From an uncultured Thermodesulfobacteriota bacterium (GTDB lineage: Bacteria; Desulfobacterota; B13-G15), in the NCBI GenBank assembly GCA_964611295.1, contig CAZSWV010000003.1, positions 6,449 through 70,448 on the forward strand: 64,000 nt of DNA. Direction: 5' to 3'. Under the pieces are notes generated by a model, which had not been told where the DNA came from, searched no databases, and was given only the letters and a program-made list of their open reading frames with translations. Positions 1-64,000 of the stretch are shown in pieces (position 1 is the first letter of the stretch; every line of letters starts with the position of its first letter). The translations under genes and the position numbers were made by a program.

Positions 1-843
1 CTTCAAATCGCTTCTTCAGGTCCTCTCTTACCTTCTGCTTGAGCTCCTCAAGCCCTTGAAACCCCATCTCCTTGGCAAACTCATCTCCGAGGGTAGGCAA
101 TACCTTCTGCTTTAACTCCTTCACCTTCACCCTAAAGGTAAGCTCCTGCCCAGCAAGGTCCTTACGAGGATGATCCTCAGGCATCTTTAACTGAAACTCC
201 TTCTCCTGCCCTGAGGTCATACCAATCAAGGCCTCCTCAAACCCAGGCACCATCCTTCCACTGCCCACTTCCACTAAGTGGTTCTCCACCTTCCCCCCTT
301 CCACGAGCTTGCCGTCCTTATAGGCCTCAAAGTCCAACAAAACCCAATCGCCCTCCCTGATCTCCCTCTGTTCCTCAAGGGGCTTTATCTGAGCCATATA
401 TTCGCGCATCCTCTCGATTTCCCTCTGGACGTCCTCTTCTGACAACTCCTTAGGCCTTTTCACCTGAAGCACAAATCCTTTGTAACGGTTAAGCTTTACT
501 TCCGGCCTTACTTCCACTAAGGCCGTGTAGACAAAGGGGGCCTCTTCCTTTAATGACCCTGGCCTTACCTCCGGATAAACCACAGGTTCCAGGGCCTCTT
601 GCTTTAGGACCTCAGGCAAGGTCTGTTCTATAAGCCTCGAGGTGGCTTCCTTCTGGATCCAGTCCTTGTAAAGGGCCTTTACCAAAGAGAGCGGAGCCCT
701 CCCCTTCCTGAACCCTCTGAGGACAGCCTTTTGTCGGAGCTCTTTATAAATACCCTCTAATACCTCCCTTACACGTTCGGGAGGAACCTCTACCTCTAGC
801 CTGCGCCTGGTGGAAGAAAGCTCTTCTAATTGTACCTTCACCC
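1..843 (-). CDS. tig: trigger factor (ribosome-associated chaperone / FKBP-type PPIase), 3' end cut by window edge
   Basis: Minus-strand translation from GTG at 843-841 gives MKVQLEELSSTRRRLEVEV...GFRKGRAP...LLDFEAYKDGKLVEGGKVENHLVEVGSGRMVPGFEEALIGM. This matches the trigger-factor N-terminal ribosome-binding signature (GFRKGKVP) and the FKBP domain. The ORF runs off the window start, so it is absent from the ORF track. Confidence 0.85.
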
Positions 844-864
844 ATGCTCCTCAAGGCCATATTG

Positions 865-951
<87 letters not shown>

Positions 952-967
952 GTTTTCACCATCCACT

Positions 968-1043
968 GGTGGGCCGTCCGGGACTCGAACCCAGAACCTA
1001 CGGATTAAGAGTCCGTTGCTCTACCGGTTGAGCTAACGGCCCA
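968..1043 (-). tRNA. tRNA-Lys (anticodon CTT), 76 nt, encoded CCA
   Basis: Reverse complement is GGGCCGTTAGCTCAACCGGTAGAGCAACGGACTCTTAATCCGTAGGTTCTGGGTTCGAGTCCCGGACGGCCCACCA. Anticodon loop CTCTTAA with U33 and A37; T-loop TTCGAGT. Confidence 0.85.
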
Positions 1044-1048
1044 CCTTT

Positions 1049-1125
1049 GGCACGCCCGGGGCGACTTGAACGCCCGGCCTTCGGATTCGAAGTCCGACGC
1101 TCTTTCCAGCTGAGCTACGGGCGCT
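1049..1125 (-). tRNA. tRNA-Arg (anticodon TCG), 77 nt, encoded CCA
   Basis: Reverse complement is GCGCCCGTAGCTCAGCTGGAAAGAGCGTCGGACTTCGAATCCGAAGGCCGGGCGTTCAAGTCGCCCCGGGCGTGCCA. Anticodon loop CTTCGAA; D-loop AGCTGGAAA; T-loop TTCAAGT. Confidence 0.85.
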
Positions 1126-1142
1126 CCGTCCCTTCTTTTTAG

Positions 1143-1171
1143 GTATTAACACCTCTTGGTCCTGCGGTCAA
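1143..1171 (-). promoter_or_regulatory. putative sigma-70 promoter of the tRNA-Arg/Lys/Leu (and tig) transcription unit
   Basis: On the minus strand: TTGACC (1171-1166), a 17-nt spacer, then TAATAC (1148-1143). This places a start about 15 nt upstream of the tRNA-Arg 5' end. Pattern match only. Confidence 0.25.
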
Positions 1172-1352
1172 GTTTTTACCTATTGAGCCTATCACAAATA
1201 GCACCCTTTCTGGTGTGAAAATCCCATCGCCTGGAGGACATACAAACTTTCCAAGGGGAGATGAAAAACCAATAGGTGCAAAAACCCTTCGCTTATGGAG
1301 TTCAAATAAGGTATAAAAAGTTAGGTCTTTAAGGGATCAAAAGGAGGGGGAA

Positions 1353-3431
1353 ATGCCGCATTTTAAGAAACTGCTTGAGCCGGGTTTCATAGGTCCTTTT
1401 CGTTTGAAGAACCGCATACTGAAGATGGGCTCCACCTTGGGGTTTTATCCGTGGCAAGATGGGCACATCCAGCAAGAGGTGATAGATGCCTACGAGAACT
1501 TAGCAAAAGGAGGTGTAGCGCTTGTAACCGTAGGGGCCGCTCCCTTTGGCGTACCGCCTGGCAGGGGTTACCTTATGGACGACGACCGTTTTTTGCCCGA
1601 CATGGCGCGTCTTGCCGAGGCTATAAGGAAACACGACTGTATTGCCTTGGTGCAAGCCTTTCACATAGGGCCGATGTTACCTCCTTTTTTGCGTTCGGAA
1701 AAACTTGAACCGGTGGCTGCCTCTTCGTTGCGCAAGGAGGAACTGCCTCTGCCTTTCCTTTCACCCCCTAGAGGCTTGGAAAAAGGGGAGATAAAGCGGA
1801 TAATCGAGGACTTCGTATCCTTGGCCGTAAGGGCAAAAAAGGCTGGATTTCAAGGGATAGAGATAAATGCCGCTTGTAACCACTTCTTGAACACCTTCCT
1901 CTCACGCGCCTGGAACAAAAGGGATGACGAGTATGGTCCTCAAAATATCGAAAACCGTGCCAGGATCCTTACTGAGATCCTCGAAGGTATAAGGTCGGAA
2001 AACGGGAGGGACTTCCTAATAGTGGTCCTCATAAACGGGGCAGAAATCGGCCTCAAGGACGGCATTACCCCTGAGGAAAGCAGAGGGATAGCACAGGTAT
2101 TAGAAAAGGCAGGGGCAGATGCCATAAACATAAGGGCTGAGTTTTATTTCCCTGCAAGGGATCCCTCAAGGAAGGACAGTACCCATTTCCCTGATGTAGC
2201 CCTTTACCCTGAACCACCTTTCCCGGTGAAGGGGTTAATGGACGAACGTCGCTACGGCAGGGGCGGGTGGGTCCCGTTGGCCCACAACGTGAAGAAAGGG
2301 GTCTCCATACCGGTCATAGTAGCTGGAAGGCTTGACCCCCTTTTGGCCGAGGAGGTGCTTGAAAAGGGGTTTGTGGATTTCGTCTACCTTAACCGGGCGC
2401 TCATGGCCGACCCGGAGTTGCCGAAAAAGCTCCTCGAAGGACGCTTTGAGGATGTACGTCCCTGTACGGGCTGCCTGACCTGTTTTGACAACAACGAAAG
2501 GGGTAACCCCCCTCTCTGTCAGGTGAACCCCACGCTTGGAAAGGAGAAGGCCCTTGAAGTATGGATCGCAACCAAACGGAAGAAGGTCTTAGTGATAGGA
2601 GGTGGACCTGCCGGTATGGAAGCCGCACGCATGGCAGCCCTAAGGGGACACCAAGTGCTGCTATGCGATAAATCCCCAAGGCTTGGCGGTTCCATGCTCC
2701 TTGCCTCCATAGTAAAAGGCCTTGAACGTGAGGACCACCTCAAGCTTATAAGCTATTACGAAAGACAACTTAAAAAACTCAAGGTAGAAATAAGGCTCAA
2801 CCTTACAGTCGATCGGTCCTTTGTGGAAAAGGTGGCCCCTGACGTCTTAATCGTGGCTGTAGGCGGGGCACACCAAATTCCCTCTGTCCCAGGCATAGGA
2901 GGCAAAAAGGTCCTCACGGGCAAGGCCTTACAGGAAAAGCTCCGCTTTTTCCTCAGGTTCTTTGGCCCTAAGGCCCTCATCTCCTTGAGCCATATCTGGA
3001 TGCCCATTGGCAAAAGGGTGGCCATAATCGGAGGCCAAATACAGGGATGTCAACTAGCGGAGTTCTTGGTGAAAAGGGGAAGGAAGGTGTGGGTCCTTGA
3101 GGAGACCACCGAAGTAGGGAAGGGCCTCCCCGAGGTCCTGATCAAGCCGAGGCTTTTGGACTGGCTTGAGGCAAAAGGCGTCCGGATCCTATCTGAGGCA
3201 AAGGTCAAAAGGATCCATGAAAAAGGGGTTGAGGTAAGCATAGAAGGTCTGAGGGATGAGTTCATCGAGGTCGACACGGTGATCACGGCCTTGCCCCTTT
3301 TGCCAAACGAAAGGGCCGTTAAGGAGTTTGAAGGCCTTGCGCCAGAGGTTTATGCCATAGGCGACTGTAAAGAGCCGCAACTTATAGTTGACGCAATAGC
3401 GGCTGGCTTCAACCTCGGGAGGACCATTTAG
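1353..3431 (+). CDS. Old-yellow-enzyme family NADH:flavin oxidoreductase fused to an FAD/NAD(P)-binding domain (2,4-dienoyl-CoA reductase FadH / enoate reductase-like Fe-S flavoenzyme)
   Basis: 692 aa. N-terminal OYE TIM-barrel; CTGCLTCF...C 4Fe-4S motif between the domains; C-terminal VLVIGGGPAGMEAARMAALRGH dinucleotide fold. RBS AAAGGAGGGGG precedes the ATG. Confidence 0.8.
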   Translation: MPHFKKLLEPGFIGPFRLKNRILKMGSTLGFYPWQDGHIQQEVIDAYENLAKGGVALVTVGAAPFGVPPGRGYLMDDDRFLPDMARLAEAIRKHDCIALVQAFHIGPMLPPFLRSEKLEPVAASSLRKEELPLPFLSPPRGLEKGEIKRIIEDFVSLAVRAKKAGFQGIEINAACNHFLNTFLSRAWNKRDDEYGPQNIENRARILTEILEGIRSENGRDFLIVVLINGAEIGLKDGITPEESRGIAQVLEKAGADAINIRAEFYFPARDPSRKDSTHFPDVALYPEPPFPVKGLMDERRYGRGGWVPLAHNVKKGVSIPVIVAGRLDPLLAEEVLEKGFVDFVYLNRALMADPELPKKLLEGRFEDVRPCTGCLTCFDNNERGNPPLCQVNPTLGKEKALEVWIATKRKKVLVIGGGPAGMEAARMAALRGHQVLLCDKSPRLGGSMLLASIVKGLEREDHLKLISYYERQLKKLKVEIRLNLTVDRSFVEKVAPDVLIVAVGGAHQIPSVPGIGGKKVLTGKALQEKLRFFLRFFGPKALISLSHIWMPIGKRVAIIGGQIQGCQLAEFLVKRGRKVWVLEETTEVGKGLPEVLIKPRLLDWLEAKGVRILSEAKVKRIHEKGVEVSIEGLRDEFIEVDTVITALPLLPNERAVKEFEGLAPEVYAIGDCKEPQLIVDAIAAGFNLGRTI

Positions 3432-3445
3432 GCTATTGCCTGAAG

Positions 3446-3847
3446 GTGCAATTTAATGTTAATTACCACAATGCCATGCTGGGGAAGGTCTTCTTAAAGA
3501 CGCAGGCAAAGGAAGAGGTAGTAGATATAACGGACAAAGTCCAGGAAATCATAAGGTCGTCTGGGATAAACGAAGGTTTCGTCATCATCTATGTGCCCCA
3601 CGAGACAGCCGCAGTGAGCATACACAGTGCCCTAAAGGAGGAAGAGACCCCTAAGTGGCAGCAGATGCTAGAGGCCTTAAAGGCGTCCCAGAAGGCATCA
3701 GGTGAGACCAAGGCTGCCTTTGTGGCACCTACAGAGGTCGGAGTCGTCGAAGGGGGCAAGATGGTACTAGGACCTGAGCAAAGGATCTTCTTTTACGAGT
3801 TCGATGGCCCTAAGGAAAGGGTCGTATACGTATTTGTAGGTTGCTAA
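3446..3847 (+). CDS. YjbQ/UPF0047 family protein (secondary thiamine-phosphate synthase-like)
   Basis: 133 aa of typical YjbQ size, with the pattern ...VVDITDKVQEIIRSSGINEGFVIIYVPHETAAVSIH...RVVYVFVGC. Recognised by similarity to the YjbQ family only. Confidence 0.55.
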   Translation: MQFNVNYHNAMLGKVFLKTQAKEEVVDITDKVQEIIRSSGINEGFVIIYVPHETAAVSIHSALKEEETPKWQQMLEALKASQKASGETKAAFVAPTEVGVVEGGKMVLGPEQRIFFYEFDGPKERVVYVFVGC

Positions 3848-4026
3848 TGCGATTCCTCCTTGGCGTAATAGTGGGAGTAATGCTTACCCTTTTGTTTTTA
3901 CAGTTGGGCGGCCCAAGGTTCCTCAAGCGTTTCGGTGAAAAGGCCACACGTTGGGGTGAAAGGATGGAAAGGTACGAAAGGCTCTTGAAAGAGACCTTCC
4001 CTTCCAATAACCAAACCCGTCAATAA
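3847..4026 (+). CDS. small single-pass membrane protein (hypothetical), translationally coupled to yjbQ
   Basis: An ATG overlaps the yjbQ TAA stop as TAATG (3845-3849). The product MRFLLGVIVGVMLTLLFLQLGG... has a hydrophobic helix followed by a basic/charged tail. No family recognised. Confidence 0.3.
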   Translation: MRFLLGVIVGVMLTLLFLQLGGPRFLKRFGEKATRWGERMERYERLLKETFPSNNQTRQ

Positions 4027-4304
4027 CGGATGGAAAAGTCGTTGAACTCCCCTAAGTACTCTTCCCACTTTACTTGGACTTTTTCCACTACTGCAGCCGG
4101 TGGCCCTTTGTGACACCACTTTATCATCTCCTCCACCTTTTCCTTTGGCCCTTCAAAAAGGGCCTCCACAGTCCCGTCAGGGGCGTTCCTCACCCATCCC
4201 CTCAGCCCCAACCTTTGGGCCATCATCCTGGTGTTGTGACGGAAAAAGACACCTTGTACAAGTCCAAAGACCTTAACCCTTGCCCTTACCAGTTCCTCCG
4301 TCAT
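4020..4304 (-). CDS. acyP: acylphosphatase
   Basis: 94 aa. Carries VKVFGLVQGVFFR, matching the acylphosphatase signature VxGxVQGVxFR, and has the typical length. Confidence 0.8.
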   Translation of the reverse strand: MTEELVRARVKVFGLVQGVFFRHNTRMMAQRLGLRGWVRNAPDGTVEALFEGPKEKVEEMIKWCHKGPPAAVVEKVQVKWEEYLGEFNDFSIRY

Positions 4305-4948
4305 CTTTTCTTAAATTGCAACAGATACACCAAGTTATCAAGGACTGTGGTGAAATAGGCGTTTTTCACTATAACTCCCCTTGGTACCTTCAACTGCACA
4401 GGGGTGAAGTTCAATATACCCCGAATGTTGGCCTCCACAACCTTATCGGCCACCTTTTGGGCCTCAGAAGGGGGAACGGTAATGATGGCTATGTCTATCT
4501 TCCTCTCTCTGGCGACTTCCCTTAACTGGTCGATGTGAAAGACCTCAACAGGTCTCCCACTTCTTTCTGCCAGGCGTCCCACTACCTTCTCCGGATTCCT
4601 ATCAAAGGCAGCTACGATCCTATAGTTCTCCGTTAAGAAGTCCCTGTAATTCAAAACGGCTGTGCCCAAGTTCCCTATACCGATTACGGCAAGACGCCAC
4701 TCCCGGTTGAGCCCAAGGCTCTTCTTTATGTGCTCAAGCAGATCCTTTACATAGTAACCCACACCCCTTATCCCAAACTCCCCAAAATACGCCAAATCCT
4801 TACGCACCTGCGCGGCATTAAGACCACAGGCCTTGGCAAGCTGCGCCGAGGACACCACCTTCTCCCCCTTCTCGGCAAGGTCCTTTAAGTACCTCAGGTA
4901 CATGGATAAACGCCTTATGGTAACCTCAGGGATCTTTGGTTGCCTCAA
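4301..4948 (-). CDS. rex: redox-sensing transcriptional repressor Rex
   Basis: 215 aa. N-terminal winged helix (IPEVTIRRLSMYLRYL), Rossmann-fold NADH-binding core (RLAVIGIGNLG) and a conserved C-terminus. TTG start at 4948 with AGGAG 7 nt upstream. Confidence 0.85.
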   Translation of the reverse strand: MRQPKIPEVTIRRLSMYLRYLKDLAEKGEKVVSSAQLAKACGLNAAQVRKDLAYFGEFGIRGVGYYVKDLLEHIKKSLGLNREWRLAVIGIGNLGTAVLNYRDFLTENYRIVAAFDRNPEKVVGRLAERSGRPVEVFHIDQLREVARERKIDIAIITVPPSEAQKVADKVVEANIRGILNFTPVQLKVPRGVIVKNAYFTTVLDNLVYLLQFKKR

Positions 4949-5040
4949 GGCCTTACTCCTCCCTTTGTGAAAGTTTTCTTTTAGTTTAAGTTTTTCGATG
5001 GGTTTTTACAAGGGAACATTTCAGCAAGGGGCTTTTAAGC

Positions 5041-5985
5041 CTAGTGTTTGTCTTCAAGGACCTTGGGCCAAAATCTTTGGCCCAAAAGGCCTACTAGTCC
5101 TTGGGGGGCCAGGAGCATGACGGCTATAAGGACTAGGCCTTGGACCATAAGACTCAGGGTACCGTAGCGGGCAAGGAGGAAGTGGAGGAAGGTCACGAAA
5201 GCGCTCCCGACTATCGGCCCTTTGATCGTCCCTATACCGCCTATGACAGTGGACAACATGGCTATCATCGTCCATTTGACGTTAAAGGCGCTTGCTGGTT
5301 CGATGTAGCCTTGGTAGAGGTAAAAGGTGCTTCCTGCCACCGAAGCGATACAGGCGCTTATCATAAAAGACCTTAACTTCAAGGTATATACGTTTATCCC
5401 TGAGGCCTCCGCTGTCCTCTGGTTATCCCTTATGGCAGCAAGCCCCAGACCGAACTCCGAATTGACAATCCAATAGAGTACAGCCACCGAAAGTATGCCA
5501 ACTAGGGCCGAAAGGAGGTACACGCTTTGCATCCCCACCTTGCCTACTAGCATATAGCCAGCTCCCCCACCGTGAACTGTCCCTTTTATAGGACGCCAGA
5601 GGAAGAAGATGATGCGCATGGCCTCGGGTATGACGAGGGTGCCTATGGAAAAGTAAATGCCGCTCAGCCTAAAGGTAGGGATGGCTATCAAGGTCGCAAG
5701 GAGGCAGTTAGAAATAAGCCCTACGATAAAACCGATCCATAGGGGGACCTTGAGGAGCGAGAGCAGTATAAGGCAGTATCCTGCAAGTCCGAAGAAGGCA
5801 GAGGTACACAACGACACCAAACCGGAGAAACCAGCCAACAGGTTCCAAGAATTAGCAAGGGCCAAGTATACGAAGAAGAGGAAAAGGTAAAGGCTCACCT
5901 TGGGAGGTATCCCTAAAAAAGGTAGGACTAGGCAGACACCAAGCCATATGAAGATAAGGACCAATGTATCAAAGGCTTTCCTCAT
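5041..5985 (-). CDS. livM: branched-chain amino acid ABC transporter permease (LivM-like)
   Basis: 314 aa polytopic membrane protein. Last gene of a 5-gene minus-strand operon with 4-nt overlaps; LivM-type pattern. Confidence 0.75.
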   Translation of the reverse strand: MRKAFDTLVLIFIWLGVCLVLPFLGIPPKVSLYLFLFFVYLALANSWNLLAGFSGLVSLCTSAFFGLAGYCLILLSLLKVPLWIGFIVGLISNCLLATLIAIPTFRLSGIYFSIGTLVIPEAMRIIFFLWRPIKGTVHGGGAGYMLVGKVGMQSVYLLSALVGILSVAVLYWIVNSEFGLGLAAIRDNQRTAEASGINVYTLKLRSFMISACIASVAGSTFYLYQGYIEPASAFNVKWTMIAMLSTVIGGIGTIKGPIVGSAFVTFLHFLLARYGTLSLMVQGLVLIAVMLLAPQGLVGLLGQRFWPKVLEDKH

Positions 5986-6839
5986 CTCACCCCAAAAAGC
6001 CCCTGTGGCCTAAGAGCTAGGATCAGTAAGACCAAGGCGTATACCACAAGCATTTGGGCGGCACTGCCCAGGAGTTCTGCACTGACCACCTGTGCCACAC
6101 CAAGGATCACCCCTCCCAAGAAGGTACCGATCATACTCCCGAGTCCCCCTATGATGACCACTCCAAAGGCTATTATCAGGAAGGAGACGCCAGATTGGGG
6201 GTTAAAGGGGAAGGTGAGGCCTAAGCATATACCGGCCATGGCAGCTGTGACCATGGCAATGCCAAAGGACACGGCAAAGACCGTCCGGTAGTTAATACCC
6301 ACCATCTGAGCTGCCTTAAGGTCCTGAGAGGCTGCCCTTATTGCCTTGCCCAAAAAGGTCTTGCTCAAAAAGGCGTGTAATGCCACCATGGCGCCGAGGG
6401 ATACAAGGAAGTCCAATAAATAGGTAAAGGGTATGAAGACCTGCCCCAGGTCCAAGGCCTTGAGGCTATAGGGCGTCGTCAACCCCCTTGACATGGGCGA
6501 CCAGAGGATCTGGTGGAGGTTCTGGATCACCAGGGACATTCCAAAGGCCACTATCAGGGCCGCTTCGGCAGACCTCAAAAGGAACCTGGAGAAAAGGTAC
6601 CGTTGTACGATAAAACCAAACAGGAACATCGCCGGTACAAGGAGGCATAAGGAAAGGAAAGGATCCACACCCGCATAAGTGAAAAGGGCATAGGCCAAAT
6701 AGGTAGCCAAAAGGACGAAGTCCCCATGCGCCACGTTTATTATCCTCATGACCCCAAAGACCAAGGATAACCCCAAGGCCAATAAGGCATAAAGGCCCCC
6801 GAGGAGGGCCCCCATCAAAAAGGGAGTCGGTTCCATCAT
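5982..6839 (-). CDS. livH: branched-chain amino acid ABC transporter permease (LivH-like)
   Basis: 285 aa polytopic membrane protein with a HAAT-family permease pattern. ATGA overlaps with both neighbours. Confidence 0.75.
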   Translation of the reverse strand: MMEPTPFLMGALLGGLYALLALGLSLVFGVMRIINVAHGDFVLLATYLAYALFTYAGVDPFLSLCLLVPAMFLFGFIVQRYLFSRFLLRSAEAALIVAFGMSLVIQNLHQILWSPMSRGLTTPYSLKALDLGQVFIPFTYLLDFLVSLGAMVALHAFLSKTFLGKAIRAASQDLKAAQMVGINYRTVFAVSFGIAMVTAAMAGICLGLTFPFNPQSGVSFLIIAFGVVIIGGLGSMIGTFLGGVILGVAQVVSAELLGSAAQMLVVYALVLLILALRPQGLFGVR

Positions 6840-7552
6840 GTCTCACATACCCCGAAGTAGGCCTCCTTTATGGCCGGATATGCCTTCAACTCCTCACAGG
6901 ACCCAGACAGGACCACCTTCCCTGCTTCAAGTAAATAGGCCCTATCGGCCTCCTCCAAGCTCTTCTTCACGCTTTGTTCTACGAACAGGACGGCTATGCC
7001 CCTCTCCCTTATCCTCTTTAAGGCCAGGTAAATGGCGTTGACCACTACAGGGGCCAAACCGAGGGAAACCTCGTCCAAAAGCAACACTTGAGGGTCTGAC
7101 ATAAGGCCTCGGCCTATGGCCAGCATCTGTTGCTCACCCCCGCTTAGGGTCTTGGCTATTTGGAACCGCCTTTCGGCCAACCTCGGGAAAAGCCCGAAGA
7201 CGAAGTCGAGGTTCTCCTTTAACCTTTTGCGAGCCCTTTTGGTATAGGCCCCAAGAAGCAAGTTGTCCATGACGGTAAGCTCAGGGAACACGCGCCTCCC
7301 CTCAGGCACATGCGCTATACCCAGTTCCACTATCTCGTATGGCGAAAGCCCAGAGAGCTCCGTACCCTTGAAGAGGATCCTACCGCTTTCTGGACGCAAG
7401 AACCCTGAAATGGCATTCAACAGGGTGGACTTACCCGCACCGTTGGCGCCTATTAGAGCCACTATCTCCCCCTGGGACACGTGAAGGGTCACCTCGGTAA
7501 GTACCCTTAGTCTTCCGTAACTTACACAGAGTCCTTCTATTGACAGCATCAC
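6836..7552 (-). CDS. livF: branched-chain amino acid ABC transporter ATP-binding protein (LivF-like)
   Basis: 238 aa. Walker A GANGAGKST, LSGGEQQ signature, Walker B LLLDE. Confidence 0.8.
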   Translation of the reverse strand: MMLSIEGLCVSYGRLRVLTEVTLHVSQGEIVALIGANGAGKSTLLNAISGFLRPESGRILFKGTELSGLSPYEIVELGIAHVPEGRRVFPELTVMDNLLLGAYTKRARKRLKENLDFVFGLFPRLAERRFQIAKTLSGGEQQMLAIGRGLMSDPQVLLLDEVSLGLAPVVVNAIYLALKRIRERGIAVLFVEQSVKKSLEEADRAYLLEAGKVVLSGSCEELKAYPAIKEAYFGVCET

Positions 7553-8265
7553 CCCAGGTACGCCTCAATTACAGCCTTATCGCATAAGGCCTCAGACGGC
7601 TTTCCTTCGAAGATCTTCTTACCCCGATCCATCACCACCACGCGGTGTGCTATGCTGGTCAGTACCCTTATCACGTGCTCTATTATCATGAGCGTGACCC
7701 CCATCTCCCCATGGATCCGCCTGAGGATTTCCAAGAGCTCAGGTATCTCCCTTTCGGTGAGTCCTGCGGCGATCTCGTCTACCAAAAGAAGCTTGGGGGC
7801 GGTGGCCAAAGCCCTTGCCAGTTCGAGCCTTTTCAAGGAGATTTCGTCCAAATCCCCTGCACAATCCCCCTTCCCCTTCCAAAACCCCACAAAGTCAAGC
7901 ACTTTTTCGGCCTCCTCCAGGGCCTTCTTTTTGGGCAACCCCTTCACGTATATGAGGGGGACGGCCACGTTTTGAAGGCATGTAAGCTTCACAAAGGGTT
8001 GGGGGATCTGATAGGTACGGCTTATGCCCGCTTTGACCACCTTATGAGGCGGACAAGAGGTTATGTCTTTACCCCTGAACCACACCTTCCCTGAATCCGG
8101 CTTGAGTTCCCCTGAGATCACGTTAAGCAGGGTGGTTTTACCCGCCCCGTTGGGCCCCATGATCCCAAGGATCTCCCCCTCGTTAAGCTGAAGGGAAAAA
8201 CCATCTATTGCCACAACGCCCCCAAACCTCTTGGATACCCCTTCAAGCCGTAACAATACCTCCAA
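7549..8265 (-). CDS. livG: branched-chain amino acid ABC transporter ATP-binding protein (LivG-like)
   Basis: 238 aa. GPNGAGKTT, RTYQ, LLLVDE; LivG-type. Confidence 0.8.
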   Translation of the reverse strand: MEVLLRLEGVSKRFGGVVAIDGFSLQLNEGEILGIMGPNGAGKTTLLNVISGELKPDSGKVWFRGKDITSCPPHKVVKAGISRTYQIPQPFVKLTCLQNVAVPLIYVKGLPKKKALEEAEKVLDFVGFWKGKGDCAGDLDEISLKRLELARALATAPKLLLVDEIAAGLTEREIPELLEILRRIHGEMGVTLMIIEHVIRVLTSIAHRVVVMDRGKKIFEGKPSEALCDKAVIEAYLG

Positions 8266-8279
8266 CGCCTTCCTCTCCC

Positions 8280-9602
8280 TTAGGGTATAGGGAAGAGGGG
8301 CTTAGCGGTCGCCTTGATGAAGGGGTGTTTTGAGAAGACCACCGGACAGTCCCATACCCATTTGCTTTTCGTCTTCATCCACTGCCCATACACGATAGGA
8401 CCGCGGCTGAAATGGTTTTCGTCAAACTTCACCCTATGCCCTATGGTCATGAGGTCGGTCTGGGCAAGGGCCTTGTTAACTTCCTCGCCCTTCAGGGTAC
8501 CTGCCCTTTCTATGGCATCGATTAGGACTTGAACGCTCCTGTAACCAGGACCTATCCCCCTGTTCAAGGGCTTATTCTTTTCCTTTTGCCACCTTTCAGC
8601 AAGCGATTTCGGGGTGGTTCCACCTATGCCTGGCGACTCCTCAAAGGAGGGATCCCACCATATTTCACATCCAACCCCAAGGGGAAGATCACCACCCCAG
8701 GCCTTCACGTCTTCGTAAAAGAGCGGGGCCCTACCTATGGAGATGATCTTCGGTTTAAATCCCAAGGTCTTGGCCTGCCTCAGGAGCGTCCCAACGAAGG
8801 GCGCAGGCGCATTGCCCCAAAGGATCTCAGCCCCGAACTTCTTCCAGGCCCTTATAACCGATGAAAAATCCGTAGTCTCAAGGGGCAAAAGCCCCACCTT
8901 TTGCTCCACCCCGTATACCTCAAAGCCCTTTTCCTTCAAAAAGACCGGGAACAAGGCATACCAAGCCACCCCGTCAGGGTCATCCGCAGCAAAAACCGCC
9001 ACTTTCTTATTGGTCTTATCACCATAAAGGGCAAGCATCTCGTACCAGGTATCCACTATGGTGTAACCGGGCTTTGACCTGAAGTCACCTGCTGGGGCAG
9101 GTGTCGAGATGGCAAAAAGGCCTGTTGCCCAGGAATACTCCCATTTTCCCTTTGACCGCATCTCAGCCCATGCTTCCAAAGGCCCCGAAGAGCACACGTA
9201 TGGGACCTTGTAACGATCGGCCACCGTGGCCACCCCAGCATGCATGGGAGGTGGTTGGTCCCCTGAGAGCAAGAAGTGAACCTTACTCCTTACTATAAGG
9301 TCCTCCGCCAGAGAACCCGCTTTTACAGGGTCGCTTTCCGTGTTTACCACGATAAGCTTCAAAGGTATCCTGCGGTTGAACTCCTTAACAAACACACCAC
9401 CTAAACGGTTAACATCATCTATGGCCGCCTTTATCCCAAAATGCGCCCCTTCACCGAAACCGGCATACATCCCCGTAAGGGGTAAGGGAGCTCCTATGAG
9501 GATGGCCTCCGGCGCCTTAGGGGCCTGGGCATAAAGCAAGGCCCCTATAAAAAGAAACCCCAAAACACCCACCAAACCCTTTATCAACCCCAAGGCCTTC
9601 AT
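8280..9602 (-). CDS. livK: ABC transporter periplasmic substrate-binding protein, Leu/Ile/Val-binding family (LivK-like), unusually long (440 aa)
   Basis: N-terminal signal peptide (LGFLFIGALLYAQA) and type I periplasmic binding fold. First gene of the liv-type operon. Confidence 0.7.
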   Translation of the reverse strand: MKALGLIKGLVGVLGFLFIGALLYAQAPKAPEAILIGAPLPLTGMYAGFGEGAHFGIKAAIDDVNRLGGVFVKEFNRRIPLKLIVVNTESDPVKAGSLAEDLIVRSKVHFLLSGDQPPPMHAGVATVADRYKVPYVCSSGPLEAWAEMRSKGKWEYSWATGLFAISTPAPAGDFRSKPGYTIVDTWYEMLALYGDKTNKKVAVFAADDPDGVAWYALFPVFLKEKGFEVYGVEQKVGLLPLETTDFSSVIRAWKKFGAEILWGNAPAPFVGTLLRQAKTLGFKPKIISIGRAPLFYEDVKAWGGDLPLGVGCEIWWDPSFEESPGIGGTTPKSLAERWQKEKNKPLNRGIGPGYRSVQVLIDAIERAGTLKGEEVNKALAQTDLMTIGHRVKFDENHFSRGPIVYGQWMKTKSKWVWDCPVVFSKHPFIKATAKPLFPIP

Positions 9603-9717
9603 CCCCCACCTCCACCCTTGGATTAGTCAAATCCAATTTTGCAAGAAACATACCTGAACCCATGATGAAGCCCTCCGCCTCTACTTACAGCTTGATGCCG
9701 AAAACCAAACGCGCGTT

Positions 9718-11520
9718 ATGGTGCGAGGTCGCAAAAAAATGCGAAAGTCCCCTTCAAGGGAGGCCTTGAGGAGACAGGGCTTAGGGTTCGAAAGGGAATG
9801 GCACGTAGATTGCTCCTTTTGGGCCAAAAGGCCAAGGAGGCGCAGGGTGGAGGTTCGCTTCAGGAAGGCGATAGGCCCGGAGGAGAAACCTGCCCTTGAA
9901 TTCCTAGGTCCTCCTTTTACCAGACCTATGCCTGGGGTGGAGATCTTGAAAAAGGGGCGTGTCTTCCTCGAAGGAGGAAGGCCTTTGGCTTGTGATCTCC
10001 TCTGGGAGAGGGACCTTACTGTTACCTTGAGGGATGGGGTCAGGCTTTACCTTGACGTTTTCCGTCCTTTAGAGGTCGATGGTCCTGTACCGGCCATCGT
10101 CTCCTGGAGTCCTTACGGCAAGGGTGTACCCCAACCTCCACCTCCCGGGGTTCCAACCGAATGGGTTTCAGGGCTTCAGAAGTTCGAAGGGCCAGACCCC
10201 GCCTATTGGTGTCAGCACGGTTATGCGGTCGTAAACGTGGACACCCGGGGTGCCTTCAATTCTGAAGGGGACATCCACTTCTGGGGGCCAATAGACGCCC
10301 AAGACGGTTACGAGGTCATAGAATGGGTGGCTTCTCAGCCTTGGTGTAACGGTAGGGTGGCACTGTCAGGGAACTCCTGGCTTGCCATAGCCCAGTGGTT
10401 CATAGCTGCCCAAGCTCCTCCCCACCTAGCTGCCATAGCACCTTGGGAAGGCCTAACAGACCTTTACAGGCATGACGTCCTCCGCGGCGGCATCCCCAAT
10501 ACGGGCTTCAACGAGCTCATCATCCGTTCCTTGAGGGGCCATAACTTGGTAGAAGACATCCCGGCCATGGTGGAACAATACCCGCTTTTCAACGAGTACT
10601 GGCATCAGAAGGCCGCCCCCCTTGAAAAGGTGAAGGTCCCAGCATATGTAGTGGCAAGTTGGACAAATGACCTCCATACGCTGGGGACCTTGGAGGGCTT
10701 CAGGCGCATAGCTTCAGAGCACAAATGGCTTAGGGTCCACAATACGCATGAGTGGCACGATTACTACCACCCTGAAAACGTGGAAGACCTTCGGAGGTTC
10801 TTCGACTTCTTCTTGAAAGGGGTAAAAAACGGATGGGAGGAAACGCCAAAAGTGAGGCTCTCAATCCTTGACCCTGGGGGGGTAGACCGTACCGGCGTCG
10901 AGGAGAGCTCCTGGCCTGTGAGAGCAGACCGTGAAAGGTTTTACCTTGACGCGGGGACAAAGGGCCTTTCAAGGCGTTTACCCCCTTCAGAGGCCTTTTT
11001 GGAATACAAGGCGGACGACGGCCAAGGGAAGGCCGTTTTCGAGATGGCCTTCGAGGAAGACGTAGAGGTAATAGGTTACATAGAACTATGCCTTTACGTG
11101 GAGTCAAAAGGGGCTGACGACATGGATTTGTTTGTGCTGCTTGAAAAGTGCGATGCCCAAGGCAATCCCCTTAGGCATAAGGCTGGCATCTTCCCTTACT
11201 TTGGCCCCCATGGGAGGTTGAGGGTATCACATAGGGAACTGGAAGAGGGCCCTTCAGTTGAGGGACTGCCGGTTCACGCCCATAGGCGAGAACTCCCGCT
11301 AAAGGAAGGCGAGATCGTCTCATGTAGGATACCCCTCTGGCCCACAGGCATGAAGTGGCGAAAAGGTGAGAGGCTCCGGTTGACTATCTGCGGTTACAAC
11401 CCCGTCCCCTTCCACTTGCCCAACGTCCCGGGGCCTAAGCTGAGAAACAAGGGGATACACAGGGTTCACACAGGGGGCAAGTTCCCTTCCCACCTTTACT
11501 TGCCCCTTAGGAGGATTTGA
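9718..11520 (+). CDS. CocE/NonD family hydrolase (X-Pro dipeptidyl-peptidase S15-type alpha/beta hydrolase)
   Basis: LTVTLRDGVRLYLDVFRP...GPVPAIVSWSPYGK and GYAVVNVDTRG are hallmarks of CocE/NonD. The first ~70 codons (MVRGRKKMRKSPSRE...) look non-coding, so the true start is probably ATG 9928 (MPGVEIL...). Confidence 0.7.
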   Translation: MVRGRKKMRKSPSREALRRQGLGFEREWHVDCSFWAKRPRRRRVEVRFRKAIGPEEKPALEFLGPPFTRPMPGVEILKKGRVFLEGGRPLACDLLWERDLTVTLRDGVRLYLDVFRPLEVDGPVPAIVSWSPYGKGVPQPPPPGVPTEWVSGLQKFEGPDPAYWCQHGYAVVNVDTRGAFNSEGDIHFWGPIDAQDGYEVIEWVASQPWCNGRVALSGNSWLAIAQWFIAAQAPPHLAAIAPWEGLTDLYRHDVLRGGIPNTGFNELIIRSLRGHNLVEDIPAMVEQYPLFNEYWHQKAAPLEKVKVPAYVVASWTNDLHTLGTLEGFRRIASEHKWLRVHNTHEWHDYYHPENVEDLRRFFDFFLKGVKNGWEETPKVRLSILDPGGVDRTGVEESSWPVRADRERFYLDAGTKGLSRRLPPSEAFLEYKADDGQGKAVFEMAFEEDVEVIGYIELCLYVESKGADDMDLFVLLEKCDAQGNPLRHKAGIFPYFGPHGRLRVSHRELEEGPSVEGLPVHAHRRELPLKEGEIVSCRIPLWPTGMKWRKGERLRLTICGYNPVPFHLPNVPGPKLRNKGIHRVHTGGKFPSHLYLPLRRI

Positions 11521-11541
11521 AAAAAGAAAAGGAGGTGTAAG

Positions 11542-12582
11542 ATGAAGAGGTTTTTGGCGATTTTGTTTTCCATGTCCTTAACCTGGTTGGCCTTCCCCAT
11601 CAAGGGGGTTATGGCCCTGGAGAAGAAAGGGGAGGTCATCGAGCTTGTCTTCAGCAGTTCGAACCCGCCTGTTGCCCCCATTGTGCAATCTGCCCTTCAC
11701 TGGTTTGAGGTAGTCAAGAAAGAGACCAAGGGTAAGGTCCAATTCAAGGTCGTCACAGGTGGTGCACTGCTTACAGAACAAGAGGTCTTCAGGGGGATAC
11801 AAAGTGGGGTGGCAGACATAGCCACTTACATAGTGGACGAGCGCGATGGCTTTGTCCTCAATAGCGTTATAACCCTTCCCTTCTTGAAGTGGCCTTCGAG
11901 GGAAAAGGCCAATGAGATCTACGAGACGCTGATCCAAAGGATCCCAGAGGTAAAGGCCGAATGGAGGGGGGTGTTGCCCTTTGCCCTCTCCATGATGCCA
12001 CCAAACCATATCCATATGAGGAAAAAACAGGTAAGGACCCCCGCGGACCTCAAGGGGCAAAAGATCGCTGTGACCGGTAAATATGCCTCCCTCCTTAAGG
12101 CCTTAGGGGCAATCCCGGTGGAGGTCCCCATTCAGGATTGGTATTACGCCCTTGAGCGGGGGGTTGTGGACGGTTGCCTCAACCATTTTGCGGTCCTCAA
12201 GGTTTTCCAGCTCCTTGACCTGGTGAACACGCACACCCTCTTCGGTCCCGGCGGAGTGAACATGGGGGCCTTGGGGATAATCATGAACGAAAAGGCCTGG
12301 GAAAGCCTCCCCAAGGACGTACAAGAGGTCTTCGTGCAGACCCAAAGGGAATACACTCGTAAGCTTTACGAGATAGAGGAAACCCAATACCTCCAGGCTG
12401 CCATAGAGCACTGCAAGACACGTGGGCACACTTTCGTTGAGCTTTCGCCTGCTGAGATCACCGCATGGCAGAAGCTGGTGCAGAAGCCCATCGTCGAACA
12501 ATGGATAAAGGACTGTGAGAAAAAGGGGCTGCCTGGCAAGAAGGTCTACGAGGAAATGATCCGTATGATAGAAGGCAAGTAA
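11542..12582 (+). CDS. TRAP transporter solute-binding protein (DctP family), orphan (no adjacent DctQM)
   Basis: 346 aa with signal peptide and a DctP-type fold pattern. RBS AAAAGGAGGTG precedes the ATG. Confidence 0.65.
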   Translation: MKRFLAILFSMSLTWLAFPIKGVMALEKKGEVIELVFSSSNPPVAPIVQSALHWFEVVKKETKGKVQFKVVTGGALLTEQEVFRGIQSGVADIATYIVDERDGFVLNSVITLPFLKWPSREKANEIYETLIQRIPEVKAEWRGVLPFALSMMPPNHIHMRKKQVRTPADLKGQKIAVTGKYASLLKALGAIPVEVPIQDWYYALERGVVDGCLNHFAVLKVFQLLDLVNTHTLFGPGGVNMGALGIIMNEKAWESLPKDVQEVFVQTQREYTRKLYEIEETQYLQAAIEHCKTRGHTFVELSPAEITAWQKLVQKPIVEQWIKDCEKKGLPGKKVYEEMIRMIEGK

Positions 12583-12604
12583 AACCTCACGGAGGAGGTC
12601 ATAG

Positions 12605-13513
12605 ATGGACAGGATCATAGGCCTTTCCTGCGGAAGGATCGGTGGGAACTGTGAGATCCTTCTAAAAGAGGCCCTCATGGGGGCAGAGGAACTCGGAGTG
12701 AAAGGAGAAATCATAAGGGCCATGGAGCTTAGGGTTAAACCATGTAAGGGGTGCGAGACATGCACCCTCCTTATGGCCCAGGGGAAGGAACCCAAGTGTG
12801 CCATAACCGATGATGATGTGCCCTGGATTCTAGAAAAGGTACTTATGACAGATGCGGCCTTTATCTTGGCGGTCCCCGTCTACCACCTTCGGGCCAATGG
12901 TTACTTCGAGTGCATCCACGAAAGGATGTTGCCCTTTGTCTTCGGGCATCCTGAGATATTGGAAAAGAGGAAAGTAGCAGGTCTAATAGCTGTAGGAGGT
13001 GGAGAGCCAGAATGGACACCTCTTGGGGTGACTTCTGCCAACATCTTCATACAGCACTGTTGGAAACTGGTAGACCAAATGCAGGTGAACTTCTGCGGCC
13101 GTCCTGGGTCAGTGCTCTTGCACCCCCATTACCTCGAAAGGGCAAGGGAGCTCGGAAGGAACGTGGCCAGGGCAATGAGGCTTCCCATAGAGGAGGTAAA
13201 GTACATGGGGGAGGAAACTGAAGTCTCATGCCCTGTCTGCCACGGAAACGTCTTCAAGGTCCCTAGTGCGCATCCGGAGATATTCTGTCCCATATGTTGG
13301 ACAAGGGGGCAAGTCTCCTTGGAGGAGGGTAAGCTCTCGGTCCACTGGGATGAGGAAACCGTACAAAACCCGCGGTTTTCCCCTAAGGGGGTAGCGACGC
13401 ACGTCGAACTGATAAAGGACTTACAAAGACAGTATTACAGCAACCTTGAAAGGGTCAAAGCGGAAAAGGCCAAGTACGAAACCTGGGGCAAAGTCCTAAA
13501 ACCGGAGGCTTGA
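12605..13513 (+). CDS. iron-sulfur flavoprotein (Isf)-like NADPH-dependent FMN reductase-fold protein with C-terminal zinc-ribbon/rubredoxin-like Cys pairs
   Basis: Flavodoxin-like fold. Compact Isf-type motif CKGCETC...C near the N-terminus; C-terminal CPVCHG...CPICW. Confidence 0.55.
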   Translation: MDRIIGLSCGRIGGNCEILLKEALMGAEELGVKGEIIRAMELRVKPCKGCETCTLLMAQGKEPKCAITDDDVPWILEKVLMTDAAFILAVPVYHLRANGYFECIHERMLPFVFGHPEILEKRKVAGLIAVGGGEPEWTPLGVTSANIFIQHCWKLVDQMQVNFCGRPGSVLLHPHYLERARELGRNVARAMRLPIEEVKYMGEETEVSCPVCHGNVFKVPSAHPEIFCPICWTRGQVSLEEGKLSVHWDEETVQNPRFSPKGVATHVELIKDLQRQYYSNLERVKAEKAKYETWGKVLKPEA

Positions 13514-15573
13514 GTTTGGAGGACTTGGTAAGGGTTACCGTAGACGACCAGGTCTTTGAGGTACCGAGGGGCAGCTTGCTCATAGAGGTGGCCCTCCAGA
13601 ACGGTATTTACATCCCCCACCTCTGTCACCATCCTGACCTACCGCCCCTTGGGGAATGCGGCCTTTGTCTAATCGAAGTACAAGGCCTGGACAAGCCCGT
13701 GGAGGCCTGTACCTTTGAGGTGCAAGAAGAGGTCAACGTGAAAACCGATTCCCCGCTCTTAAGGGAGTTGCGACGGGAAAACCTGAAGAAGATTTTGCGA
13801 GGGCATCCGCCGGACTGTACTTCTTGTCCCAAGTACATGAGGTGCGAACTTCAGTCGTTAAAACAGTACTTGGGGGTTGGGGATCTTCCCATGGAGGGCG
13901 TCAAAGCCCTTCCTTTGGATGAAACCAACCCCCTCTTTGTCCTCGATCCCTCTAGGTGTGTCCTTTGCAAAAGGTGTATACGGGCCTGTAAGGACCTAAG
14001 GGGAATAGGGATCCTAGAGGTTAAGGAAAAGGACGGCTGGTCTTTTGTCGGGACACGTTCAGGTAAGCCCCTAGGGGAAGAAGGGTGTATGTTTTGCGGC
14101 AGCTGCGTTGAAGTCTGCCCTACAGGTGCCTTTAGGGACAAAGAAGGTTTGTTGAAGGGGAAGGGCAAAAGGGCAGCCCTTTTGCCCTGTGCCACGACCT
14201 GTCCTTTGGAAATAGACATACCCTCTTTTCTCAGGGCCGTAAAAAAGGGCGAAGGCCTCCTGGCTCGTTCCCTCTTGGAAAGGCGAACTCCCATGCCTTT
14301 GACCTTGACTTACGTATGCCAAGCGCCATGCGAGGAAGTATGCCGAAGGGGCCTTGTGAACGCCCCTATGGCTATAAGGGAACTTAAGAGGTTTGTGTTG
14401 GAGGAATTATCCCCTTTTGGTCTCAGAAGGGGTAAGCCTACTTCTGAAGGGACGGGGAAAATAGCCGTAATAGGATCAGGACCCGCAGGTCTGGTAGCAG
14501 CCTATTATTTGAGGCAAATGGGCCATCAGGTGACAGTCTTTGAAGCCATGCCCGAACCTGGGGGGATGTTGAGGTATGGGATACCTAGGTACAGGCTCCC
14601 TGAAGAGGTCCTACAGAAGGAACTACAGGAGCTTTTGGCCTGTGGAGTGGTGCTCAAGACCTCAAGCCCCATTGAGGACCTCGATCCCCTCCTTGGGGAG
14701 TACAATGCGGTAATAGTGGCCATTGGGGCCCAAAAAGGGGTCTCTCCCTTCCAAGACATGGGAAGCCGTTCCGGGATTTACACAGGTGTTGACTTTATGA
14801 AGATGGTCAACCAGGGCCTTGTCCCTGAGATCGGAAAAAGGGTCGCTGTCATAGGGGGAGGTGCGGTTGCCCTGGATTGCGCCAGAAGCGCCATAAGGCT
14901 TGGGGCCTCTGAGGTCTGGGTGATATGTCTCGAACGGAAAGACCAGATGCCAGCTGGCAGGAGGGAAATCGAGGAAGCCGAGGGCGAAGGGGTAAGGTTT
15001 ATCGACTCTGCCCATGTGACGGAACTAAAGGAAGGACCAAGGGGTAAAAGCCTCCGCTATGGAAGGGTCAAAGCCTTTGAGTTGGACCGAAAAGGCGGGC
15101 TGAATGTGGAACTTGAAGAGGGGGTCTTTGGAGAACTTTCTTTAGACACGGTGATATATGCAGTGGGGCAGAGGCCTTCTGTCCCTGAAGGGTTTGGATT
15201 AAAGCTGACCAGAGACGCTACCCTCTGGGTCGACCCTTTCACCTTGATGACCTCGCGCAGAGGGGTCTTTGCCGCAGGGGACGTCCTAACTGGTACCAGG
15301 ACGGTAGCCGAGGCCATGGCCTCCGGAAGAAGGGCAGCAGACGCAGTGGATAGGTTCCTAGGTGGGCAAGGCTTAGAAGATGAGCCCCCAAGGGAGGTAG
15401 AAGTCCGCATTGAGCCCCTGGCCGGTTTCTATAAGCTCGAGCGCTTGAAGGGGAAGGCCCGTTCTGCAAAAGAGGCCGCCTGCGAAGCCATGAGGTGCTT
15501 ACAGTGCGATCTGCGTCTCCGCATAAGGCCACCAAGGTTTTGGGCCGATTTCGCCCAAGGAGGACTCAAATGA
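13510..15573 (+). CDS. multi-cluster Fe-S protein: NuoG/HndD-like N-terminus (2Fe-2S, His-ligated 4Fe-4S, 2x4Fe-4S) fused to a GltD-like FAD/NAD(P)H oxidoreductase domain
   Basis: CHHPDLPPLGECGLC (2Fe-2S); HPPDCTSCPKYMRC; CVLCKRCIRAC and CMFCGSCVEVCP; then the GltD/NfnB-like pair KIAVIGSGPAGL and VAVIGGGAVALD. Confidence 0.75.
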   Translation: MSLEDLVRVTVDDQVFEVPRGSLLIEVALQNGIYIPHLCHHPDLPPLGECGLCLIEVQGLDKPVEACTFEVQEEVNVKTDSPLLRELRRENLKKILRGHPPDCTSCPKYMRCELQSLKQYLGVGDLPMEGVKALPLDETNPLFVLDPSRCVLCKRCIRACKDLRGIGILEVKEKDGWSFVGTRSGKPLGEEGCMFCGSCVEVCPTGAFRDKEGLLKGKGKRAALLPCATTCPLEIDIPSFLRAVKKGEGLLARSLLERRTPMPLTLTYVCQAPCEEVCRRGLVNAPMAIRELKRFVLEELSPFGLRRGKPTSEGTGKIAVIGSGPAGLVAAYYLRQMGHQVTVFEAMPEPGGMLRYGIPRYRLPEEVLQKELQELLACGVVLKTSSPIEDLDPLLGEYNAVIVAIGAQKGVSPFQDMGSRSGIYTGVDFMKMVNQGLVPEIGKRVAVIGGGAVALDCARSAIRLGASEVWVICLERKDQMPAGRREIEEAEGEGVRFIDSAHVTELKEGPRGKSLRYGRVKAFELDRKGGLNVELEEGVFGELSLDTVIYAVGQRPSVPEGFGLKLTRDATLWVDPFTLMTSRRGVFAAGDVLTGTRTVAEAMASGRRAADAVDRFLGGQGLEDEPPREVEVRIEPLAGFYKLERLKGKARSAKEAACEAMRCLQCDLRLRIRPPRFWADFAQGGLK

Positions 15574-16526
15574 AGGTCTGTGTCATATATTTCTCCCAAA
15601 CGGGGAACACCAAGAAGATAGCAGAATCCATAGTGGAAGGCATAAGGGATACAGGGGCCGAATGTGACCTCTTATCCATAAAGGAGGCTTCTGGAACCTC
15701 CCTTGATGGGTACCAATTGGTTGGGATTGGGAGCCCGGTTTGGTGTGGAGCAGAGCCCCCAAACGTAAGGGAGTTCATCCTGAGACTTCCAGGGCAAAGG
15801 GGACGACACGCCTTTTGTTTTTGCACCCACGGGGTCATGCCCGAGCATTACTTCCCCGTGGTCACAAGGAGGCTAAAGGGCAAGGGCTTTACGGTAATAG
15901 GCTTCAAGGGATGGTTCGGCAGCGTCCATTTCCAAATAGCGCCTTCGCCGTATTATACAGAAGGGCACCCAGACGAATTGGACCTAAGGGAAGCGCGGGA
16001 GTTCGGAAGGGAAATGGTCTACAAAAGCCGAAGGATAGCCAATGGCCATTCCGATTTAATACCACCCTTGCCCCCTTACCTATACACACCGCAACTTTGG
16101 GTATTAGCCGAGTTTTACAGGTATGGCCATAACCCCCATGGGCGTATAAGTTATGATCCAGAGAAGTGTAGGTATCCCCAGTGCAGGCTGTGCATGGAGA
16201 ACTGCCCCATGGGTTATATTGACTTCTCTCAACAACCACGGAGGTTTGGCTCAAAGGGTACCGAATGCGATATGTGGCTTGGTTGCACCTTCTGCGAGAT
16301 GATATGTCCAACGGGGGCCATTTACTGTGACTGGGAGGCCTTTCTTGAAGAGAGCAAGGAACTGCTTTCCGTCTTTGACTTCAATCCTCTCGAAGAGGCA
16401 GCAAGAAAGCTGGTCGAGGAAGGCCGTTTAAGGCTTTTGGTGAAATGGGAGGATGTAAGGTGGGATAGGCTTTATTTTATGGTCCACGACAAAAGGCCAC
16501 GGTTCAAAATAGGAGGGACGAGATGA
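15570..16526 (+). CDS. flavodoxin domain fused to a 2x[4Fe-4S] ferredoxin domain
   Basis: Start chosen at ATG 15570 (GGAGGACTCAAATGA, overlapping the upstream stop) rather than the ORF-track 15495. MKVCVIYFSQTGNTKK flavodoxin signature; C-terminal CRLCMENCP and CTFCEMICP. Confidence 0.65.
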   Translation: MKVCVIYFSQTGNTKKIAESIVEGIRDTGAECDLLSIKEASGTSLDGYQLVGIGSPVWCGAEPPNVREFILRLPGQRGRHAFCFCTHGVMPEHYFPVVTRRLKGKGFTVIGFKGWFGSVHFQIAPSPYYTEGHPDELDLREAREFGREMVYKSRRIANGHSDLIPPLPPYLYTPQLWVLAEFYRYGHNPHGRISYDPEKCRYPQCRLCMENCPMGYIDFSQQPRRFGSKGTECDMWLGCTFCEMICPTGAIYCDWEAFLEESKELLSVFDFNPLEEAARKLVEEGRLRLLVKWEDVRWDRLYFMVHDKRPRFKIGGTR

Positions 16527-17974
16527 GACACCTTGAGACAGAGATCGCAGTTATAGGGGCAGGACCTGCGGGTCTGGCAGCAGCCATATCGGCTGCTGAG
16601 CGAGGCAGCCAAGTAGTGGTACTTGAAAAAGGGGCCACTACAGGCGGAACGGCAAACATGGGAATGGGCCTTTTCGCTGTAGAAAGTAGGATACAAAAGG
16701 AAAAGCAGATAGCCTTGACTAAGGAAGAAGCCTTTCGGCTTTTCATGGATTACACCCATTGGCGAACCGATGCGAAGCTCGTGAAGTCTTATATCGACAA
16801 GTCCCCTGAGACCATATCCTGGCTTGAGGCAATGGGGGTGGAGTTTTACGATGTAGCGGCCTATTTCCCTGGGGCCCACTTCACTTGGCACATAGTGAAG
16901 CCTGAAGGCGGAGGGAGACCCGGCCCCGGTTGTGCTGCCACCATGACTAAGCTCATGACCAAACGGGCACAAGCCTTGGGGGTCACGTTCTTCTTGCAGT
17001 GCCCAGCTAAAAAGCTCTTAGGATCTGAAGAGGGGATAGAGGGGGTCCTTGCTGAAGATAGGGCTGGCGAGGAACTTTATGTCAAAGCGAAAGCCGTAGT
17101 CATCGCCACAGGAGGATTCGGCGACAACCCCGAATGGATAAAGCGCTTCACCGGTTTCCAGTGGGGGGTCGACCTCTTCTCCTTTAGGATACCAGGGCTT
17201 AACGGAGATGGGATAAGGATGGCATGGGATGTTGGCGCCGCGCGTTCGGAAATGAACTTGGAGCTGATATACGGCACTCCTGGGCTAGATGAGTTCCCTA
17301 CCCTAAGAGAGGTCTTCCGCCAACCCTTTGTCCTCATGCTGAACCTTCTCGGGGAACGTTTCATAAACGAGGAGATACTCCCCAACACCACCTTTACAGG
17401 CAATGCCGTAGCAAGGCAAAAGGAACGCTGTGCCTTCGCCGTACTGGATGACCACATATTGGAACGTTTGAAGAAAGGCCTTGAGGTCTTTTCCATGGTC
17501 TTTCCCGTGAAAGATGCCGCCTCTTTTGAGGATGAGTTTAAATCCGCCGTATCCAAGGGCGTAAAAGACCTCTTCATGGCCAATAACCTCCAGGAACTAG
17601 CAAGCCTCACCGGAATGGATGTAAAAGGGCTCCTTAGGACCTTTGAGGCTTACAATGCCTTTTGCGAGAGGGGAGTGGACAAAGAGCTTGGTAAAAGCCC
17701 TAAATACCTCTTCCCCCTTAAGGGACCGAGGTTCTTTGCAGCGAAGGTCTATCCGAGTGCATACGGCACATTAGGGGGGATAAAGATCAACCACCGGTGT
17801 GAGGTCCTCAACGAACAGTGGGGATCCATCCCTGGGCTTTACGCTGCTGGCACCGATGCCTGTTCCATCTATGGGGATAGCTACATGTTCTTATTGCCCG
17901 GCAACACCATGGGCTTTGCCGTCAACAGCGGACGAATTGCTGGCGAAAATGCCTCTTTTTACGTAAAGGGTTAA
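16523..17974 (+). CDS. FAD-dependent oxidoreductase, fumarate reductase/succinate dehydrogenase flavoprotein-like (FAD_binding_2)
   Basis: AVIGAGPAGLAAAISAAERGSQVVVLEKG...GGT N-terminal FAD fold and VIATGGFG motif. A soluble flavocytochrome-less fumarate-reductase / 3-ketosteroid-dehydrogenase-like architecture. Confidence 0.7.
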   Translation: MRHLETEIAVIGAGPAGLAAAISAAERGSQVVVLEKGATTGGTANMGMGLFAVESRIQKEKQIALTKEEAFRLFMDYTHWRTDAKLVKSYIDKSPETISWLEAMGVEFYDVAAYFPGAHFTWHIVKPEGGGRPGPGCAATMTKLMTKRAQALGVTFFLQCPAKKLLGSEEGIEGVLAEDRAGEELYVKAKAVVIATGGFGDNPEWIKRFTGFQWGVDLFSFRIPGLNGDGIRMAWDVGAARSEMNLELIYGTPGLDEFPTLREVFRQPFVLMLNLLGERFINEEILPNTTFTGNAVARQKERCAFAVLDDHILERLKKGLEVFSMVFPVKDAASFEDEFKSAVSKGVKDLFMANNLQELASLTGMDVKGLLRTFEAYNAFCERGVDKELGKSPKYLFPLKGPRFFAAKVYPSAYGTLGGIKINHRCEVLNEQWGSIPGLYAAGTDACSIYGDSYMFLLPGNTMGFAVNSGRIAGENASFYVKG

Positions 17975-17980
17975 GGCCCT

Positions 17981-18469
17981 CTATCCTACCCAGGGGATCT
18001 CCAAGACTTGAAGGCACCGGGAAGGGCAGACTGCAACGCATATGGGCTCTTTCCCATCGCGGACCCTATGGAGGCATAGGTCACACATGGCCACTGTCCC
18101 GTCTGGCAAGAACTCGGGGGCCCCTATGGGACAAGCCTCTTTACATAGACCGCACCCTGTACAGATATCCCTGTCCACTTCAAGGACGCCTTCTTGGGTT
18201 TGGAATATGGCCCCAAGCGGACATGCCTCCTTACAAAGAGGGTGCGTACATTGCCTACACACCACAACTCTAAAGGACTGCCCCACCTTTCCATCTACAA
18301 TAAAGGGGCCTCCTTCAAATACCCTTATGAAGGACGGTCCCTTGGGTTCGGCCTGGGGAGGGGAAGTGGGATAAGGGGGGAATTGGTGTTCCATCTTGCA
18401 GGCAACTGTACACGCGCGACATCCTATACATTTCCTTGGATCTACCTGGAGCTTAAGCCTCATCCTCAA
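17981..18469 (-). CDS. 4x[4Fe-4S] ferredoxin-type electron-transfer subunit of a molybdopterin oxidoreductase (DmsB/PsrB/BthL-like)
   Basis: Four Cys clusters: CIGCRACTVAC, CRQCTHPLCKEACP, CTGCGLCKEACP, CDLCLHR...CVAVCP. Overlaps and follows the Mo-subunit gene. Confidence 0.75.
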   Translation of the reverse strand: MRMRLKLQVDPRKCIGCRACTVACKMEHQFPPYPTSPPQAEPKGPSFIRVFEGGPFIVDGKVGQSFRVVVCRQCTHPLCKEACPLGAIFQTQEGVLEVDRDICTGCGLCKEACPIGAPEFLPDGTVAMCDLCLHRVRDGKEPICVAVCPSRCLQVLEIPWVG

Positions 18470-20579
18470 CCTCTGCCTTGGAGATGCGACATAACAAAGC
18501 CCTGAAGGTAGTAGACCCTATACATGGGTCATAAGGGGGGTCATTGCTAGTAAGTACATTGGCGTTGCTTATGAAAAGGCTCTGGACAGATGGGTCCTCT
18601 GGATAGTACCAGGAACTCTGAACCACAACGATCCTCGGATCCATTCCTGAGAAGAGCTTGGCCTTTTGCTTTATCCTACCCCTTGGGGTCTCAATCCACA
18701 CCCAATCGCCCTCTTTTATGCCGTACTTGGAAGCTGTTTCGGGGTGGATCTGAACGACGGGATAAGGTTGGAGCTCCCTAAGCCATGGGTTTTCCCTGTA
18801 CTGCGAATGGAAGTAATACGGGACACGCCCACCTGTAGTTAAGATCAAGGGGTAGACTCCGCTCAGGGAGCCATCAAGGGGGCTTTCGTTGGGTTCCTTA
18901 TAATGGGGCAATGGATCATAGCCTAACTTTTCCAAAGTCGTAGAATAAAGCTCCACCTTCCCTGTTGGCGTGGGGAATCCTCCTCCTTTGCGCCAATATC
19001 CCCTTTCGTGCTTGTTGTAATGTACCTCCCCTGTTGTGGCCAATACGCCTACTTCTTTGAACTCCTCCCATCTGATTCCGGCTTTCCTCAGTTGGTAATC
19101 AAGCATTTCCTCTACGTCCTCAAAGGGCCAATAGATGGGGGCAAGCCGCTTACCCAATTCGAGGAATATCCTGTTGTCTGGCCAGGCCTCACCCGGAGGT
19201 TCTACAGCCTTGACTATTGCTGAAACGAAGAACCTAGGATGCATGTCGTATATGTCGTCGGTCTCAAGCCAGTGGGCAGCCGGTAAGACCAAGTCTGCAA
19301 AACGCGCCGAAGGCCCCATGTAAAGGTCCACAACCGAGATGAACTCCACCTCTGAAAGGGCCTGGAATACCTCCTTGGCGTTTGCGTAAGCCAGTACTGG
19401 ATTGGTCCCCACAAGGTGCATCACTTTTACCTTCTTTTCGCCATAGAGGAGGTCTTTACAGACTGAGTCCCAATGACACATGGCAAAGGGGGGCATCGCC
19501 AGGAGTTTATGTTCGTTGGCCCCTATGGGCAGCTCCTCCGGCGCAGGCACCTCCAGGGCGAAGTCTTCCATAGGACCTGCCGGTGAAGGCACCCACTGGA
19601 CCATACTGCCGGGCCTCTCGATGTTGCCCGTTATGGCCAAGATGCAAATTATGGCCCTTAGGGTCTGGATGGAATTATTGCTCGCCTCAAGGGCTTGACC
19701 TATTTGGATGCAGGCGGGACCCTCACATGCTATAGCCCTCGCCATGGCCTTGATCTTCTCTTCCGGCACCCAGGTGATGTGGCTGACCCACTTTAGGTCA
19801 TATTGCCTGACCCTTTCCGCCAAGGCCTCAAAACCATAAGTCCATTTTTCCACAAACTCCCTGTCGTAGAGCTTTTCTTCTATTATGACCCTCAGGACCC
19901 CCAGGGCCAAGGCTGCATCTGTACCTGGCCTTATGGGGACCCAAAGGGTCGCTCTATGAGCCAAAGCAGTAGCCCTTGGGTCGACAAGGATGAAGTTTTG
20001 GGCCTTCTCCAAGGCCCTCAGGAACCAAACGCCCATTTCGCCATCGGCATTGCTGTATTCTAGTTGTTTTCCCCAATGGACGATGGTCTTTGGATGAACC
20101 CCACCCCATCCATGGTAGTCACAGAAAAGCCTCCCTCCCACTGTTAGGCCAAAGGCGGCCATCCTCGGTGCAAAACAGAAATGGGCAGGGAAAAGTACAT
20201 TGGGCGTACCGATGGACCGGGCAAAACGTAAGGTATAACGGTTATACCCCCTGCCTGTACCCTGGCCCACAAGGACAGAACTGGGACCGTAACGCCTTTG
20301 AGCTTCCCTTATCTTGTCCGCAATAAGGTCAAGGGCTTCTTGCCAAGGGATTTCAACCCACTTGCCACTTCCCCTTTCACCGACCCTTTTTAAGGGTTTG
20401 GTCAACCTATTGGGGTTTACGGTCTCAAGGATGCTAGCGATGCCTTTGGGACACATGGTCCCAAAGGTTAGAGAGTCCTTCTCCCCCTCTATATGAGAGG
20501 CCTTCCCGTTTACCACGGTCACAAGGACCCTACACCCTCCGTGACAGCCTTTACACGTGGTCCTGACCTTCTTGACCAT
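18453..20579 (-). CDS. cytoplasmic molybdopterin (Mo/W-bis-PGD) oxidoreductase catalytic subunit, acetylene-hydratase / transhydroxylase-like clade; no Tat signal
   Basis: 708 aa. N-terminal CKGCHGGC...C FS0 motif directly after Met, with no RRxFLK leader. The protein recalls acetylene-hydratase-type DMSOR-family members. Confidence 0.75.
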   Translation of the reverse strand: MVKKVRTTCKGCHGGCRVLVTVVNGKASHIEGEKDSLTFGTMCPKGIASILETVNPNRLTKPLKRVGERGSGKWVEIPWQEALDLIADKIREAQRRYGPSSVLVGQGTGRGYNRYTLRFARSIGTPNVLFPAHFCFAPRMAAFGLTVGGRLFCDYHGWGGVHPKTIVHWGKQLEYSNADGEMGVWFLRALEKAQNFILVDPRATALAHRATLWVPIRPGTDAALALGVLRVIIEEKLYDREFVEKWTYGFEALAERVRQYDLKWVSHITWVPEEKIKAMARAIACEGPACIQIGQALEASNNSIQTLRAIICILAITGNIERPGSMVQWVPSPAGPMEDFALEVPAPEELPIGANEHKLLAMPPFAMCHWDSVCKDLLYGEKKVKVMHLVGTNPVLAYANAKEVFQALSEVEFISVVDLYMGPSARFADLVLPAAHWLETDDIYDMHPRFFVSAIVKAVEPPGEAWPDNRIFLELGKRLAPIYWPFEDVEEMLDYQLRKAGIRWEEFKEVGVLATTGEVHYNKHERGYWRKGGGFPTPTGKVELYSTTLEKLGYDPLPHYKEPNESPLDGSLSGVYPLILTTGGRVPYYFHSQYRENPWLRELQPYPVVQIHPETASKYGIKEGDWVWIETPRGRIKQKAKLFSGMDPRIVVVQSSWYYPEDPSVQSLFISNANVLTSNDPPYDPCIGSTTFRALLCRISKAEVEDEA

Positions 20580-20776
20580 TTCCCCTTTAACGGAAAAGTT
20601 AACAACCTTTATGCCATTGATACTATGAAAAGGCCACCTTGGAAAGGACCTTTCACAGTTCGTAGCATTTTGCGAAAGGGGCTTGGAAATTTACGAGAAC
20701 TCTGAAGGACCTTAAAGGCCCTAGGTCATCCTCCCGATGCCGAATTAAAGGCATAGCGCTTGCTAAGGGAAATCCC

Positions 20777-21745
20777 GTGGTGGATCCCTCAAAGCTGAAA
20801 ATAGGGGTTGTAGGGGCTGGGCAGATGGGCCATGGGATAGCACAGGTCTTTGCCTGTGCTGGCTCAGGGGTGGTGATGGTGGACGTGGACATGGAGAGGT
20901 TGAAGAAGGCCCTTCGGCTTATAGAGGAAAACCTCGCCTTTTTGGCCGAAAAAGGGCTCTTCAGGGGAAGGCGCGAAGAGGTCCTCAGGAGGATTGAACC
21001 CTCCACGGCCCTTGATCCCCTGAAGGAGGCTGACTTAGTGGTTGAATCCGTCTATGAGGACCTCAAGTTAAAACAGGATCTCTTCTTCGAACTTGACCGT
21101 TTGTGTAGGCCTCAGACCGCCTTGGCCTCCAACACTTCGGTCATTAGCATCACTGAGATAGCTCAAAGGTGCCGAAGGAAGGAGAGGGTCCTTGGGACCC
21201 ACTTTTGGAATCCTCCCTTCCTTGTACCCCTTGTGGAGGTTGTAAAGACAGAGCACACTTCGGAGGAGGTCTTCGACTTCGCTTACGAGGTGCTTTTGGC
21301 CGTAGGCAAAAGGCCCATAAAGTGCTTAAGGGATGTACCTGGATTCATAGCCAATAGGCTCCAGCATGCCCTTTGGCGCGAGGCAGTCTCTTTGGTGGAA
21401 AAGGGTATAGCCGATCCCGAGACGGTGGACGAGGCCATAAAGTTGAGCTTTGGCTTGAGGCTCCCCGTCCTGGGTCCTTTGGAGAACGCTGATATGGTTG
21501 GGCTGGACCTGGTATTGTCCATACACGATTACATCTTCAAGTATCTCGATGCTTCAAAGGAAGCCTCACCCCTTTTAAGGGAGAAGGTGGAAAAAGGCGA
21601 GCTAGGCTTTAAGTCCCAGAAGGGCTTCTACACATGGACCGAGCAAAAGGCAAAGCAGAAGAGGGAAGAACTCTTAGAACACTTGGTGAGATGGCATCTT
21701 TCGCAAAAAGGCCAAGGAGGTGAAGATGGAAAAGCTCATAATTAG
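20777..21745 (+). CDS. hbd: 3-hydroxyacyl-CoA dehydrogenase (3-hydroxybutyryl-CoA dehydrogenase-like)
   Basis: KIGVVGAGQMGHGIAQVFA NAD fold. NTS motif (ASNTSVISITEIA) and HFWNPP region typical of the 3HCDH family. Confidence 0.8.
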   Translation: MVDPSKLKIGVVGAGQMGHGIAQVFACAGSGVVMVDVDMERLKKALRLIEENLAFLAEKGLFRGRREEVLRRIEPSTALDPLKEADLVVESVYEDLKLKQDLFFELDRLCRPQTALASNTSVISITEIAQRCRRKERVLGTHFWNPPFLVPLVEVVKTEHTSEEVFDFAYEVLLAVGKRPIKCLRDVPGFIANRLQHALWREAVSLVEKGIADPETVDEAIKLSFGLRLPVLGPLENADMVGLDLVLSIHDYIFKYLDASKEASPLLREKVEKGELGFKSQKGFYTWTEQKAKQKREELLEHLVRWHLSQKGQGGEDGKAHN

Positions 21746-22661
21746 CGCCGCTTTAACAGGGAACATCACCCTACCGACTCAGACCCCTTATTTACCAATA
21801 ACCCCAGAAGAGATAGCCGAAGAAGCCAGAAGAGCGGCAGAGGCAGGGGCGGCCATAGTCCACATACATGCACGGGATCCCAAAACGGGAAGGCCTACTA
21901 CAGACCCTGAAGTCTACAGGGAAATTGCGGTAAAGATCAAGGAAAGGACCGACGCCATAATATGCATAACCACTGGTGGTACCATGTACATGACCCCGGA
22001 GGAGAGGTTAAGGGTTGTCCCACTCCTGAAGCCTGAGCTCGCTACCTTTAACATGGGTTCCATCAACTTCTCCATCCATCCCATAGCCGATAGGTTCAAA
22101 GACGAGGAATGGAAGTACCCCTGGGAGAAGGAGTTTGCCGAAAGTACAAAGGACTTCATCTTCAGGAACACCTTCGGCGACATGGAAAAGTACTGTAAGA
22201 CCATGTACGAAAACGGCACTGTACCTGAGTGTGAGGTCTACGATGTAGGACACCTCTACAACATGAACTTCCTAATAAGGAAGGGGTTGTTGAGGAAACC
22301 CATATGGATGCAGTTCGTGACTGGCGTCCTGGGGGGTATAGGTGCTGATCCTGAAAACGTCATCTTTTTAAAACAAAGGGCTGACAAGCTCATCGGCCCT
22401 GATAACTATCGCTGGTCTGTCATAGGGGTTGGGTACCCTGCAGAATTCCACCTCGCTGCCCTTGCTATAGTGATGGGGGGACATGTGAGGGTAGGTTTTG
22501 AGGACAACATCTACATAAGCAGCGGGGTACTGGCTAAGAGCAACGCCGAATTGGTGGAGAAGGTGGTAAGGCTTGCAAGGGAGTTGGGTAGGGATATCGC
22601 CTCGCCTGAGGAAGTGCGTAAGACCTTGGGCTTGAAAGGTAAGGACAAGGTGAACTTTTAG
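21720..22661 (+). CDS. BKACE family enzyme (3-keto-5-aminohexanoate cleavage enzyme-like, DUF849)
   Basis: 313 aa TIM-barrel. IISAALTGN, IVHIHARD and ICITTGG match beta-keto acid cleavage enzymes. Confidence 0.75.
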   Translation: MKMEKLIISAALTGNITLPTQTPYLPITPEEIAEEARRAAEAGAAIVHIHARDPKTGRPTTDPEVYREIAVKIKERTDAIICITTGGTMYMTPEERLRVVPLLKPELATFNMGSINFSIHPIADRFKDEEWKYPWEKEFAESTKDFIFRNTFGDMEKYCKTMYENGTVPECEVYDVGHLYNMNFLIRKGLLRKPIWMQFVTGVLGGIGADPENVIFLKQRADKLIGPDNYRWSVIGVGYPAEFHLAALAIVMGGHVRVGFEDNIYISSGVLAKSNAELVEKVVRLARELGRDIASPEEVRKTLGLKGKDKVNF

Positions 22662-22679
22662 CCAAGAGGAGGTAAGAGG

Positions 22680-23444
22680 ATGGGCGGGCTTTTTGACTTG
22701 ACAGGGGAAGTGGCCATAGTGGTCGGAGGTTCTGGTGGCCTCGGGCAGGCTCAAGCGCTAGGACTTGCGGAAGCCGGGGCCCATGTGGTGGTAGCCGCTC
22801 GAAGGATGGAAAAACTCGAACCCGTAGTCGAGCAGATCAAGGCCATGGGCCGTAAGGGATTGGCCGTGAGCGTAGACGTGGTGGACGAAAGGTCTGTAGA
22901 GGCCATGGTGGAAAAGGTCCTTAAGGAATTCGGGAAAATCGACATCTTGGTGAATTCCCACGGGATTGCCATACGTAAACCTGCGGAGTCTTTCCCTATC
23001 GATGAATGGCGTCAGGTCATAGAGGTAAACGTAGTGGGGCTTTTCATATGTTGCCAAAAGGTGGGGCGTGTCATGATAGACCAGAGGAAGGGAAAGATAA
23101 TCAATATGTCCTCGGTAAGGGGGAGGTACGGGCTTCCTGCCAACTATACCGCTTATTGTGCAAGTAAGGGAGCAGTGGACACCCTGACAAGGACCCTGGC
23201 TTGCGAGTGGGCAAAGTACAACGTCCTTGTCAACGCCATAGCGCCCACCATCGTGGAAACAGAGCTGACACGCCCTGCACTTTCGGATCCAAACTTCGCC
23301 CAAACTATGAAGGCGCGCATACCCCTTGGAAGATGGGCTATGCCGGATGACATAGTCGGCCTGACGGTCTTTTTGGCCTCAAGGGCCTCGGATTTCATCA
23401 CCGGACAGGTCATCTATGTAGACGGTGGGGTCACTACCTGGTGA
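22680..23444 (+). CDS. SDR family oxidoreductase
   Basis: VVGGSGGLGQA, NSHG (NNAG-like) and YCASKGAV (YxxxK). Confidence 0.8.
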   Translation: MGGLFDLTGEVAIVVGGSGGLGQAQALGLAEAGAHVVVAARRMEKLEPVVEQIKAMGRKGLAVSVDVVDERSVEAMVEKVLKEFGKIDILVNSHGIAIRKPAESFPIDEWRQVIEVNVVGLFICCQKVGRVMIDQRKGKIINMSSVRGRYGLPANYTAYCASKGAVDTLTRTLACEWAKYNVLVNAIAPTIVETELTRPALSDPNFAQTMKARIPLGRWAMPDDIVGLTVFLASRASDFITGQVIYVDGGVTTW

Positions 23445-23466
23445 AAAAAACTTAGGAGGTGAGCAG

Positions 23467-24273
23467 ATGGGCAGGGAAGTCCTTGTAGACTTAAGCCACC
23501 CCTTTGGGGCTGGATGTCCCCTTTGGCCCTATTTTGAAGACGTGAAGATAGAGAGGATGCACTATTTCGCTAAATCAGGGGTCCTCTCCCAGAAGATAAC
23601 CACAGTCATGCACTGTACCACCCATATGGACGCCCCAGCACATGTATTTGAGGGTGGGAGGTATATCCACGAAATACCCCTCGATTCTTGCTACGGGGAC
23701 GCAGTGGTTTGGGACATACCAAAGGGAAAATGGGAGCTCATAACAGCCAAGGACTTGGAGGAAGCCAACCGTAAATTGCCCATCAAGCCAGGCGATATCG
23801 TGATCATACATACGGGATGGCACCATTATTGGGGCGACACGACCATGTATTTCTGTTACTCCCCTGGACTCGGCCGGGAGGCAGGAGAATGGTTCGTGGA
23901 TCATAAGGTGAAGGCCGTCGGGATAGACAACCAAGCCCTTGACCACCCCTTACACACCGCCATAGGTCCCCATGGGCCTGGCCCTTTACGTCCCGACATA
24001 TGTGAGGAATACAAACGGCTGACAGGAAGGGACGTCTTGGAGGATTTCCCTGAATGGGAACCTTGCCATAACATCATCCTGCGTGCAGGAATCGTAGGTT
24101 GGGAAAACGTAGGAGGCGACATAGACAAGGTGGTCGGTAAGAGATGTAAGATCATAGGTTTCCCCATAAGGTGGTACAGGGGAGATGGCTCCATTGTCAG
24201 GCTTGTAGCCATCATAGACGAGGAAGAACTCAACGACGCACCTGATTTCACCTATAAGTACGGGACCCTCTAA
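23467..24273 (+). CDS. cyclase family protein (kynurenine formamidase-like metal hydrolase)
   Basis: Start moved to ATG 23467 behind the AGGAGG RBS. Motifs HCTTHMDAPAH and IHTGWHHYW are typical of the cyclase/ArfB-like family. Confidence 0.6.
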   Translation: MGREVLVDLSHPFGAGCPLWPYFEDVKIERMHYFAKSGVLSQKITTVMHCTTHMDAPAHVFEGGRYIHEIPLDSCYGDAVVWDIPKGKWELITAKDLEEANRKLPIKPGDIVIIHTGWHHYWGDTTMYFCYSPGLGREAGEWFVDHKVKAVGIDNQALDHPLHTAIGPHGPGPLRPDICEEYKRLTGRDVLEDFPEWEPCHNIILRAGIVGWENVGGDIDKVVGKRCKIIGFPIRWYRGDGSIVRLVAIIDEEELNDAPDFTYKYGTL

Positions 24274-24277
24274 GCCC

Positions 24278-26131
24278 TCATGGGGATAAAGAGGTCCTCC
24301 TGAAGGAACGTTCGGGTGGCCTCTTTATCCCCAATTTCTTCATCCTGGCCCGTAGGGTAGATTCCTTCAGCCCTAAGATCTCGGCAGCTCCTCCCTTGCC
24401 GCTTACGCGCCAATTGGTGCTCTCCAAAACCTTCAAGATATGTGCCCTTTCCACCTCCTCTAGGCTTTGAGAAAGGGGCTCTGGAGGCAAAGGCGGCTTT
24501 TGCGGTTCAAGGTCCTCGATCACAAGGTAAGGGCCATCGGAGATGATCATAGCCCTTTCGATGACGTTTCGGAGTTCCCTTACGTTCCCAGGCCAGTGAT
24601 ACTCCATGAGCTTCTTTAGGGTCTGCTCAGGAACGCGAACGTCCCTTTTGCCCATACCTTGGCCTATCCTTTTGACGAAGTACTCCACAAGCAGGGGGAT
24701 ATCCTCCCTTCTGTCCCTCAAAGGGGGTATGTAGATGGGAAAGACGCTCAGGCGGTAATAGAGGTCTTGACGGAACCGCTTCTCCCTTACCAATTGCAAA
24801 AGGTCTTGGTTTGTAGCAGCTATGACCCTGACGTCTACTGTAACCGTTTTTGAACTCCCTACCCTTTCAAATTGCTTGTACTCCAATACCCGTAAGAGCT
24901 TCGCTTGAAGCTCCAAGGGGAGTTCGGATACCTCGTCCAAAAAGAGGGTAGAACCGTCAGCGGCCTCGAATCGACCGACCCTCGACCTCACAGCCCCTGT
25001 ATATGCCCCTTTTTCCACGCCGAAAAGCTCTGCCTCTATTAGGGTCGGAGGCAAGGCCGCACAGTTCACCGTGACCATAGGTCTGTCCCTTCTCGGGCTC
25101 ATGTTGTGTATGAGACGTGCAAGGAGCTCTTTCCCTGTACCAGTTTCGCCAATTATCAGGACACAGGTGTCTTCTTTGGCCACTTTCTCAGCCAGTTGTA
25201 AAACCCGCCTTATCGCCTCGCTTTGGCCGATGAACTCAAGCCTTCCAAAACGCGCTTCGATCTCCTGCCTCAGGTATATGTTTTCGTTCTCCAAACGTTC
25301 CTTTAAGGCCTTTATCTCTGCATAGGCCTGACGCAATTTCTCCTCAGCCTCTTTCCTAGCCGTTATGTCCCTAGTTATGGACAACAAGAGGCTCTGCCCC
25401 TCAAAATCAACCCTTCCCAGGGTCACCTCTACAGGGAAGGTGGAACCATCCTTCCTCCTATGGACCCCTTCAAAGGTGATGTATTCGCCTGGCCTCAACT
25501 TATGCCAAAAGCGGTCTTTATGCCTTTTGGACCTTACCTCTATGTCGATATCGCTTATGTTCATGCGCAGGAGTTCTTCCCTACTGTAACCTAAGGTCTC
25601 ACAAGCCCTGCGGTTTACCTCAAGGATTTGTCCTTCGTAGTCATGCACAAAGAAGGCATCCCCTGCTTGTTCTATCAACATCCGAAGCTGTAACTCGTTT
25701 TTTTGAAGCTTCAAGTTCGCATCTTTTTTGTCGGTTATGTCGGCTATGAACCCCTCTATAAAGGGGTTTTCATCTGAAACCCTTCGGGCATGTAAACAGA
25801 TCCAAAGGGGATCGCCACTGACCCTTTTGGAGCGCAACTCTTTGGAAAGGACCTCCCCGCGATCCTTGAGTTCCTCAAGAAGCGAAAGGAATCCCCCTTC
25901 AGATAACAATTGGGACATATGGGTTACTTCTGAGAGCATGGCTTGGCGGTCTTTGTAGCCGAAGATACGGGCCATCGTGTTGTTCACGTACCTTATAGAA
26001 CCGTCTTCAGTGGAAAGGAAAATTCCTATAGGAGCTTCGTTTATCAGGTCATCCCAAAGGGAGAGAAAGCGAGCGCTGAGGACCTTTTGCATTACAACAC
26101 TATTATATGTTTGCCCTTTCCCCAAGGGCAA
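24278..26131 (-). CDS. sigma-54-dependent transcriptional regulator with two N-terminal PAS domains and C-terminal Fis-type HTH
   Basis: [18 protein letters not shown] Walker A, GAFTGA-like GAYTGA loop, [16 protein letters not shown], and PAS blocks. No receiver domain. Confidence 0.85.
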
Positions 26132-26191
26132 GGCAGCCCGGAGGGCCTGGCTTTACTAGGCCTCTGGGGCAGTTATAAAATTTCCCTCGAC

Positions 26192-28219
26192 ATGGCTGGA
26201 GAAAAGCGTCTCAAAAAGACCCGAAACATAGGGTTCATGGCGCATATTGACGCTGGTAAGACCACTGTTACCGAGCGGGTCCTCTACTATACAGGCAAAA
26301 TCCACCGCATGGGGGAAGTGGACGAAGGGACAGCTACTATGGATTGGATGCCCCAGGAGCAGGAGAGGGGCATTACCATTACTTCAGCTGTAACAACCTG
26401 TTATTGGCGCGACCACATAATACAAATCATCGACACCCCTGGTCATGTGGACTTCACCATCGAAGTGGAACGCGCCTTGAGGGTCTTGGACGGGGCCATC
26501 GTTATATTTTCCGCTGTGGAAGGGGTCGAACCCCAATCTGAGACCGTATGGCACCAAGCATCGCGTTACCGTGTACCTAGGATTGCCTTTGTAAACAAGA
26601 TGGACCGTGTAGGGGCCGATTTCTTTGAGACCGTGAACCAGATGAGGGAAAAGTTGGGGGCTAATCCTTTGATCGTACAGATCCCTTGGGGGACAGAGGC
26701 CGAATTTGTGGGCGTCATCGACCTCATAAAGATGAAAGGGATCTTTTGGGAGGACGAATTAGGGGAAAGACCTGTGGAAACCGAAATACCCCAAGAACTC
26801 ATGCCCTTAGCTGAACGCTTCAGAGAAAAGATGCTCGAACAGGTGGCCGAGACCGATGAACTGTTGCTGGAAAAATACCTTGACGGACAGCCTATAACCG
26901 AAAGGGAGTTAAAGGAAGCCATAAGGAAGGCCACCATTGCCCTCAAATTACAGCCTACTTTATGTGGGTCGGCCCTTAAGAACAAGGGCATCCAGCCCCT
27001 GCTTGACGCCATAGTGGACTATTTGCCTTCACCTTTGGACATACCACCTATCAAAGGCTTAAACCCAAGGACCCAAAAAGAGGAGGAAAGGCCAAGCGAT
27101 GAGGCAGCGCCCTTGTGTGCCCTGGCCTTCAAGGTGATGATGGACCAAGGGAGAAAGCTTACCTATCTGCGGGTTTATTCCGGTGTAATGCACGAAGGCC
27201 AGGAAGTCTACAACGCCACTTTGGGCAAAAAGGAACGCATTGCCCGTATCTTTGAAATGCATGCCAATTACAAAAAGAGACTTGAGGTGGCCAGGGCTGG
27301 GGAAATCGTAGCCGTAGCTGGTCTAAAGGACACCCTTACAGGGCACACGCTCTGTGACGAATCCCATCCCATCTTACTTGAACCCATACAGGGCTATGAA
27401 CCCGTCATTTCAGTGGCTGTCGAACCGAAAACAAGCCAAGACCAGGATAAGTTGTCCATGGCCTTGGAGAAGATCATGGAGGAAGACCCTACCTTCAAGG
27501 TCAAGTATGACGAGGAAACCGGTCAGACCGTAATATCTGGGATGGGCGAACTACACCTGGACGTCATAATCAGGAGACTCAAGGACGAGTATGGCCTTGA
27601 GGTCAACGTGGGCAAACCTCAAGTGGTCTACCGCGAGACCATATCCCAAGGGGCAGAAGTCAAGGTCCAATTCTCCCGTCTTATAGAAGGGGCCCAAAGG
27701 TTTGCAGAGGTCACATTAGAGCTGATCCCAAACGAAAGGGGCAAGGGAGTGGAATTCATCCCCTTACTACCCGAAGGATTACCTGAGGAACACCTAAAGT
27801 CCATAGAGGAAGGGGTAAGGGAGGCCACTACCATAGGGGTCCTCGGCTATCCCTTGACGGACGTGAAAGTCCTTCTGAAGGAAGTCTCTTACAGCAAGGA
27901 CGAATGGGCACCGTTGGTGCTTAAGGCGGCGCTTTCCCAAGCCATCCAAGAGGCCTCCGAGAAGGCCAAACCCATCCTTCTTGAACCCATAATGGAACTT
28001 AACGTCGTAGTCCCCCTTGAGTTCATGGGAGAGGTCATAGGGGACCTTCAAGCACGTAAGGGGCAAATAGAGGGCATAACCACTAAAGGGAAGATAGCCA
28101 TAATCCGCGCGCTTGTCCCCCTCACGCGCCTTTTCGGGTATTCGACGGATTTAAGGTCCCTCACCCAGGGAAGAGGTAGCTTTTCGGCGAGGTTTTTGCG
28201 TTATGACAAGTTCCAATAA
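26192..28219 (+). CDS. fusA: elongation factor G paralog (EF-G2-type), located outside an str operon context
   Basis: [25 protein letters not shown]...DTPGHVDF...NKMD and full five-domain length. The ORF-track start at 25943 is an upstream in-frame extension. Confidence 0.85.
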
Positions 28220-29207
28220 AGGCCCTAGGTTGGAGAAACTCTTGAAGGCCCTAAGGGAAGAAAAAGGATTCGTCTCAGGGGAGAGATTAGGGGAAAAACT
28301 CGGCCTAACTAGGGCTTCCATATGGAAAATGGTAAAAAAGCTCAAGGAAAAAGGATATACCATAGCCTCAAAGCCCAAAATGGGATATGCCTTACTAAGG
28401 GAACCAGAAGCCTTAAACGAGTTGGCCATAAGAGAGGGACTTAGTTGTACGTTCTTTGGCAAAAAAGTCCACATCGCCCAGGAAGTGAACTCCACGAACA
28501 CTTGGGCCTTTGAGGAAGCCTTAAAAGGGGCTGAAGAGGGGGAAGTGTTTTTAGCCGAAGCACAGACCCATGGAAAAGGACGCCTGGGTAGGGTGTGGTT
28601 CTCCCCTCCCCATAGGAACATCTATATGTCCCTGATACTCAGGCCTAAACTTCCACCTCGAAAGGTACCTTTATTGGGGCTATTAGCCTCTCTGGCAGTA
28701 GCCGAGGTGTTGAAGCACAGTTACGGGTTAAACCCCTTTCTTAAGTGGCCAAATGACGTCTTGGTGAAGGGGAAGAAGATCTGCGGGATATTGGCCGAGG
28801 CCTACGGGGAGGCAGAAATGACCTCCTTTGTGGTGTTGGGAATAGGTATAAACGTAAACGTCAAGAGGATGGACCTGCCAGCCGAGCTTCAAGAAATTGC
28901 CACATCTCTCGCTGAGGAATTGGGGCATGAGGTCTCACGCAACGAATTGGTAAAAAAGGTGCTTGAGGCCTTTGAACCCCTTTACCTTGATCTGGGCCTT
29001 GGGAAAGAAAAGGAGCTCCTTGACCGCTATAAGGCTTATTTTCACATGGAAGGTTCTGAGGTTTTGGTAGAGGAGTTTGGACATGTCATAGAAGGGGTGG
29101 TTGAGGGCCTTGATGAGGAAGGAGCCCTCATCTTAAGGACCCTCCAAGGCCCAAAGAAGGTCTTCGCTGGGGATGTGAGGGTAAAAAAGTGGGCAAACTC
29201 CTGGTGA
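28203..29207 (+). CDS. birA: bifunctional biotin--[acetyl-CoA-carboxylase] ligase / biotin operon repressor
   Basis: N-terminal [15 protein letters not shown]-type biotin-binding loop, KWPNDVL, C-terminal SH3-like tail. Overlaps fusA by 17 nt. Confidence 0.8.
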
Positions 29208-29965
29208 TAGACATAGGGAACACCAATACCGTTATAGGCATCTTCGATGGAGAAGAATTAGTCTGTCATTGGAGGATAGCGACTTTAGTGGAAAGGACCG
29301 TGGATGAAGTGTCCGTGTTGCTTAAAGAACTCCTCTTACTTGAGGCCATAAGGTCAAAGGAGGTGGAAGGGGTTTCTATCTCAAGCGTTGTGCCCCCTCT
29401 TACGCCCATCTTCGAGGAGGCTTCAAGGAAGTTGTTTGGGGTAAAACCCCTTATAGTGGGCCCTGGGGTGAAAACAGGTATGCCCATCCTTTATGAAAAC
29501 CCCCATGAAGTTGGAGCAGACCGTATAGTGAACGCAGTAGCTGCTTACGAACAGTACCGAAGGGAGCTCATAGTCGTCGACTTCGGTACAGCTACGACCT
29601 TTGACTACGTCACCGCCAAGGGCGAATACCTTGGAGGAGCCATAGCCCCAGGGATAGGGGTATCCCTAGAAGCCCTATTCCAGAGGACGTCGAAATTACC
29701 ACGCGTAGAGTTCTCTAAACCCAAAGGGGTAATAGGTAGGAACACCGTCTGGAGCATCCAATCTGGGGTCTTTTACGGATACGTAGGACTTGTCGAGGCC
29801 CTGGTTAGGAGAATGGCACAGGAGAGGCAAAGTCGGCCCTTGGTGATCGCCACCGGCGGCTACGCACCCCTCATCGCCCCGGAGACCAAGGCCATAGACG
29901 TAGTGGATGAGTTCCTCACCCTTAAAGGGCTTAGGATCATTTATGAGAGGAACCTCAAGCGATGA
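29189..29965 (+). CDS. coaX: type III pantothenate kinase
   Basis: [16 protein letters not shown]...GADRIVN...DFGTATTFD matches CoaX. The birA-coaX adjacency is common. Confidence 0.85.
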
Positions 29966-29969
29966 AAGC

Positions 29970-30170
29970 TCAAAGACGACTACTCCAGCTTTCTATAAAC
30001 CTCTTAAGGGAACGATCGTAGGTCTTTTCCACCTCTGGTGGGAAAAGACACCCGGGCAATTGGCGTTTGGACCAGTGATAACTAAGGCACTCACAACACT
30101 TTCCTTTCCTAGGGCATGGTTCATAAGTACACGTACAGGCCTTCAGGTTGTTTTCCAGCTTACACTCCAT
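29970..30170 (-). CDS. small Cys-rich protein (hypothetical), 66 aa
   Basis: Cys arrangement CxC-x4-C-x6-CCxC (ACTCTYEPCPRKGKCCECLSYHW). Resembles small conserved cytosolic Cys-cluster proteins, but no family is assigned with confidence. Confidence 0.35.
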   Translation of the reverse strand: MECKLENNLKACTCTYEPCPRKGKCCECLSYHWSKRQLPGCLFPPEVEKTYDRSLKRFIESWSSRL

Positions 30171-30258
30171 AGGGCAACCTCCTTAAGGACTTGCGGGTCG
30201 CTGTCTATTTAGCACAACCCAAGGAATAGGGCAAACGATGCCTTTGCTTCAACCCCTT

Positions 30259-32442
30259 TTAAGAGCCCTCAAGGAGAACTTTTGGTGTCAAAGGCAGCCG
30301 TCTGATCCTCTTGCCTATGGCATCGAAAACCGCATTGGCAATGGCTGGGGCAGTAGGTGTAACCCCGGGTTCGCCAATGCCCCCTATGTTTTCTTTACCG
30401 CTCTCTATTATCTTCACCTCTATTTCAGGAACCTCACTCATCCTTATGACCTTGTAATCATCGAAGTTGGATGACTTAACGCCTCCTGATTCAAAAAGGA
30501 CTTCTTCCTTAAGCGCAGTGCTAACCCCTAATGTGATGGCACCTTCCATCTGGGCCACTACCGTATCTGGGTTTACACATATACCACAGTCGACAGCACA
30601 AAAGACCTTGTCCACCCTTATGTTGCCCGAACTTTCATCTACGGTCACCTCAGCCACCTGCGCCACATAAGTGCCGAAACACGTATGGAAGGCTATGCCA
30701 CGACCCCTGCCTCTCCCTAGAGGTTTACCCCACCCGGACATCTCCGCAACCGTTTCCAATACCTTAACTGCGCGGGGCTTATTCCTCAATAGATGCATGC
30801 GAAACTCCAAAGGGTCCTTACCCACAAAACGAGCCAGTTCATCTATAAAGCATTCCACCACAAAGGCATTCGGGGCATTTTGAACGGATCTCCACGGGGC
30901 AGCAGGGATGGGTAGTTCTGAAAGGTATTGCTCAACGTAAAAGTTCGGAAATTCATAAGCGGTAGTGGAATAAACCGGCGGGGGAGGAGAGTCGACGATC
31001 CCCCATAGGCAGAAGTAATCGACACCGTCCTTTATCCACGCGGGGTTGTAAAACTTCAAAATGGAAGTACAGACCACTTTGTGATGCCAAGCAATGACCT
31101 TCCCTTCCTTATCAAGCCCTGCCTTGATCCTTTGGCATGTCGCCGCCCTGAAACGGTCGCATTTAATGTCATCCTCACGTGTCCACACGAGCTTTACAGG
31201 GCCGTCCACTTGTTTTGCAATCTCACATGCCTCCATCACAAAATCGGCCTGTGAACGCCTCCCAAGGCCACACCCCAAAAAGGTGGTATGAACGTGGACC
31301 TTTTCTGGAGGCAAACCCGTGATCCTCGAAGCCACAAGCCTTGTCAGCGTCTGGGCTTGTGTGGGAACCCATATGTCGCACCTGTCCTTTTGGACATAAA
31401 CCGTGCAGTTCATAGGTTCCATTGTGACGTGGGCCACATGTGGCACGTAGTAAACAGCCTCGTAGACCTTGTCGGCTGCTGAAAGGGCCTTTTGCACATC
31501 CCCTACATGTTTGGCTACGGCCCCAGGTTTATCCAAACACTCTAAGAAGTACTTTTCGATATATTGGCTATCCATGTATGGATGAGATCCCCTGTCCCAT
31601 TTAACCTTTAAAGCTTCCCTCCCCTTGTAAGCAGAAAAGAAAGAATCCGCAACCACAGCGATCCCTTGTGGTATACGGACCACCTTCCTTACGCCCTTGA
31701 CGGCCAAAGCGGCCTGTTCATCGTAAGAGAGAGGTTTTGCATTATATGAAGGCGGATGCGCAACCACGGCGTAAAGCATGCCGGGTACTTCTACGTCCAT
31801 GCCAAAAATTGCTTTACCCTCTATCTTTTGAGGTATATCAAGACGTTTCATGGGCTTGCCGATGTACCTGAATTCCCTCTCTGCCTTGAGGGGGACCTCT
31901 GCCGGGACCGGTAATTGAGAAGCCACCCCTACTAACTTCCCGTAACTTATCTTCTTGTTTGACCGTGTGTGCCTAACCGTACCCAATTGGGCCACACACT
32001 CCTGCTCAGGGACTTTCCACAACTGGGCAGCTGCCTTCACAAAGAGGACCCTTCCTACAGCACCAGCCTTCCTCAAGGGTTCGAAAAACCCCCTTACGCT
32101 CGCACTTGCAACTGTAACCTGCGCACCAAGCAGGGGATTTTTAAAGGCATCGTCAGCCCCTACTTGTTTGACAACCACTCGCTTCCAGTCTACTTCAAGC
32201 TCATCCGCTATTATCATGGCCAAGGCCGTCATGGAACCTTGCCCCATCTCTGAATTGCCGAAGTAAATGAAGACGCTGTCATCTGGAAGGACCTCGTACC
32301 AAACAGTGGGTTTAAAGGCCCTGAGGGCCTCCTTGTCAGTAGAGGCATTTACCACTTTCACACCCAAAGGGGTAATGGAGGCTGCGATGACCAGACCGGC
32401 TGTTTTCAAAAATTCGCGCCTTGACATCTTGAGCTCATTCAT
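30259..32442 (-). CDS. xanthine dehydrogenase-family molybdopterin-binding subunit, IorB / membrane-bound aldehyde dehydrogenase-like, Tat-exported
   Basis: 727 aa. Twin-arginine leader MSRREFLKTAGLVIAAS; two aldehyde-oxidase/xanthine-DH Mo-binding domains. Confidence 0.75.
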   Translation of the reverse strand: MNELKMSRREFLKTAGLVIAASITPLGVKVVNASTDKEALRAFKPTVWYEVLPDDSVFIYFGNSEMGQGSMTALAMIIADELEVDWKRVVVKQVGADDAFKNPLLGAQVTVASASVRGFFEPLRKAGAVGRVLFVKAAAQLWKVPEQECVAQLGTVRHTRSNKKISYGKLVGVASQLPVPAEVPLKAEREFRYIGKPMKRLDIPQKIEGKAIFGMDVEVPGMLYAVVAHPPSYNAKPLSYDEQAALAVKGVRKVVRIPQGIAVVADSFFSAYKGREALKVKWDRGSHPYMDSQYIEKYFLECLDKPGAVAKHVGDVQKALSAADKVYEAVYYVPHVAHVTMEPMNCTVYVQKDRCDIWVPTQAQTLTRLVASRITGLPPEKVHVHTTFLGCGLGRRSQADFVMEACEIAKQVDGPVKLVWTREDDIKCDRFRAATCQRIKAGLDKEGKVIAWHHKVVCTSILKFYNPAWIKDGVDYFCLWGIVDSPPPPVYSTTAYEFPNFYVEQYLSELPIPAAPWRSVQNAPNAFVVECFIDELARFVGKDPLEFRMHLLRNKPRAVKVLETVAEMSGWGKPLGRGRGRGIAFHTCFGTYVAQVAEVTVDESSGNIRVDKVFCAVDCGICVNPDTVVAQMEGAITLGVSTALKEEVLFESGGVKSSNFDDYKVIRMSEVPEIEVKIIESGKENIGGIGEPGVTPTAPAIANAVFDAIGKRIRRLPLTPKVLLEGS

Positions 32443-32903
32443 CCTTTAACCTCCTTCTTCATGAGTTCAATGGCTAGCCTTACCGCCTTCTTTATCCGCG
32501 GATAGGTCCCACACCTACAAATCACGTCATCGAGTTGCCGTATGACCTCTTCATGGTTTGGCAAAGGCCTCTTGGACAAAAGGTATGCCACCTGCATGAT
32601 TATCCCCGGCTGACAATACCCACATTGGGGAACTTGCTCTATCAACCAAGCCCTTTTTACAGGATGGTCCGCAGGAAGCCCTTCTATCGTCACCACTTCC
32701 TTACCTTCAACTTCCCCCACAGGAAGCACACAAGACCTCTGCGCCGCCCCGTCCACGTGAACCGTACAAGCACCACATTCCCCTACCCCACATGCATACT
32801 TGGTACCCGTAAGTTTCAAATGATCCCTTAAAACCCACAAAAGGGGCGTATCAGGAGAAACATCCACTTTATATACCTTACCGTTCACCTTTAACCTCAA
32901 CAT
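32439..32903 (-). CDS. (2Fe-2S)-binding small subunit of the Mo hydroxylase (IorA-like)
   Basis: 154 aa with CGVGECGAC (plant-type 2Fe-2S) and CGYC...C (second 2Fe-2S). Translationally coupled to the large subunit. Confidence 0.8.
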   Translation of the reverse strand: MLRLKVNGKVYKVDVSPDTPLLWVLRDHLKLTGTKYACGVGECGACTVHVDGAAQRSCVLPVGEVEGKEVVTIEGLPADHPVKRAWLIEQVPQCGYCQPGIIMQVAYLLSKRPLPNHEEVIRQLDDVICRCGTYPRIKKAVRLAIELMKKEVKG

Positions 32904-33011
32904 CTAAGCCCTCCACATAGTGGTGACTTAATTCTGTTTTATAAAATTAAATTTGTCAATGGCCTTAAAGATGAAAGCCATGGCGTTGTCTTTTTATAGT
33001 GGCAAATTCTA

Positions 33012-34064
33012 TTAAAGTTCGCTTTCTAAGGTGCGAATGGCGCGGAGAGGTAAAACCACGTATGCGTGGTCTTTTGGCCTAAGGCCTAAGTGGTTATAAG
33101 TTTCCTCTTCCATTTCCACCAAGATCCTCTTTGGGCCTACGGTTAGTTCTACCCTTACGAAAGGAGGGTCGTGTTCTACCTTTTCCACGGCTCCCATAAG
33201 CCGATTGACGTTAGGTCCGGGAGGAGGGTCTTTTGAGAGGTGCACATTCCATGGTAGAAAGGAAATCCTCGTTATCTTCTTCCCTGTATAGGGGACCAAG
33301 AGCAATAACCCCCCTACGTCCACCTGTGCAAGACCGGAGTCCAGAGGCGTAAAGGAACGGCATTCGAAGACGTTTGGCCCTCCGAAATAGCGGGAAACTA
33401 GGTCGTTGGAGGGCTTGAACATGAGCTCTTCGGGTATACCTACTTGTTGTATCTTGCCTTCGGCCATCAAGGCCACGCGGTCCCCCATCTCGAAGGCCTC
33501 GGTAACATTATGTGTCACAAATATGGTGGTTATTTTGAGGGAACGCTGTAGCCTCTTGAATTCCGTCCTCAGGTATTTTGAGGTCCGAAGGTCAAGCTTA
33601 GAAAAGGGCTCATCTAGAAGGAGCACCCTTGGCCACGGTGCCAAGGTCCTGCCCAAGGCCACCCTTTGGGCCTCACCACCGCTTAGGTCTTTTGGGTATC
33701 TGCCCCTCAAATGGGAGATCCTGAGGAGTTCCAACACCTCCTCTACCCTCTGCTCAAGGGCCTGCCCCTTTAGCCCTTTTGCCTTAAGGCCAAAAGCGAC
33801 GTTTTCCCAAACGGTCATGTGTGGAAACAGGGCCAAGCCTTGGAAAAGGTAACCCACTTGACGTCTTTCAGGCGGCAAGTGGTCAATTGGATTTTGGCCT
33901 ATCTTCACCTTCCCCTTATAGGGTACAAGGCCGGCTATGGCGTTAAGGAGGGTGGTCTTCCCTGCCCCTGTAGGACCTACAAGGGCAACTACCTCTCCTT
34001 CCCCCACCGTTAAATCGACCCCTTTTAGGGCGAAGTTCTCAAGGCCCTCGACCCTTACCTCCAC
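33012..34064 (-). CDS. ABC transporter ATP-binding protein with C-terminal TOBE-like extension
   Basis: GPTGAGKTT, LSGGEAQRV, LLLDEP, plus about 120 aa of C-terminal beta-rich domain as in ModC/CysA-type ATPases. Confidence 0.75.
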   Translation of the reverse strand: MEVRVEGLENFALKGVDLTVGEGEVVALVGPTGAGKTTLLNAIAGLVPYKGKVKIGQNPIDHLPPERRQVGYLFQGLALFPHMTVWENVAFGLKAKGLKGQALEQRVEEVLELLRISHLRGRYPKDLSGGEAQRVALGRTLAPWPRVLLLDEPFSKLDLRTSKYLRTEFKRLQRSLKITTIFVTHNVTEAFEMGDRVALMAEGKIQQVGIPEELMFKPSNDLVSRYFGGPNVFECRSFTPLDSGLAQVDVGGLLLLVPYTGKKITRISFLPWNVHLSKDPPPGPNVNRLMGAVEKVEHDPPFVRVELTVGPKRILVEMEEETYNHLGLRPKDHAYVVLPLRAIRTLESEL

Positions 34065-34810
34065 CTGGTAAACCTCCGTTCAAGCCAAAGGAAGGACCTC
34101 TCGAAGGCAAAACACAGAAAGCTCAACACCCCTAAGCACACCAATATGACGTCCACCCTCATCAAGCTTTCGGCCTTCCACATGAGGGCTCCAATCCCGG
34201 TGGGTATGGCTATCATCTCAGCTGCAAGTAGCACTCTCCAAGCCATACCGGCTTCAAGTCTCAAGCCCGTCAAGATCTGGGGCAGGGCCAAGGGAAGGAG
34301 CACCTCCTTTAGCGTCCTCAAGGGGGATGCCCCTAGGACTTTGGAAGCGTAAAGGAGCTCTCTAGGCACACCCCTTATACCTGTCAAGGTGTTGTAAAGG
34401 ACCGGGAACATGGAACAGATGAAGATCAAAGCCACAGAGAGCCCCTCCCCTGGTCCTAACCATATAAGTAAAAGGGGAAGCCACCCCAAAGAGGGTATGG
34501 GGTAAAGGAGGGAAAAGATGGGGGAAAGCCACCGGTCCAATGTCTCCTTTAGCCCCATAAGCACGCCGAAGGCAAAGCCCACTGAAGCCCCAAGTGAAAG
34601 CCCGATCAAAACCCTCAGGGAGCTTTTAACCAACGCCCACAGGAACTCCTTCCCTTTCAGAAGCCATAAAAAGGTCCAAAGGAGGTCTGAAGGCGGAGGC
34701 AAAAGGATTGCCTCCTTTAGGCCTACCCTTGAGGCAACCTCCCAGGCGGAAAAGGCCACAATTACCGGTATAAAGGCGTTAGGGGCCTTTAACCTCCTCA
34801 TGGCCTCCAA
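34055..34810 (-). CDS. ABC transporter permease, NitT/TauT (SsuC/TauC-like) family
   Basis: 251 aa with 6 TM segments and an EAA-like loop (LRLEAGMAWRVLLAAEM). Confidence 0.7.
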   Translation of the reverse strand: MEAMRRLKAPNAFIPVIVAFSAWEVASRVGLKEAILLPPPSDLLWTFLWLLKGKEFLWALVKSSLRVLIGLSLGASVGFAFGVLMGLKETLDRWLSPIFSLLYPIPSLGWLPLLLIWLGPGEGLSVALIFICSMFPVLYNTLTGIRGVPRELLYASKVLGASPLRTLKEVLLPLALPQILTGLRLEAGMAWRVLLAAEMIAIPTGIGALMWKAESLMRVDVILVCLGVLSFLCFAFERSFLWLERRFTRWR

Positions 34811-35760
34811 AGGACCTCTTTGGGGTCTATGGATTTAGAAACGTAGCCATAACGCAAGAGCAATTCCAAGGTCCATTTGACGTCTTCTTCTGTAAGGGTG
34901 GAATCGAAGGCCATCCTCGAAAAGGCCCGGAGGAAAACCCCTTCGTTTGGTTTAGGTAAAGGCATTTCCCCTCCTATATCCACCGGGAGGTTCATGGCAA
35001 AATGACGCGAAAGGATCCTTGCCCCCTCTTCAGGGTGATCCCTAAGCCACCTGGTAGCGCGCTCAGTGATTTCTTTAAGCTTTAAGGCCGAAGCCGCAGG
35101 AAGCCCCTCGGTCACCACCAGGACGCTCCCGGGCATTTTAGGAAATACGTCGCTTGCGGAAAGCAATACCTTGAAACCCATCTGTTCGGCCAGACTTACC
35201 CAGTGCTCGGGCAAAAAAGCAGCCCCGATCTGTCCTCGTGAAAGGGCCAAGACCGTCAAAAAGGGGTTCATCCGTAAAACCTCTTCCTTTCTGTGTCCCT
35301 GAAGGCCTCCGTAGCGTTCGTAAACCCCTTTCATAAAAAGGTCCACTGTCGTCCCCTCCCTCAGACAGCCAACCTTAACCTTGGAGAGATCCTCTACGGC
35401 CTTCACCTTTGAAGGATCGACCACAAGTCCATAGCCGTACCTATGGGTTAGCGTAAGACACCTGAGGGGCACATTGGCGTTACAAAAGGCCAAAAGTGCA
35501 GGGGCAAGGCACATATAGGCCACTTCGATCTTCTTCCTCTGTAAGGCAGCTGCAAGGGCCGTACCGGTCAGAAAGGCCTCATAGGATTCGACCTCTATCG
35601 CAGCCTCTTGAAACCAACCCTTTTCAAGGGCAACCCAAAAGGGTGCAGAATGGGCGTTATACTCCACCGCAAAACGGAAAGGCCAGCAGGCCGTTTTATA
35701 CCCCAGTATCAAACACCCTATGAAGGACAAAGACAAGAAGAACTTCTTTGAAAAGACCAT
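34798..35760 (-). CDS. ABC transporter substrate-binding protein, NitT/TauT (NMT1/SsuA-like) family
   Basis: 320 aa with signal peptide and an SsuA/NMT1-like pattern. First gene of the transporter operon. Confidence 0.55.
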   Translation of the reverse strand: MVFSKKFFLSLSFIGCLILGYKTACWPFRFAVEYNAHSAPFWVALEKGWFQEAAIEVESYEAFLTGTALAAALQRKKIEVAYMCLAPALLAFCNANVPLRCLTLTHRYGYGLVVDPSKVKAVEDLSKVKVGCLREGTTVDLFMKGVYERYGGLQGHRKEEVLRMNPFLTVLALSRGQIGAAFLPEHWVSLAEQMGFKVLLSASDVFPKMPGSVLVVTEGLPAASALKLKEITERATRWLRDHPEEGARILSRHFAMNLPVDIGGEMPLPKPNEGVFLRAFSRMAFDSTLTEEDVKWTLELLLRYGYVSKSIDPKEVLWRP

Positions 35761-35856
35761 CTGACCTCCTCCTTTCCTTATAAACCTCCAAGAACCTTTT
35801 CCATTCTATCACGGTATGTTATTTTTGTTAGGCGAAAAAGGGAAAGGAGGGGCGGC

Positions 35857-36516
35857 ATGGAGGTAAAGTGGTTGGGGCATGCGGCCTTTTTGATAAAGGG
35901 AAGCGATGGTTTTAGGGTCATCACTGATCCCTATAAACCCGGGGCTTACGGAGGGGGAATAGCTTATGGGGCCATTAAAGAAGAAGCGGATGTCGTGACC
36001 GTCAGCCACGATCACGAAGATCACAATTGGGTTTCAGACATTAAGGGCTCACCGGTCGTCCTAAAAGGGGCTGGGGTCCACGAGGTACGTGGCAGGACCT
36101 TCAAGGGCATAGCTACCTTTCACGACCCATCAGGGGGAAAGGAAAGGGGTAAAAACACGGTCTTCTGTTTCACAGTGGATGGCATAAGGATATGCCATCT
36201 GGGTGACCTAGGACATGTACTTTCGGACGATCACCTGAGGGAAATAGGGGAAGTTGATCTCTTGCTTATTCCTGTAGGTGGGTATTACACCATAGATGCG
36301 AAAGAGGCCACACAGGTCCTTTCACAGATAAGGCCTAAGAAGGCCATACCCATGCATTTCAAAACCCCTAAGTGTGGTTTCCCCATCTCCCCTGTTGAGG
36401 ATTTCTTAAAGGATAAGGAACGCGTACAGAGGGTGGGGTCAAGTGTTATCTCCCTTGGACCAGAGGACTTCAAAGGGGAAGGTCCAGAGATCATAGTGTT
36501 AGAACCCGGCCTCTAG
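35857..36516 (+). CDS. MBL-fold metallo-hydrolase
   Basis: HxHxDH motif (VSHDHEDHNW) and further His/Asp ligands. Preceded by a GGAGGGG RBS. Confidence 0.7.
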   Translation: MEVKWLGHAAFLIKGSDGFRVITDPYKPGAYGGGIAYGAIKEEADVVTVSHDHEDHNWVSDIKGSPVVLKGAGVHEVRGRTFKGIATFHDPSGGKERGKNTVFCFTVDGIRICHLGDLGHVLSDDHLREIGEVDLLLIPVGGYYTIDAKEATQVLSQIRPKKAIPMHFKTPKCGFPISPVEDFLKDKERVQRVGSSVISLGPEDFKGEGPEIIVLEPGL

Positions 36517-36522
36517 ACGGAG

Positions 36523-37050
36523 ATGGCTGAAGGCATCAGGCTCCTCTTTTCCCGCGAGGAGATACAGGAGGCTGTAAGGCGCCTTGGGGAAGAAATATCG
36601 CGCGACTACAGGGATAAGTCCCTCTTAATGATCGGGGTTTTGAAAGGGGCTTTCGTATTTTTGGCTGACTTGGTAAGGGTTTTGTCCATCCCTGTACAGG
36701 TGGATTTCGTCAGGCTTTCTAGTTACGGTCACAGGACTGAAACCTCAGGTGATATAAAGATGACCAAGGGGCTTGAATGTGATCCGAGGGACAAGGATGT
36801 CCTCATCGTGGAAGACATAGTGGATACGGGCCTTAGTTTGAAGTTCCTGATAGAGGAGCTTTTGGCCCGCGGTCCTAAAAGCGTCAAGGTCTGTGCCCTT
36901 TTGGACAAAAGGCAGAGGCGAAAGGTGGACGTCCCCTTACATTACGTGGGCTTTGTGGTAGACAAAGGGTTTGTAGTGGGTTACGGTATAGACTACAACG
37001 AGCGCTACAGGGAGCTTCCCGATATCTATGTCCTTGAAGAGGCCCCTTGA
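36523..37050 (+). CDS. hpt: hypoxanthine phosphoribosyltransferase
   Basis: LIVEDIVDTGLSL PRPP-binding motif and 175 aa length. Confidence 0.85.
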   Translation: MAEGIRLLFSREEIQEAVRRLGEEISRDYRDKSLLMIGVLKGAFVFLADLVRVLSIPVQVDFVRLSSYGHRTETSGDIKMTKGLECDPRDKDVLIVEDIVDTGLSLKFLIEELLARGPKSVKVCALLDKRQRRKVDVPLHYVGFVVDKGFVVGYGIDYNERYRELPDIYVLEEAP

Positions 37051-38518
37051 ACTGTTTTTACCCCTTCTGGCACTGGTCCTTTCCTGTATGCCCGAAAAAA
37101 GGGTCTTTTACCCTCCGCTTTCCGAACAACAGTTAAAGGAAGTCCTTTTTGCTTCAAACAAGGCATATGGAGAAGGTAAAGCGACAGAAGTCGTTTCGAT
37201 GCTTGAACCTTTGATCGATCGCTTCCCTCAAGGCCCTCTTAAAAAGGAGGCCCTAAAGCTCTTGGCCTTTTCCTATTTCAGCCTGAAGCGATATGAGAAA
37301 TCCTCTCTTTACTTCCAGGAGCTACTGGGGTCCTTTCCTGAATCGGGTAGGGATAAGTCCATAACCCTCCAGGCCATCAGGTCCTTTGAAAAAGCAGGCG
37401 AAACCCATAAGATCCCTCCCCTTGCCGAAGGCCTCTTGAAAACGCCCTTGTCCTCGGAGGAAAAAAAGGAAGTCCTAAAGATCCTCGCCAAGTCTCTGGG
37501 CCGTATCAACCCCGTTAAGGCCCTCAAGAACTACGAGCTGCTCCAAAAGGAAGGGGTATCGGAAGCGCGGCAAGAGGCTTTCTCTCTCATAGAGGAATGT
37601 AGTAGGGAACAGCTCATAGAAGTAGAAAAGGCCTTTTCAAATCATCCCTATGGGGTCTTGGCAAGGATTACCCTTGCCCGATTGCACTTAAAAGAGGGAC
37701 AACCGGCAAAGGCCTTCTTCGCTTTGGAAACCCTAAGGGACAAGGCCAAAGAAAAAGGGGTGCTCAACCAATGGCAAAAGGCCTGGAACGACGTAAGGAC
37801 AGAGGTGAAGTCACAGGTGTTGAGGGTGCGTATGTTTCCAGATGGGAAAAGGGGGCTAGATTTCTTGAAAGGGGCCTTTTTGGCAGGTGGGGTTTTCGGA
37901 GAAAGGGTACCGTGGAAGATGCGGCTTAAGTTCGAAAGGTCACCTGAGGATACATCAGGTACCCTCCTTTTCGGCGTTTACGGCTTTGAGAAAGGGATAA
38001 AGGGTCTCCTTGAACTAGCCAAAAGGGAAGGACTTACCGAGTTAGCGCTAATTGGCCCTGGAGGAGAACGTTTGAAGGAAGTGGTTTCCAAGGCAGCAAA
38101 GGCCCAAGGGCTTGAGGTTTTACGTCTTGGGCCCGATGACAAGGATAAAAAGGAAAAGGCCAAGGGTTTGCTTTTGGTGGGCGAGGAAAAGGACATCTGT
38201 TCTGTCCTCGCCCAAGGCGAGGGAAAGGGGCCTAAGGTCTTCGTCTTATTGCCCAAGGATCCTTCGGGGCTTCTTAGGGTTTGCGGTCGATATATGGAAG
38301 GGGCCTTTTTGGCCTGTCCTTTTTGGGAAAGTAGCACAAGGGATGGGGTAAGGGAATTCGTCCAGGGGTATCGTTCCGTATATGGCGAATCCCCATCTTT
38401 CCAAGCGGCCCTGGGGTATTTCGAGGTCATCAAGGCCCTTGATCCTAGCTTTCGGTCCCCTTTGGAGGATCCCTTCCTGCTGAAGGTCACCCGTGGATCT
38501 GCCCTCGAGCTACGTTGA
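37028..38518 (+). CDS. lipoprotein with N-terminal TPR-like repeats and C-terminal periplasmic-binding-protein-like domain (LpoA/LppC-like)
   Basis: Lipobox LALVLSC. Helical repeat region, then a PBP type-I-like C-terminal half. Architecture resembles penicillin-binding-protein activator LpoA. Confidence 0.4.
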   Translation: MSLKRPLELFLPLLALVLSCMPEKRVFYPPLSEQQLKEVLFASNKAYGEGKATEVVSMLEPLIDRFPQGPLKKEALKLLAFSYFSLKRYEKSSLYFQELLGSFPESGRDKSITLQAIRSFEKAGETHKIPPLAEGLLKTPLSSEEKKEVLKILAKSLGRINPVKALKNYELLQKEGVSEARQEAFSLIEECSREQLIEVEKAFSNHPYGVLARITLARLHLKEGQPAKAFFALETLRDKAKEKGVLNQWQKAWNDVRTEVKSQVLRVRMFPDGKRGLDFLKGAFLAGGVFGERVPWKMRLKFERSPEDTSGTLLFGVYGFEKGIKGLLELAKREGLTELALIGPGGERLKEVVSKAAKAQGLEVLRLGPDDKDKKEKAKGLLLVGEEKDICSVLAQGEGKGPKVFVLLPKDPSGLLRVCGRYMEGAFLACPFWESSTRDGVREFVQGYRSVYGESPSFQAALGYFEVIKALDPSFRSPLEDPFLLKVTRGSALELR

Positions 38519-39188
38519 TAAGCTAAAGGCCCTTCAACGACAATTGGCCTCAAAGGTGAGGCTTGAACCCTTCAGCGGACCGTTGGGTTTCATCGGCGGG
38601 GCCGATGTGGCCTATGTGGGTCCGTGGGCCATCGGTGTGGTCGTGGTAATGCGGTGGCCAGATCTCCAATTAATAGACATGGGAAGGGCTGTTGAGCTTG
38701 TATCCTTTCCCTATGTGCCCGGCTTCCTCTCCTTCAGGGAGGTATCTGTTCTGGTGGAGGCCTACTATGCGACAGTTAAGCGGCCCGAGTTGCTCCTTGT
38801 CGACGGACAGGGGATAGCCCACCCTCGTGGGATAGGCTTGGCGAGCCATTTGGGGGTGATGCTTGGGATCAGGACAATAGGTTGCGCTAAGGAGGTCCTC
38901 ATAGGAAAGGCAAACCCTCCTGGGAGAAAAAGGGGGGCTTATTCCCCACTAGTCTTTGAAGGGAAGACCATCGGTGTGCTTTTGAGGACAAAGGAGAGTG
39001 TGAAACCTATATGCGTTTCACCTGGCCATAGGATAGACCTTTGGGGATCCATTAGGTGGACCTTGGAAAGCACAAGGGGGGCAAGGTTGCCCGAACCCAT
39101 CAGAATGGCTCATCAGCTTGCTCAGATGTCGAAAGCCCTTTTTCTGAAGGCAGAAGCCCCAGGCCCAGTAGGACCCCGCAGACGATAA
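38493..39188 (+). CDS. nfi: endonuclease V (deoxyinosine 3' endonuclease)
   Basis: GADVAY, YVPGFLSFRE and LLLVDGQGIAHPRGIGLASHLGV match Nfi catalytic motifs. Confidence 0.8.
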   Translation: MDLPSSYVDKLKALQRQLASKVRLEPFSGPLGFIGGADVAYVGPWAIGVVVVMRWPDLQLIDMGRAVELVSFPYVPGFLSFREVSVLVEAYYATVKRPELLLVDGQGIAHPRGIGLASHLGVMLGIRTIGCAKEVLIGKANPPGRKRGAYSPLVFEGKTIGVLLRTKESVKPICVSPGHRIDLWGSIRWTLESTRGARLPEPIRMAHQLAQMSKALFLKAEAPGPVGPRRR

Positions 39189-39729
39189 AGGCTGCAGCCA
39201 GCAAGAAGGTCTTCCTGAAACCGAAGACATCGGAAAGCATGCCGCCGGTCACCGGACCTATGATCCACCCCAAATTCCAAGCGGTGTTATAAACCCCAAG
39301 GGCCGCTCCTCTTTTTTCCTGCGGCACAAGGTCCGCCACCAAGGCGTTTGCAGACGTCCCCATTGCACCCCAAGCGGTCCCTTCAAGCAACATCACTAAG
39401 AACATGTGCTCCGCTTTGGCCACGAAGGCAAAGCCACTAAAAACCAACACAAAGGCAGACATGGCCCCCAAAAGCACGGGTTTCCTTCCTATGCGGTCGG
39501 CCAACCTCCCAAACAAAGGCGAAGCTATAGCACCAGCCAAAGCCCCTACTGTATAAAGGAGACCTATCTGGCTCTTCTTGAATCCAAGATCGGCCATGTA
39601 AAGGGAGAGAATTGTGTAAACGATCCCAGAACAGACAAGTAAGGGAAAGATGGCCACACACACCAATACCACATGGCGCATGACATCCCCCTTTTTACAA
39701 GACAAAAGGATAGAGAGAACGGATGGCAA
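39100..39729 (-). CDS. MFS transporter N-terminal half only (6 TM), possibly truncated / pseudogene remnant
   Basis: GRLADRIGRKPVL MFS loop motif and six predicted helices, then a stop. No continuation in any frame. The 3' end overlaps the nfi 3' end convergently by about 89 nt. Confidence 0.45.
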   Translation of the reverse strand: MPSVLSILLSCKKGDVMRHVVLVCVAIFPLLVCSGIVYTILSLYMADLGFKKSQIGLLYTVGALAGAIASPLFGRLADRIGRKPVLLGAMSAFVLVFSGFAFVAKAEHMFLVMLLEGTAWGAMGTSANALVADLVPQEKRGAALGVYNTAWNLGWIIGPVTGGMLSDVFGFRKTFLLAAAFIVCGVLLGLGLLPSEKGLSTSEQADEPF

Positions 39730-39875
39730 ACTGCAGACTAATCATAGGACACCTTTTTAGAAATTAAACAGTGGAACCCACCCCTTCAAGTGAACGTCCT
39801 TTTTGCCGTGTATCTAAGGGTTGAAAAGGCGGAAACTAAGGCTATAGTGTCAAGCAAAAAGGAAGGAGGCAAAGA

Positions 39876-40088
39876 ATGCCAGAAGGCAAGGTGGCTAGGG
39901 TGACGCATATCATCGCGAGCTCCCCTAAGGGCTTTGAGGACGCCATACAGGTAGGGTTCAAGAGGGCTATAAAAACCCTAAGGGGGATCACCGGCCTTAG
40001 GGTTAAAGAGCTCGAGGTGGTGGTCGATGGCGATAAGATCGCTGAATACAGGGTCGAGTTGGAGGTCGTCTTTCTTTTAGAGGATTAA
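39876..40088 (+). CDS. dodecin family flavin-binding protein
   Basis: 70 aa. GKVARVTHIIASSPKGFEDAIQVGFKRA...ELEVVFLLED matches the dodecin fold. RBS GGAAGGAGG. Confidence 0.75.
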   Translation: MPEGKVARVTHIIASSPKGFEDAIQVGFKRAIKTLRGITGLRVKELEVVVDGDKIAEYRVELEVVFLLED

Positions 40089-40504
40089 GGAGAAGGGGAC
40101 TCCTTTCCCACTATCATCATCGTCCCTTTTCCTTCGGCAGCAACGGTACCATCAGGCAGAAGGGCCATGGTCTTTATGAACAAGAGCCCCTTTCTCTGCC
40201 CCTCGAGTTCCCCTTTGAAAAGCAAGGGCGTACCAATAGGTACAGGCTTCCTATACCTTACCTCGAGCCTGGCGGTTAGGGCCTTGTAACCTAAAAACCG
40301 CGAGGTCCAGCCCAAGAGTTCATCAAACAGGAGGCTGATGACCCCTCCATGGAGGTACTTATTCCACCCCCTGAAGGTTCCTTCTGCCACGAACTCAAAC
40401 TCCGCCCCTTTATCCCATCGTCTGACCGAAAGCCTAAAGCCTCGTGGATTCTCTTGACCGCAAACAAAGCAGGTCCCATCCTTAACTAATTCTCCTGCTT
40501 GCAC
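40085..40504 (-). CDS. PaaI-family hotdog-fold thioesterase
   Basis: 139 aa. LHGGVISLLFDELLG motif typical of PaaI/YbgC-like thioesterases. Confidence 0.75.
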   Translation of the reverse strand: MQAGELVKDGTCFVCGQENPRGFRLSVRRWDKGAEFEFVAEGTFRGWNKYLHGGVISLLFDELLGWTSRFLGYKALTARLEVRYRKPVPIGTPLLFKGELEGQRKGLLFIKTMALLPDGTVAAEGKGTMMIVGKESPSP

Positions 40505-41268
40505 TTGAAGCCCTCCAATAAGGATTTAGCGGCCTCCAAGGCCTTAAGCGCCTTTGCCTCCTCATAGACCTCCACAGTGAAGATCAGGGCGTCCTTTCCG
40601 GGTAAAAGGGGTAAAAGTCCCAGGAAGTCAATCCTCCCTTCTCCTGGAGGGAGATGTTCGTCTTTTGAGCCGTGGTTGTCATGTAAGTGCACCTCAAGAA
40701 GCCTATCGGAGAAGGCCTCCATCCAATTTCCCAAATCGGAATTTGCAAAGGTAAACCAGTGCCCTAAGTCGAAACAAAAACCAAAGGGAAGACCGATGCC
40801 CTCAAAAAGCCCCTTTAAGACCTCAGGGCCTTCCTCGAATACGTTCTCAAGGGAAATCACTAGGCCGAGTTGCTCTGCCCTCCTTCCCACTAAGTACCAG
40901 GTCTCCTGGGCCCTTTTCACCCATTCTTCAAGGTACTCTTTATGGACCACGGGCATATAACCAGGATGGAAGACCACGTTAAGGGGGGAAAACCACACCG
41001 CCGTTTCCAGGAGTTTGTAAAAACGCCTAAGGGTCAAACGCCTTACCTCTGGGTCAATAGCCCCTGGTGAGAGGTCTGAATAGGGGGCATGGACCGTACA
41101 GGTTAGCCCTTTTTTAAAAAGGGCCCTACAAAGGGGTTTCAGCTCCTTAAGGTCTAGCCCTTCGAGGGTCTCAGCATCAAAGTACACCTCTGGACTTATC
41201 CCATGTGATAGGACCTCCTCAATGCGTTCCTTTAGGAGGAAGTAAGGTATGGACAGGTGGATCCTCAT
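40486..41268 (-). CDS. sugar phosphate isomerase/epimerase (xylose-isomerase-like TIM barrel)
   Basis: 260 aa with an AP-endonuclease-2 / xylose isomerase-like TIM pattern: HAPY, LENV, HLHDN. Confidence 0.6.
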
Positions 41269-42257
41269 CTGTTCTTGGCCCTTTTACCCCTCTTCAGTTT
41301 CGGCCTTATCTCTTCGAAAAGCAAGATATCCTTTGAGCGTATGAGGGTCCTCAGCCTCTCGATGGCCTCGGCTTCTATCTGCCTTATACGCTCCCGGGTT
41401 ATACCATAGGCCCTACCGATGGCTTCAAGTGTCTTTGGTTCTCCATCCAGGAGCCCAAAACGTAGCTCTATGACCCTACGCTGTTGGGGTGTAAGTAGCT
41501 TAAGCCAAGAATCCAATAGTTTTACGAGTTCCATGTATTCGGTAAGGGAAAAAGGACTCCTCGTCTCTGATCTCAGTACGTCCTTTATGGAAAAAGTTTC
41601 CCCCTCATCTTCTGCTAAAGGGGCTTCTATTGAGCTAACCCTTAAGACGGCTTGCATCAAACGTTCCACCTCTTCGCGGCTCATCCCTACTTCGGCTGCT
41701 ACCTCTTCAGGGGTGGGTTCCCTCTGTAAGTCCTGCCCCAAGTGCCTTATAGCCCTGAGGACCCTCCTCAGTTCACTGGAGACATGTGTAGGTACCCGTA
41801 CGGACTTGCTCTGGCTCACAATCGCCCTCTCTATGGCCTGGCGGATCCACAAGGTGGCATAAGTGGAAAAACGACAACCCTTGTGGGGATCGAACTTTTC
41901 CACCGCCTTTATGAGGCCAATGTTACCTTCCTCTATAAGGTCCAGTAGAGGAAGCCCCTGCCCTACATATCTTTTTGCTATGGTCAGGACAAGTCGGAGG
42001 TTTGCCTCTATAATCCTCCGCCGGGCCTGTTGGTCGCCTCGGGAGGCCCTTTCGGCCAATTCCTTTTCCTCCTCAGGGGTCAGGAGGGGGTAGCGCCTGA
42101 CCTGTTCCAGGTAAAGCTTCAATAAGCGGTCATCGTACCTAGCATCTTCATCGGATCTATGGCCTTCGCCCCATTCCGGATCTCGAAGTGTAAATGAGGA
42201 GTCGTAGCGTTCCCCGTCCTTCCCACCCGGGCGATCACTTCGCCCCTTTCTACCCAC
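41265..42257 (-). CDS. RNA polymerase sigma factor, group 2 (RpoS/RpoD-like) downstream of nlpD
   Basis: Regions 1.2-4.2 are present ([13 protein letters not shown]; [36 protein letters not shown]; 4.2 [25 protein letters not shown]). The ATG 42257 start overlaps nlpD by 138 nt. An alternative TTG at 42121-42123, overlapping the nlpD stop, would start the protein at region 1.2. Confidence 0.8.
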
Positions 42258-42769
42258 TGCCCCTCCCTCACAAGGTTTACTAAGTTATGGGCGTAAACTG
42301 TGTAAAACCCCCCAGAATGCTCAAGGACCACCACATTGCCATACCCTCTGAGGACGCCGCTGAAGACCACCTTCCCCTTCATAGCAGCCCTTATGGGGGT
42401 CCCAAGGGGGGCCAAAATGTCGACCCCGCAATGTCTTGCTTCCCCCTCTGAAAAACCGCGACTTATCATGCCCAAAACAGGCCAAAGGAACTGAGGCTCC
42501 TCTTCAAGGACACGAGACGGAGGGAGGGCTACCTCTAACACCTCTTTGGCCCCTGGTATAAAGATCCTCTGGCCCACATGGACCTTGGTTGGATCATGGA
42601 GACCGTTTAGCCTGGCTACCTCTTCCAAGTTGACCCCATAAGCCTTACATATGCGCCAAAGGGTCTCACCCGGTTTAACCGTATGATATACCCCTCTTGG
42701 TTCAACCTTTATAACCCTTGGGGCACAGGCTAATAGGGCAAGGAGCAAAAAGACCAGATAAAAGGTCAT
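42119..42769 (-). CDS. nlpD: LysM-M23 peptidase lipoprotein (NlpD-like)
   Basis: Lipobox LLACA, LysM ([18 protein letters not shown]) and M23 HxxxD/HLHFE motifs. Confidence 0.8.
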
Positions 42770-43227
42770 CTGCCCTCCAACATCTTTAGAAGCATCTGCA
42801 CTGCCTCTTCCGGACCTTGGGCCTGAGGAAGGAGACCGTCCAAAGCGAAGCTCTTAAGGGACACGACGGGCTTTGAGGTCTTCAAGGCGATGGCGATCTC
42901 CGAAAGGGTCCCCGGTCCTCCTGATATGGCAATGAGGCCATCGGAACTGTGGACGATTATGACGTTTCTCGCGTGACCCATATCGGTGGCAATGACCACA
43001 TCCACCCACCTATTAGCTGCATCCTTGGAAGGCCCTGGCAGTATCCCCACTGTCAACCCACCGGCTTCCTTTGCCCCCCTACAGGCGGCCTCCATCACAC
43101 CACCAAGCCCTCCGCAGACCAAAATGTGCCCCAATCGGGCTATTTCCCTCCCCACCCTTAAGGCAAGTTCGTAGATCTCCTCCGAACAACTTCCAGCCCC
43201 TATAACCCCTATTTGTCGTCTTTCCAT
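42766..43227 (-). CDS. TIGR00725-family Rossmann-fold protein (LOG/DprA-like)
   Basis: 153 aa with GVIGAGS...VCGGLGGVMEAACRGA...SGGPGTLSE pattern. Confidence 0.5.
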   Translation of the reverse strand: MERRQIGVIGAGSCSEEIYELALRVGREIARLGHILVCGGLGGVMEAACRGAKEAGGLTVGILPGPSKDAANRWVDVVIATDMGHARNVIIVHSSDGLIAISGGPGTLSEIAIALKTSKPVVSLKSFALDGLLPQAQGPEEAVQMLLKMLEGR

Positions 43228-43850
43228 CCTTCCTTCCCTATGAGTTTGACAAACCTACAAGGTCCGAGGTCTTCGCGCTTGTACCCATTGCTTAAGGCGG
43301 TTATACGGAAAAGCCTCTCCTGTCCATTTACGATCACAGGTATCACCATCTTGCCGCCTTCTTTGAGCTGGCTCAGCAGAGGCGAAGGAACTTGAGGGGC
43401 TGAAGCGCTAACCACGATCTTATCAAAAGGGGCCTCTTCAGGCCACCCCACGCTCCCATCCCCTACCTTTATCAGGACTTTCTCATATCCAAGGGCATCC
43501 AAAAGCCTCCTAGCCCTTTGTGCCAACTCGGGGATCCTTTCTACAGAAAAGACCCTCTGACAAAGTTCGGCCAAAAGGGCAGTCATATAGCCTGAACCCG
43601 TCCCTATTTCGAGGACCTTATTCCCCTCCTCGAGCTCTAAGGCCTCAAGCATCAAGGCTACAGTATAGGGCTGGGATATGGTTTGACCATATCCTATGGG
43701 CAAGGCCAAATCGAGATATGCTTTATCGGCCAAGGCCTCGGGCACAAACAGATGCCTCGGTACCTTAGACATAGCTTTTATTACCCTCCAATCCTTGATC
43801 CCTCTGGATAGGAGCTGCTCTTGTACCATCCTCCTGAGCGGTCCCCTCAT
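43209..43850 (-). CDS. pcm: protein-L-isoaspartate O-methyltransferase
   Basis: VPRHLFVP; SQPYTVALMLEALEL; VLEIGTGSGY SAM motif. Confidence 0.85.
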   Translation of the reverse strand: MRGPLRRMVQEQLLSRGIKDWRVIKAMSKVPRHLFVPEALADKAYLDLALPIGYGQTISQPYTVALMLEALELEEGNKVLEIGTGSGYMTALLAELCQRVFSVERIPELAQRARRLLDALGYEKVLIKVGDGSVGWPEEAPFDKIVVSASAPQVPSPLLSQLKEGGKMVIPVIVNGQERLFRITALSNGYKREDLGPCRFVKLIGKEGWKDDK

Positions 43851-46408
43851 CCCTCAAGCTGTTTCCATCTGAAAAGGAGTTTCAGGGCCTCAAGAGGCGT
43901 TAGATAATTGGGATCTATAGACCTTAACTCCTCCAGGACCTTCGAGCGAGGCTGGTGGAAAAGGGAAAGCTGGAGGTCCTTTTTGCCCATCAGTGTCCCT
44001 TCCTGGGCCCTCCTTTCGAGTTCCTTGAGGACTTCCTTTGCCCTTTGGAGGACAACCTCCGGCAAACCGGCCAGTTTGGCCACCTGGATCCCATAGCTCT
44101 TGCTCATCCCCCCTGGCCTCAGTTCCCTAAGGAAGACGACCTCGCCCCGATATTCCTTGACGGCAATATGGTAGTTCTTGACCCTGGGCAATAACGATTC
44201 CAACTCCACAAGCTCGTGGTAATGGGTGGCAAACAAGGTCTTTGAGCGGTTGACGTTGTGTAGATGTTCCACAACCGCCCAGGCTATCGAAATGCCATCG
44301 TAAGTACTTGTGCCTCGTCCTATTTCATCAAGGACCACAAGGCTACGGCACGTGGCCTCCCTTAAGATAGTGGCCGTCTCCTTCATCTCCACCATGAAGG
44401 TGCTTTGTCCTCGGGCGATGTCGTCCGAAGCCCCTATCCGTGAGAAGATCCTATCGGTCAAGGCAATTTTGGCCTCTTTAGCGGGGACAAAAGACCCCAT
44501 GTGGGCCATCAAGACGATCAAGGCTACTTGTCGGATATATGTGGATTTCCCCGCCATGTTCGGCCCGGTGATTATTAGGACCTGGTTATCCCTGAGGTCA
44601 AGCCTTGCGTCATTCGGTACAAAAGGCTCAGAGATGGACCTTTCGATCACAGGATGCCTTCCCTCGATTATCACGATCTCATCGCCTTCGTGCACTTCGG
44701 GCCTAACGTAATGGTTCCTTGAAGCCGCTTCTGCCAGGGATTGAAGTGCGTCAATCACCCCTATCCCCTGGGCGATGAGTTGTAGTTGCCTGAGGTAGCC
44801 CAAAGCACGTTCCCGTATCTCGGAAAAAAGCTCACGCTCAAGCCCCCTGATCCTTTCTTCAGCGCTCAAGACTTTCTCCTCGTATTCCTTCAGTTCGGCT
44901 GTAACGAAGCGCTCAGCACCTACTAAGGTCTGTTTCCTTACGTAGTCCTTGGGCACAAGATGGAGGTTTGACCTGGTCACCTCTATGTAGTAACCGAAGA
45001 CCTGGTTATACCCCACGCGAAGGTTTTGAATGCCAGTCCTTTGTCTTTCCCTTTCTTCCAGTTCGGCTATCCACCTTTTGGCATTGCGGCTCAGGTTCCG
45101 CAGTTCATCAAGCTCTTGGTTATACCCTTCCCTTATTATCCCTCCCTCTGATAGGGATTGGGGCGGATCGTCCACAAGGGCCTTCTGTAGAAGCTCAAGG
45201 AGCTCCTGAGGGACTTTTAGGGAAGACCTCGTCCTTACCAAAAGGGGTGAGGAAAACCCCTCCAATAGCCGGGCGATTTCGGGTATCTTGCTGAGGGCTT
45301 CCCTAAGCAAGCCAAGATCCCTTGGGGTTGTCCTGTTTAAGGCCAATCGCGAACAAAGCCTTTCGAGGTCCACTAAGCCCTTGAGCGCTTCCCTCAACTT
45401 GGATCGTTCCCAAGGGCTTTCCTTCAACTCCTCAACGGCCTCTTGCCTCTCCCTTATCGCCCCGAGGTCCAAAAGCGGATAAAGGAGCCAATGCCTTAAC
45501 TTCCTCTTGCCTATGGATGTCACCGTAAAGTCCAGGACCGAAAGGAGGGTCGGGGCTCCTCTTTGGGATTGCACTAGCTCTAGATTCCTCTGCGTAGTCT
45601 CATCTATCACCAGAAATTCCCTGAGCTCATAGGACTCAAAAGGCCTTATGTGTAAAGGCTCGCCCCCTTGTGTGGTTTGGACATACCTTAGGACCGCAGA
45701 AGCCGCACGTTTAAGCCCTGAAGGTATAGCCTCAGGTAGGAAAGGGTCCTCGAGTTCTGAAAAATCCCCTTCTGGCAGAAATTCTATAAGGACCCGCTCG
45801 AGCTCCTTTGACAACCACCCCCTTAGTAACTCCTCGCCTTCTGGCAGTAAGATCTCCCTTGGCGAGTTTCTCTTCAACTCCGCCAGAAGAAGCCCTTCCT
45901 CTTCTATAAGGGTCCCACGGAACTCACCTGTGGAAAGGTCGAAGAACACAAGTCCGTATTTGCCGCCTTGGGGGTAAAGGGAAGCAAGGTAGTTGTTACC
46001 TTCTGGCAGGTTCTCCTCTTCTACCACCATCCCCGGGGTTATAACCCTCACTACCTCCCTTTTCACAATTCCCTTTGCCTGTCGAGGATCCTCTACCTGT
46101 TCGCATATAGCTACCTTATACCCATGGTCCAGAAGTTTGGATATGTAAGAAGCAGCCGCCTTCATAGGTACCCCGCACATGGGGATGGGGTTTTCCTTGC
46201 CCTTTTCGCGGGTGGTCAAGGCTATGTCCAAGACACGGGAGGCCGTAATAGCGTCTTCGAAGAACATTTCGTAGAAATCACCCATCTGGAAAAAGAGGAT
46301 ACAATCGGGAAAGCGGGCCTTAAGCTCTAGGTACTGCCTCATTGCGGGGGTGAGTTCTTCCCCCTGTACTCCTTTTAGCACCTCAAAACCCATGGAAGGC
46401 AAAGACAA
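43847..46408 (-). CDS. mutS: DNA mismatch repair protein MutS
   Basis: 853 aa with GPNMAGKST Walker A, DEIGRGTSTYDG, and mismatch-binding N-terminal domain. Confidence 0.9.
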   Translation of the reverse strand: MSLPSMGFEVLKGVQGEELTPAMRQYLELKARFPDCILFFQMGDFYEMFFEDAITASRVLDIALTTREKGKENPIPMCGVPMKAAASYISKLLDHGYKVAICEQVEDPRQAKGIVKREVVRVITPGMVVEEENLPEGNNYLASLYPQGGKYGLVFFDLSTGEFRGTLIEEEGLLLAELKRNSPREILLPEGEELLRGWLSKELERVLIEFLPEGDFSELEDPFLPEAIPSGLKRAASAVLRYVQTTQGGEPLHIRPFESYELREFLVIDETTQRNLELVQSQRGAPTLLSVLDFTVTSIGKRKLRHWLLYPLLDLGAIRERQEAVEELKESPWERSKLREALKGLVDLERLCSRLALNRTTPRDLGLLREALSKIPEIARLLEGFSSPLLVRTRSSLKVPQELLELLQKALVDDPPQSLSEGGIIREGYNQELDELRNLSRNAKRWIAELEERERQRTGIQNLRVGYNQVFGYYIEVTRSNLHLVPKDYVRKQTLVGAERFVTAELKEYEEKVLSAEERIRGLERELFSEIRERALGYLRQLQLIAQGIGVIDALQSLAEAASRNHYVRPEVHEGDEIVIIEGRHPVIERSISEPFVPNDARLDLRDNQVLIITGPNMAGKSTYIRQVALIVLMAHMGSFVPAKEAKIALTDRIFSRIGASDDIARGQSTFMVEMKETATILREATCRSLVVLDEIGRGTSTYDGISIAWAVVEHLHNVNRSKTLFATHYHELVELESLLPRVKNYHIAVKEYRGEVVFLRELRPGGMSKSYGIQVAKLAGLPEVVLQRAKEVLKELERRAQEGTLMGKKDLQLSLFHQPRSKVLEELRSIDPNYLTPLEALKLLFRWKQLEG

Positions 46409-46468
46409 TCTACCACAAACCCCAAGCCTTAAAAAGACGCCTTTTGGAAACAGGCCCCTTATATCACA

Positions 46469-47695
46469 TCAGGGCGATTCTGGAGTTGGCGGGTAACCTG
46501 CCTTACGTAAGGCTTCCTCAAGGGCTTCTTTAGGGACTTGGCCTTCAACCCCCACCTTTTTCTCCTTCAGGTCCACTACCACGCGTTCTACCCCTTCTAA
46601 CTGCTTCAAGGTCTCCTCTATACGGGCCTTACAACCCTCGCAGCTCATAGTAGGTACTCGAAATGTGTATCTCATAACCTCTACCTCCCCTCTACTTGCC
46701 TTGGACAGACGTTCCCTCAAAAAAGCCCCTCCTATAACGAGAACGAGCAAAGCCCCTGTGATCCCTTTTAACCAAGGAGGTAAGAACTCGCCACCCGGTT
46801 TGAAGAACTCCGGAACCCCCTCTGCCCATCCCCATAACAGATTCATAACCCAACCCAAGAGGAAGGCCGAACCTATGACCGAGAGCAAATAAGTGGAAAC
46901 CGCCTTCTTGCCGAGGCGCGAGTACACAAAGCCTACGGTCACAGCGTTTGTGGCAGGGCCGGCTATGAGAAACACCAGGGCAGCCCCTGGGGACATCCCC
47001 TTTGCCATCAAGGCGAAGGCGATGGGGATAGACCCTGTAGCGCATACGTAAAGGGGAACCGATACGCCTAATATCGCTAAGAACTCCAGTAATTGACGTT
47101 CCCTGAGGGGTTCAAAGGCCCCTTGGGGAACAAAGGCACCTAAGGCACCGCCTACAAGGACTCCCAAAACCAGCCATTTCCCTATGTCCTTTGGAAGCTC
47201 TACAAAACCGTAACGGAAAGTCTCTAAAAACCTATTGGCATAAGGCCTTTGGGAAAGGTGGCATTTGGCCCCCTTGTCCCTTTCCTCCGGAAATAGAAAA
47301 GATAAAAGGCCCACGGCAAGCCCAGACAGCATGGAGGCAAGGGGTCTGAAGATGGCAAAGAGAGGACCGAGTAGGGAATAAGTAGCCAAAATGGAATCGA
47401 CACCTGTAGTCGGGGTCGAGGTCATGAAGGCAAGGACCGCCCCTTTGGAGGCCCCTTGTTGGTGCAAGGTGGCAGCAACTGGAATCACCCCACATGAACA
47501 AAGGGGCAAAGGTATTCCAAACAAGGTGGCCTTCCACACCGAAGAAAAGGAAGGGTTACCTAGATGCTTGGTAATGAACCCCTCGCGTAAAAAGGCATGG
47601 ATTATACCCCCCATTAACATCCCTAAAAGGAGGTATGGGCTCATCTCCACCCATAGCCTCGTAGAGCCTTTTACTAGCTCGTAAAGGTAATTCAT
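46469..47695 (-). CDS. permease of the ArsP/DUF318 (PF03773-like) family fused to a C-terminal heavy-metal-associated (HMA) domain
   Basis: PLCSCG permease motif and about 8 TM segments. C-terminal MSCEGCKARIE HMA fold. Confidence 0.6.
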   Translation of the reverse strand: MNYLYELVKGSTRLWVEMSPYLLLGMLMGGIIHAFLREGFITKHLGNPSFSSVWKATLFGIPLPLCSCGVIPVAATLHQQGASKGAVLAFMTSTPTTGVDSILATYSLLGPLFAIFRPLASMLSGLAVGLLSFLFPEERDKGAKCHLSQRPYANRFLETFRYGFVELPKDIGKWLVLGVLVGGALGAFVPQGAFEPLRERQLLEFLAILGVSVPLYVCATGSIPIAFALMAKGMSPGAALVFLIAGPATNAVTVGFVYSRLGKKAVSTYLLSVIGSAFLLGWVMNLLWGWAEGVPEFFKPGGEFLPPWLKGITGALLVLVIGGAFLRERLSKASRGEVEVMRYTFRVPTMSCEGCKARIEETLKQLEGVERVVVDLKEKKVGVEGQVPKEALEEALRKAGYPPTPESP

Positions 47696-48138
47696 CCGGA
47701 AAGGACCTCTACTTCGTCTCCTGCCCTAACTTGCCCACCCCTTATGACCCTGGCAAAGACGCCCTCACGCGGCATTATACAATCACCCACCTGCCGGTAG
47801 ATGGCACACCTCGAGTGGCATTCCTTGCCTATCTGGGTCACCTCCAGAATGACCTCACCTACCCTGAGCCTTGTCCCCGGTTTGAGGTCCGATAACCTTA
47901 TACCCCTGATAGTGAGGTTTTCGGCAAAGTCCCCTGGACCCACCTCAAGCCCAAGGCTTCTCATGTAGAGGATACTCTCTTCGGAAAGGAGGCTCACTTG
48001 TCTCGACCCCCCTTTTTCGGCATGGCCATCTCCTATAAGCCCGTAATCTACTTCAAAGGAACCCACCTCAACAGGCCTCTTCTTCGTCCCCTTTTCGGGG
48101 CTGAGACACACTGCCAATACCTCTCCCTTCAGTTTCAC
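47692..48138 (-). CDS. MOSC domain-containing protein
   Basis: 148 aa. Conserved Cys in GKECHSRCAIY and a MOSC beta-barrel pattern. Confidence 0.75.
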   Translation of the reverse strand: MKLKGEVLAVCLSPEKGTKKRPVEVGSFEVDYGLIGDGHAEKGGSRQVSLLSEESILYMRSLGLEVGPGDFAENLTIRGIRLSDLKPGTRLRVGEVILEVTQIGKECHSRCAIYRQVGDCIMPREGVFARVIRGGQVRAGDEVEVLSG

Positions 48139-48878
48139 GCCTTACCTCCACACACTGGACAAAGGGGGTTCCTTTCTACCTTTACCACCGTAAACTCCAT
48201 GGTCTCGGCATTTATCAGCAACAACCTACCTATAAGCGGTTCCCCTATCCCAGCAAGTACCTTTATGGCTTCTGCAACTTCAAGGCTAGACACTACCACA
48301 GGCGTAAATCCAAAGACAGGGAAGGGTCTTGGGCCTTCTATGTCTTTTGGGAAAACACACCGTAAACAAGGACCTTGTCCGGGCAAGACAGTGGTCACCT
48401 GACCCATAAAACCATAGATCCCCCCGTGTACGAAAGGTATGCCAAGCTCTATACAGGCCTTGTTGAGTACAAAACGCGTAGCCATGTTGTCCATGGCATC
48501 GACCACAAGCTGAGCCCCATTTAAAAGTTCAAAAACGTTCTCCTCTGTTATCCTTTCCTCAAAAGCCTTGAATTGGACCGTAGGGTTTAGCCTCTGTAAT
48601 TTCCTCAAGGCAGATTCTACCTTCATCCTCCCGATGTCCTCGTCCCAGTGCAGGAGCTGGCGGTTGAGGTTTGACAGCTCGACCTTGTCGCAGTCTATTA
48701 TGGTGATCCTCCCCACACCAGCTGCCGCAAGCAACATGGAAGCCGTGGATCCCAACCCTCCCACGCCTGCCACAACCACGTGAGCCCCTTTTAACTTCCT
48801 TTGCCCTTCCTCCCCGAAAGAAGGCCAGAGGATCTGCCTACTGTAGCGCTCAAGGTCATAGGGGGTTAGTTCTACCAT
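48135..48878 (-). CDS. ThiF/MoeB-family E1-like adenylyltransferase
   Basis: YSRQIL; GVGGLGS glycine-rich ATP loop; CLRC...CPVC zinc motif. Confidence 0.8.
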   Translation of the reverse strand: MVELTPYDLERYSRQILWPSFGEEGQRKLKGAHVVVAGVGGLGSTASMLLAAAGVGRITIIDCDKVELSNLNRQLLHWDEDIGRMKVESALRKLQRLNPTVQFKAFEERITEENVFELLNGAQLVVDAMDNMATRFVLNKACIELGIPFVHGGIYGFMGQVTTVLPGQGPCLRCVFPKDIEGPRPFPVFGFTPVVVSSLEVAEAIKVLAGIGEPLIGRLLLINAETMEFTVVKVERNPLCPVCGGKA

Positions 48879-48881
48879 CTC

Positions 48882-49166
48882 CTATGTCTTTTCCCGCTCC
48901 TTTTCAGACAAAAAAGAGCAATAGGCTCTAAAGAGGGCCTCTTTGTAATCCACCTCGTAGTTTTGAGGCACGTAATTCCTCTTGGATACTTCCTCTAAGA
49001 GGGCTTCTTTTACTTCCTCCTCGTCCTTTATGCCCCTTTGCATTACGTTAAGAAAGGCCTCTTCAAGGCCTATAACTCCAACCAATACGCCTTTTATCTG
49101 GAGCATCTTTAAGTCTTCTTGAACAGCCCCCGTACAACAGGTACAGATGGGTTTATCCTTTTCCAT
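48882..49166 (-). CDS. small hypothetical protein with N-terminal CTCC (CxxC) motif, hcp-associated
   Basis: 94 aa, PICTCCTG then an acidic helical tail. Located between hcp and the E1/MOSC genes in the same orientation. Confidence 0.35.
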   Translation of the reverse strand: MEKDKPICTCCTGAVQEDLKMLQIKGVLVGVIGLEEAFLNVMQRGIKDEEEVKEALLEEVSKRNYVPQNYEVDYKEALFRAYCSFLSEKEREKT

Positions 49167-49262
49167 TGCCTCTTGCTATCTTTCATCCTACATCATCTCC
49201 TGACACATTGAAAGATGCCCTCTGCCTCCGCAACTCTCCATAGGCTTCGTAAAGGCCACACG

Positions 49263-50903
49263 TTAACTTTCCCTGGAGAGTGCCTGGGCTAGGTCCTTTA
49301 GAGGGTCTGTCACGGTCCTTATGTCGTAATCCCTCCTTAGAAGTTCAAGGACCTTAGGCGTTAAGAAGGCAGGAAGGCTTGGGCCGATCATTATCCCCTT
49401 TATACCGAGGTAAAGGAGGGTGAGCAGTATGGCCAGGGCCTTTTGCTCATACCAGGAGACGACAAGCGTCAAGGGGAGTTGGTTTACCTCTACACCCAGG
49501 GCATCTGCTAAGGCCTGGGCCACCTTTATGGCAGAGTAGGCGTCGTTGCATTGACCCATATCAAGGATACGGGGAATACCCTCTATCGTGCCTAGGTCCT
49601 CGGCAAAGAAGCGGAACTTCCCGCACGCAAGGGTCAATACCACTGTGTCTTTTGGGGCCCTGAGGACGAACTCTCGGTAATAGTCCCTTTCTTTCTTCCT
49701 GCCATCACATCCGCCTACAAGGAAAAAGTGCCTGATTTTGCCCTCGCGCACCGCATCTAGGACCTTGTCTGCTAACTCCATCACCGCGTTTCTTGCAAAA
49801 CCCACCATGACCTGTCCCTTTTCCTCCTCGGTATCAAACCCGGGTAGCTCAAAGGCCGTCTTTATGACCTCCGAGAAGTCCTCGCCTCTTACGTGTTTCA
49901 CGCCAGGGTAGCCCACAGGACCGCAGGTGAACAGCCTTCCTTTGTAGTCCTCCTTAGGCGGCACAAGGCAGTTAGTAGTCATAAGGATAGGACCAGGGAA
50001 AAGGGGGAACTCCTTCTGTTGGTTCGCCCAAGAGGTACCGTAATGGCCGTATAAGTGGCCGAACTCCTTGAGTTTGGGGTAACCATGGGCAGGAAGCATC
50101 TCACCGTGGGTGTAAACGTAAACGCCCTTGTCTGCTGTCTGACGCAAAAGTAGTTCGAGATCCCTTAGGTCGTGCCCAGAGATCAAAACGGCCTTGCCAG
50201 CCTTATGCCCCAAGGGGACCACCGTAGGCTTCGGATGACCATAAGCAGACGTATTTGCTTCGTCCAGAAGCTCCATAGTCCTCAGATTGACCTTGCCCGC
50301 CTCAAGAAGAAGTCCCAACCAGGAGGCCACATCCACCTTTTGGGGCTCAAGATAAGCGGCAAGTCCTTTGTAAAGGAAGTCATAAATGGCCTGGTCCTCC
50401 TTGCCGAGCCTCTGGGCATGATAGGCATAAGCCGCTATACCCTTAAGCGCGACAAGTAACGTGTAGCTGAGATAGAAGACCTCAGGATCCAAAACCTCTT
50501 TCCTCGTTTCCGGACTAACCCTCTTTGCCTGTTCAAGGAGCGTACCTTCATCTTGAGCCGGTACAAAGTCTACAGCCTCATGCGAGGGCACAGTCCTCGA
50601 TTTCTCTGAAAGCCTCCACTTCAACTCATCCCTATAATCTATGGTTCTCTTGAGGTATTCCCTCATACGTTCCTTGTCGAAATTCACGTTGGTCTTAGTG
50701 GAGAAAAGGGCCTCGCACAAAAAGGCGTTTATCTGATTCAAGTCAATCCCCGTTTCCCTGGCCTCCTGGAGACAAAGGGCCAATCCGCCCAGGACGTATA
50801 CCAGGAGGTCCTGAAGGTAAGCCACTTCTGGGGGTTTCCCACAGACCCCTAATTTAACACACCCTTGTCCCTTCGCCGTCTCTTCGCATTGAAGGCATAA
50901 CAT
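49263..50903 (-). CDS. hcp: hybrid cluster protein (hydroxylamine reductase / NO reductase)
   Basis: MLCLQCEETAKGQGC N-terminal cluster motif and 546 aa length. Confidence 0.85.
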   Translation of the reverse strand: MLCLQCEETAKGQGCVKLGVCGKPPEVAYLQDLLVYVLGGLALCLQEARETGIDLNQINAFLCEALFSTKTNVNFDKERMREYLKRTIDYRDELKWRLSEKSRTVPSHEAVDFVPAQDEGTLLEQAKRVSPETRKEVLDPEVFYLSYTLLVALKGIAAYAYHAQRLGKEDQAIYDFLYKGLAAYLEPQKVDVASWLGLLLEAGKVNLRTMELLDEANTSAYGHPKPTVVPLGHKAGKAVLISGHDLRDLELLLRQTADKGVYVYTHGEMLPAHGYPKLKEFGHLYGHYGTSWANQQKEFPLFPGPILMTTNCLVPPKEDYKGRLFTCGPVGYPGVKHVRGEDFSEVIKTAFELPGFDTEEEKGQVMVGFARNAVMELADKVLDAVREGKIRHFFLVGGCDGRKKERDYYREFVLRAPKDTVVLTLACGKFRFFAEDLGTIEGIPRILDMGQCNDAYSAIKVAQALADALGVEVNQLPLTLVVSWYEQKALAILLTLLYLGIKGIMIGPSLPAFLTPKVLELLRRDYDIRTVTDPLKDLAQALSRES

Positions 50904-50960
50904 CTTTCATACCTCCTTTTGTTTTTTCCTAACTATAACCCATACCCTATTTTGGAAACC

Positions 50961-50974
50961 TTGACTTAGGTCAA
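50961..50974. promoter_or_regulatory. perfect palindrome TTGAC-N4-GTCAA: candidate HcpR/FNR-type box
   Basis: TTGACTTAGGTCAA lies in the 114-bp divergent hcp/hcpR intergenic region. It is 58 bp upstream of the hcp ATG and 43 bp upstream of the hcpR ATG. Confidence 0.4.
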
Positions 50975-51017
50975 AAGCCCCCTTGTCTTGAAAATGGCTT
51001 TTTGATAGGGATGGTGT

Positions 51018-51710
51018 GTGTTTCGGGTATCAAAGGAAAAACTGCGACAGATCCCGCTTTTTTCAGGCCTGAGCGATGAGGACCTTGAGGCCCTTTCCGA
51101 AACTTTTCTCTTTAAATCCTTCAGGCCCAAAGAGGTCATCTTCTATGAAGGGGAGGAAGGGCATGGATTCTTTGTGGTCCTTCGGGGTTTAGTTGAGGTC
51201 TTTAAGCTTTCAAGCGAAGGCAAAAAGCAGATCTTACATATCCTTGGTCCTGGAGAGCCTTTCGGTGAAGCAGCCGTGTTCGAGGGGGGGAAGTTCCCTG
51301 CCCATGCTTTGTCTTTGAGACAAAGCGAAGTCCTTTATTTCCCCAAGGAAAGTTTTTTAAAGCTCGTCAGGGAGAGGCCTGAAATCGCTCTGAGGATGCT
51401 TGCTGTAATGGCCCGTAGGCTTAAGGAGATGGTGTCTCTGGTTGAGGACCTGTCGCTGAAGGAGGTAACAGCACGTCTTGCTAGCTTCCTCTTTTACGCC
51501 TATCAGAGGGAGGGGAAAAAGGACTTACACCTTGAGTTCTCTAAGACCCAACTGGCAGGGCTTTTGGGTACGGTCCCGGAGACCTTGTCCCGCGCCTTGA
51601 AACGTCTAAGCGAAGAGGGCCTAATTTCAGTTGAACCCAAGAGGATCGTGGTCAAGGACCCCTTGGGGTTACTAAAAAGAGGTACGGGAGATCTCGAGGC
51701 GTTTTTTTGA
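51018..51710 (+). CDS. hcpR: Crp/Fnr-family transcriptional regulator, HcpR-like
   Basis: cNMP-binding beta-barrel plus C-terminal HTH (TQLAGLLGTVPETLSRALKRL). Divergent from hcp. Confidence 0.75.
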   Translation: MFRVSKEKLRQIPLFSGLSDEDLEALSETFLFKSFRPKEVIFYEGEEGHGFFVVLRGLVEVFKLSSEGKKQILHILGPGEPFGEAAVFEGGKFPAHALSLRQSEVLYFPKESFLKLVRERPEIALRMLAVMARRLKEMVSLVEDLSLKEVTARLASFLFYAYQREGKKDLHLEFSKTQLAGLLGTVPETLSRALKRLSEEGLISVEPKRIVVKDPLGLLKRGTGDLEAFF

Positions 51711-53197
51711 AGGAGAGGGACCAAAAGGAAAAAATCGGCCTCAAGGGAAAGGAATGGACCTTTTGGGCACTCCTTGGGGGAGTGTCCTTATGGCTAGTCC
51801 TATATTTATATGTAACCCCTTATGACCTTTCACCTGACGAGGCCTATTATTGGACCTGGTCGAAAAGGCTGGCCTGGGGTTATTACAGCAAACCCCCTCT
51901 TGTAGCCCTGATAATTTGGGCGACCACTTCCTTAGGGGGAGACACCCCCTTCTTTGTGAGGCTTGGGGCACCCTTGCTTTGGACCATAACGGCCTTTGCC
52001 CTTTACAGACTCTCACAGGGCCTCCTCGGCCCAAAATCCGCCATTAGGGCCTTTTTGCTAGGGCTTTTCACTCTCTGGACACCTTTAGGGGGATTTCTCA
52101 TGACCATCGACCCGCCTCTTATGGCCTTTTGGGGACTTACGCTCCTTTTCCTCTTCAGGGCCTTACAGGGTAACCGACCTTACTGGTATCTCGGAGGGGT
52201 GACCTTAGGACTTGGGCTCCTTAGCAAATACACCATGGCCCTTCTCCCTTTGTCCTTTTTCCTTTACCTCTTGAGCTATAAATCCCAGAGACCTTGGCTT
52301 AAGCGGAAAGAACCTTACCTGTTCCTCCTAATAGCCTTCATCTTCTTTTTCCCCCATCTCCTATGGGAGTGGAGGCACGGTCTTATCGCCTTTAAACACA
52401 CAGCCTCCTTAGTCTCCAAAAAAGGAGAAGACCTGCGGCATCTTTGGGAGTTCCTGGGAGGACAGGCCCTACTCCTTACACCCTTGACCTTTTTGTTGGT
52501 ACAGCTCGGGTCAGCCTTTGGCCTGAAAAAGGCCCTTTTGGGTGATGAACGATACGGTTTTCTCCTTTTCCCCTATCTTTTCCCCTTTGGAATATGCCTA
52601 CTTTTGAGCCTAAAGGGTCCGTGTTACGCGAATTGGCCAGCCCCAGCTTACTTGAGCGGACTCATAATGGCACAGGCGGCCCTTGAGGACCTGGGACTTC
52701 GCCCAAAGGTGAGGGAGATCCTTTACCGAACAGCCTTAGGGGTCGGTGCCCTCTTTTTGGCCCTCTCTTACAGCCTTGAGGCCTTCAAACCCCTCCTTCC
52801 AAAAGGGGTAAATCCCACCTCCAAGGTCACCGGGTGGAAAGAGCTTGGGGCAGAGGTCATGTCCCTTATGACCTCCTTTGAGAAGGAGCCCTTTTTGCTT
52901 TCTCCAGACAGGAAGATAGCCTCAGAGCTTGCCTTTTACGCCAAGGCCTTCCCCAGGACCTATGCCTTCAACCCCTCGAAAGTCCCTAGTAGCCAATTCG
53001 ACCTATGGGGAGGCCTTGAAGGGGAAAAGGGGGAAAATGCCATCGTAGTCCTCAAGGAGGGCAAGGAACTACCACAAGCCTTACGGGAAGCCTTTGAGAG
53101 TTGTAAGCTCTATAAGGACTTTTACGTCTTCCAAGGGGGTGAAAGGACTGTGGGTTTCCGGATCTTCGTATGTCATAACCTTCAAGGTGACCTGTAG
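51707..53197 (+). CDS. glycosyltransferase family 39 (ArnT/PMT-like) membrane protein
   Basis: Polytopic N-terminal half with DEAYYW motif region (SPDEAYYWTWSKRLAWGYYSKPPL). Confidence 0.65.
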   Translation: MKERDQKEKIGLKGKEWTFWALLGGVSLWLVLYLYVTPYDLSPDEAYYWTWSKRLAWGYYSKPPLVALIIWATTSLGGDTPFFVRLGAPLLWTITAFALYRLSQGLLGPKSAIRAFLLGLFTLWTPLGGFLMTIDPPLMAFWGLTLLFLFRALQGNRPYWYLGGVTLGLGLLSKYTMALLPLSFFLYLLSYKSQRPWLKRKEPYLFLLIAFIFFFPHLLWEWRHGLIAFKHTASLVSKKGEDLRHLWEFLGGQALLLTPLTFLLVQLGSAFGLKKALLGDERYGFLLFPYLFPFGICLLLSLKGPCYANWPAPAYLSGLIMAQAALEDLGLRPKVREILYRTALGVGALFLALSYSLEAFKPLLPKGVNPTSKVTGWKELGAEVMSLMTSFEKEPFLLSPDRKIASELAFYAKAFPRTYAFNPSKVPSSQFDLWGGLEGEKGENAIVVLKEGKELPQALREAFESCKLYKDFYVFQGGERTVGFRIFVCHNLQGDL

Positions 53198-53820
53198 AGA
53201 CCCCTTTTGAGGATGTGTTCTTCTACAGGTGCGGGAACGAGGTATTTTATGGATTTACCTGTCTTTACTAATTCCCTTATCTGGGTGGCAGAGACCTTAA
53301 TGGAGGTAACTGGGATCAAGAACAAAGGGACGCCTTTTTGGGAAAGGTAGAGAGACGGACCATTGGGTTCAAAGCCCAGTTCCTTTAGGAACCCCTGGAG
53401 GTCTTCATCGGTCCTTTTCATCACCACAAAAGGGCACAGCCCCAATAACACGTCCCATTCCTTCCACGTCTTAATGGCCCTGAAGGCGTCTTCTCCAATG
53501 ATGAAGCAAAGTCGCTTGCCGTAAACAAGCAGGAGTTCCCTTATAGTGTCCACGGTGTAGGAAAACCCCTCCCTGTTGAGTTCTACGTCGCTTGCCTCAA
53601 AATAGGGGTTGCCTTCAAGGGCTTTTAGGAGCATATGCCAACGGTCCTCTGCAGGGGCGTGGGCTAATCCGCCTTTGTGGGGCGGACGGGCCGAGAGGAC
53701 AAATAGGACCTTTTTCAACCCTAGGGCTTCCCTCACCTCTTCGACTGCCCTGAGGTGTCCGATGTGAATAGGGTCAAAGGTCCCTCCGAAGACGCCTATC
53801 TCAAGTCCTGATCTGCCCAT
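53182..53820 (-). CDS. nadD: nicotinate-nucleotide adenylyltransferase
   Basis: [14 protein letters not shown] (H/T)xGH motif; SATQIR (ISSTxxR). Confidence 0.8.
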
Positions 53821-55057
53821 CGCCGTAAACGATGTATTTGGTGGTGGTCAGGTCCTCTGCCCCCATAGGACCGAAAGCATGGAGTTTAGTGGTACTTATC
53901 CCTATTTCGGCCCCAAGGCCGAACTGATAACCGTCACTGAAGCGAGTAGAGGCGTTCACCAAGACCGTAGAGGAATCTACCTCCCTTATGAACCTCTGGG
54001 CGTTACGGTAATCAGAGGTGATGATGGCGTCGGTGTGTTTAGAACCGTAACGTAGGATGTGATCGATGGCCTCATCTATGCTGTCTACAACCCTTACTGC
54101 CAAGATAAGGTCAAGGTACTCGGCATACCAATCCTCCTCTGTGGCCTCCTTCGCCCATGGGAGGATCTCCCTTGTCCTCGGACAACCCCTGAGTTCGACC
54201 CCTGCCTCACGGAACTTCTCCCCCATAACGGGTAAGAAGACAGGGGCTATGTCCTTGTGGACCAAAAGGGTCTCCATGGCGTTACAGACACCTGGCCTCT
54301 GCACCTTGGCGTTGAAGCATACTTCAAGAGCCATCTTCAGGTCTGCTGAGGCATCCACGAATATATGGCATACGCCCTTGTAATGCTTTATGACGGGTAT
54401 CCTCGAATTCTCCGTGACAAACCTTATCAACTCTTCACCACCGCGAGGGATTATGAGGTCGATGTAGTCTTCCAGTTTCAACATCTCCCTTACCGCTTCC
54501 CTGTCGGTGAAGGGGACTACTTGGACGGCCTCCTTCGGTATCCCTGAGGCCTCAAGGGCTTCTTGTATGACTTTGGCTATGGCGAGGTTTGAATTTATGG
54601 CCTCTGAGCCCCCACGCAATATAACGGCATTGCCTGCCTTAAGACAGAGGCCTGCTGCATCCGAGGTCACGTTGGGCCTTGATTCATAGATGACCCCAAT
54701 GACCCCTAAGGGGATCCTCATCTTGCCCACCCAAAGCCCGTTCGGCCTCCTCCACATCTTCACCACTTCCCCTACGGGATCGGGCTGTGCAGCTATCTCC
54801 CTCAAGCTCTGAGCCATCCCTTCGATTACCTTCTCTGTGAGCGTCAAGCGGTCAATCATGGCACGCGACAGCCCTTTCCTTTGGGCGTATTCCAAGTCCT
54901 TTTTGTTCTCCTCCATCAGGTAAGTAGCGGCCTTCAACAGCCCCTCAGCCATCTTAAGGAGTGCTTGGTCCTTCACGGCCGAAGAAAGGGTGGCAAGCTT
55001 TGGTGCTACAGCCTTTGCTGCCTTGGCCATCTTTAAGATTTCTTCCCTTAGGTCCAT
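53801..55057 (-). CDS. proA: glutamate-5-semialdehyde dehydrogenase (gamma-glutamyl phosphate reductase)
   Basis: 418 aa with an ALDH-fold ProA pattern. Overlaps nadD by 20 nt. Confidence 0.85.
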
Positions 55058-55128
55058 AAGAACCCTCCTCCCCTTGGGTCTATGGCAATCGAAATACCAC
55101 TTGGGGCTTTTTTTCGCAAGCAGAACCG

Positions 55129-55413
55129 CTAAGGGGCCTCAGGCCTTTGTCGCCGGAGCCGCACCTCTACAAGGTTTTCGGGATCGGGACATTGCACGAC
55201 CACTTCGTCTCCCTCCCACCAAGGCATCGATCCCCCAAATTGCAAGGTCGCAAGGGTGGGGAAGATGGCATGATAGAAGAAACCGCAAAGCCCCCCAGGG
55301 TTGTGACAACTTATTTCGAACTTTTCTCCCACATGATGGCCGGCGCTACAGTTTCCCCTAACGGAAATGACTTCCGCTATGACCTTATATCCTATCCCTG
55401 GATCTCTTGCCAT
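55129..55413 (-). CDS. TIGR04076-family small protein
   Basis: 94 aa. [17 protein letters not shown]...[17 protein letters not shown] matches my recollection of the TIGR04076 Cys/His pattern. Confidence 0.5.
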
Positions 55414-55495
55414 GGCTTCCTCCTTGGTTTAAAGGGATAGCTGCTCTATTATAATAGGGTATTATACAAGGCCTTACATCAGGGGAGGAAAAAGG

Positions 55496-58400
55496 ATGGG
55501 TCGGTTCTTCATAGGTGTGGATATCGGTTCCGTTAGTGCCAACACCGTGGTGATGGACGAAGCCCTTGAGGTGCTCGAAGAACATTACGACAGGATAAAG
55601 GGAAGGCCCCTTGAGGTCGTAAAGGGGAGACTTGAGGAGATCTTGAGCCGAATACCCCTTGAGGAGATCTCCGGCCTTGCCTTCACTGGGAAAGGCAGCA
55701 AGCTTTTGGCTGAGATCCTTGAAGCACCCTTTTACAACGAGGTAATAGCCCAAACCAAAGCCGTGGAACGGTTTTATCCGGAGGCACGCACCATTATAGA
55801 CATCGGGGGTCAGGACTCTAAGTTCATTTTATTAGAACAAGAAGGGGGCAAACTCAGGATAAAGGACTTTGGTATGAACACCCTGTGTGCCGCAGGAACC
55901 GGCAGCTTCTTGGACCAACAGGCGAGCCGTCTCGGGTTGACCATCGAGGAGTTTTCGCTCCTTGCACTGAAGTCCAAGAACCCGCCTCGTATCGCAGGTC
56001 GTTGTAGCGTTTTTGCCAAAAGTGACATGATCCACTTACAACAGATAGCTACTCCGGACTACGACATAGTAGCCGGGCTCTGTTATGCCCTTGCACGTAA
56101 CTTTAAGAGCAACATAGCAAGGGGGGCAGAACTCAGGCCTGTGGTGGTCTTCCAAGGAGGGGTAGCAGCCAATTTGGGCATGCGAAAGGCCCTAAAGGAG
56201 GTCCTTGAGCTTGAGGACCACGAGTTCCTTGTACCTACCCATTTTGCCTCAATGGGGGCAATAGGCGCAGTGCTTTTGGCCCTTGAAGAAGGGGCGATGA
56301 GGGGTCTTGGAGGTCTTAAACCCCTTGAGACCTTCCTCAGCTCTTATAAACAGGAGTACAGCTCCTGGGAACCCCTAAGCCTAAGCGAATCGCACCTTAA
56401 ACCAAAGGCCCATGTTTGGGTCTCAAAACCCGAAGTGGGCAAGAAGATCCCAGCCTACCTCGGTATAGATGTGGGGTCCATATCCACCAACTTGGTGGTG
56501 ATAGACGAACAAGGGAGGGTCCTCGCGAAGCGTTACCTCATGACAGCGGGAAGGCCCTTGGAAGCGGTGCGCCAAGGTTTAAAGGAGATAGGCGAAGAGA
56601 TAGGCCACCTCGTGGAGATAAAAGGGGTGGGGACCACTGGTTCAGGGCGCTACCTCACAGGGGACTTCGTGGGGGCTGATGTGGTGAGGAACGAGATCAC
56701 CGCACAGGCGACAGCTGCCATCCACATAGACCCAGAGGTAGACACCATTTTCGAGATAGGGGGACAGGACTCCAAATACATAAGCATCGACCGCGGGGTG
56801 ATAGTGGACTTTGAGATGAACAAGGTTTGCGCAGCCGGAACCGGCAGTTTCCTTGAGGAACAGGCCGAAAGGCTGGGCCTTGACGTGAAATCCAATTTCC
56901 AGGAATTGGCCCTTAAGGCCCCTGCGCCGGTGAAGATGGGGGACCGTTGTACTGTCTTCATCGAATCAGACCTCATACACCACCAACAGCGCGGGGCAAG
57001 GTTAGACGACCTCGTGGCTGGTCTCTGCTATTCCATCGTGCTGAACTACTTGAACAAGGTAGTTGGTGACAGGAGGATCGGCCAGAAGATCTTCTTCCAA
57101 GGAGGAACCGCCTTCAACAAAGGGGTGGTGGCGGCCTTCGAGAAGGTCTTGGGACGTCCCATTACGGTACCTCCACATCATGAGGTCACTGGAGCGATAG
57201 GGGCTGCCCTTTTGGCCATGAAGGAAAGGACCTGGGAGAAATCCAACTTCAAGGGTTTTGACCTCTCGAACCGCCGCTATGAGATAAACACCTTCGAATG
57301 CAAAGGTTGCCCCAATATGTGCCTGATCAGGAAGGTCACCATTGAAGGCGAGAGGGATCCTCTATATTACGGGAGCCGTTGTGAAAAGTACGATGTGTTG
57401 AGGCGGCGTAAGAAGTCAGAGATACCTGACCTATTCCGTGAAAGGGAGAGGTTGCTTTTGGCCCCCTACCCTGGAGAAGATAGGCTTCCGGAGGAGGCCC
57501 CTCAGGTAGGGATACCAAGGTGTTTGGCCTTCATGGAACTTTTGCCCTTTTTTAAGGCCTTTTTCACAGAACTTGGATTCAAAGTGGTCCTTTCGGACAG
57601 GACTAACAAAGAACTCATACGCCAAGGGGTGGAGGCCGTGGTGGCCGAAACCTGTTTCCCCGTCAAGGTGGGTCACGGCCATGTGTTAAACCTCCTTCAG
57701 AAGGGGCTTAAACGGATCTTTGTCCCGAGCATCGTGGGGATGCCCAAGTTCCACCCAGATATGGAGCACTCGCAAAACTGCCCGTATGTACAATCCTTCC
57801 CCTATGTGATCAGGTCAGCCATTCCCTTTGAGGACTATGGGGTGGAGTTGCTTAGCCCGGTGGTGCCCTTCGGGTGGGGCGAAAAAGAAGTAGAGGAGGC
57901 CCTGATAGAATTCGGATGCTCCCTGGGCAAAAGCCCTTCAGAGGTTAGATGGGCCCTAAGGTGCGCATGGGATTTCTACCAGAGGTTCCTCAAGGCCTGC
58001 AAGGCCAAGGGGCGTGAGGTTTTGGAAGAGCTGAAGGGTTGGGAAAGGGCCATGGTGATAGTGGGAAGGCCTTACAACACCTGTGATCCAGAGGTAAGCC
58101 TTGAGATACCCAAGAAGCTGAGGGAGATGGGCGTTTTGGCAATCCCCATGGACTTTTTGCCTTTGGAAGAAAAGGCGAACAGGGAGGGTGTGAAGGAGAT
58201 GTACTGGCGCTATGGCCAGAGGATCCTGGCCTGTGCCCATTTCATCCGGGAGGACAAGAGGCTATACCCCATTTACATATCCAACTTCGGCTGTGGTCCT
58301 GACTCCTTTATCATCCACTTCTTTAGGGAGATAATGGGCGACAAACCCGCCTTGATCTTAGAGATAGATGAACACAGCGCAGATGCAGGGATTATAACGA

Positions 58401-59707
58401 GGCTTGAGGCCTTTATGGACAGCCTTAAGAACGCCAAACCCAAAGGTTCGGTCTTCCAAAGACGTGGTAGGATAGGGGGTGACCCAGAAAGGGTCATATA
58501 CATACCTTATATGTGCGACCATGCCTTTGCCTTTAAGGCAGCCTTTGAGGCCTGTGGGGTGAAGGCCGAGGTCTTCCCTGAATCTGACCAAGAGACCCTC
58601 TTCTGGGGAAGGAAATACACTTCGGGGAAGGAGTGCCTGCCTTGTGTCTTGACCACTGGTGACATGGTGCGCATTGTGAAAAGCCCAGGGTTTGACCCAA
58701 AGAAAGCGGCCTTTTTCATGCCTTCGGGAAACGGTCCGTGCCGATTCGGCCAATACCATCGCTTTCATAGGAAGGTCCTGGACGAACTGGGCTTTGAGGA
58801 CGTCCCTATCTATTCACCCAATCAGGACGAAACCCTTTACAGGGACCTTGGCATCTTGGGGTCTAAGTTCTCCAGGCTCGGCTGGTGGGCCATAGTGGGG
58901 GTAGATTTACTGCAGAAGAAGCTTCTAGAGACCCGTCCCTATGAGGTGAACCCCGGTGAGGCCGAAAGGACCTATTGGGAGTGTTTGAATGGGTTCTGTG
59001 AGCTCTTACGAAGGGACCCTGACATAGAGGAGGTGGTTCAATACCTCATCTCCTGCAGGAACCGCATGGACGCTATCCCTCTAAAGGACAAAGGGAGCAA
59101 ACCCAAAATAGGGGTAGTTGGGGAGATTTACATTCGGCTTAACCGTTTTGGGAACGAAGACGTCATAAAGAAGATAGAGCAGCTCGGGGGTGAAGCGAGG
59201 CTTGCCCCGTTAACTGAATGGGTGCATTACATAAACAAAATGGCCAAGCGAAGGGCTTCAAAGAGAAAGCACTGGAAAAACCTAATGGGTATCCTCATAA
59301 GGGAGTTTTACCAACACAAGGACGAGAGGAAACTTGCCGAGGCCTTCTATGGTTCTATAGAAGAGCCGCTTGAACCACCGACAGAGTGGATCCTTAACTT
59401 GGCAAGTCCCTATGTCCATGATTCCTTTGAAGGCGAGGCCATTCTAACCATCGGTAAGACCATCGATTACGCCTTGAAGGGGGCCTCGGGGGTAGTTAAC
59501 GTCATGCCCTTCACTTGTATGCCTGGAACCATTACTACGGCTATCTTGAAGCGATACAAGGAGCTAAACGGCAATTTCCCTGTTCTCAACATCTCTTATG
59601 ATGGGCAAGAACAGGGAGACGTCTTGACGCGCCTTGAGGCCTTTATGTATCAAGTGAGGCAGTACCAAGAAAGGCTTAAAGAAAAAGGGCTTCAAGGGGA
59701 ACCATAG
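55496..59707 (+). CDS. giant fusion protein: two tandem BadF/BadG/BcrA/BcrD-type ATPase (acyl-CoA dehydratase activase HgdC-like) domains plus DUF2229/HgdB-like C-terminal domains
   Basis: 1403 aa. FIGVDIGSVSANTVV and YLGIDVGSISTNLVV are sugar-kinase/actin-fold ATPase N-termini. Each domain carries a conserved Cys pair for a bridging 4Fe-4S (NTLCAAGTGSF; NKVCAAGTGSF). A CKGCPNMC linker follows. C-terminal half resembles the dehydratase D-component. Confidence 0.8.
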   Translation: MGRFFIGVDIGSVSANTVVMDEALEVLEEHYDRIKGRPLEVVKGRLEEILSRIPLEEISGLAFTGKGSKLLAEILEAPFYNEVIAQTKAVERFYPEARTIIDIGGQDSKFILLEQEGGKLRIKDFGMNTLCAAGTGSFLDQQASRLGLTIEEFSLLALKSKNPPRIAGRCSVFAKSDMIHLQQIATPDYDIVAGLCYALARNFKSNIARGAELRPVVVFQGGVAANLGMRKALKEVLELEDHEFLVPTHFASMGAIGAVLLALEEGAMRGLGGLKPLETFLSSYKQEYSSWEPLSLSESHLKPKAHVWVSKPEVGKKIPAYLGIDVGSISTNLVVIDEQGRVLAKRYLMTAGRPLEAVRQGLKEIGEEIGHLVEIKGVGTTGSGRYLTGDFVGADVVRNEITAQATAAIHIDPEVDTIFEIGGQDSKYISIDRGVIVDFEMNKVCAAGTGSFLEEQAERLGLDVKSNFQELALKAPAPVKMGDRCTVFIESDLIHHQQRGARLDDLVAGLCYSIVLNYLNKVVGDRRIGQKIFFQGGTAFNKGVVAAFEKVLGRPITVPPHHEVTGAIGAALLAMKERTWEKSNFKGFDLSNRRYEINTFECKGCPNMCLIRKVTIEGERDPLYYGSRCEKYDVLRRRKKSEIPDLFRERERLLLAPYPGEDRLPEEAPQVGIPRCLAFMELLPFFKAFFTELGFKVVLSDRTNKELIRQGVEAVVAETCFPVKVGHGHVLNLLQKGLKRIFVPSIVGMPKFHPDMEHSQNCPYVQSFPYVIRSAIPFEDYGVELLSPVVPFGWGEKEVEEALIEFGCSLGKSPSEVRWALRCAWDFYQRFLKACKAKGREVLEELKGWERAMVIVGRPYNTCDPEVSLEIPKKLREMGVLAIPMDFLPLEEKANREGVKEMYWRYGQRILACAHFIREDKRLYPIYISNFGCGPDSFIIHFFREIMGDKPALILEIDEHSADAGIITRLEAFMDSLKNAKPKGSVFQRRGRIGGDPERVIYIPYMCDHAFAFKAAFEACGVKAEVFPESDQETLFWGRKYTSGKECLPCVLTTGDMVRIVKSPGFDPKKAAFFMPSGNGPCRFGQYHRFHRKVLDELGFEDVPIYSPNQDETLYRDLGILGSKFSRLGWWAIVGVDLLQKKLLETRPYEVNPGEAERTYWECLNGFCELLRRDPDIEEVVQYLISCRNRMDAIPLKDKGSKPKIGVVGEIYIRLNRFGNEDVIKKIEQLGGEARLAPLTEWVHYINKMAKRRASKRKHWKNLMGILIREFYQHKDERKLAEAFYGSIEEPLEPPTEWILNLASPYVHDSFEGEAILTIGKTIDYALKGASGVVNVMPFTCMPGTITTAILKRYKELNGNFPVLNISYDGQEQGDVLTRLEAFMYQVRQYQERLKEKGLQGEP

Positions 59708-60477
59708 CTCTTTACGGGGTTCCTTAAGGTACCTATCCCTTCGATCCGTATTTCTACTACGTCGCCTTCCTTAAGGGGACCTATGCCTGAAGGGGTGCCT
59801 GTTGCGATGACATCTCCAGGCATAAGGGTCATCACCTTTGATACGAAACACAGCAGCTCAAGGGGGCTAAAGACCATCTTCGAGGTACGGCTCGATTGTT
59901 TAAGTTGGCCGTTTACCAGGGTTTCTATCTTCAGGTCCGATGGGTCTATATCGGTGACTATCCATGGTCCTAAAGGGGCAAAGGTGTCAAATCCTTTTGC
60001 CCTTGTCCATTGGCCATCGCGTAGCTGGAGGTCTCGGGCTGTAACGTCGTTGAAACAACAATATCCAAGTACGTATTTGTGGGCTTCTTCTAAACGCACA
60101 TCTCTACAGGGCTTAGCCACCACTAGGGCAAGTTCTCCCTCGTAATCTACCCTTTGAGAATCGGGGGGTAGGAATATAGGTTCATCAGGCCCTATGACGG
60201 CCGAAGGGGGTTTAAGGAATATCACTGGTTCTTTGGGCACCTCTAGTCCTACCTCCTCGGCATGATCCTTGTAGTTCAACCCCACCCCAACTACCTTAGT
60301 GGGTAGGACCGGAGGGAGAAGTTTTACCTCGGATAGTTCGGTTTTGACCCTCAGAGGCCTCATCCCTTTAAATGGATCCCCTTCCTGGAGTTCTATAACT
60401 CCACCTTCAATGACCCCAAAGCAACATCTCCCGTTTCTCAAATAGACCCTGACTATCTTCAACCTCTTCTCCTCCAA
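59692..60477 (-). CDS. fumarylacetoacetate hydrolase (FAH) family protein
   Basis: VGVGLNYKDHAEE, GELALVV, GDVIATGTPSGIG. Confidence 0.8.
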   Translation of the reverse strand: MEEKRLKIVRVYLRNGRCCFGVIEGGVIELQEGDPFKGMRPLRVKTELSEVKLLPPVLPTKVVGVGLNYKDHAEEVGLEVPKEPVIFLKPPSAVIGPDEPIFLPPDSQRVDYEGELALVVAKPCRDVRLEEAHKYVLGYCCFNDVTARDLQLRDGQWTRAKGFDTFAPLGPWIVTDIDPSDLKIETLVNGQLKQSSRTSKMVFSPLELLCFVSKVMTLMPGDVIATGTPSGIGPLKEGDVVEIRIEGIGTLRNPVKSYGSP

Positions 60478-60563
60478 TAGTTTTTAAGGGCATGTTGCCA
60501 AGTTCTTGCTGAGTATTCTATAAAAAAGGCAACTTTTAAATACAGAACTAAGGGGGTTAAGCC

Positions 60564-61871
60564 TTGGCATCCCAAAGGCAGAAAGAAGCGGTGGAAAAGT
60601 GGATTTTGGCTGAAGACTTCATTTTTAAAGACAATCACGCAAAGAAAAGGTACCAAACATATTTGCAGAGGTTTGTCGACTCGGTCTTTTTGGAGAAACA
60701 ACCTGATAGGGTCCCTGTATTCATAACGGGTACCTTTCTTGTCCCGAACCTTTATGGCTTGAGTCCTTACGAGGCTATGTACGACTACGAGGCTGTGATC
60801 GAAGCCCACATCAGGTTTTTAAGGGATTTTGACCCGGACTATGCCCTTACCCCAACCACCATAGGATCAGGTAAGGTCCTTGAAATCATAGGTTTCAAAC
60901 AGTATAGATGGCCGGGCCATGGGGTTCCTTCGACTTCTGTCTACCAATACGTAGAAAGACCCTATATGGAAGACCACGAATACGAGATCCTTATCAATGA
61001 TCCCTCGGATTTTTGGTTGAGATGTTATCTCCCCAGGGTGTGTGAAGTTTTTGAACCCTTTGCCAAAATACCGCCCTTAACAGACCTATGGGAGATTATC
61101 AACTATACCCCCTTTTTTTCTGCCTTCGGTATAGATGAGGTCCAGAAGGCCTTAAACAAGCTTTCAGAAGCAGGAAAGGAGGCGAAGTCTTGGGTAGAGA
61201 AAGTCAAGTCCTTCTCTTTAGAAGCCAAAGCCTTAGGATATCCTGTGCTAGTTGGCGGGACCACGAAGGCGCCCTTCGATTTAATTGCTGACACGTTGAG
61301 GGGAACCAAAGGTGCTTTAATTGATATGTACAAGAGGCCAGACCTATTACAAAAAGCATTGGAGCGGCTTACTCCCATAGCCATTTTGCAAGGAATAAGA
61401 GGGGCAAGAGCTAGTGGTAATCCTGTGGTATTTATACCCCTTCATAAGGGCAGCGACGAATTTATGTCTGATAGGCAATTTAAGACGTTCTATTGGCCAA
61501 CCTTAAGGACCCTTATCGAGGGACTTGTGGAAGAAGGTTGCATACCTTACGTATTCGCGGAAGGCTCTTTTAACAGTCGTTTGGATTACCTTAAAGAACT
61601 GCCCAAAGCTTCCTGTTTTTGGAGGTTTGAGAGGACAGACATGGCAGAGGCCAAAAAGAAAGTGGGCGATTGGGTCTGTATTTCAGGTAACGTACCCCCT
61701 GCCATACTAATGCATGGCAGTCCCCAAGAAGTGAAGGATTATTGCAAAAGACTTATAGATACCTGCGCAGCTGGTGGTGGCTTTATTCTATCCCCCGCTT
61801 CAACTCTTGACGAAGCCAGGCCAGAAAACATAAAGGCTATGATTGAAATATGCAGGGAATATAAAGGTTAG
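60564..61871 (+). CDS. uroporphyrinogen decarboxylase (URO-D) family protein (MtaA/CmuA-like methyltransferase-type)
   Basis: TTG start with AAGGGGG RBS. C-terminal GGGFILSPASTLDEARPENIKAMIE matches the URO-D family C-terminus. At 435 aa it is longer than hemE. Confidence 0.5.
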   Translation: MASQRQKEAVEKWILAEDFIFKDNHAKKRYQTYLQRFVDSVFLEKQPDRVPVFITGTFLVPNLYGLSPYEAMYDYEAVIEAHIRFLRDFDPDYALTPTTIGSGKVLEIIGFKQYRWPGHGVPSTSVYQYVERPYMEDHEYEILINDPSDFWLRCYLPRVCEVFEPFAKIPPLTDLWEIINYTPFFSAFGIDEVQKALNKLSEAGKEAKSWVEKVKSFSLEAKALGYPVLVGGTTKAPFDLIADTLRGTKGALIDMYKRPDLLQKALERLTPIAILQGIRGARASGNPVVFIPLHKGSDEFMSDRQFKTFYWPTLRTLIEGLVEEGCIPYVFAEGSFNSRLDYLKELPKASCFWRFERTDMAEAKKKVGDWVCISGNVPPAILMHGSPQEVKDYCKRLIDTCAAGGGFILSPASTLDEARPENIKAMIEICREYKG

Positions 61872-61874
61872 CGT

Positions 61875-63182
61875 TCAATAGGTGATATAAGCTGGAAGAA
61901 ATGTTACGATGATTGGGAAAACAGTTATAATAACTGTCGCAATGATAAGGGCAACTACAAAAGGAATAATGCCTTTAAATATTTGCTCTATTGGAACATC
62001 CTGAACAATTCCTTTTACTACAAACACGTTAACACCTACAGGTGGTGTCAAAACGCCCATTTCTCCCAGTAGCACTATAATGACACCGAACCAAATTGGA
62101 TCAAATCCTAATTCTGTTACAAGAGGGTAAAATATAGGTACAGTTAATACTATCAAAGCCATTGAATCCATAAAAAACCCTCCGAAAAAGTAGGTGAGCA
62201 TTATGATCACCATCACAACTATAGAAGGGACATTGAGGGATTTCACAAATTCTATCAATTCAAAGGGAATCCTCGTAACCGCGATGAAGTAACCGAAAAG
62301 GGTAGCACCTACGATGATGAAGAACACCATACACGAAGTCCTTAGGCCTTCTCGACAGGCCCAAAGCAAGGCCTTTTTGTTCAATTTCCCTCTGGCTAAG
62401 CCTATCACTAACGCGCCAGCAGCCCCTACTGCTCCTGCTTGTGTCGGGCTAAACCATCCTAAGAAAAGACCTCCCAATGCCAATGCAAACAATATTGCTA
62501 CTTCTGTAACGTTGACAAGGACCTTTACCTTTTCCTTAAAGGTAAAGTTCTTCCCCCTAGGTGCTACTTCAGGTCGTTTCAAACACGTTAAGTAAACCGT
62601 CAAAGCAAAAAGCAAACTCACCAAAATCCCTGGTAGGATCCCTGCCACGAAAAGTTTGCCAATAGATTGTTCCGTTAATATCCCATAGATTATGAGCACT
62701 GTACTAGGGGGAATCAATATCCCCAATGTTCCACCTGCAGCAACTGTTCCACTTGCAAAAGAATCATCGTAACCGTACTTTCTCATCTCGGGTAAAGCAA
62801 TCTGCCCCATTGCTGCAGTTGTAGCTGTACTTGAACCACATATTGCGCCAAAACTAGCACATGCAAAAATCGTAGCTATGCCTAACCCACCTCGCCAGTG
62901 GCCTAACCACGTGTAAGCAGCCCTATAAAGTCTCTCACTTATACCTGAAGCCGATGCAAATGTACCCATTAACACGAACATTGGTATTACACTAAGGGGA
63001 TAGGAAGAAAGCTCTTCAAAAAAAACCCGAGATATCATCAGCAAAGCACCATCTAAGTTTGTCAACCAAATAAGCCCACAAAAGCCCACAACGCCCATCG
63101 CAAATGCAACAGGCATCCCTAAAAGAAATAACAATATCAGACAACATATCCCTATAACTCCTATATCTCCCGGACTCATCAA
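61875..63182 (-). CDS. dctM: TRAP transporter large permease subunit
   Basis: 435 aa, about 12 TM, DctM pattern. AT-rich coding. Confidence 0.8.
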   Translation of the reverse strand: MMSPGDIGVIGICCLILLFLLGMPVAFAMGVVGFCGLIWLTNLDGALLMISRVFFEELSSYPLSVIPMFVLMGTFASASGISERLYRAAYTWLGHWRGGLGIATIFACASFGAICGSSTATTAAMGQIALPEMRKYGYDDSFASGTVAAGGTLGILIPPSTVLIIYGILTEQSIGKLFVAGILPGILVSLLFALTVYLTCLKRPEVAPRGKNFTFKEKVKVLVNVTEVAILFALALGGLFLGWFSPTQAGAVGAAGALVIGLARGKLNKKALLWACREGLRTSCMVFFIIVGATLFGYFIAVTRIPFELIEFVKSLNVPSIVVMVIIMLTYFFGGFFMDSMALIVLTVPIFYPLVTELGFDPIWFGVIIVLLGEMGVLTPPVGVNVFVVKGIVQDVPIEQIFKGIIPFVVALIIATVIITVFPIIVTFLPAYITY

Positions 63183-63201
63183 AATACCCCTAATCCTTTG
63201 T

Positions 63202-63702
63202 TTATGTCTTACGTAATTCTTCCGAAATTCTTTCTAAATACTTTAAAACAAAAGGCAACAACCCAATAGATATAACCAAAGGGAAAGGGAACAAAGGAAT
63301 TTTGGCGGTAGCACTATGTTCTCCGCTTTTGTAAAAAGAATAACCTAATAGTGCCAACCGCCATATAGCTATAGAGGTAAAAGCTATGAGTACAAAATAC
63401 ACACAAAGGTTTATGACTTTTTGAGATTTTCTGGATAGTCTTCTTAAGAAGAACTCTACCGTAATATGTCTGCCCGCTAATAACGTAGCACCTGCAGACA
63501 ACGAAATAGCAACAACCTGAGATAACATTACAATATCTATTGCACCAAATAGCCTCCACTTTAAAAGTTTAGCTCCAACAATATCTACACATGTCACACA
63601 CATTATCACAAGGATAGCTACAGCTCCTATACTTTCAAGTTGGTGCGAAATATACTGCACAAACTTCCCCTCTTTTTCTCCTAAAGAACACAACCTCCGC
63701 AT
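63202..63702 (-). CDS. dctQ: TRAP transporter small permease subunit
   Basis: 166 aa, 4 TM, immediately upstream of dctM. Confidence 0.6.
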   Translation of the reverse strand: MRRLCSLGEKEGKFVQYISHQLESIGAVAILVIMCVTCVDIVGAKLLKWRLFGAIDIVMLSQVVAISLSAGATLLAGRHITVEFFLRRLSRKSQKVINLCVYFVLIAFTSIAIWRLALLGYSFYKSGEHSATAKIPLFPFPLVISIGLLPFVLKYLERISEELRKT

Positions 63703-63736
63703 TACAGAAAAACCTCTTTCTACTGCTCTGGACCTC

Positions 63737-64000
63737 TCATTTCACAACTACCAAGTTCTCTGGGAGGATTGCTTCTGGCCCTGCAGGAGAAGGTATGTGC
63801 AGTTCTATTTGCTGTTTAGTCCAGTAGTCAATTCGTTGTTTAATAAAATCTATCCATCCTCTTACTTCGCTTTCTTTGTAACCTTTTTCCACCATGCGTT
63901 TCACGTAACTTTCTATCACAGGCTGCACGGCTTCGACCCACCTTTTAGCTTCAGTGTCTGGTAGCCAATAAAATTGCACACCGCGTTCTCTAGCAAACTT
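63737..64000 (-). CDS. dctP: TRAP transporter solute-binding protein, C-terminal part (gene continues beyond window end)
   Basis: The open frame runs to the window edge. It sits upstream of dctQM in P-Q-M order. The C-terminal helices resemble the DctP family only weakly. Confidence 0.4.
   Translation of the reverse strand, partial: KFARERGVQFYWLPDTEAKRWVEAVQPVIESYVKRMVEKGYKESEVRGWIDFIKQRIDYWTKQQIELHIPSPAGPEAILPENLVVVK

Follow-up and report, generated by a model that had tools for sequence, protein, structure and literature searches.

The open reading frame at positions 55,496-59,707 (plus strand) of the stretch of 64,000 nucleotides analysed here (the window) most probably encodes a stand-alone, self-activating member of the PlsA/PlsR-Ger group within the BCR/HAD radical-enzyme superfamily, and the TIGR04076 gene beside it appears to be unrelated to its function; judged from the sequences, we assign this reading a probability of roughly 0.78. 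A fusion of this kind is already known, as it is found in a characterised anaerobic family that converts ester bonds of membrane lipids into ether bonds. The fusion was likened to validated members of this family (AGL49404, SHJ90043, Q8XL48/Q8XL47 and Q835P9) by architecture, size, overlap of taxa and published homology criteria. The sequence-only reading had considered this type of fusion to be functionally uncharacterised, which does not hold, since the architecture is that of the published Ger and PlsA/PlsR enzymes. It had also combined the fusion and its small neighbour into a two-component system. This proposal dissolves on comparison with other genomes, so that no new question is opened by it.

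The gene starts with ATG, and its product of 1403 amino acids (157.8 kDa), a candidate ether-lipid synthase by its Pfam and NCBIfam domains and the architecture published for Ger and PlsA, is arranged in the order Act1-Act2-Cys linker-Red1-Red2. Act1, the first ATPase domain of the HgdC/BcrAD type (approximately residues 1-265; 55,496-56,290, plus strand), was delimited by alignment to PDB sequences and by the motifs DxGS, GGxDSK and QGGVA. It aligns with HadI (4eht, E = 9e-30) and also with MbdQ, and its cluster cysteines C131 and C170 correspond to C127 and C166 of HgdC (1hux) and to the equivalent cysteines of HadI. Act2, the second ATPase domain (approximately residues 321-580; 56,456-57,235, plus strand), aligns with HgdC with an E-value of 2e-34, and here C445 falls on HgdC C127 and C485 on HgdC C166. 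All four cysteines are kept in at least 95% of 81 aligned orthologues. Pfam recognises two copies of PF01869 (BcrAD_BadFG; best stretch 322-574, E = 3e-87), while NCBIfam returns TIGR00241 and, on the first ATPase domain (residues 7-260), the model for benzoyl-CoA reductase D. DCCP-R (7yyl_E) matches the ATPase domains with E-values of 1e-19 to 1e-30. The presence of two complete HgdC-type ATPase domains with their pairs of cluster cysteines, which had been claimed before, is thus borne out by Pfam, by the alignments to HgdC and HadI and by conservation.

The activation domains are followed by the cysteine motif C602-x2-C605-x3-C609...C629 (57,299-57,382, plus strand). Each of these four residues is conserved in 96-98% of the 81 orthologues, and the CxxCxxxC linker noticed in the sequence-only reading is therefore confirmed at a conservation of at least 96%. 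The motif probably provides an additional site for a metal or an Fe-S cluster; the structural model has low confidence in this region (pLDDT about 50).

The C-terminal part consists of two related halves. Red1 (approximately residues 671-1000; 57,506-58,495, plus strand), assigned by Pfam and by the conservation of its cysteines C720, C762 and C933, carries DUF2229 (PF09989) at residues 671-887 directly after the activation domains (E = 2e-70 to 7e-66) and, at its C-terminal end, a weak match to HGD-D (PF06050, E = 0.01). Red2 (approximately residues 1001-1403; 58,496-59,704, plus strand) is the PlsR-equivalent and a second DUF2229-like/HGD-D-like half, which was recognised by weak Pfam matches, hhalign and Foldseek and contains the conserved cysteines C1047, C1082 and C1341. 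The C-terminal matches of Red2 to PF09989 (E = 1e-4) and PF06050 (E = 0.004), both within residues 991-1403, all lie below the Pfam gathering scores, as they do in the published architectures; PF06050 reaches 15.8-17.2 bits in the fusion versus a cut-off of 28.4. Red1 and Red2 are homologous to each other (hhalign probability 90%, E = 1.5e-6), with the three cysteines of each half in register. Altogether, 15 cysteines of the fusion are conserved in at least 95% of the 81 orthologues, which come from many phyla.

The structural model of the Red1-Red2 part (pLDDT 79, pTM 0.79) gave one significant PDB match in Foldseek, namely DCCP from the complex with its ATPase reductase (7yzm_A; E = 6.6e-4, probability 1.00), with a low TM-score of 0.24/0.40 and an identity of 13%. 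The full-length alignment profile, compared to the PDB sequences, retrieved nothing beyond activases. The cluster of DCCP has six cysteine ligands, and by analogy the six conserved cysteines of Red1 and Red2 would be compatible with two [4Fe-4S] clusters or with a double cubane. Since the HGD-D matches are weak (E = 0.004-0.01) and the only significant structural match is DCCP, a protein of the BCR/HAD superfamily, the former description of the C-terminus as HgdB/D-like is correct at the superfamily level. Likewise, the view that an activator and a dehydratase- or reductase-like partner are joined in one polypeptide stands, based on the Pfam domains, the homology of Red1 and Red2 and the activase alignments.

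Taken separately, Act1 and Act2 can each be aligned to HadI, HgdC and MbdQ with E-values between 1e-27 and 1e-34, and the source annotations of the fusion read 'CoA-substrate-specific enzyme activase' or 'acyl-CoA dehydratase activase'. Both points would suit a self-activating 2-hydroxyacyl-CoA dehydratase or an enzyme of the aryl-CoA reductase type, acting on a CoA thioester in the fermentation of amino acids or aromatic compounds. However, the database names stem from the activase domain only, the PF06050 match is faint, as described above, and the Red module has no sequence-level match to the HadBC, HgdAB or BcrBC chains in the PDB. Moreover, no CoA-transferase, CoA-ligase, acyl-CoA dehydrogenase or fermentation operon was found around the fusion or in the best 80 other loci, and the CoA-transferase or CoA-ligase partner that had been suggested for the neighbourhood is therefore missing. 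We thus regard a CoA thioester as substrate of the fusion as hardly credible. The lack of CoA-handling neighbours rather fits a phospholipid than an acyl-CoA as substrate.

Homologues of the fusion are abundant. There are more than 8000, the best 120 clusters all share an identity of 64% or more across the entire protein, and the family comprises 1112 clusters at 50% identity (E ≤ 1e-30). Among the database proteins, the Red module mostly occurs in chains of about 1400 amino acids, where it is fused at the same place. The best 80 genome matches are full-length collinear orthologues in species genomes of many phyla; these loci are from MAGs with the exception of one complete genome of Ca. Brocadia, and T. 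maritima, D. alkenivorans and C. perfringens are absent from them. They include the anammox genera Brocadia and Scalindua (49-50% identity) as well as many Thermodesulfobacteriota (55-65% identity) and Deltaproteobacteria. The identical fusion protein is also present on two independent assemblies. This, together with the collinear orthologues in the best 80 genomes, corroborates the earlier view that the fusion is neither an assembly artefact nor a split of two genes. No gene family recurs as a neighbour in more than nine of the best 80 orthologue loci, and the fusion behaves as a stand-alone gene with no conserved neighbour. Rfam returned three tRNAs only.

If the fusion works like HgdC/HadI and DCCP-R and as has been proposed for PlsA and Ger, it would be sensitive to oxygen and would act on membrane glycerophospholipids, reducing their sn-1 acyl ester, and possibly also the one at sn-2, to an ether. 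The tandem ATPase domains might form an intramolecular pseudo-dimer with one bridging [4Fe-4S] cluster on C131, C170, C445 and C485. Powered by ATP hydrolysis, an electron of low potential would then pass, perhaps by way of the CxxCxxxC...C site, to the Red1/Red2 module, which is pseudo-symmetric and to which each half would contribute its three conserved cysteines (C720/C762/C933 and C1047/C1082/C1341). Two one-electron reductions of the ester carbonyl, protonation and dehydration would lead to a vinyl ether, the product of the PlsA type, and in enzymes of the Ger type the final product would be a saturated alkyl ether.

The Ger proteins of T. maritima and D. alkenivorans possess a BBD+H/D architecture, and a single Ger gene leads to 1-O-alkyl glycerols in E. 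coli under anoxic conditions only (PMC13159169). Ger alone also yields diethers (PMC11150832). Homologues described as 'modified plsA' have been reported for Thermodesulfobacterium geofontis, D. alkenivorans and Ca. Kuenenia (PMC8788747). According to PMC13274423, the primary sequence does not yet allow Ger to be told from PlsA, and a diagnostic signature does not exist so far; the 'BB' forms in Thermotogota and Thermodesulfobacteriota have been linked to saturated ethers in the same work. For the fusion, a saturated alkyl ether would by analogy be more likely than a vinyl ether, because it possesses two activation domains and belongs to an anaerobe related to Thermodesulfobacteriota.

It is also conceivable, although unlikely, that the fusion is a paralogue, Ger2-like or other, with a different substrate or lipid modification, for instance one that is specific for sn-2 or for another acyl ester; it would then not be functionally equivalent to the validated Ger or PlsA. 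The family, with its 1112 clusters, is very large and old, and some genomes contain several PlsA-like homologues, the roles of which are unclear (PMC13274423). In addition, Ger2, a close paralogue of 153 kDa from D. alkenivorans, does not produce ether lipids in E. coli despite its high similarity to Ger (PMC11150832). In the fusion, however, the cluster cysteines and the nucleotide-binding motifs are all intact and conserved, no genes for an alternative substrate are located nearby, and the gene is highly conserved, single-copy-like and stand-alone across those anaerobic phyla which are reported to have Ger homologues. An ether-lipid synthase of the PlsA/PlsR-Ger type thus remains the preferred reading.

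The small gene (55,129-55,413, minus strand, ATG start) encodes a protein of 94 amino acids and 10.4 kDa with four cysteines and four histidines. Its assignment to the TIGR04076 family, which had been made before, is confirmed by NCBIfam (57.8 bits versus a cut-off of 33; residues 9-89 of 94), and its length is typical of the family (about 90 amino acids). Its homologues form 85 clusters with 58-85% identity, and in their alignment C22, H26, C36 and C43 are invariant, while the conservation of H48 and C75 reaches 90% or more. The AF2 model is of moderate confidence (pLDDT 77.6) and has no fold match in the PDB at E < 1. A weak PDB sequence match to acylphosphatase (E = 0.39) drew attention because seven of the best 80 orthologue loci contain an acylphosphatase gene in the same divergent position; since the fold search gave no support, the resemblance was dismissed as coincidence. 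The GC content of the small gene is 0.54 versus about 0.52 around it, and its base composition gives no sign of a recent foreign origin.

The ORF calls agree with the former description of the two genes as divergent and 82 bp apart. By the ORF bounds and the promoter consensus, the spacer (55,414-55,495) contains an RBS for each gene and, at 55,447-55,455, the sequence TATTATAAT, which is part of a promoter-like site on the plus strand (TTTAAA-16-TATAAT, 55,428-55,455). With ten of 12 positions matching the consensus, this is one weak consensus match of a kind expected by chance about three times per 5 kb; the motif is kept in the relative with a 94% identical fusion (locus L090). Downstream of the small gene and in the same direction lie proA (53,801-55,057, minus strand; NCBIfam, 637 bits) and nadD (53,182-53,820, minus strand; NCBIfam, 181 bits). 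No terminator-like site was found in the gap of 71 nt between the small gene and proA, and the small gene is possibly co-transcribed with proA and nadD.

From this arrangement, one could assume that the fusion and the TIGR04076 protein constitute a dedicated two-component radical system, which is co-regulated from the shared divergent region of 82 bp. The divergent adjacency is indeed not unique to the window, since it also occurs in L090 and in a relative in which the small protein is 85% identical (locus L100), the invariant cysteines and histidines of the small protein suggest a metal or redox site, and the inactivity of Ger2 in E. coli has been partly ascribed to a possibly missing cofactor (PMC11150832). 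Yet the pairing is found in these relatives only. The flank upstream of the fusion spans 500 nt or more in 73 of the best 80 orthologue loci and 3 kb or more in 53 of them, and not a single one of the 80 has a TIGR04076 gene near the fusion, even with E-values up to 50 and filters switched off. Vice versa, four TIGR04076 homologues from outside the clade (61-73% identity) reside in four unrelated contexts, none of which includes an activase. In the 80% identical relatives, the synteny PMT_2-nadD-proA-fusion is kept but the small gene is absent, and the spacer between proA and the fusion, 110-113 nt in length, contains no remnant of it. The 85 clusters of the TIGR04076 subfamily also stand against more than 8000 homologues of the fusion, and Ger and PlsA are active in E. 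coli as single genes, without a TIGR04076 gene being supplied. A two-component system of this kind is hence highly improbable. As judged from these loci, the TIGR04076 gene is a lineage-specific and unrelated neighbour, which appears to have been inserted between proA and the fusion gene in a genus-level lineage. There is a very small chance that the TIGR04076 protein has been recruited in this thermophile-like lineage as an accessory to the ether-lipid synthase, be it as a small metal or redox protein donating electrons to the activase cluster, as a protector or as a regulator. If so, it would resemble the 'missing cofactor' by which the inactivity of Ger2 of D. alkenivorans has been explained in part, and this would be the first function for the TIGR04076 family.

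The 'lipid divide' that separates Bacteria from Archaea is made less sharp by ether bonds in bacterial membranes, which are also the basis of widely used sediment biomarkers. An intact gene of the Ger/PlsA type in an anaerobe known from metagenomes predicts the production of ether lipids. This can also help in annotation, as proteins of about 1400 amino acids that have this architecture and bear the name 'CoA activase' or 'acyl-CoA dehydratase activase' are better regarded as candidates for ether-lipid synthases.

Among the known systems, Ger (Tmari_0479/AGL49404 of T. maritima and SHJ90043 of D. alkenivorans) is, like the fusion, a single polypeptide of about 1400 amino acids, with 159 kDa for the D. 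alkenivorans enzyme (PMC11150832) versus 157.8 kDa here. Both share two BcrAD_BadFG domains, DUF2229 and small C-terminal D/H fragments, and both are encoded by a stand-alone gene in the setting of a strict anaerobe. The phyla with reported Ger homologues, namely Thermodesulfobacteria, Deltaproteobacteria, Nitrospirae and the PVC group, are those of the orthologue set of the fusion. PlsA/PlsR of C. perfringens (CPE1194/CPE1195) and the fused PlsA of E. faecalis, L. cremoris and B. longum have the arrangement Act1-Act2-Red1-Red2 and the same cluster cysteines as the fusion, and the fused plsA genes have a length of 4248-4311 bp (PMC12838417) versus 4212 bp for the fusion gene. The boundary between Red1 and Red2 near residue 1000 would correspond to the plsA/plsR split, and the matches in the plsA portion carry BB+D. 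With PlsA, the reaction stops at the vinyl ether, and this enzyme is known mainly from Firmicutes and Actinobacteria.

HgdAB/HgdC and HadBC/HadI possess ATPase domains that are homologous to those of the fusion, with the same two cluster-ligand cysteines, and a pseudo-symmetric catalytic part made up of two halves with three cysteines each. They differ from the fusion, in which two copies of the activator follow each other and are joined to the catalytic part, the similarity to HGD-D is faint, and CoA-transferase or fermentation genes are not located nearby. Their published substrate is a 2-hydroxyacyl-CoA, in contrast to the phospholipid ester of PlsA/PlsR and Ger. DCCP (7yyl/7yzm), finally, is a protein of about 420 amino acids that is separate from its reductase DCCP-R, whereas in the fusion the activator and the catalytic part share one chain.

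The 1403-aa fusion protein (55496..59707, + strand, ATG start, 4212 bp) is probably (about 0.78) an ether-lipid synthase of the family of glycerol ester reductase (Ger) and anaerobic plasmalogen synthase (PlsA/PlsR), with an unrelated neighbour, the divergent TIGR04076 gene (55129..55413, - strand, ATG start, 94 aa). The sequence-only reading had placed both open reading frames, and the 82 bp between them, correctly. A Shine-Dalgarno-like sequence precedes each gene, and the spacer contains TATTATAAT at 55447-55455, part of a promoter-like TTTAAA-16-TATAAT on the + strand (55428-55455), a single consensus match of a kind expected by chance about three times per 5 kb scanned. The fusion gene and a convergent FAA-hydrolase-family gene (59692-60477, - strand) overlap at their 3' ends by 16 nt (59692-59707), and therefore there is no room for separate terminators. 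An assembly artefact was considered and rejected, since the identical protein occurs in two independent assemblies; collinear full-length orthologues in at least 80 species genomes also argue against it.

The fusion possesses two BcrAD_BadFG domains (PF01869) and a DUF2229 domain (PF09989) according to Pfam, and matches TIGR00241 of NCBIfam. Each ATPase domain (Act1, Act2) aligns over its full length with HadI (4eht), HgdC (1hux), MbdQ/MbdP (9gai) and DCCP-R (7yyl_E), with E-values of 1e-18 to 1e-34, and both carry the phosphate-binding and adenosine motifs. C445 and C485 fall on C127 and C166 of HgdC, the ligands of its bridging [4Fe-4S] cluster, and C131 and C170 on the equivalent positions of HadI. 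The two complete activase domains with their cysteine pairs, as read from the DNA before, are thus confirmed. Fifteen cysteines are at least 95% conserved among 81 orthologues, which come from Thermodesulfobacteriota, Nitrospirota, Planctomycetota (anammox bacteria among them), Zixibacteria, Armatimonadota and Chloroflexota. Five belong to the ATPase domains (C131, C170, C196, C445, C485), four to the linker (C602, C605, C609, C629) and three to each C-terminal half (C720, C762 and C933 to the first, Red1; C1047, C1082 and C1341 to the second, Red2).

The last 820 residues consist of an internal duplication: both halves begin like DUF2229 and end with a faint resemblance to HGD-D. Profile-profile comparison of Red1 and Red2 (Prob 90%, E 1.5e-6) pairs C720 with C1047, C762 with C1082 and C933 with C1341. 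When residues 581-1403 were modelled with AlphaFold2 (pLDDT 79.4, pTM 0.79), the one significant PDB match of the model was 7yzm_A, double-cubane cluster protein DCCP bound to an ATPase reductase (E 6.6e-4, prob 1.00, TM 0.24/0.40). The previously suggested HgdB/D-like nature of the C-terminal domains therefore holds at the superfamily level.

Cofactors, electron path, substrate and product would, we infer, be as follows. Act1 and Act2 would pair within one chain as two HgdC subunits do in their homodimer, sharing a single bridging [4Fe-4S] cluster. Hydrolysis of ATP would lower the potential of this cluster and drive an electron into Red1/Red2, possibly through the four-cysteine site of the linker. 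The two three-cysteine sites there would bind two [4Fe-4S] clusters in the manner of HAD enzymes, or else a double cubane like that of DCCP. Reduction and dehydration of the ester carbonyl would yield a vinyl ether; with Ger-type enzymes the end product would be a saturated ether.

The sequence-only reading had proposed that the fusion and the TIGR04076 protein form a two-component system. The small gene is real and conserved (57.8 bits against an NCBIfam cutoff of 33, which upholds its assignment; 85 homologous clusters, 58-85% identical), and the arrangement recurs in two close relatives, L090, whose fusion is 94% identical, and L100, whose small protein is 85% identical. However, preferential adjacency, whose absence was to count as refutation in that reading, was not found: an HMM of the small-protein subfamily, searched against every stop-to-stop ORF of 45 aa or longer in the best 80 fusion orthologue loci (upstream flank of at least 500 nt in 73/80, at least 3 kb in 53/80), gave no match at E < 1e-3, and 0.36 as the best E-value with filters off. 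Four small-protein homologues outside the clade lie in four differing contexts, none with an activase gene: beside spoIID and an MFS transporter (70% identity), beside an M23 peptidase and a response regulator (61%), on a Bathyarchaeia contig (67%), and beside thiD and thiC (73%). An 80% identical fusion, present on five or more contigs (the length of one being 1.6 Mb), keeps the order PMT_2-nadD-proA-fusion, with a spacer of 110-113 nt and no remnant of the small gene; a 71% identical relative has a wholly different gene context. The subfamily counts 85 clusters against more than 8000 for the fusion, although short queries are less sensitive in the tool used. Since the forward, reverse and close-relative comparisons show no wider pairing, the adjacency is an accidental feature of gene order at the level of a genus, an insertion upstream of proA being its simplest explanation, and a two-component system is very improbable. 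Transcription of the small gene together with proA-nadD is possible, since the 71-nt gap to proA lacks any terminator-like site. C22, H26, C36 and C43 are invariant in the small protein, and H48 and C75 nearly so; its model (pLDDT 77.6) matched no solved fold. That it acts in metal binding or redox chemistry is conjecture, and one paper conjectures likewise for a TIGR04076 copy adjoining a glycyl-radical enzyme cluster.

The flanking genes are housekeeping and metabolic ones, none evidently connected with the fusion. They comprise hcp and, divergent from it, a crp/fnr regulator; a PMT_2 glycosyltransferase; nadD and proA; a hydrolase of the FAA family; a URO-D/MtaA-like protein; and TRAP transporter genes. 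mutS, a sigma-70 factor, EF-G, birA and molybdopterin oxidoreductases lie elsewhere in the window. No neighbour family recurs in more than nine of the best 80 orthologue loci, which fits an enzyme that acts alone on membrane phospholipids. The commonest neighbour (9/80 of loci L010-L089; for example L031, 7574-8524) is a radical-SAM-like protein of 317 aa with a CxxxCxxC motif, encoded some 160 nt upstream of the fusion and on its strand. An acylphosphatase of 93 aa lies divergently in 7/80 (for example L013, 1552-1830); both are too infrequent to suggest a partnership.

The hcp gene (hybrid-cluster protein/hydroxylamine reductase, 750 bits) and its divergent Crp/Fnr-family regulator (49263-51710) resemble the HcpR-hcp nitrosative-stress pair. 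In the 80% relatives (L091-L093) mutS lies directly beside the PMT_2 gene; in the window (43847-53197) a block of about 5 kb (ArsP_1+HMA permease, ThiF, hcp, crp/fnr) splits them. Together with the TIGR04076 insertion, this block shows that genes are being rearranged locally in this lineage. Pfam matches the 435-aa URO-D/MtaA-like protein (60564-61871, + strand) at residues 214-433 only, so that an N-terminal extension of some 210 residues has no domain assigned to it; in L090 the gene is apparently broken into two ORFs (191 and 142 aa). A 496-aa ORF (37028-38518, + strand) has no Pfam match at E ≤ 1e-5, and three tRNA genes cluster at 866-1124 (- strand).

Database names of the homologues ('CoA activase', 'acyl-CoA dehydratase activase') would point to a CoA-thioester enzyme; they reflect the N-terminal domains alone. 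The window holds one 3-hydroxyacyl-CoA dehydrogenase, about 35 kb away, and the neighbour check suggested earlier found no CoA-transferase or CoA-ligase gene accompanying the fusion across the window, so that such a function is hardly credible. A search with the Red1-Red2 module alone finds 1112 clusters at the 50% identity level with E ≤ 1e-30; the best 150 of these are mostly proteins of 1340-1480 aa with the module likewise C-terminal. The family is therefore large and old, and its function is already assigned.

Ger consists of two PF01869 domains, PF09989 and small C-terminal PF09989/PF06050 fragments (PMC13159169), which is the layout of the fusion. Such proteins had been called functionally uncharacterised; yet Ger from T. 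maritima (Tmari_0479) or D. alkenivorans (SHJ90043) leads to 1-O-alkyl glycerols in E. coli, under anoxic conditions only (PMC13159169), and the D. alkenivorans enzyme alone also to diethers (PMC11150832). [quoted passage not shown] Homologues of Ger or modified PlsA are reported from Thermodesulfobacterium geofontis, D. alkenivorans and Ca. Kuenenia (PMC8788747) and, more widely, from Thermodesulfobacteria, Deltaproteobacteria, Nitrospirae and the PVC group (PMC13159169, PMC8788747); full-length orthologues of the fusion (46-65% identical) occur in these groups, including Ca. Brocadia and Ca. Scalindua. That the fusion is instead a paralogue with another function is unlikely. D. alkenivorans also possesses a close paralogue of Ger, Ger2 (153 kDa), which is inactive (PMC11150832). 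Membership in the Ger/PlsA family is suggested by architecture, size, taxon overlap and the loose homology criteria of the papers, and according to a published view sequence cannot yet separate Ger from PlsA (PMC13274423). Ger is a 'modified' form of C. perfringens PlsA/PlsR, an enzyme that E. faecalis and L. cremoris encode as a single fused gene with the order Act1-Act2-Red1-Red2 (PMC12838417). In size, the fusion (157.8 kDa, with no transmembrane-like segment) compares with 159 kDa for D. alkenivorans Ger (PMC11150832), and its gene of 4212 bp with 4248-4311 bp for these fused PlsA genes (PMC12838417).
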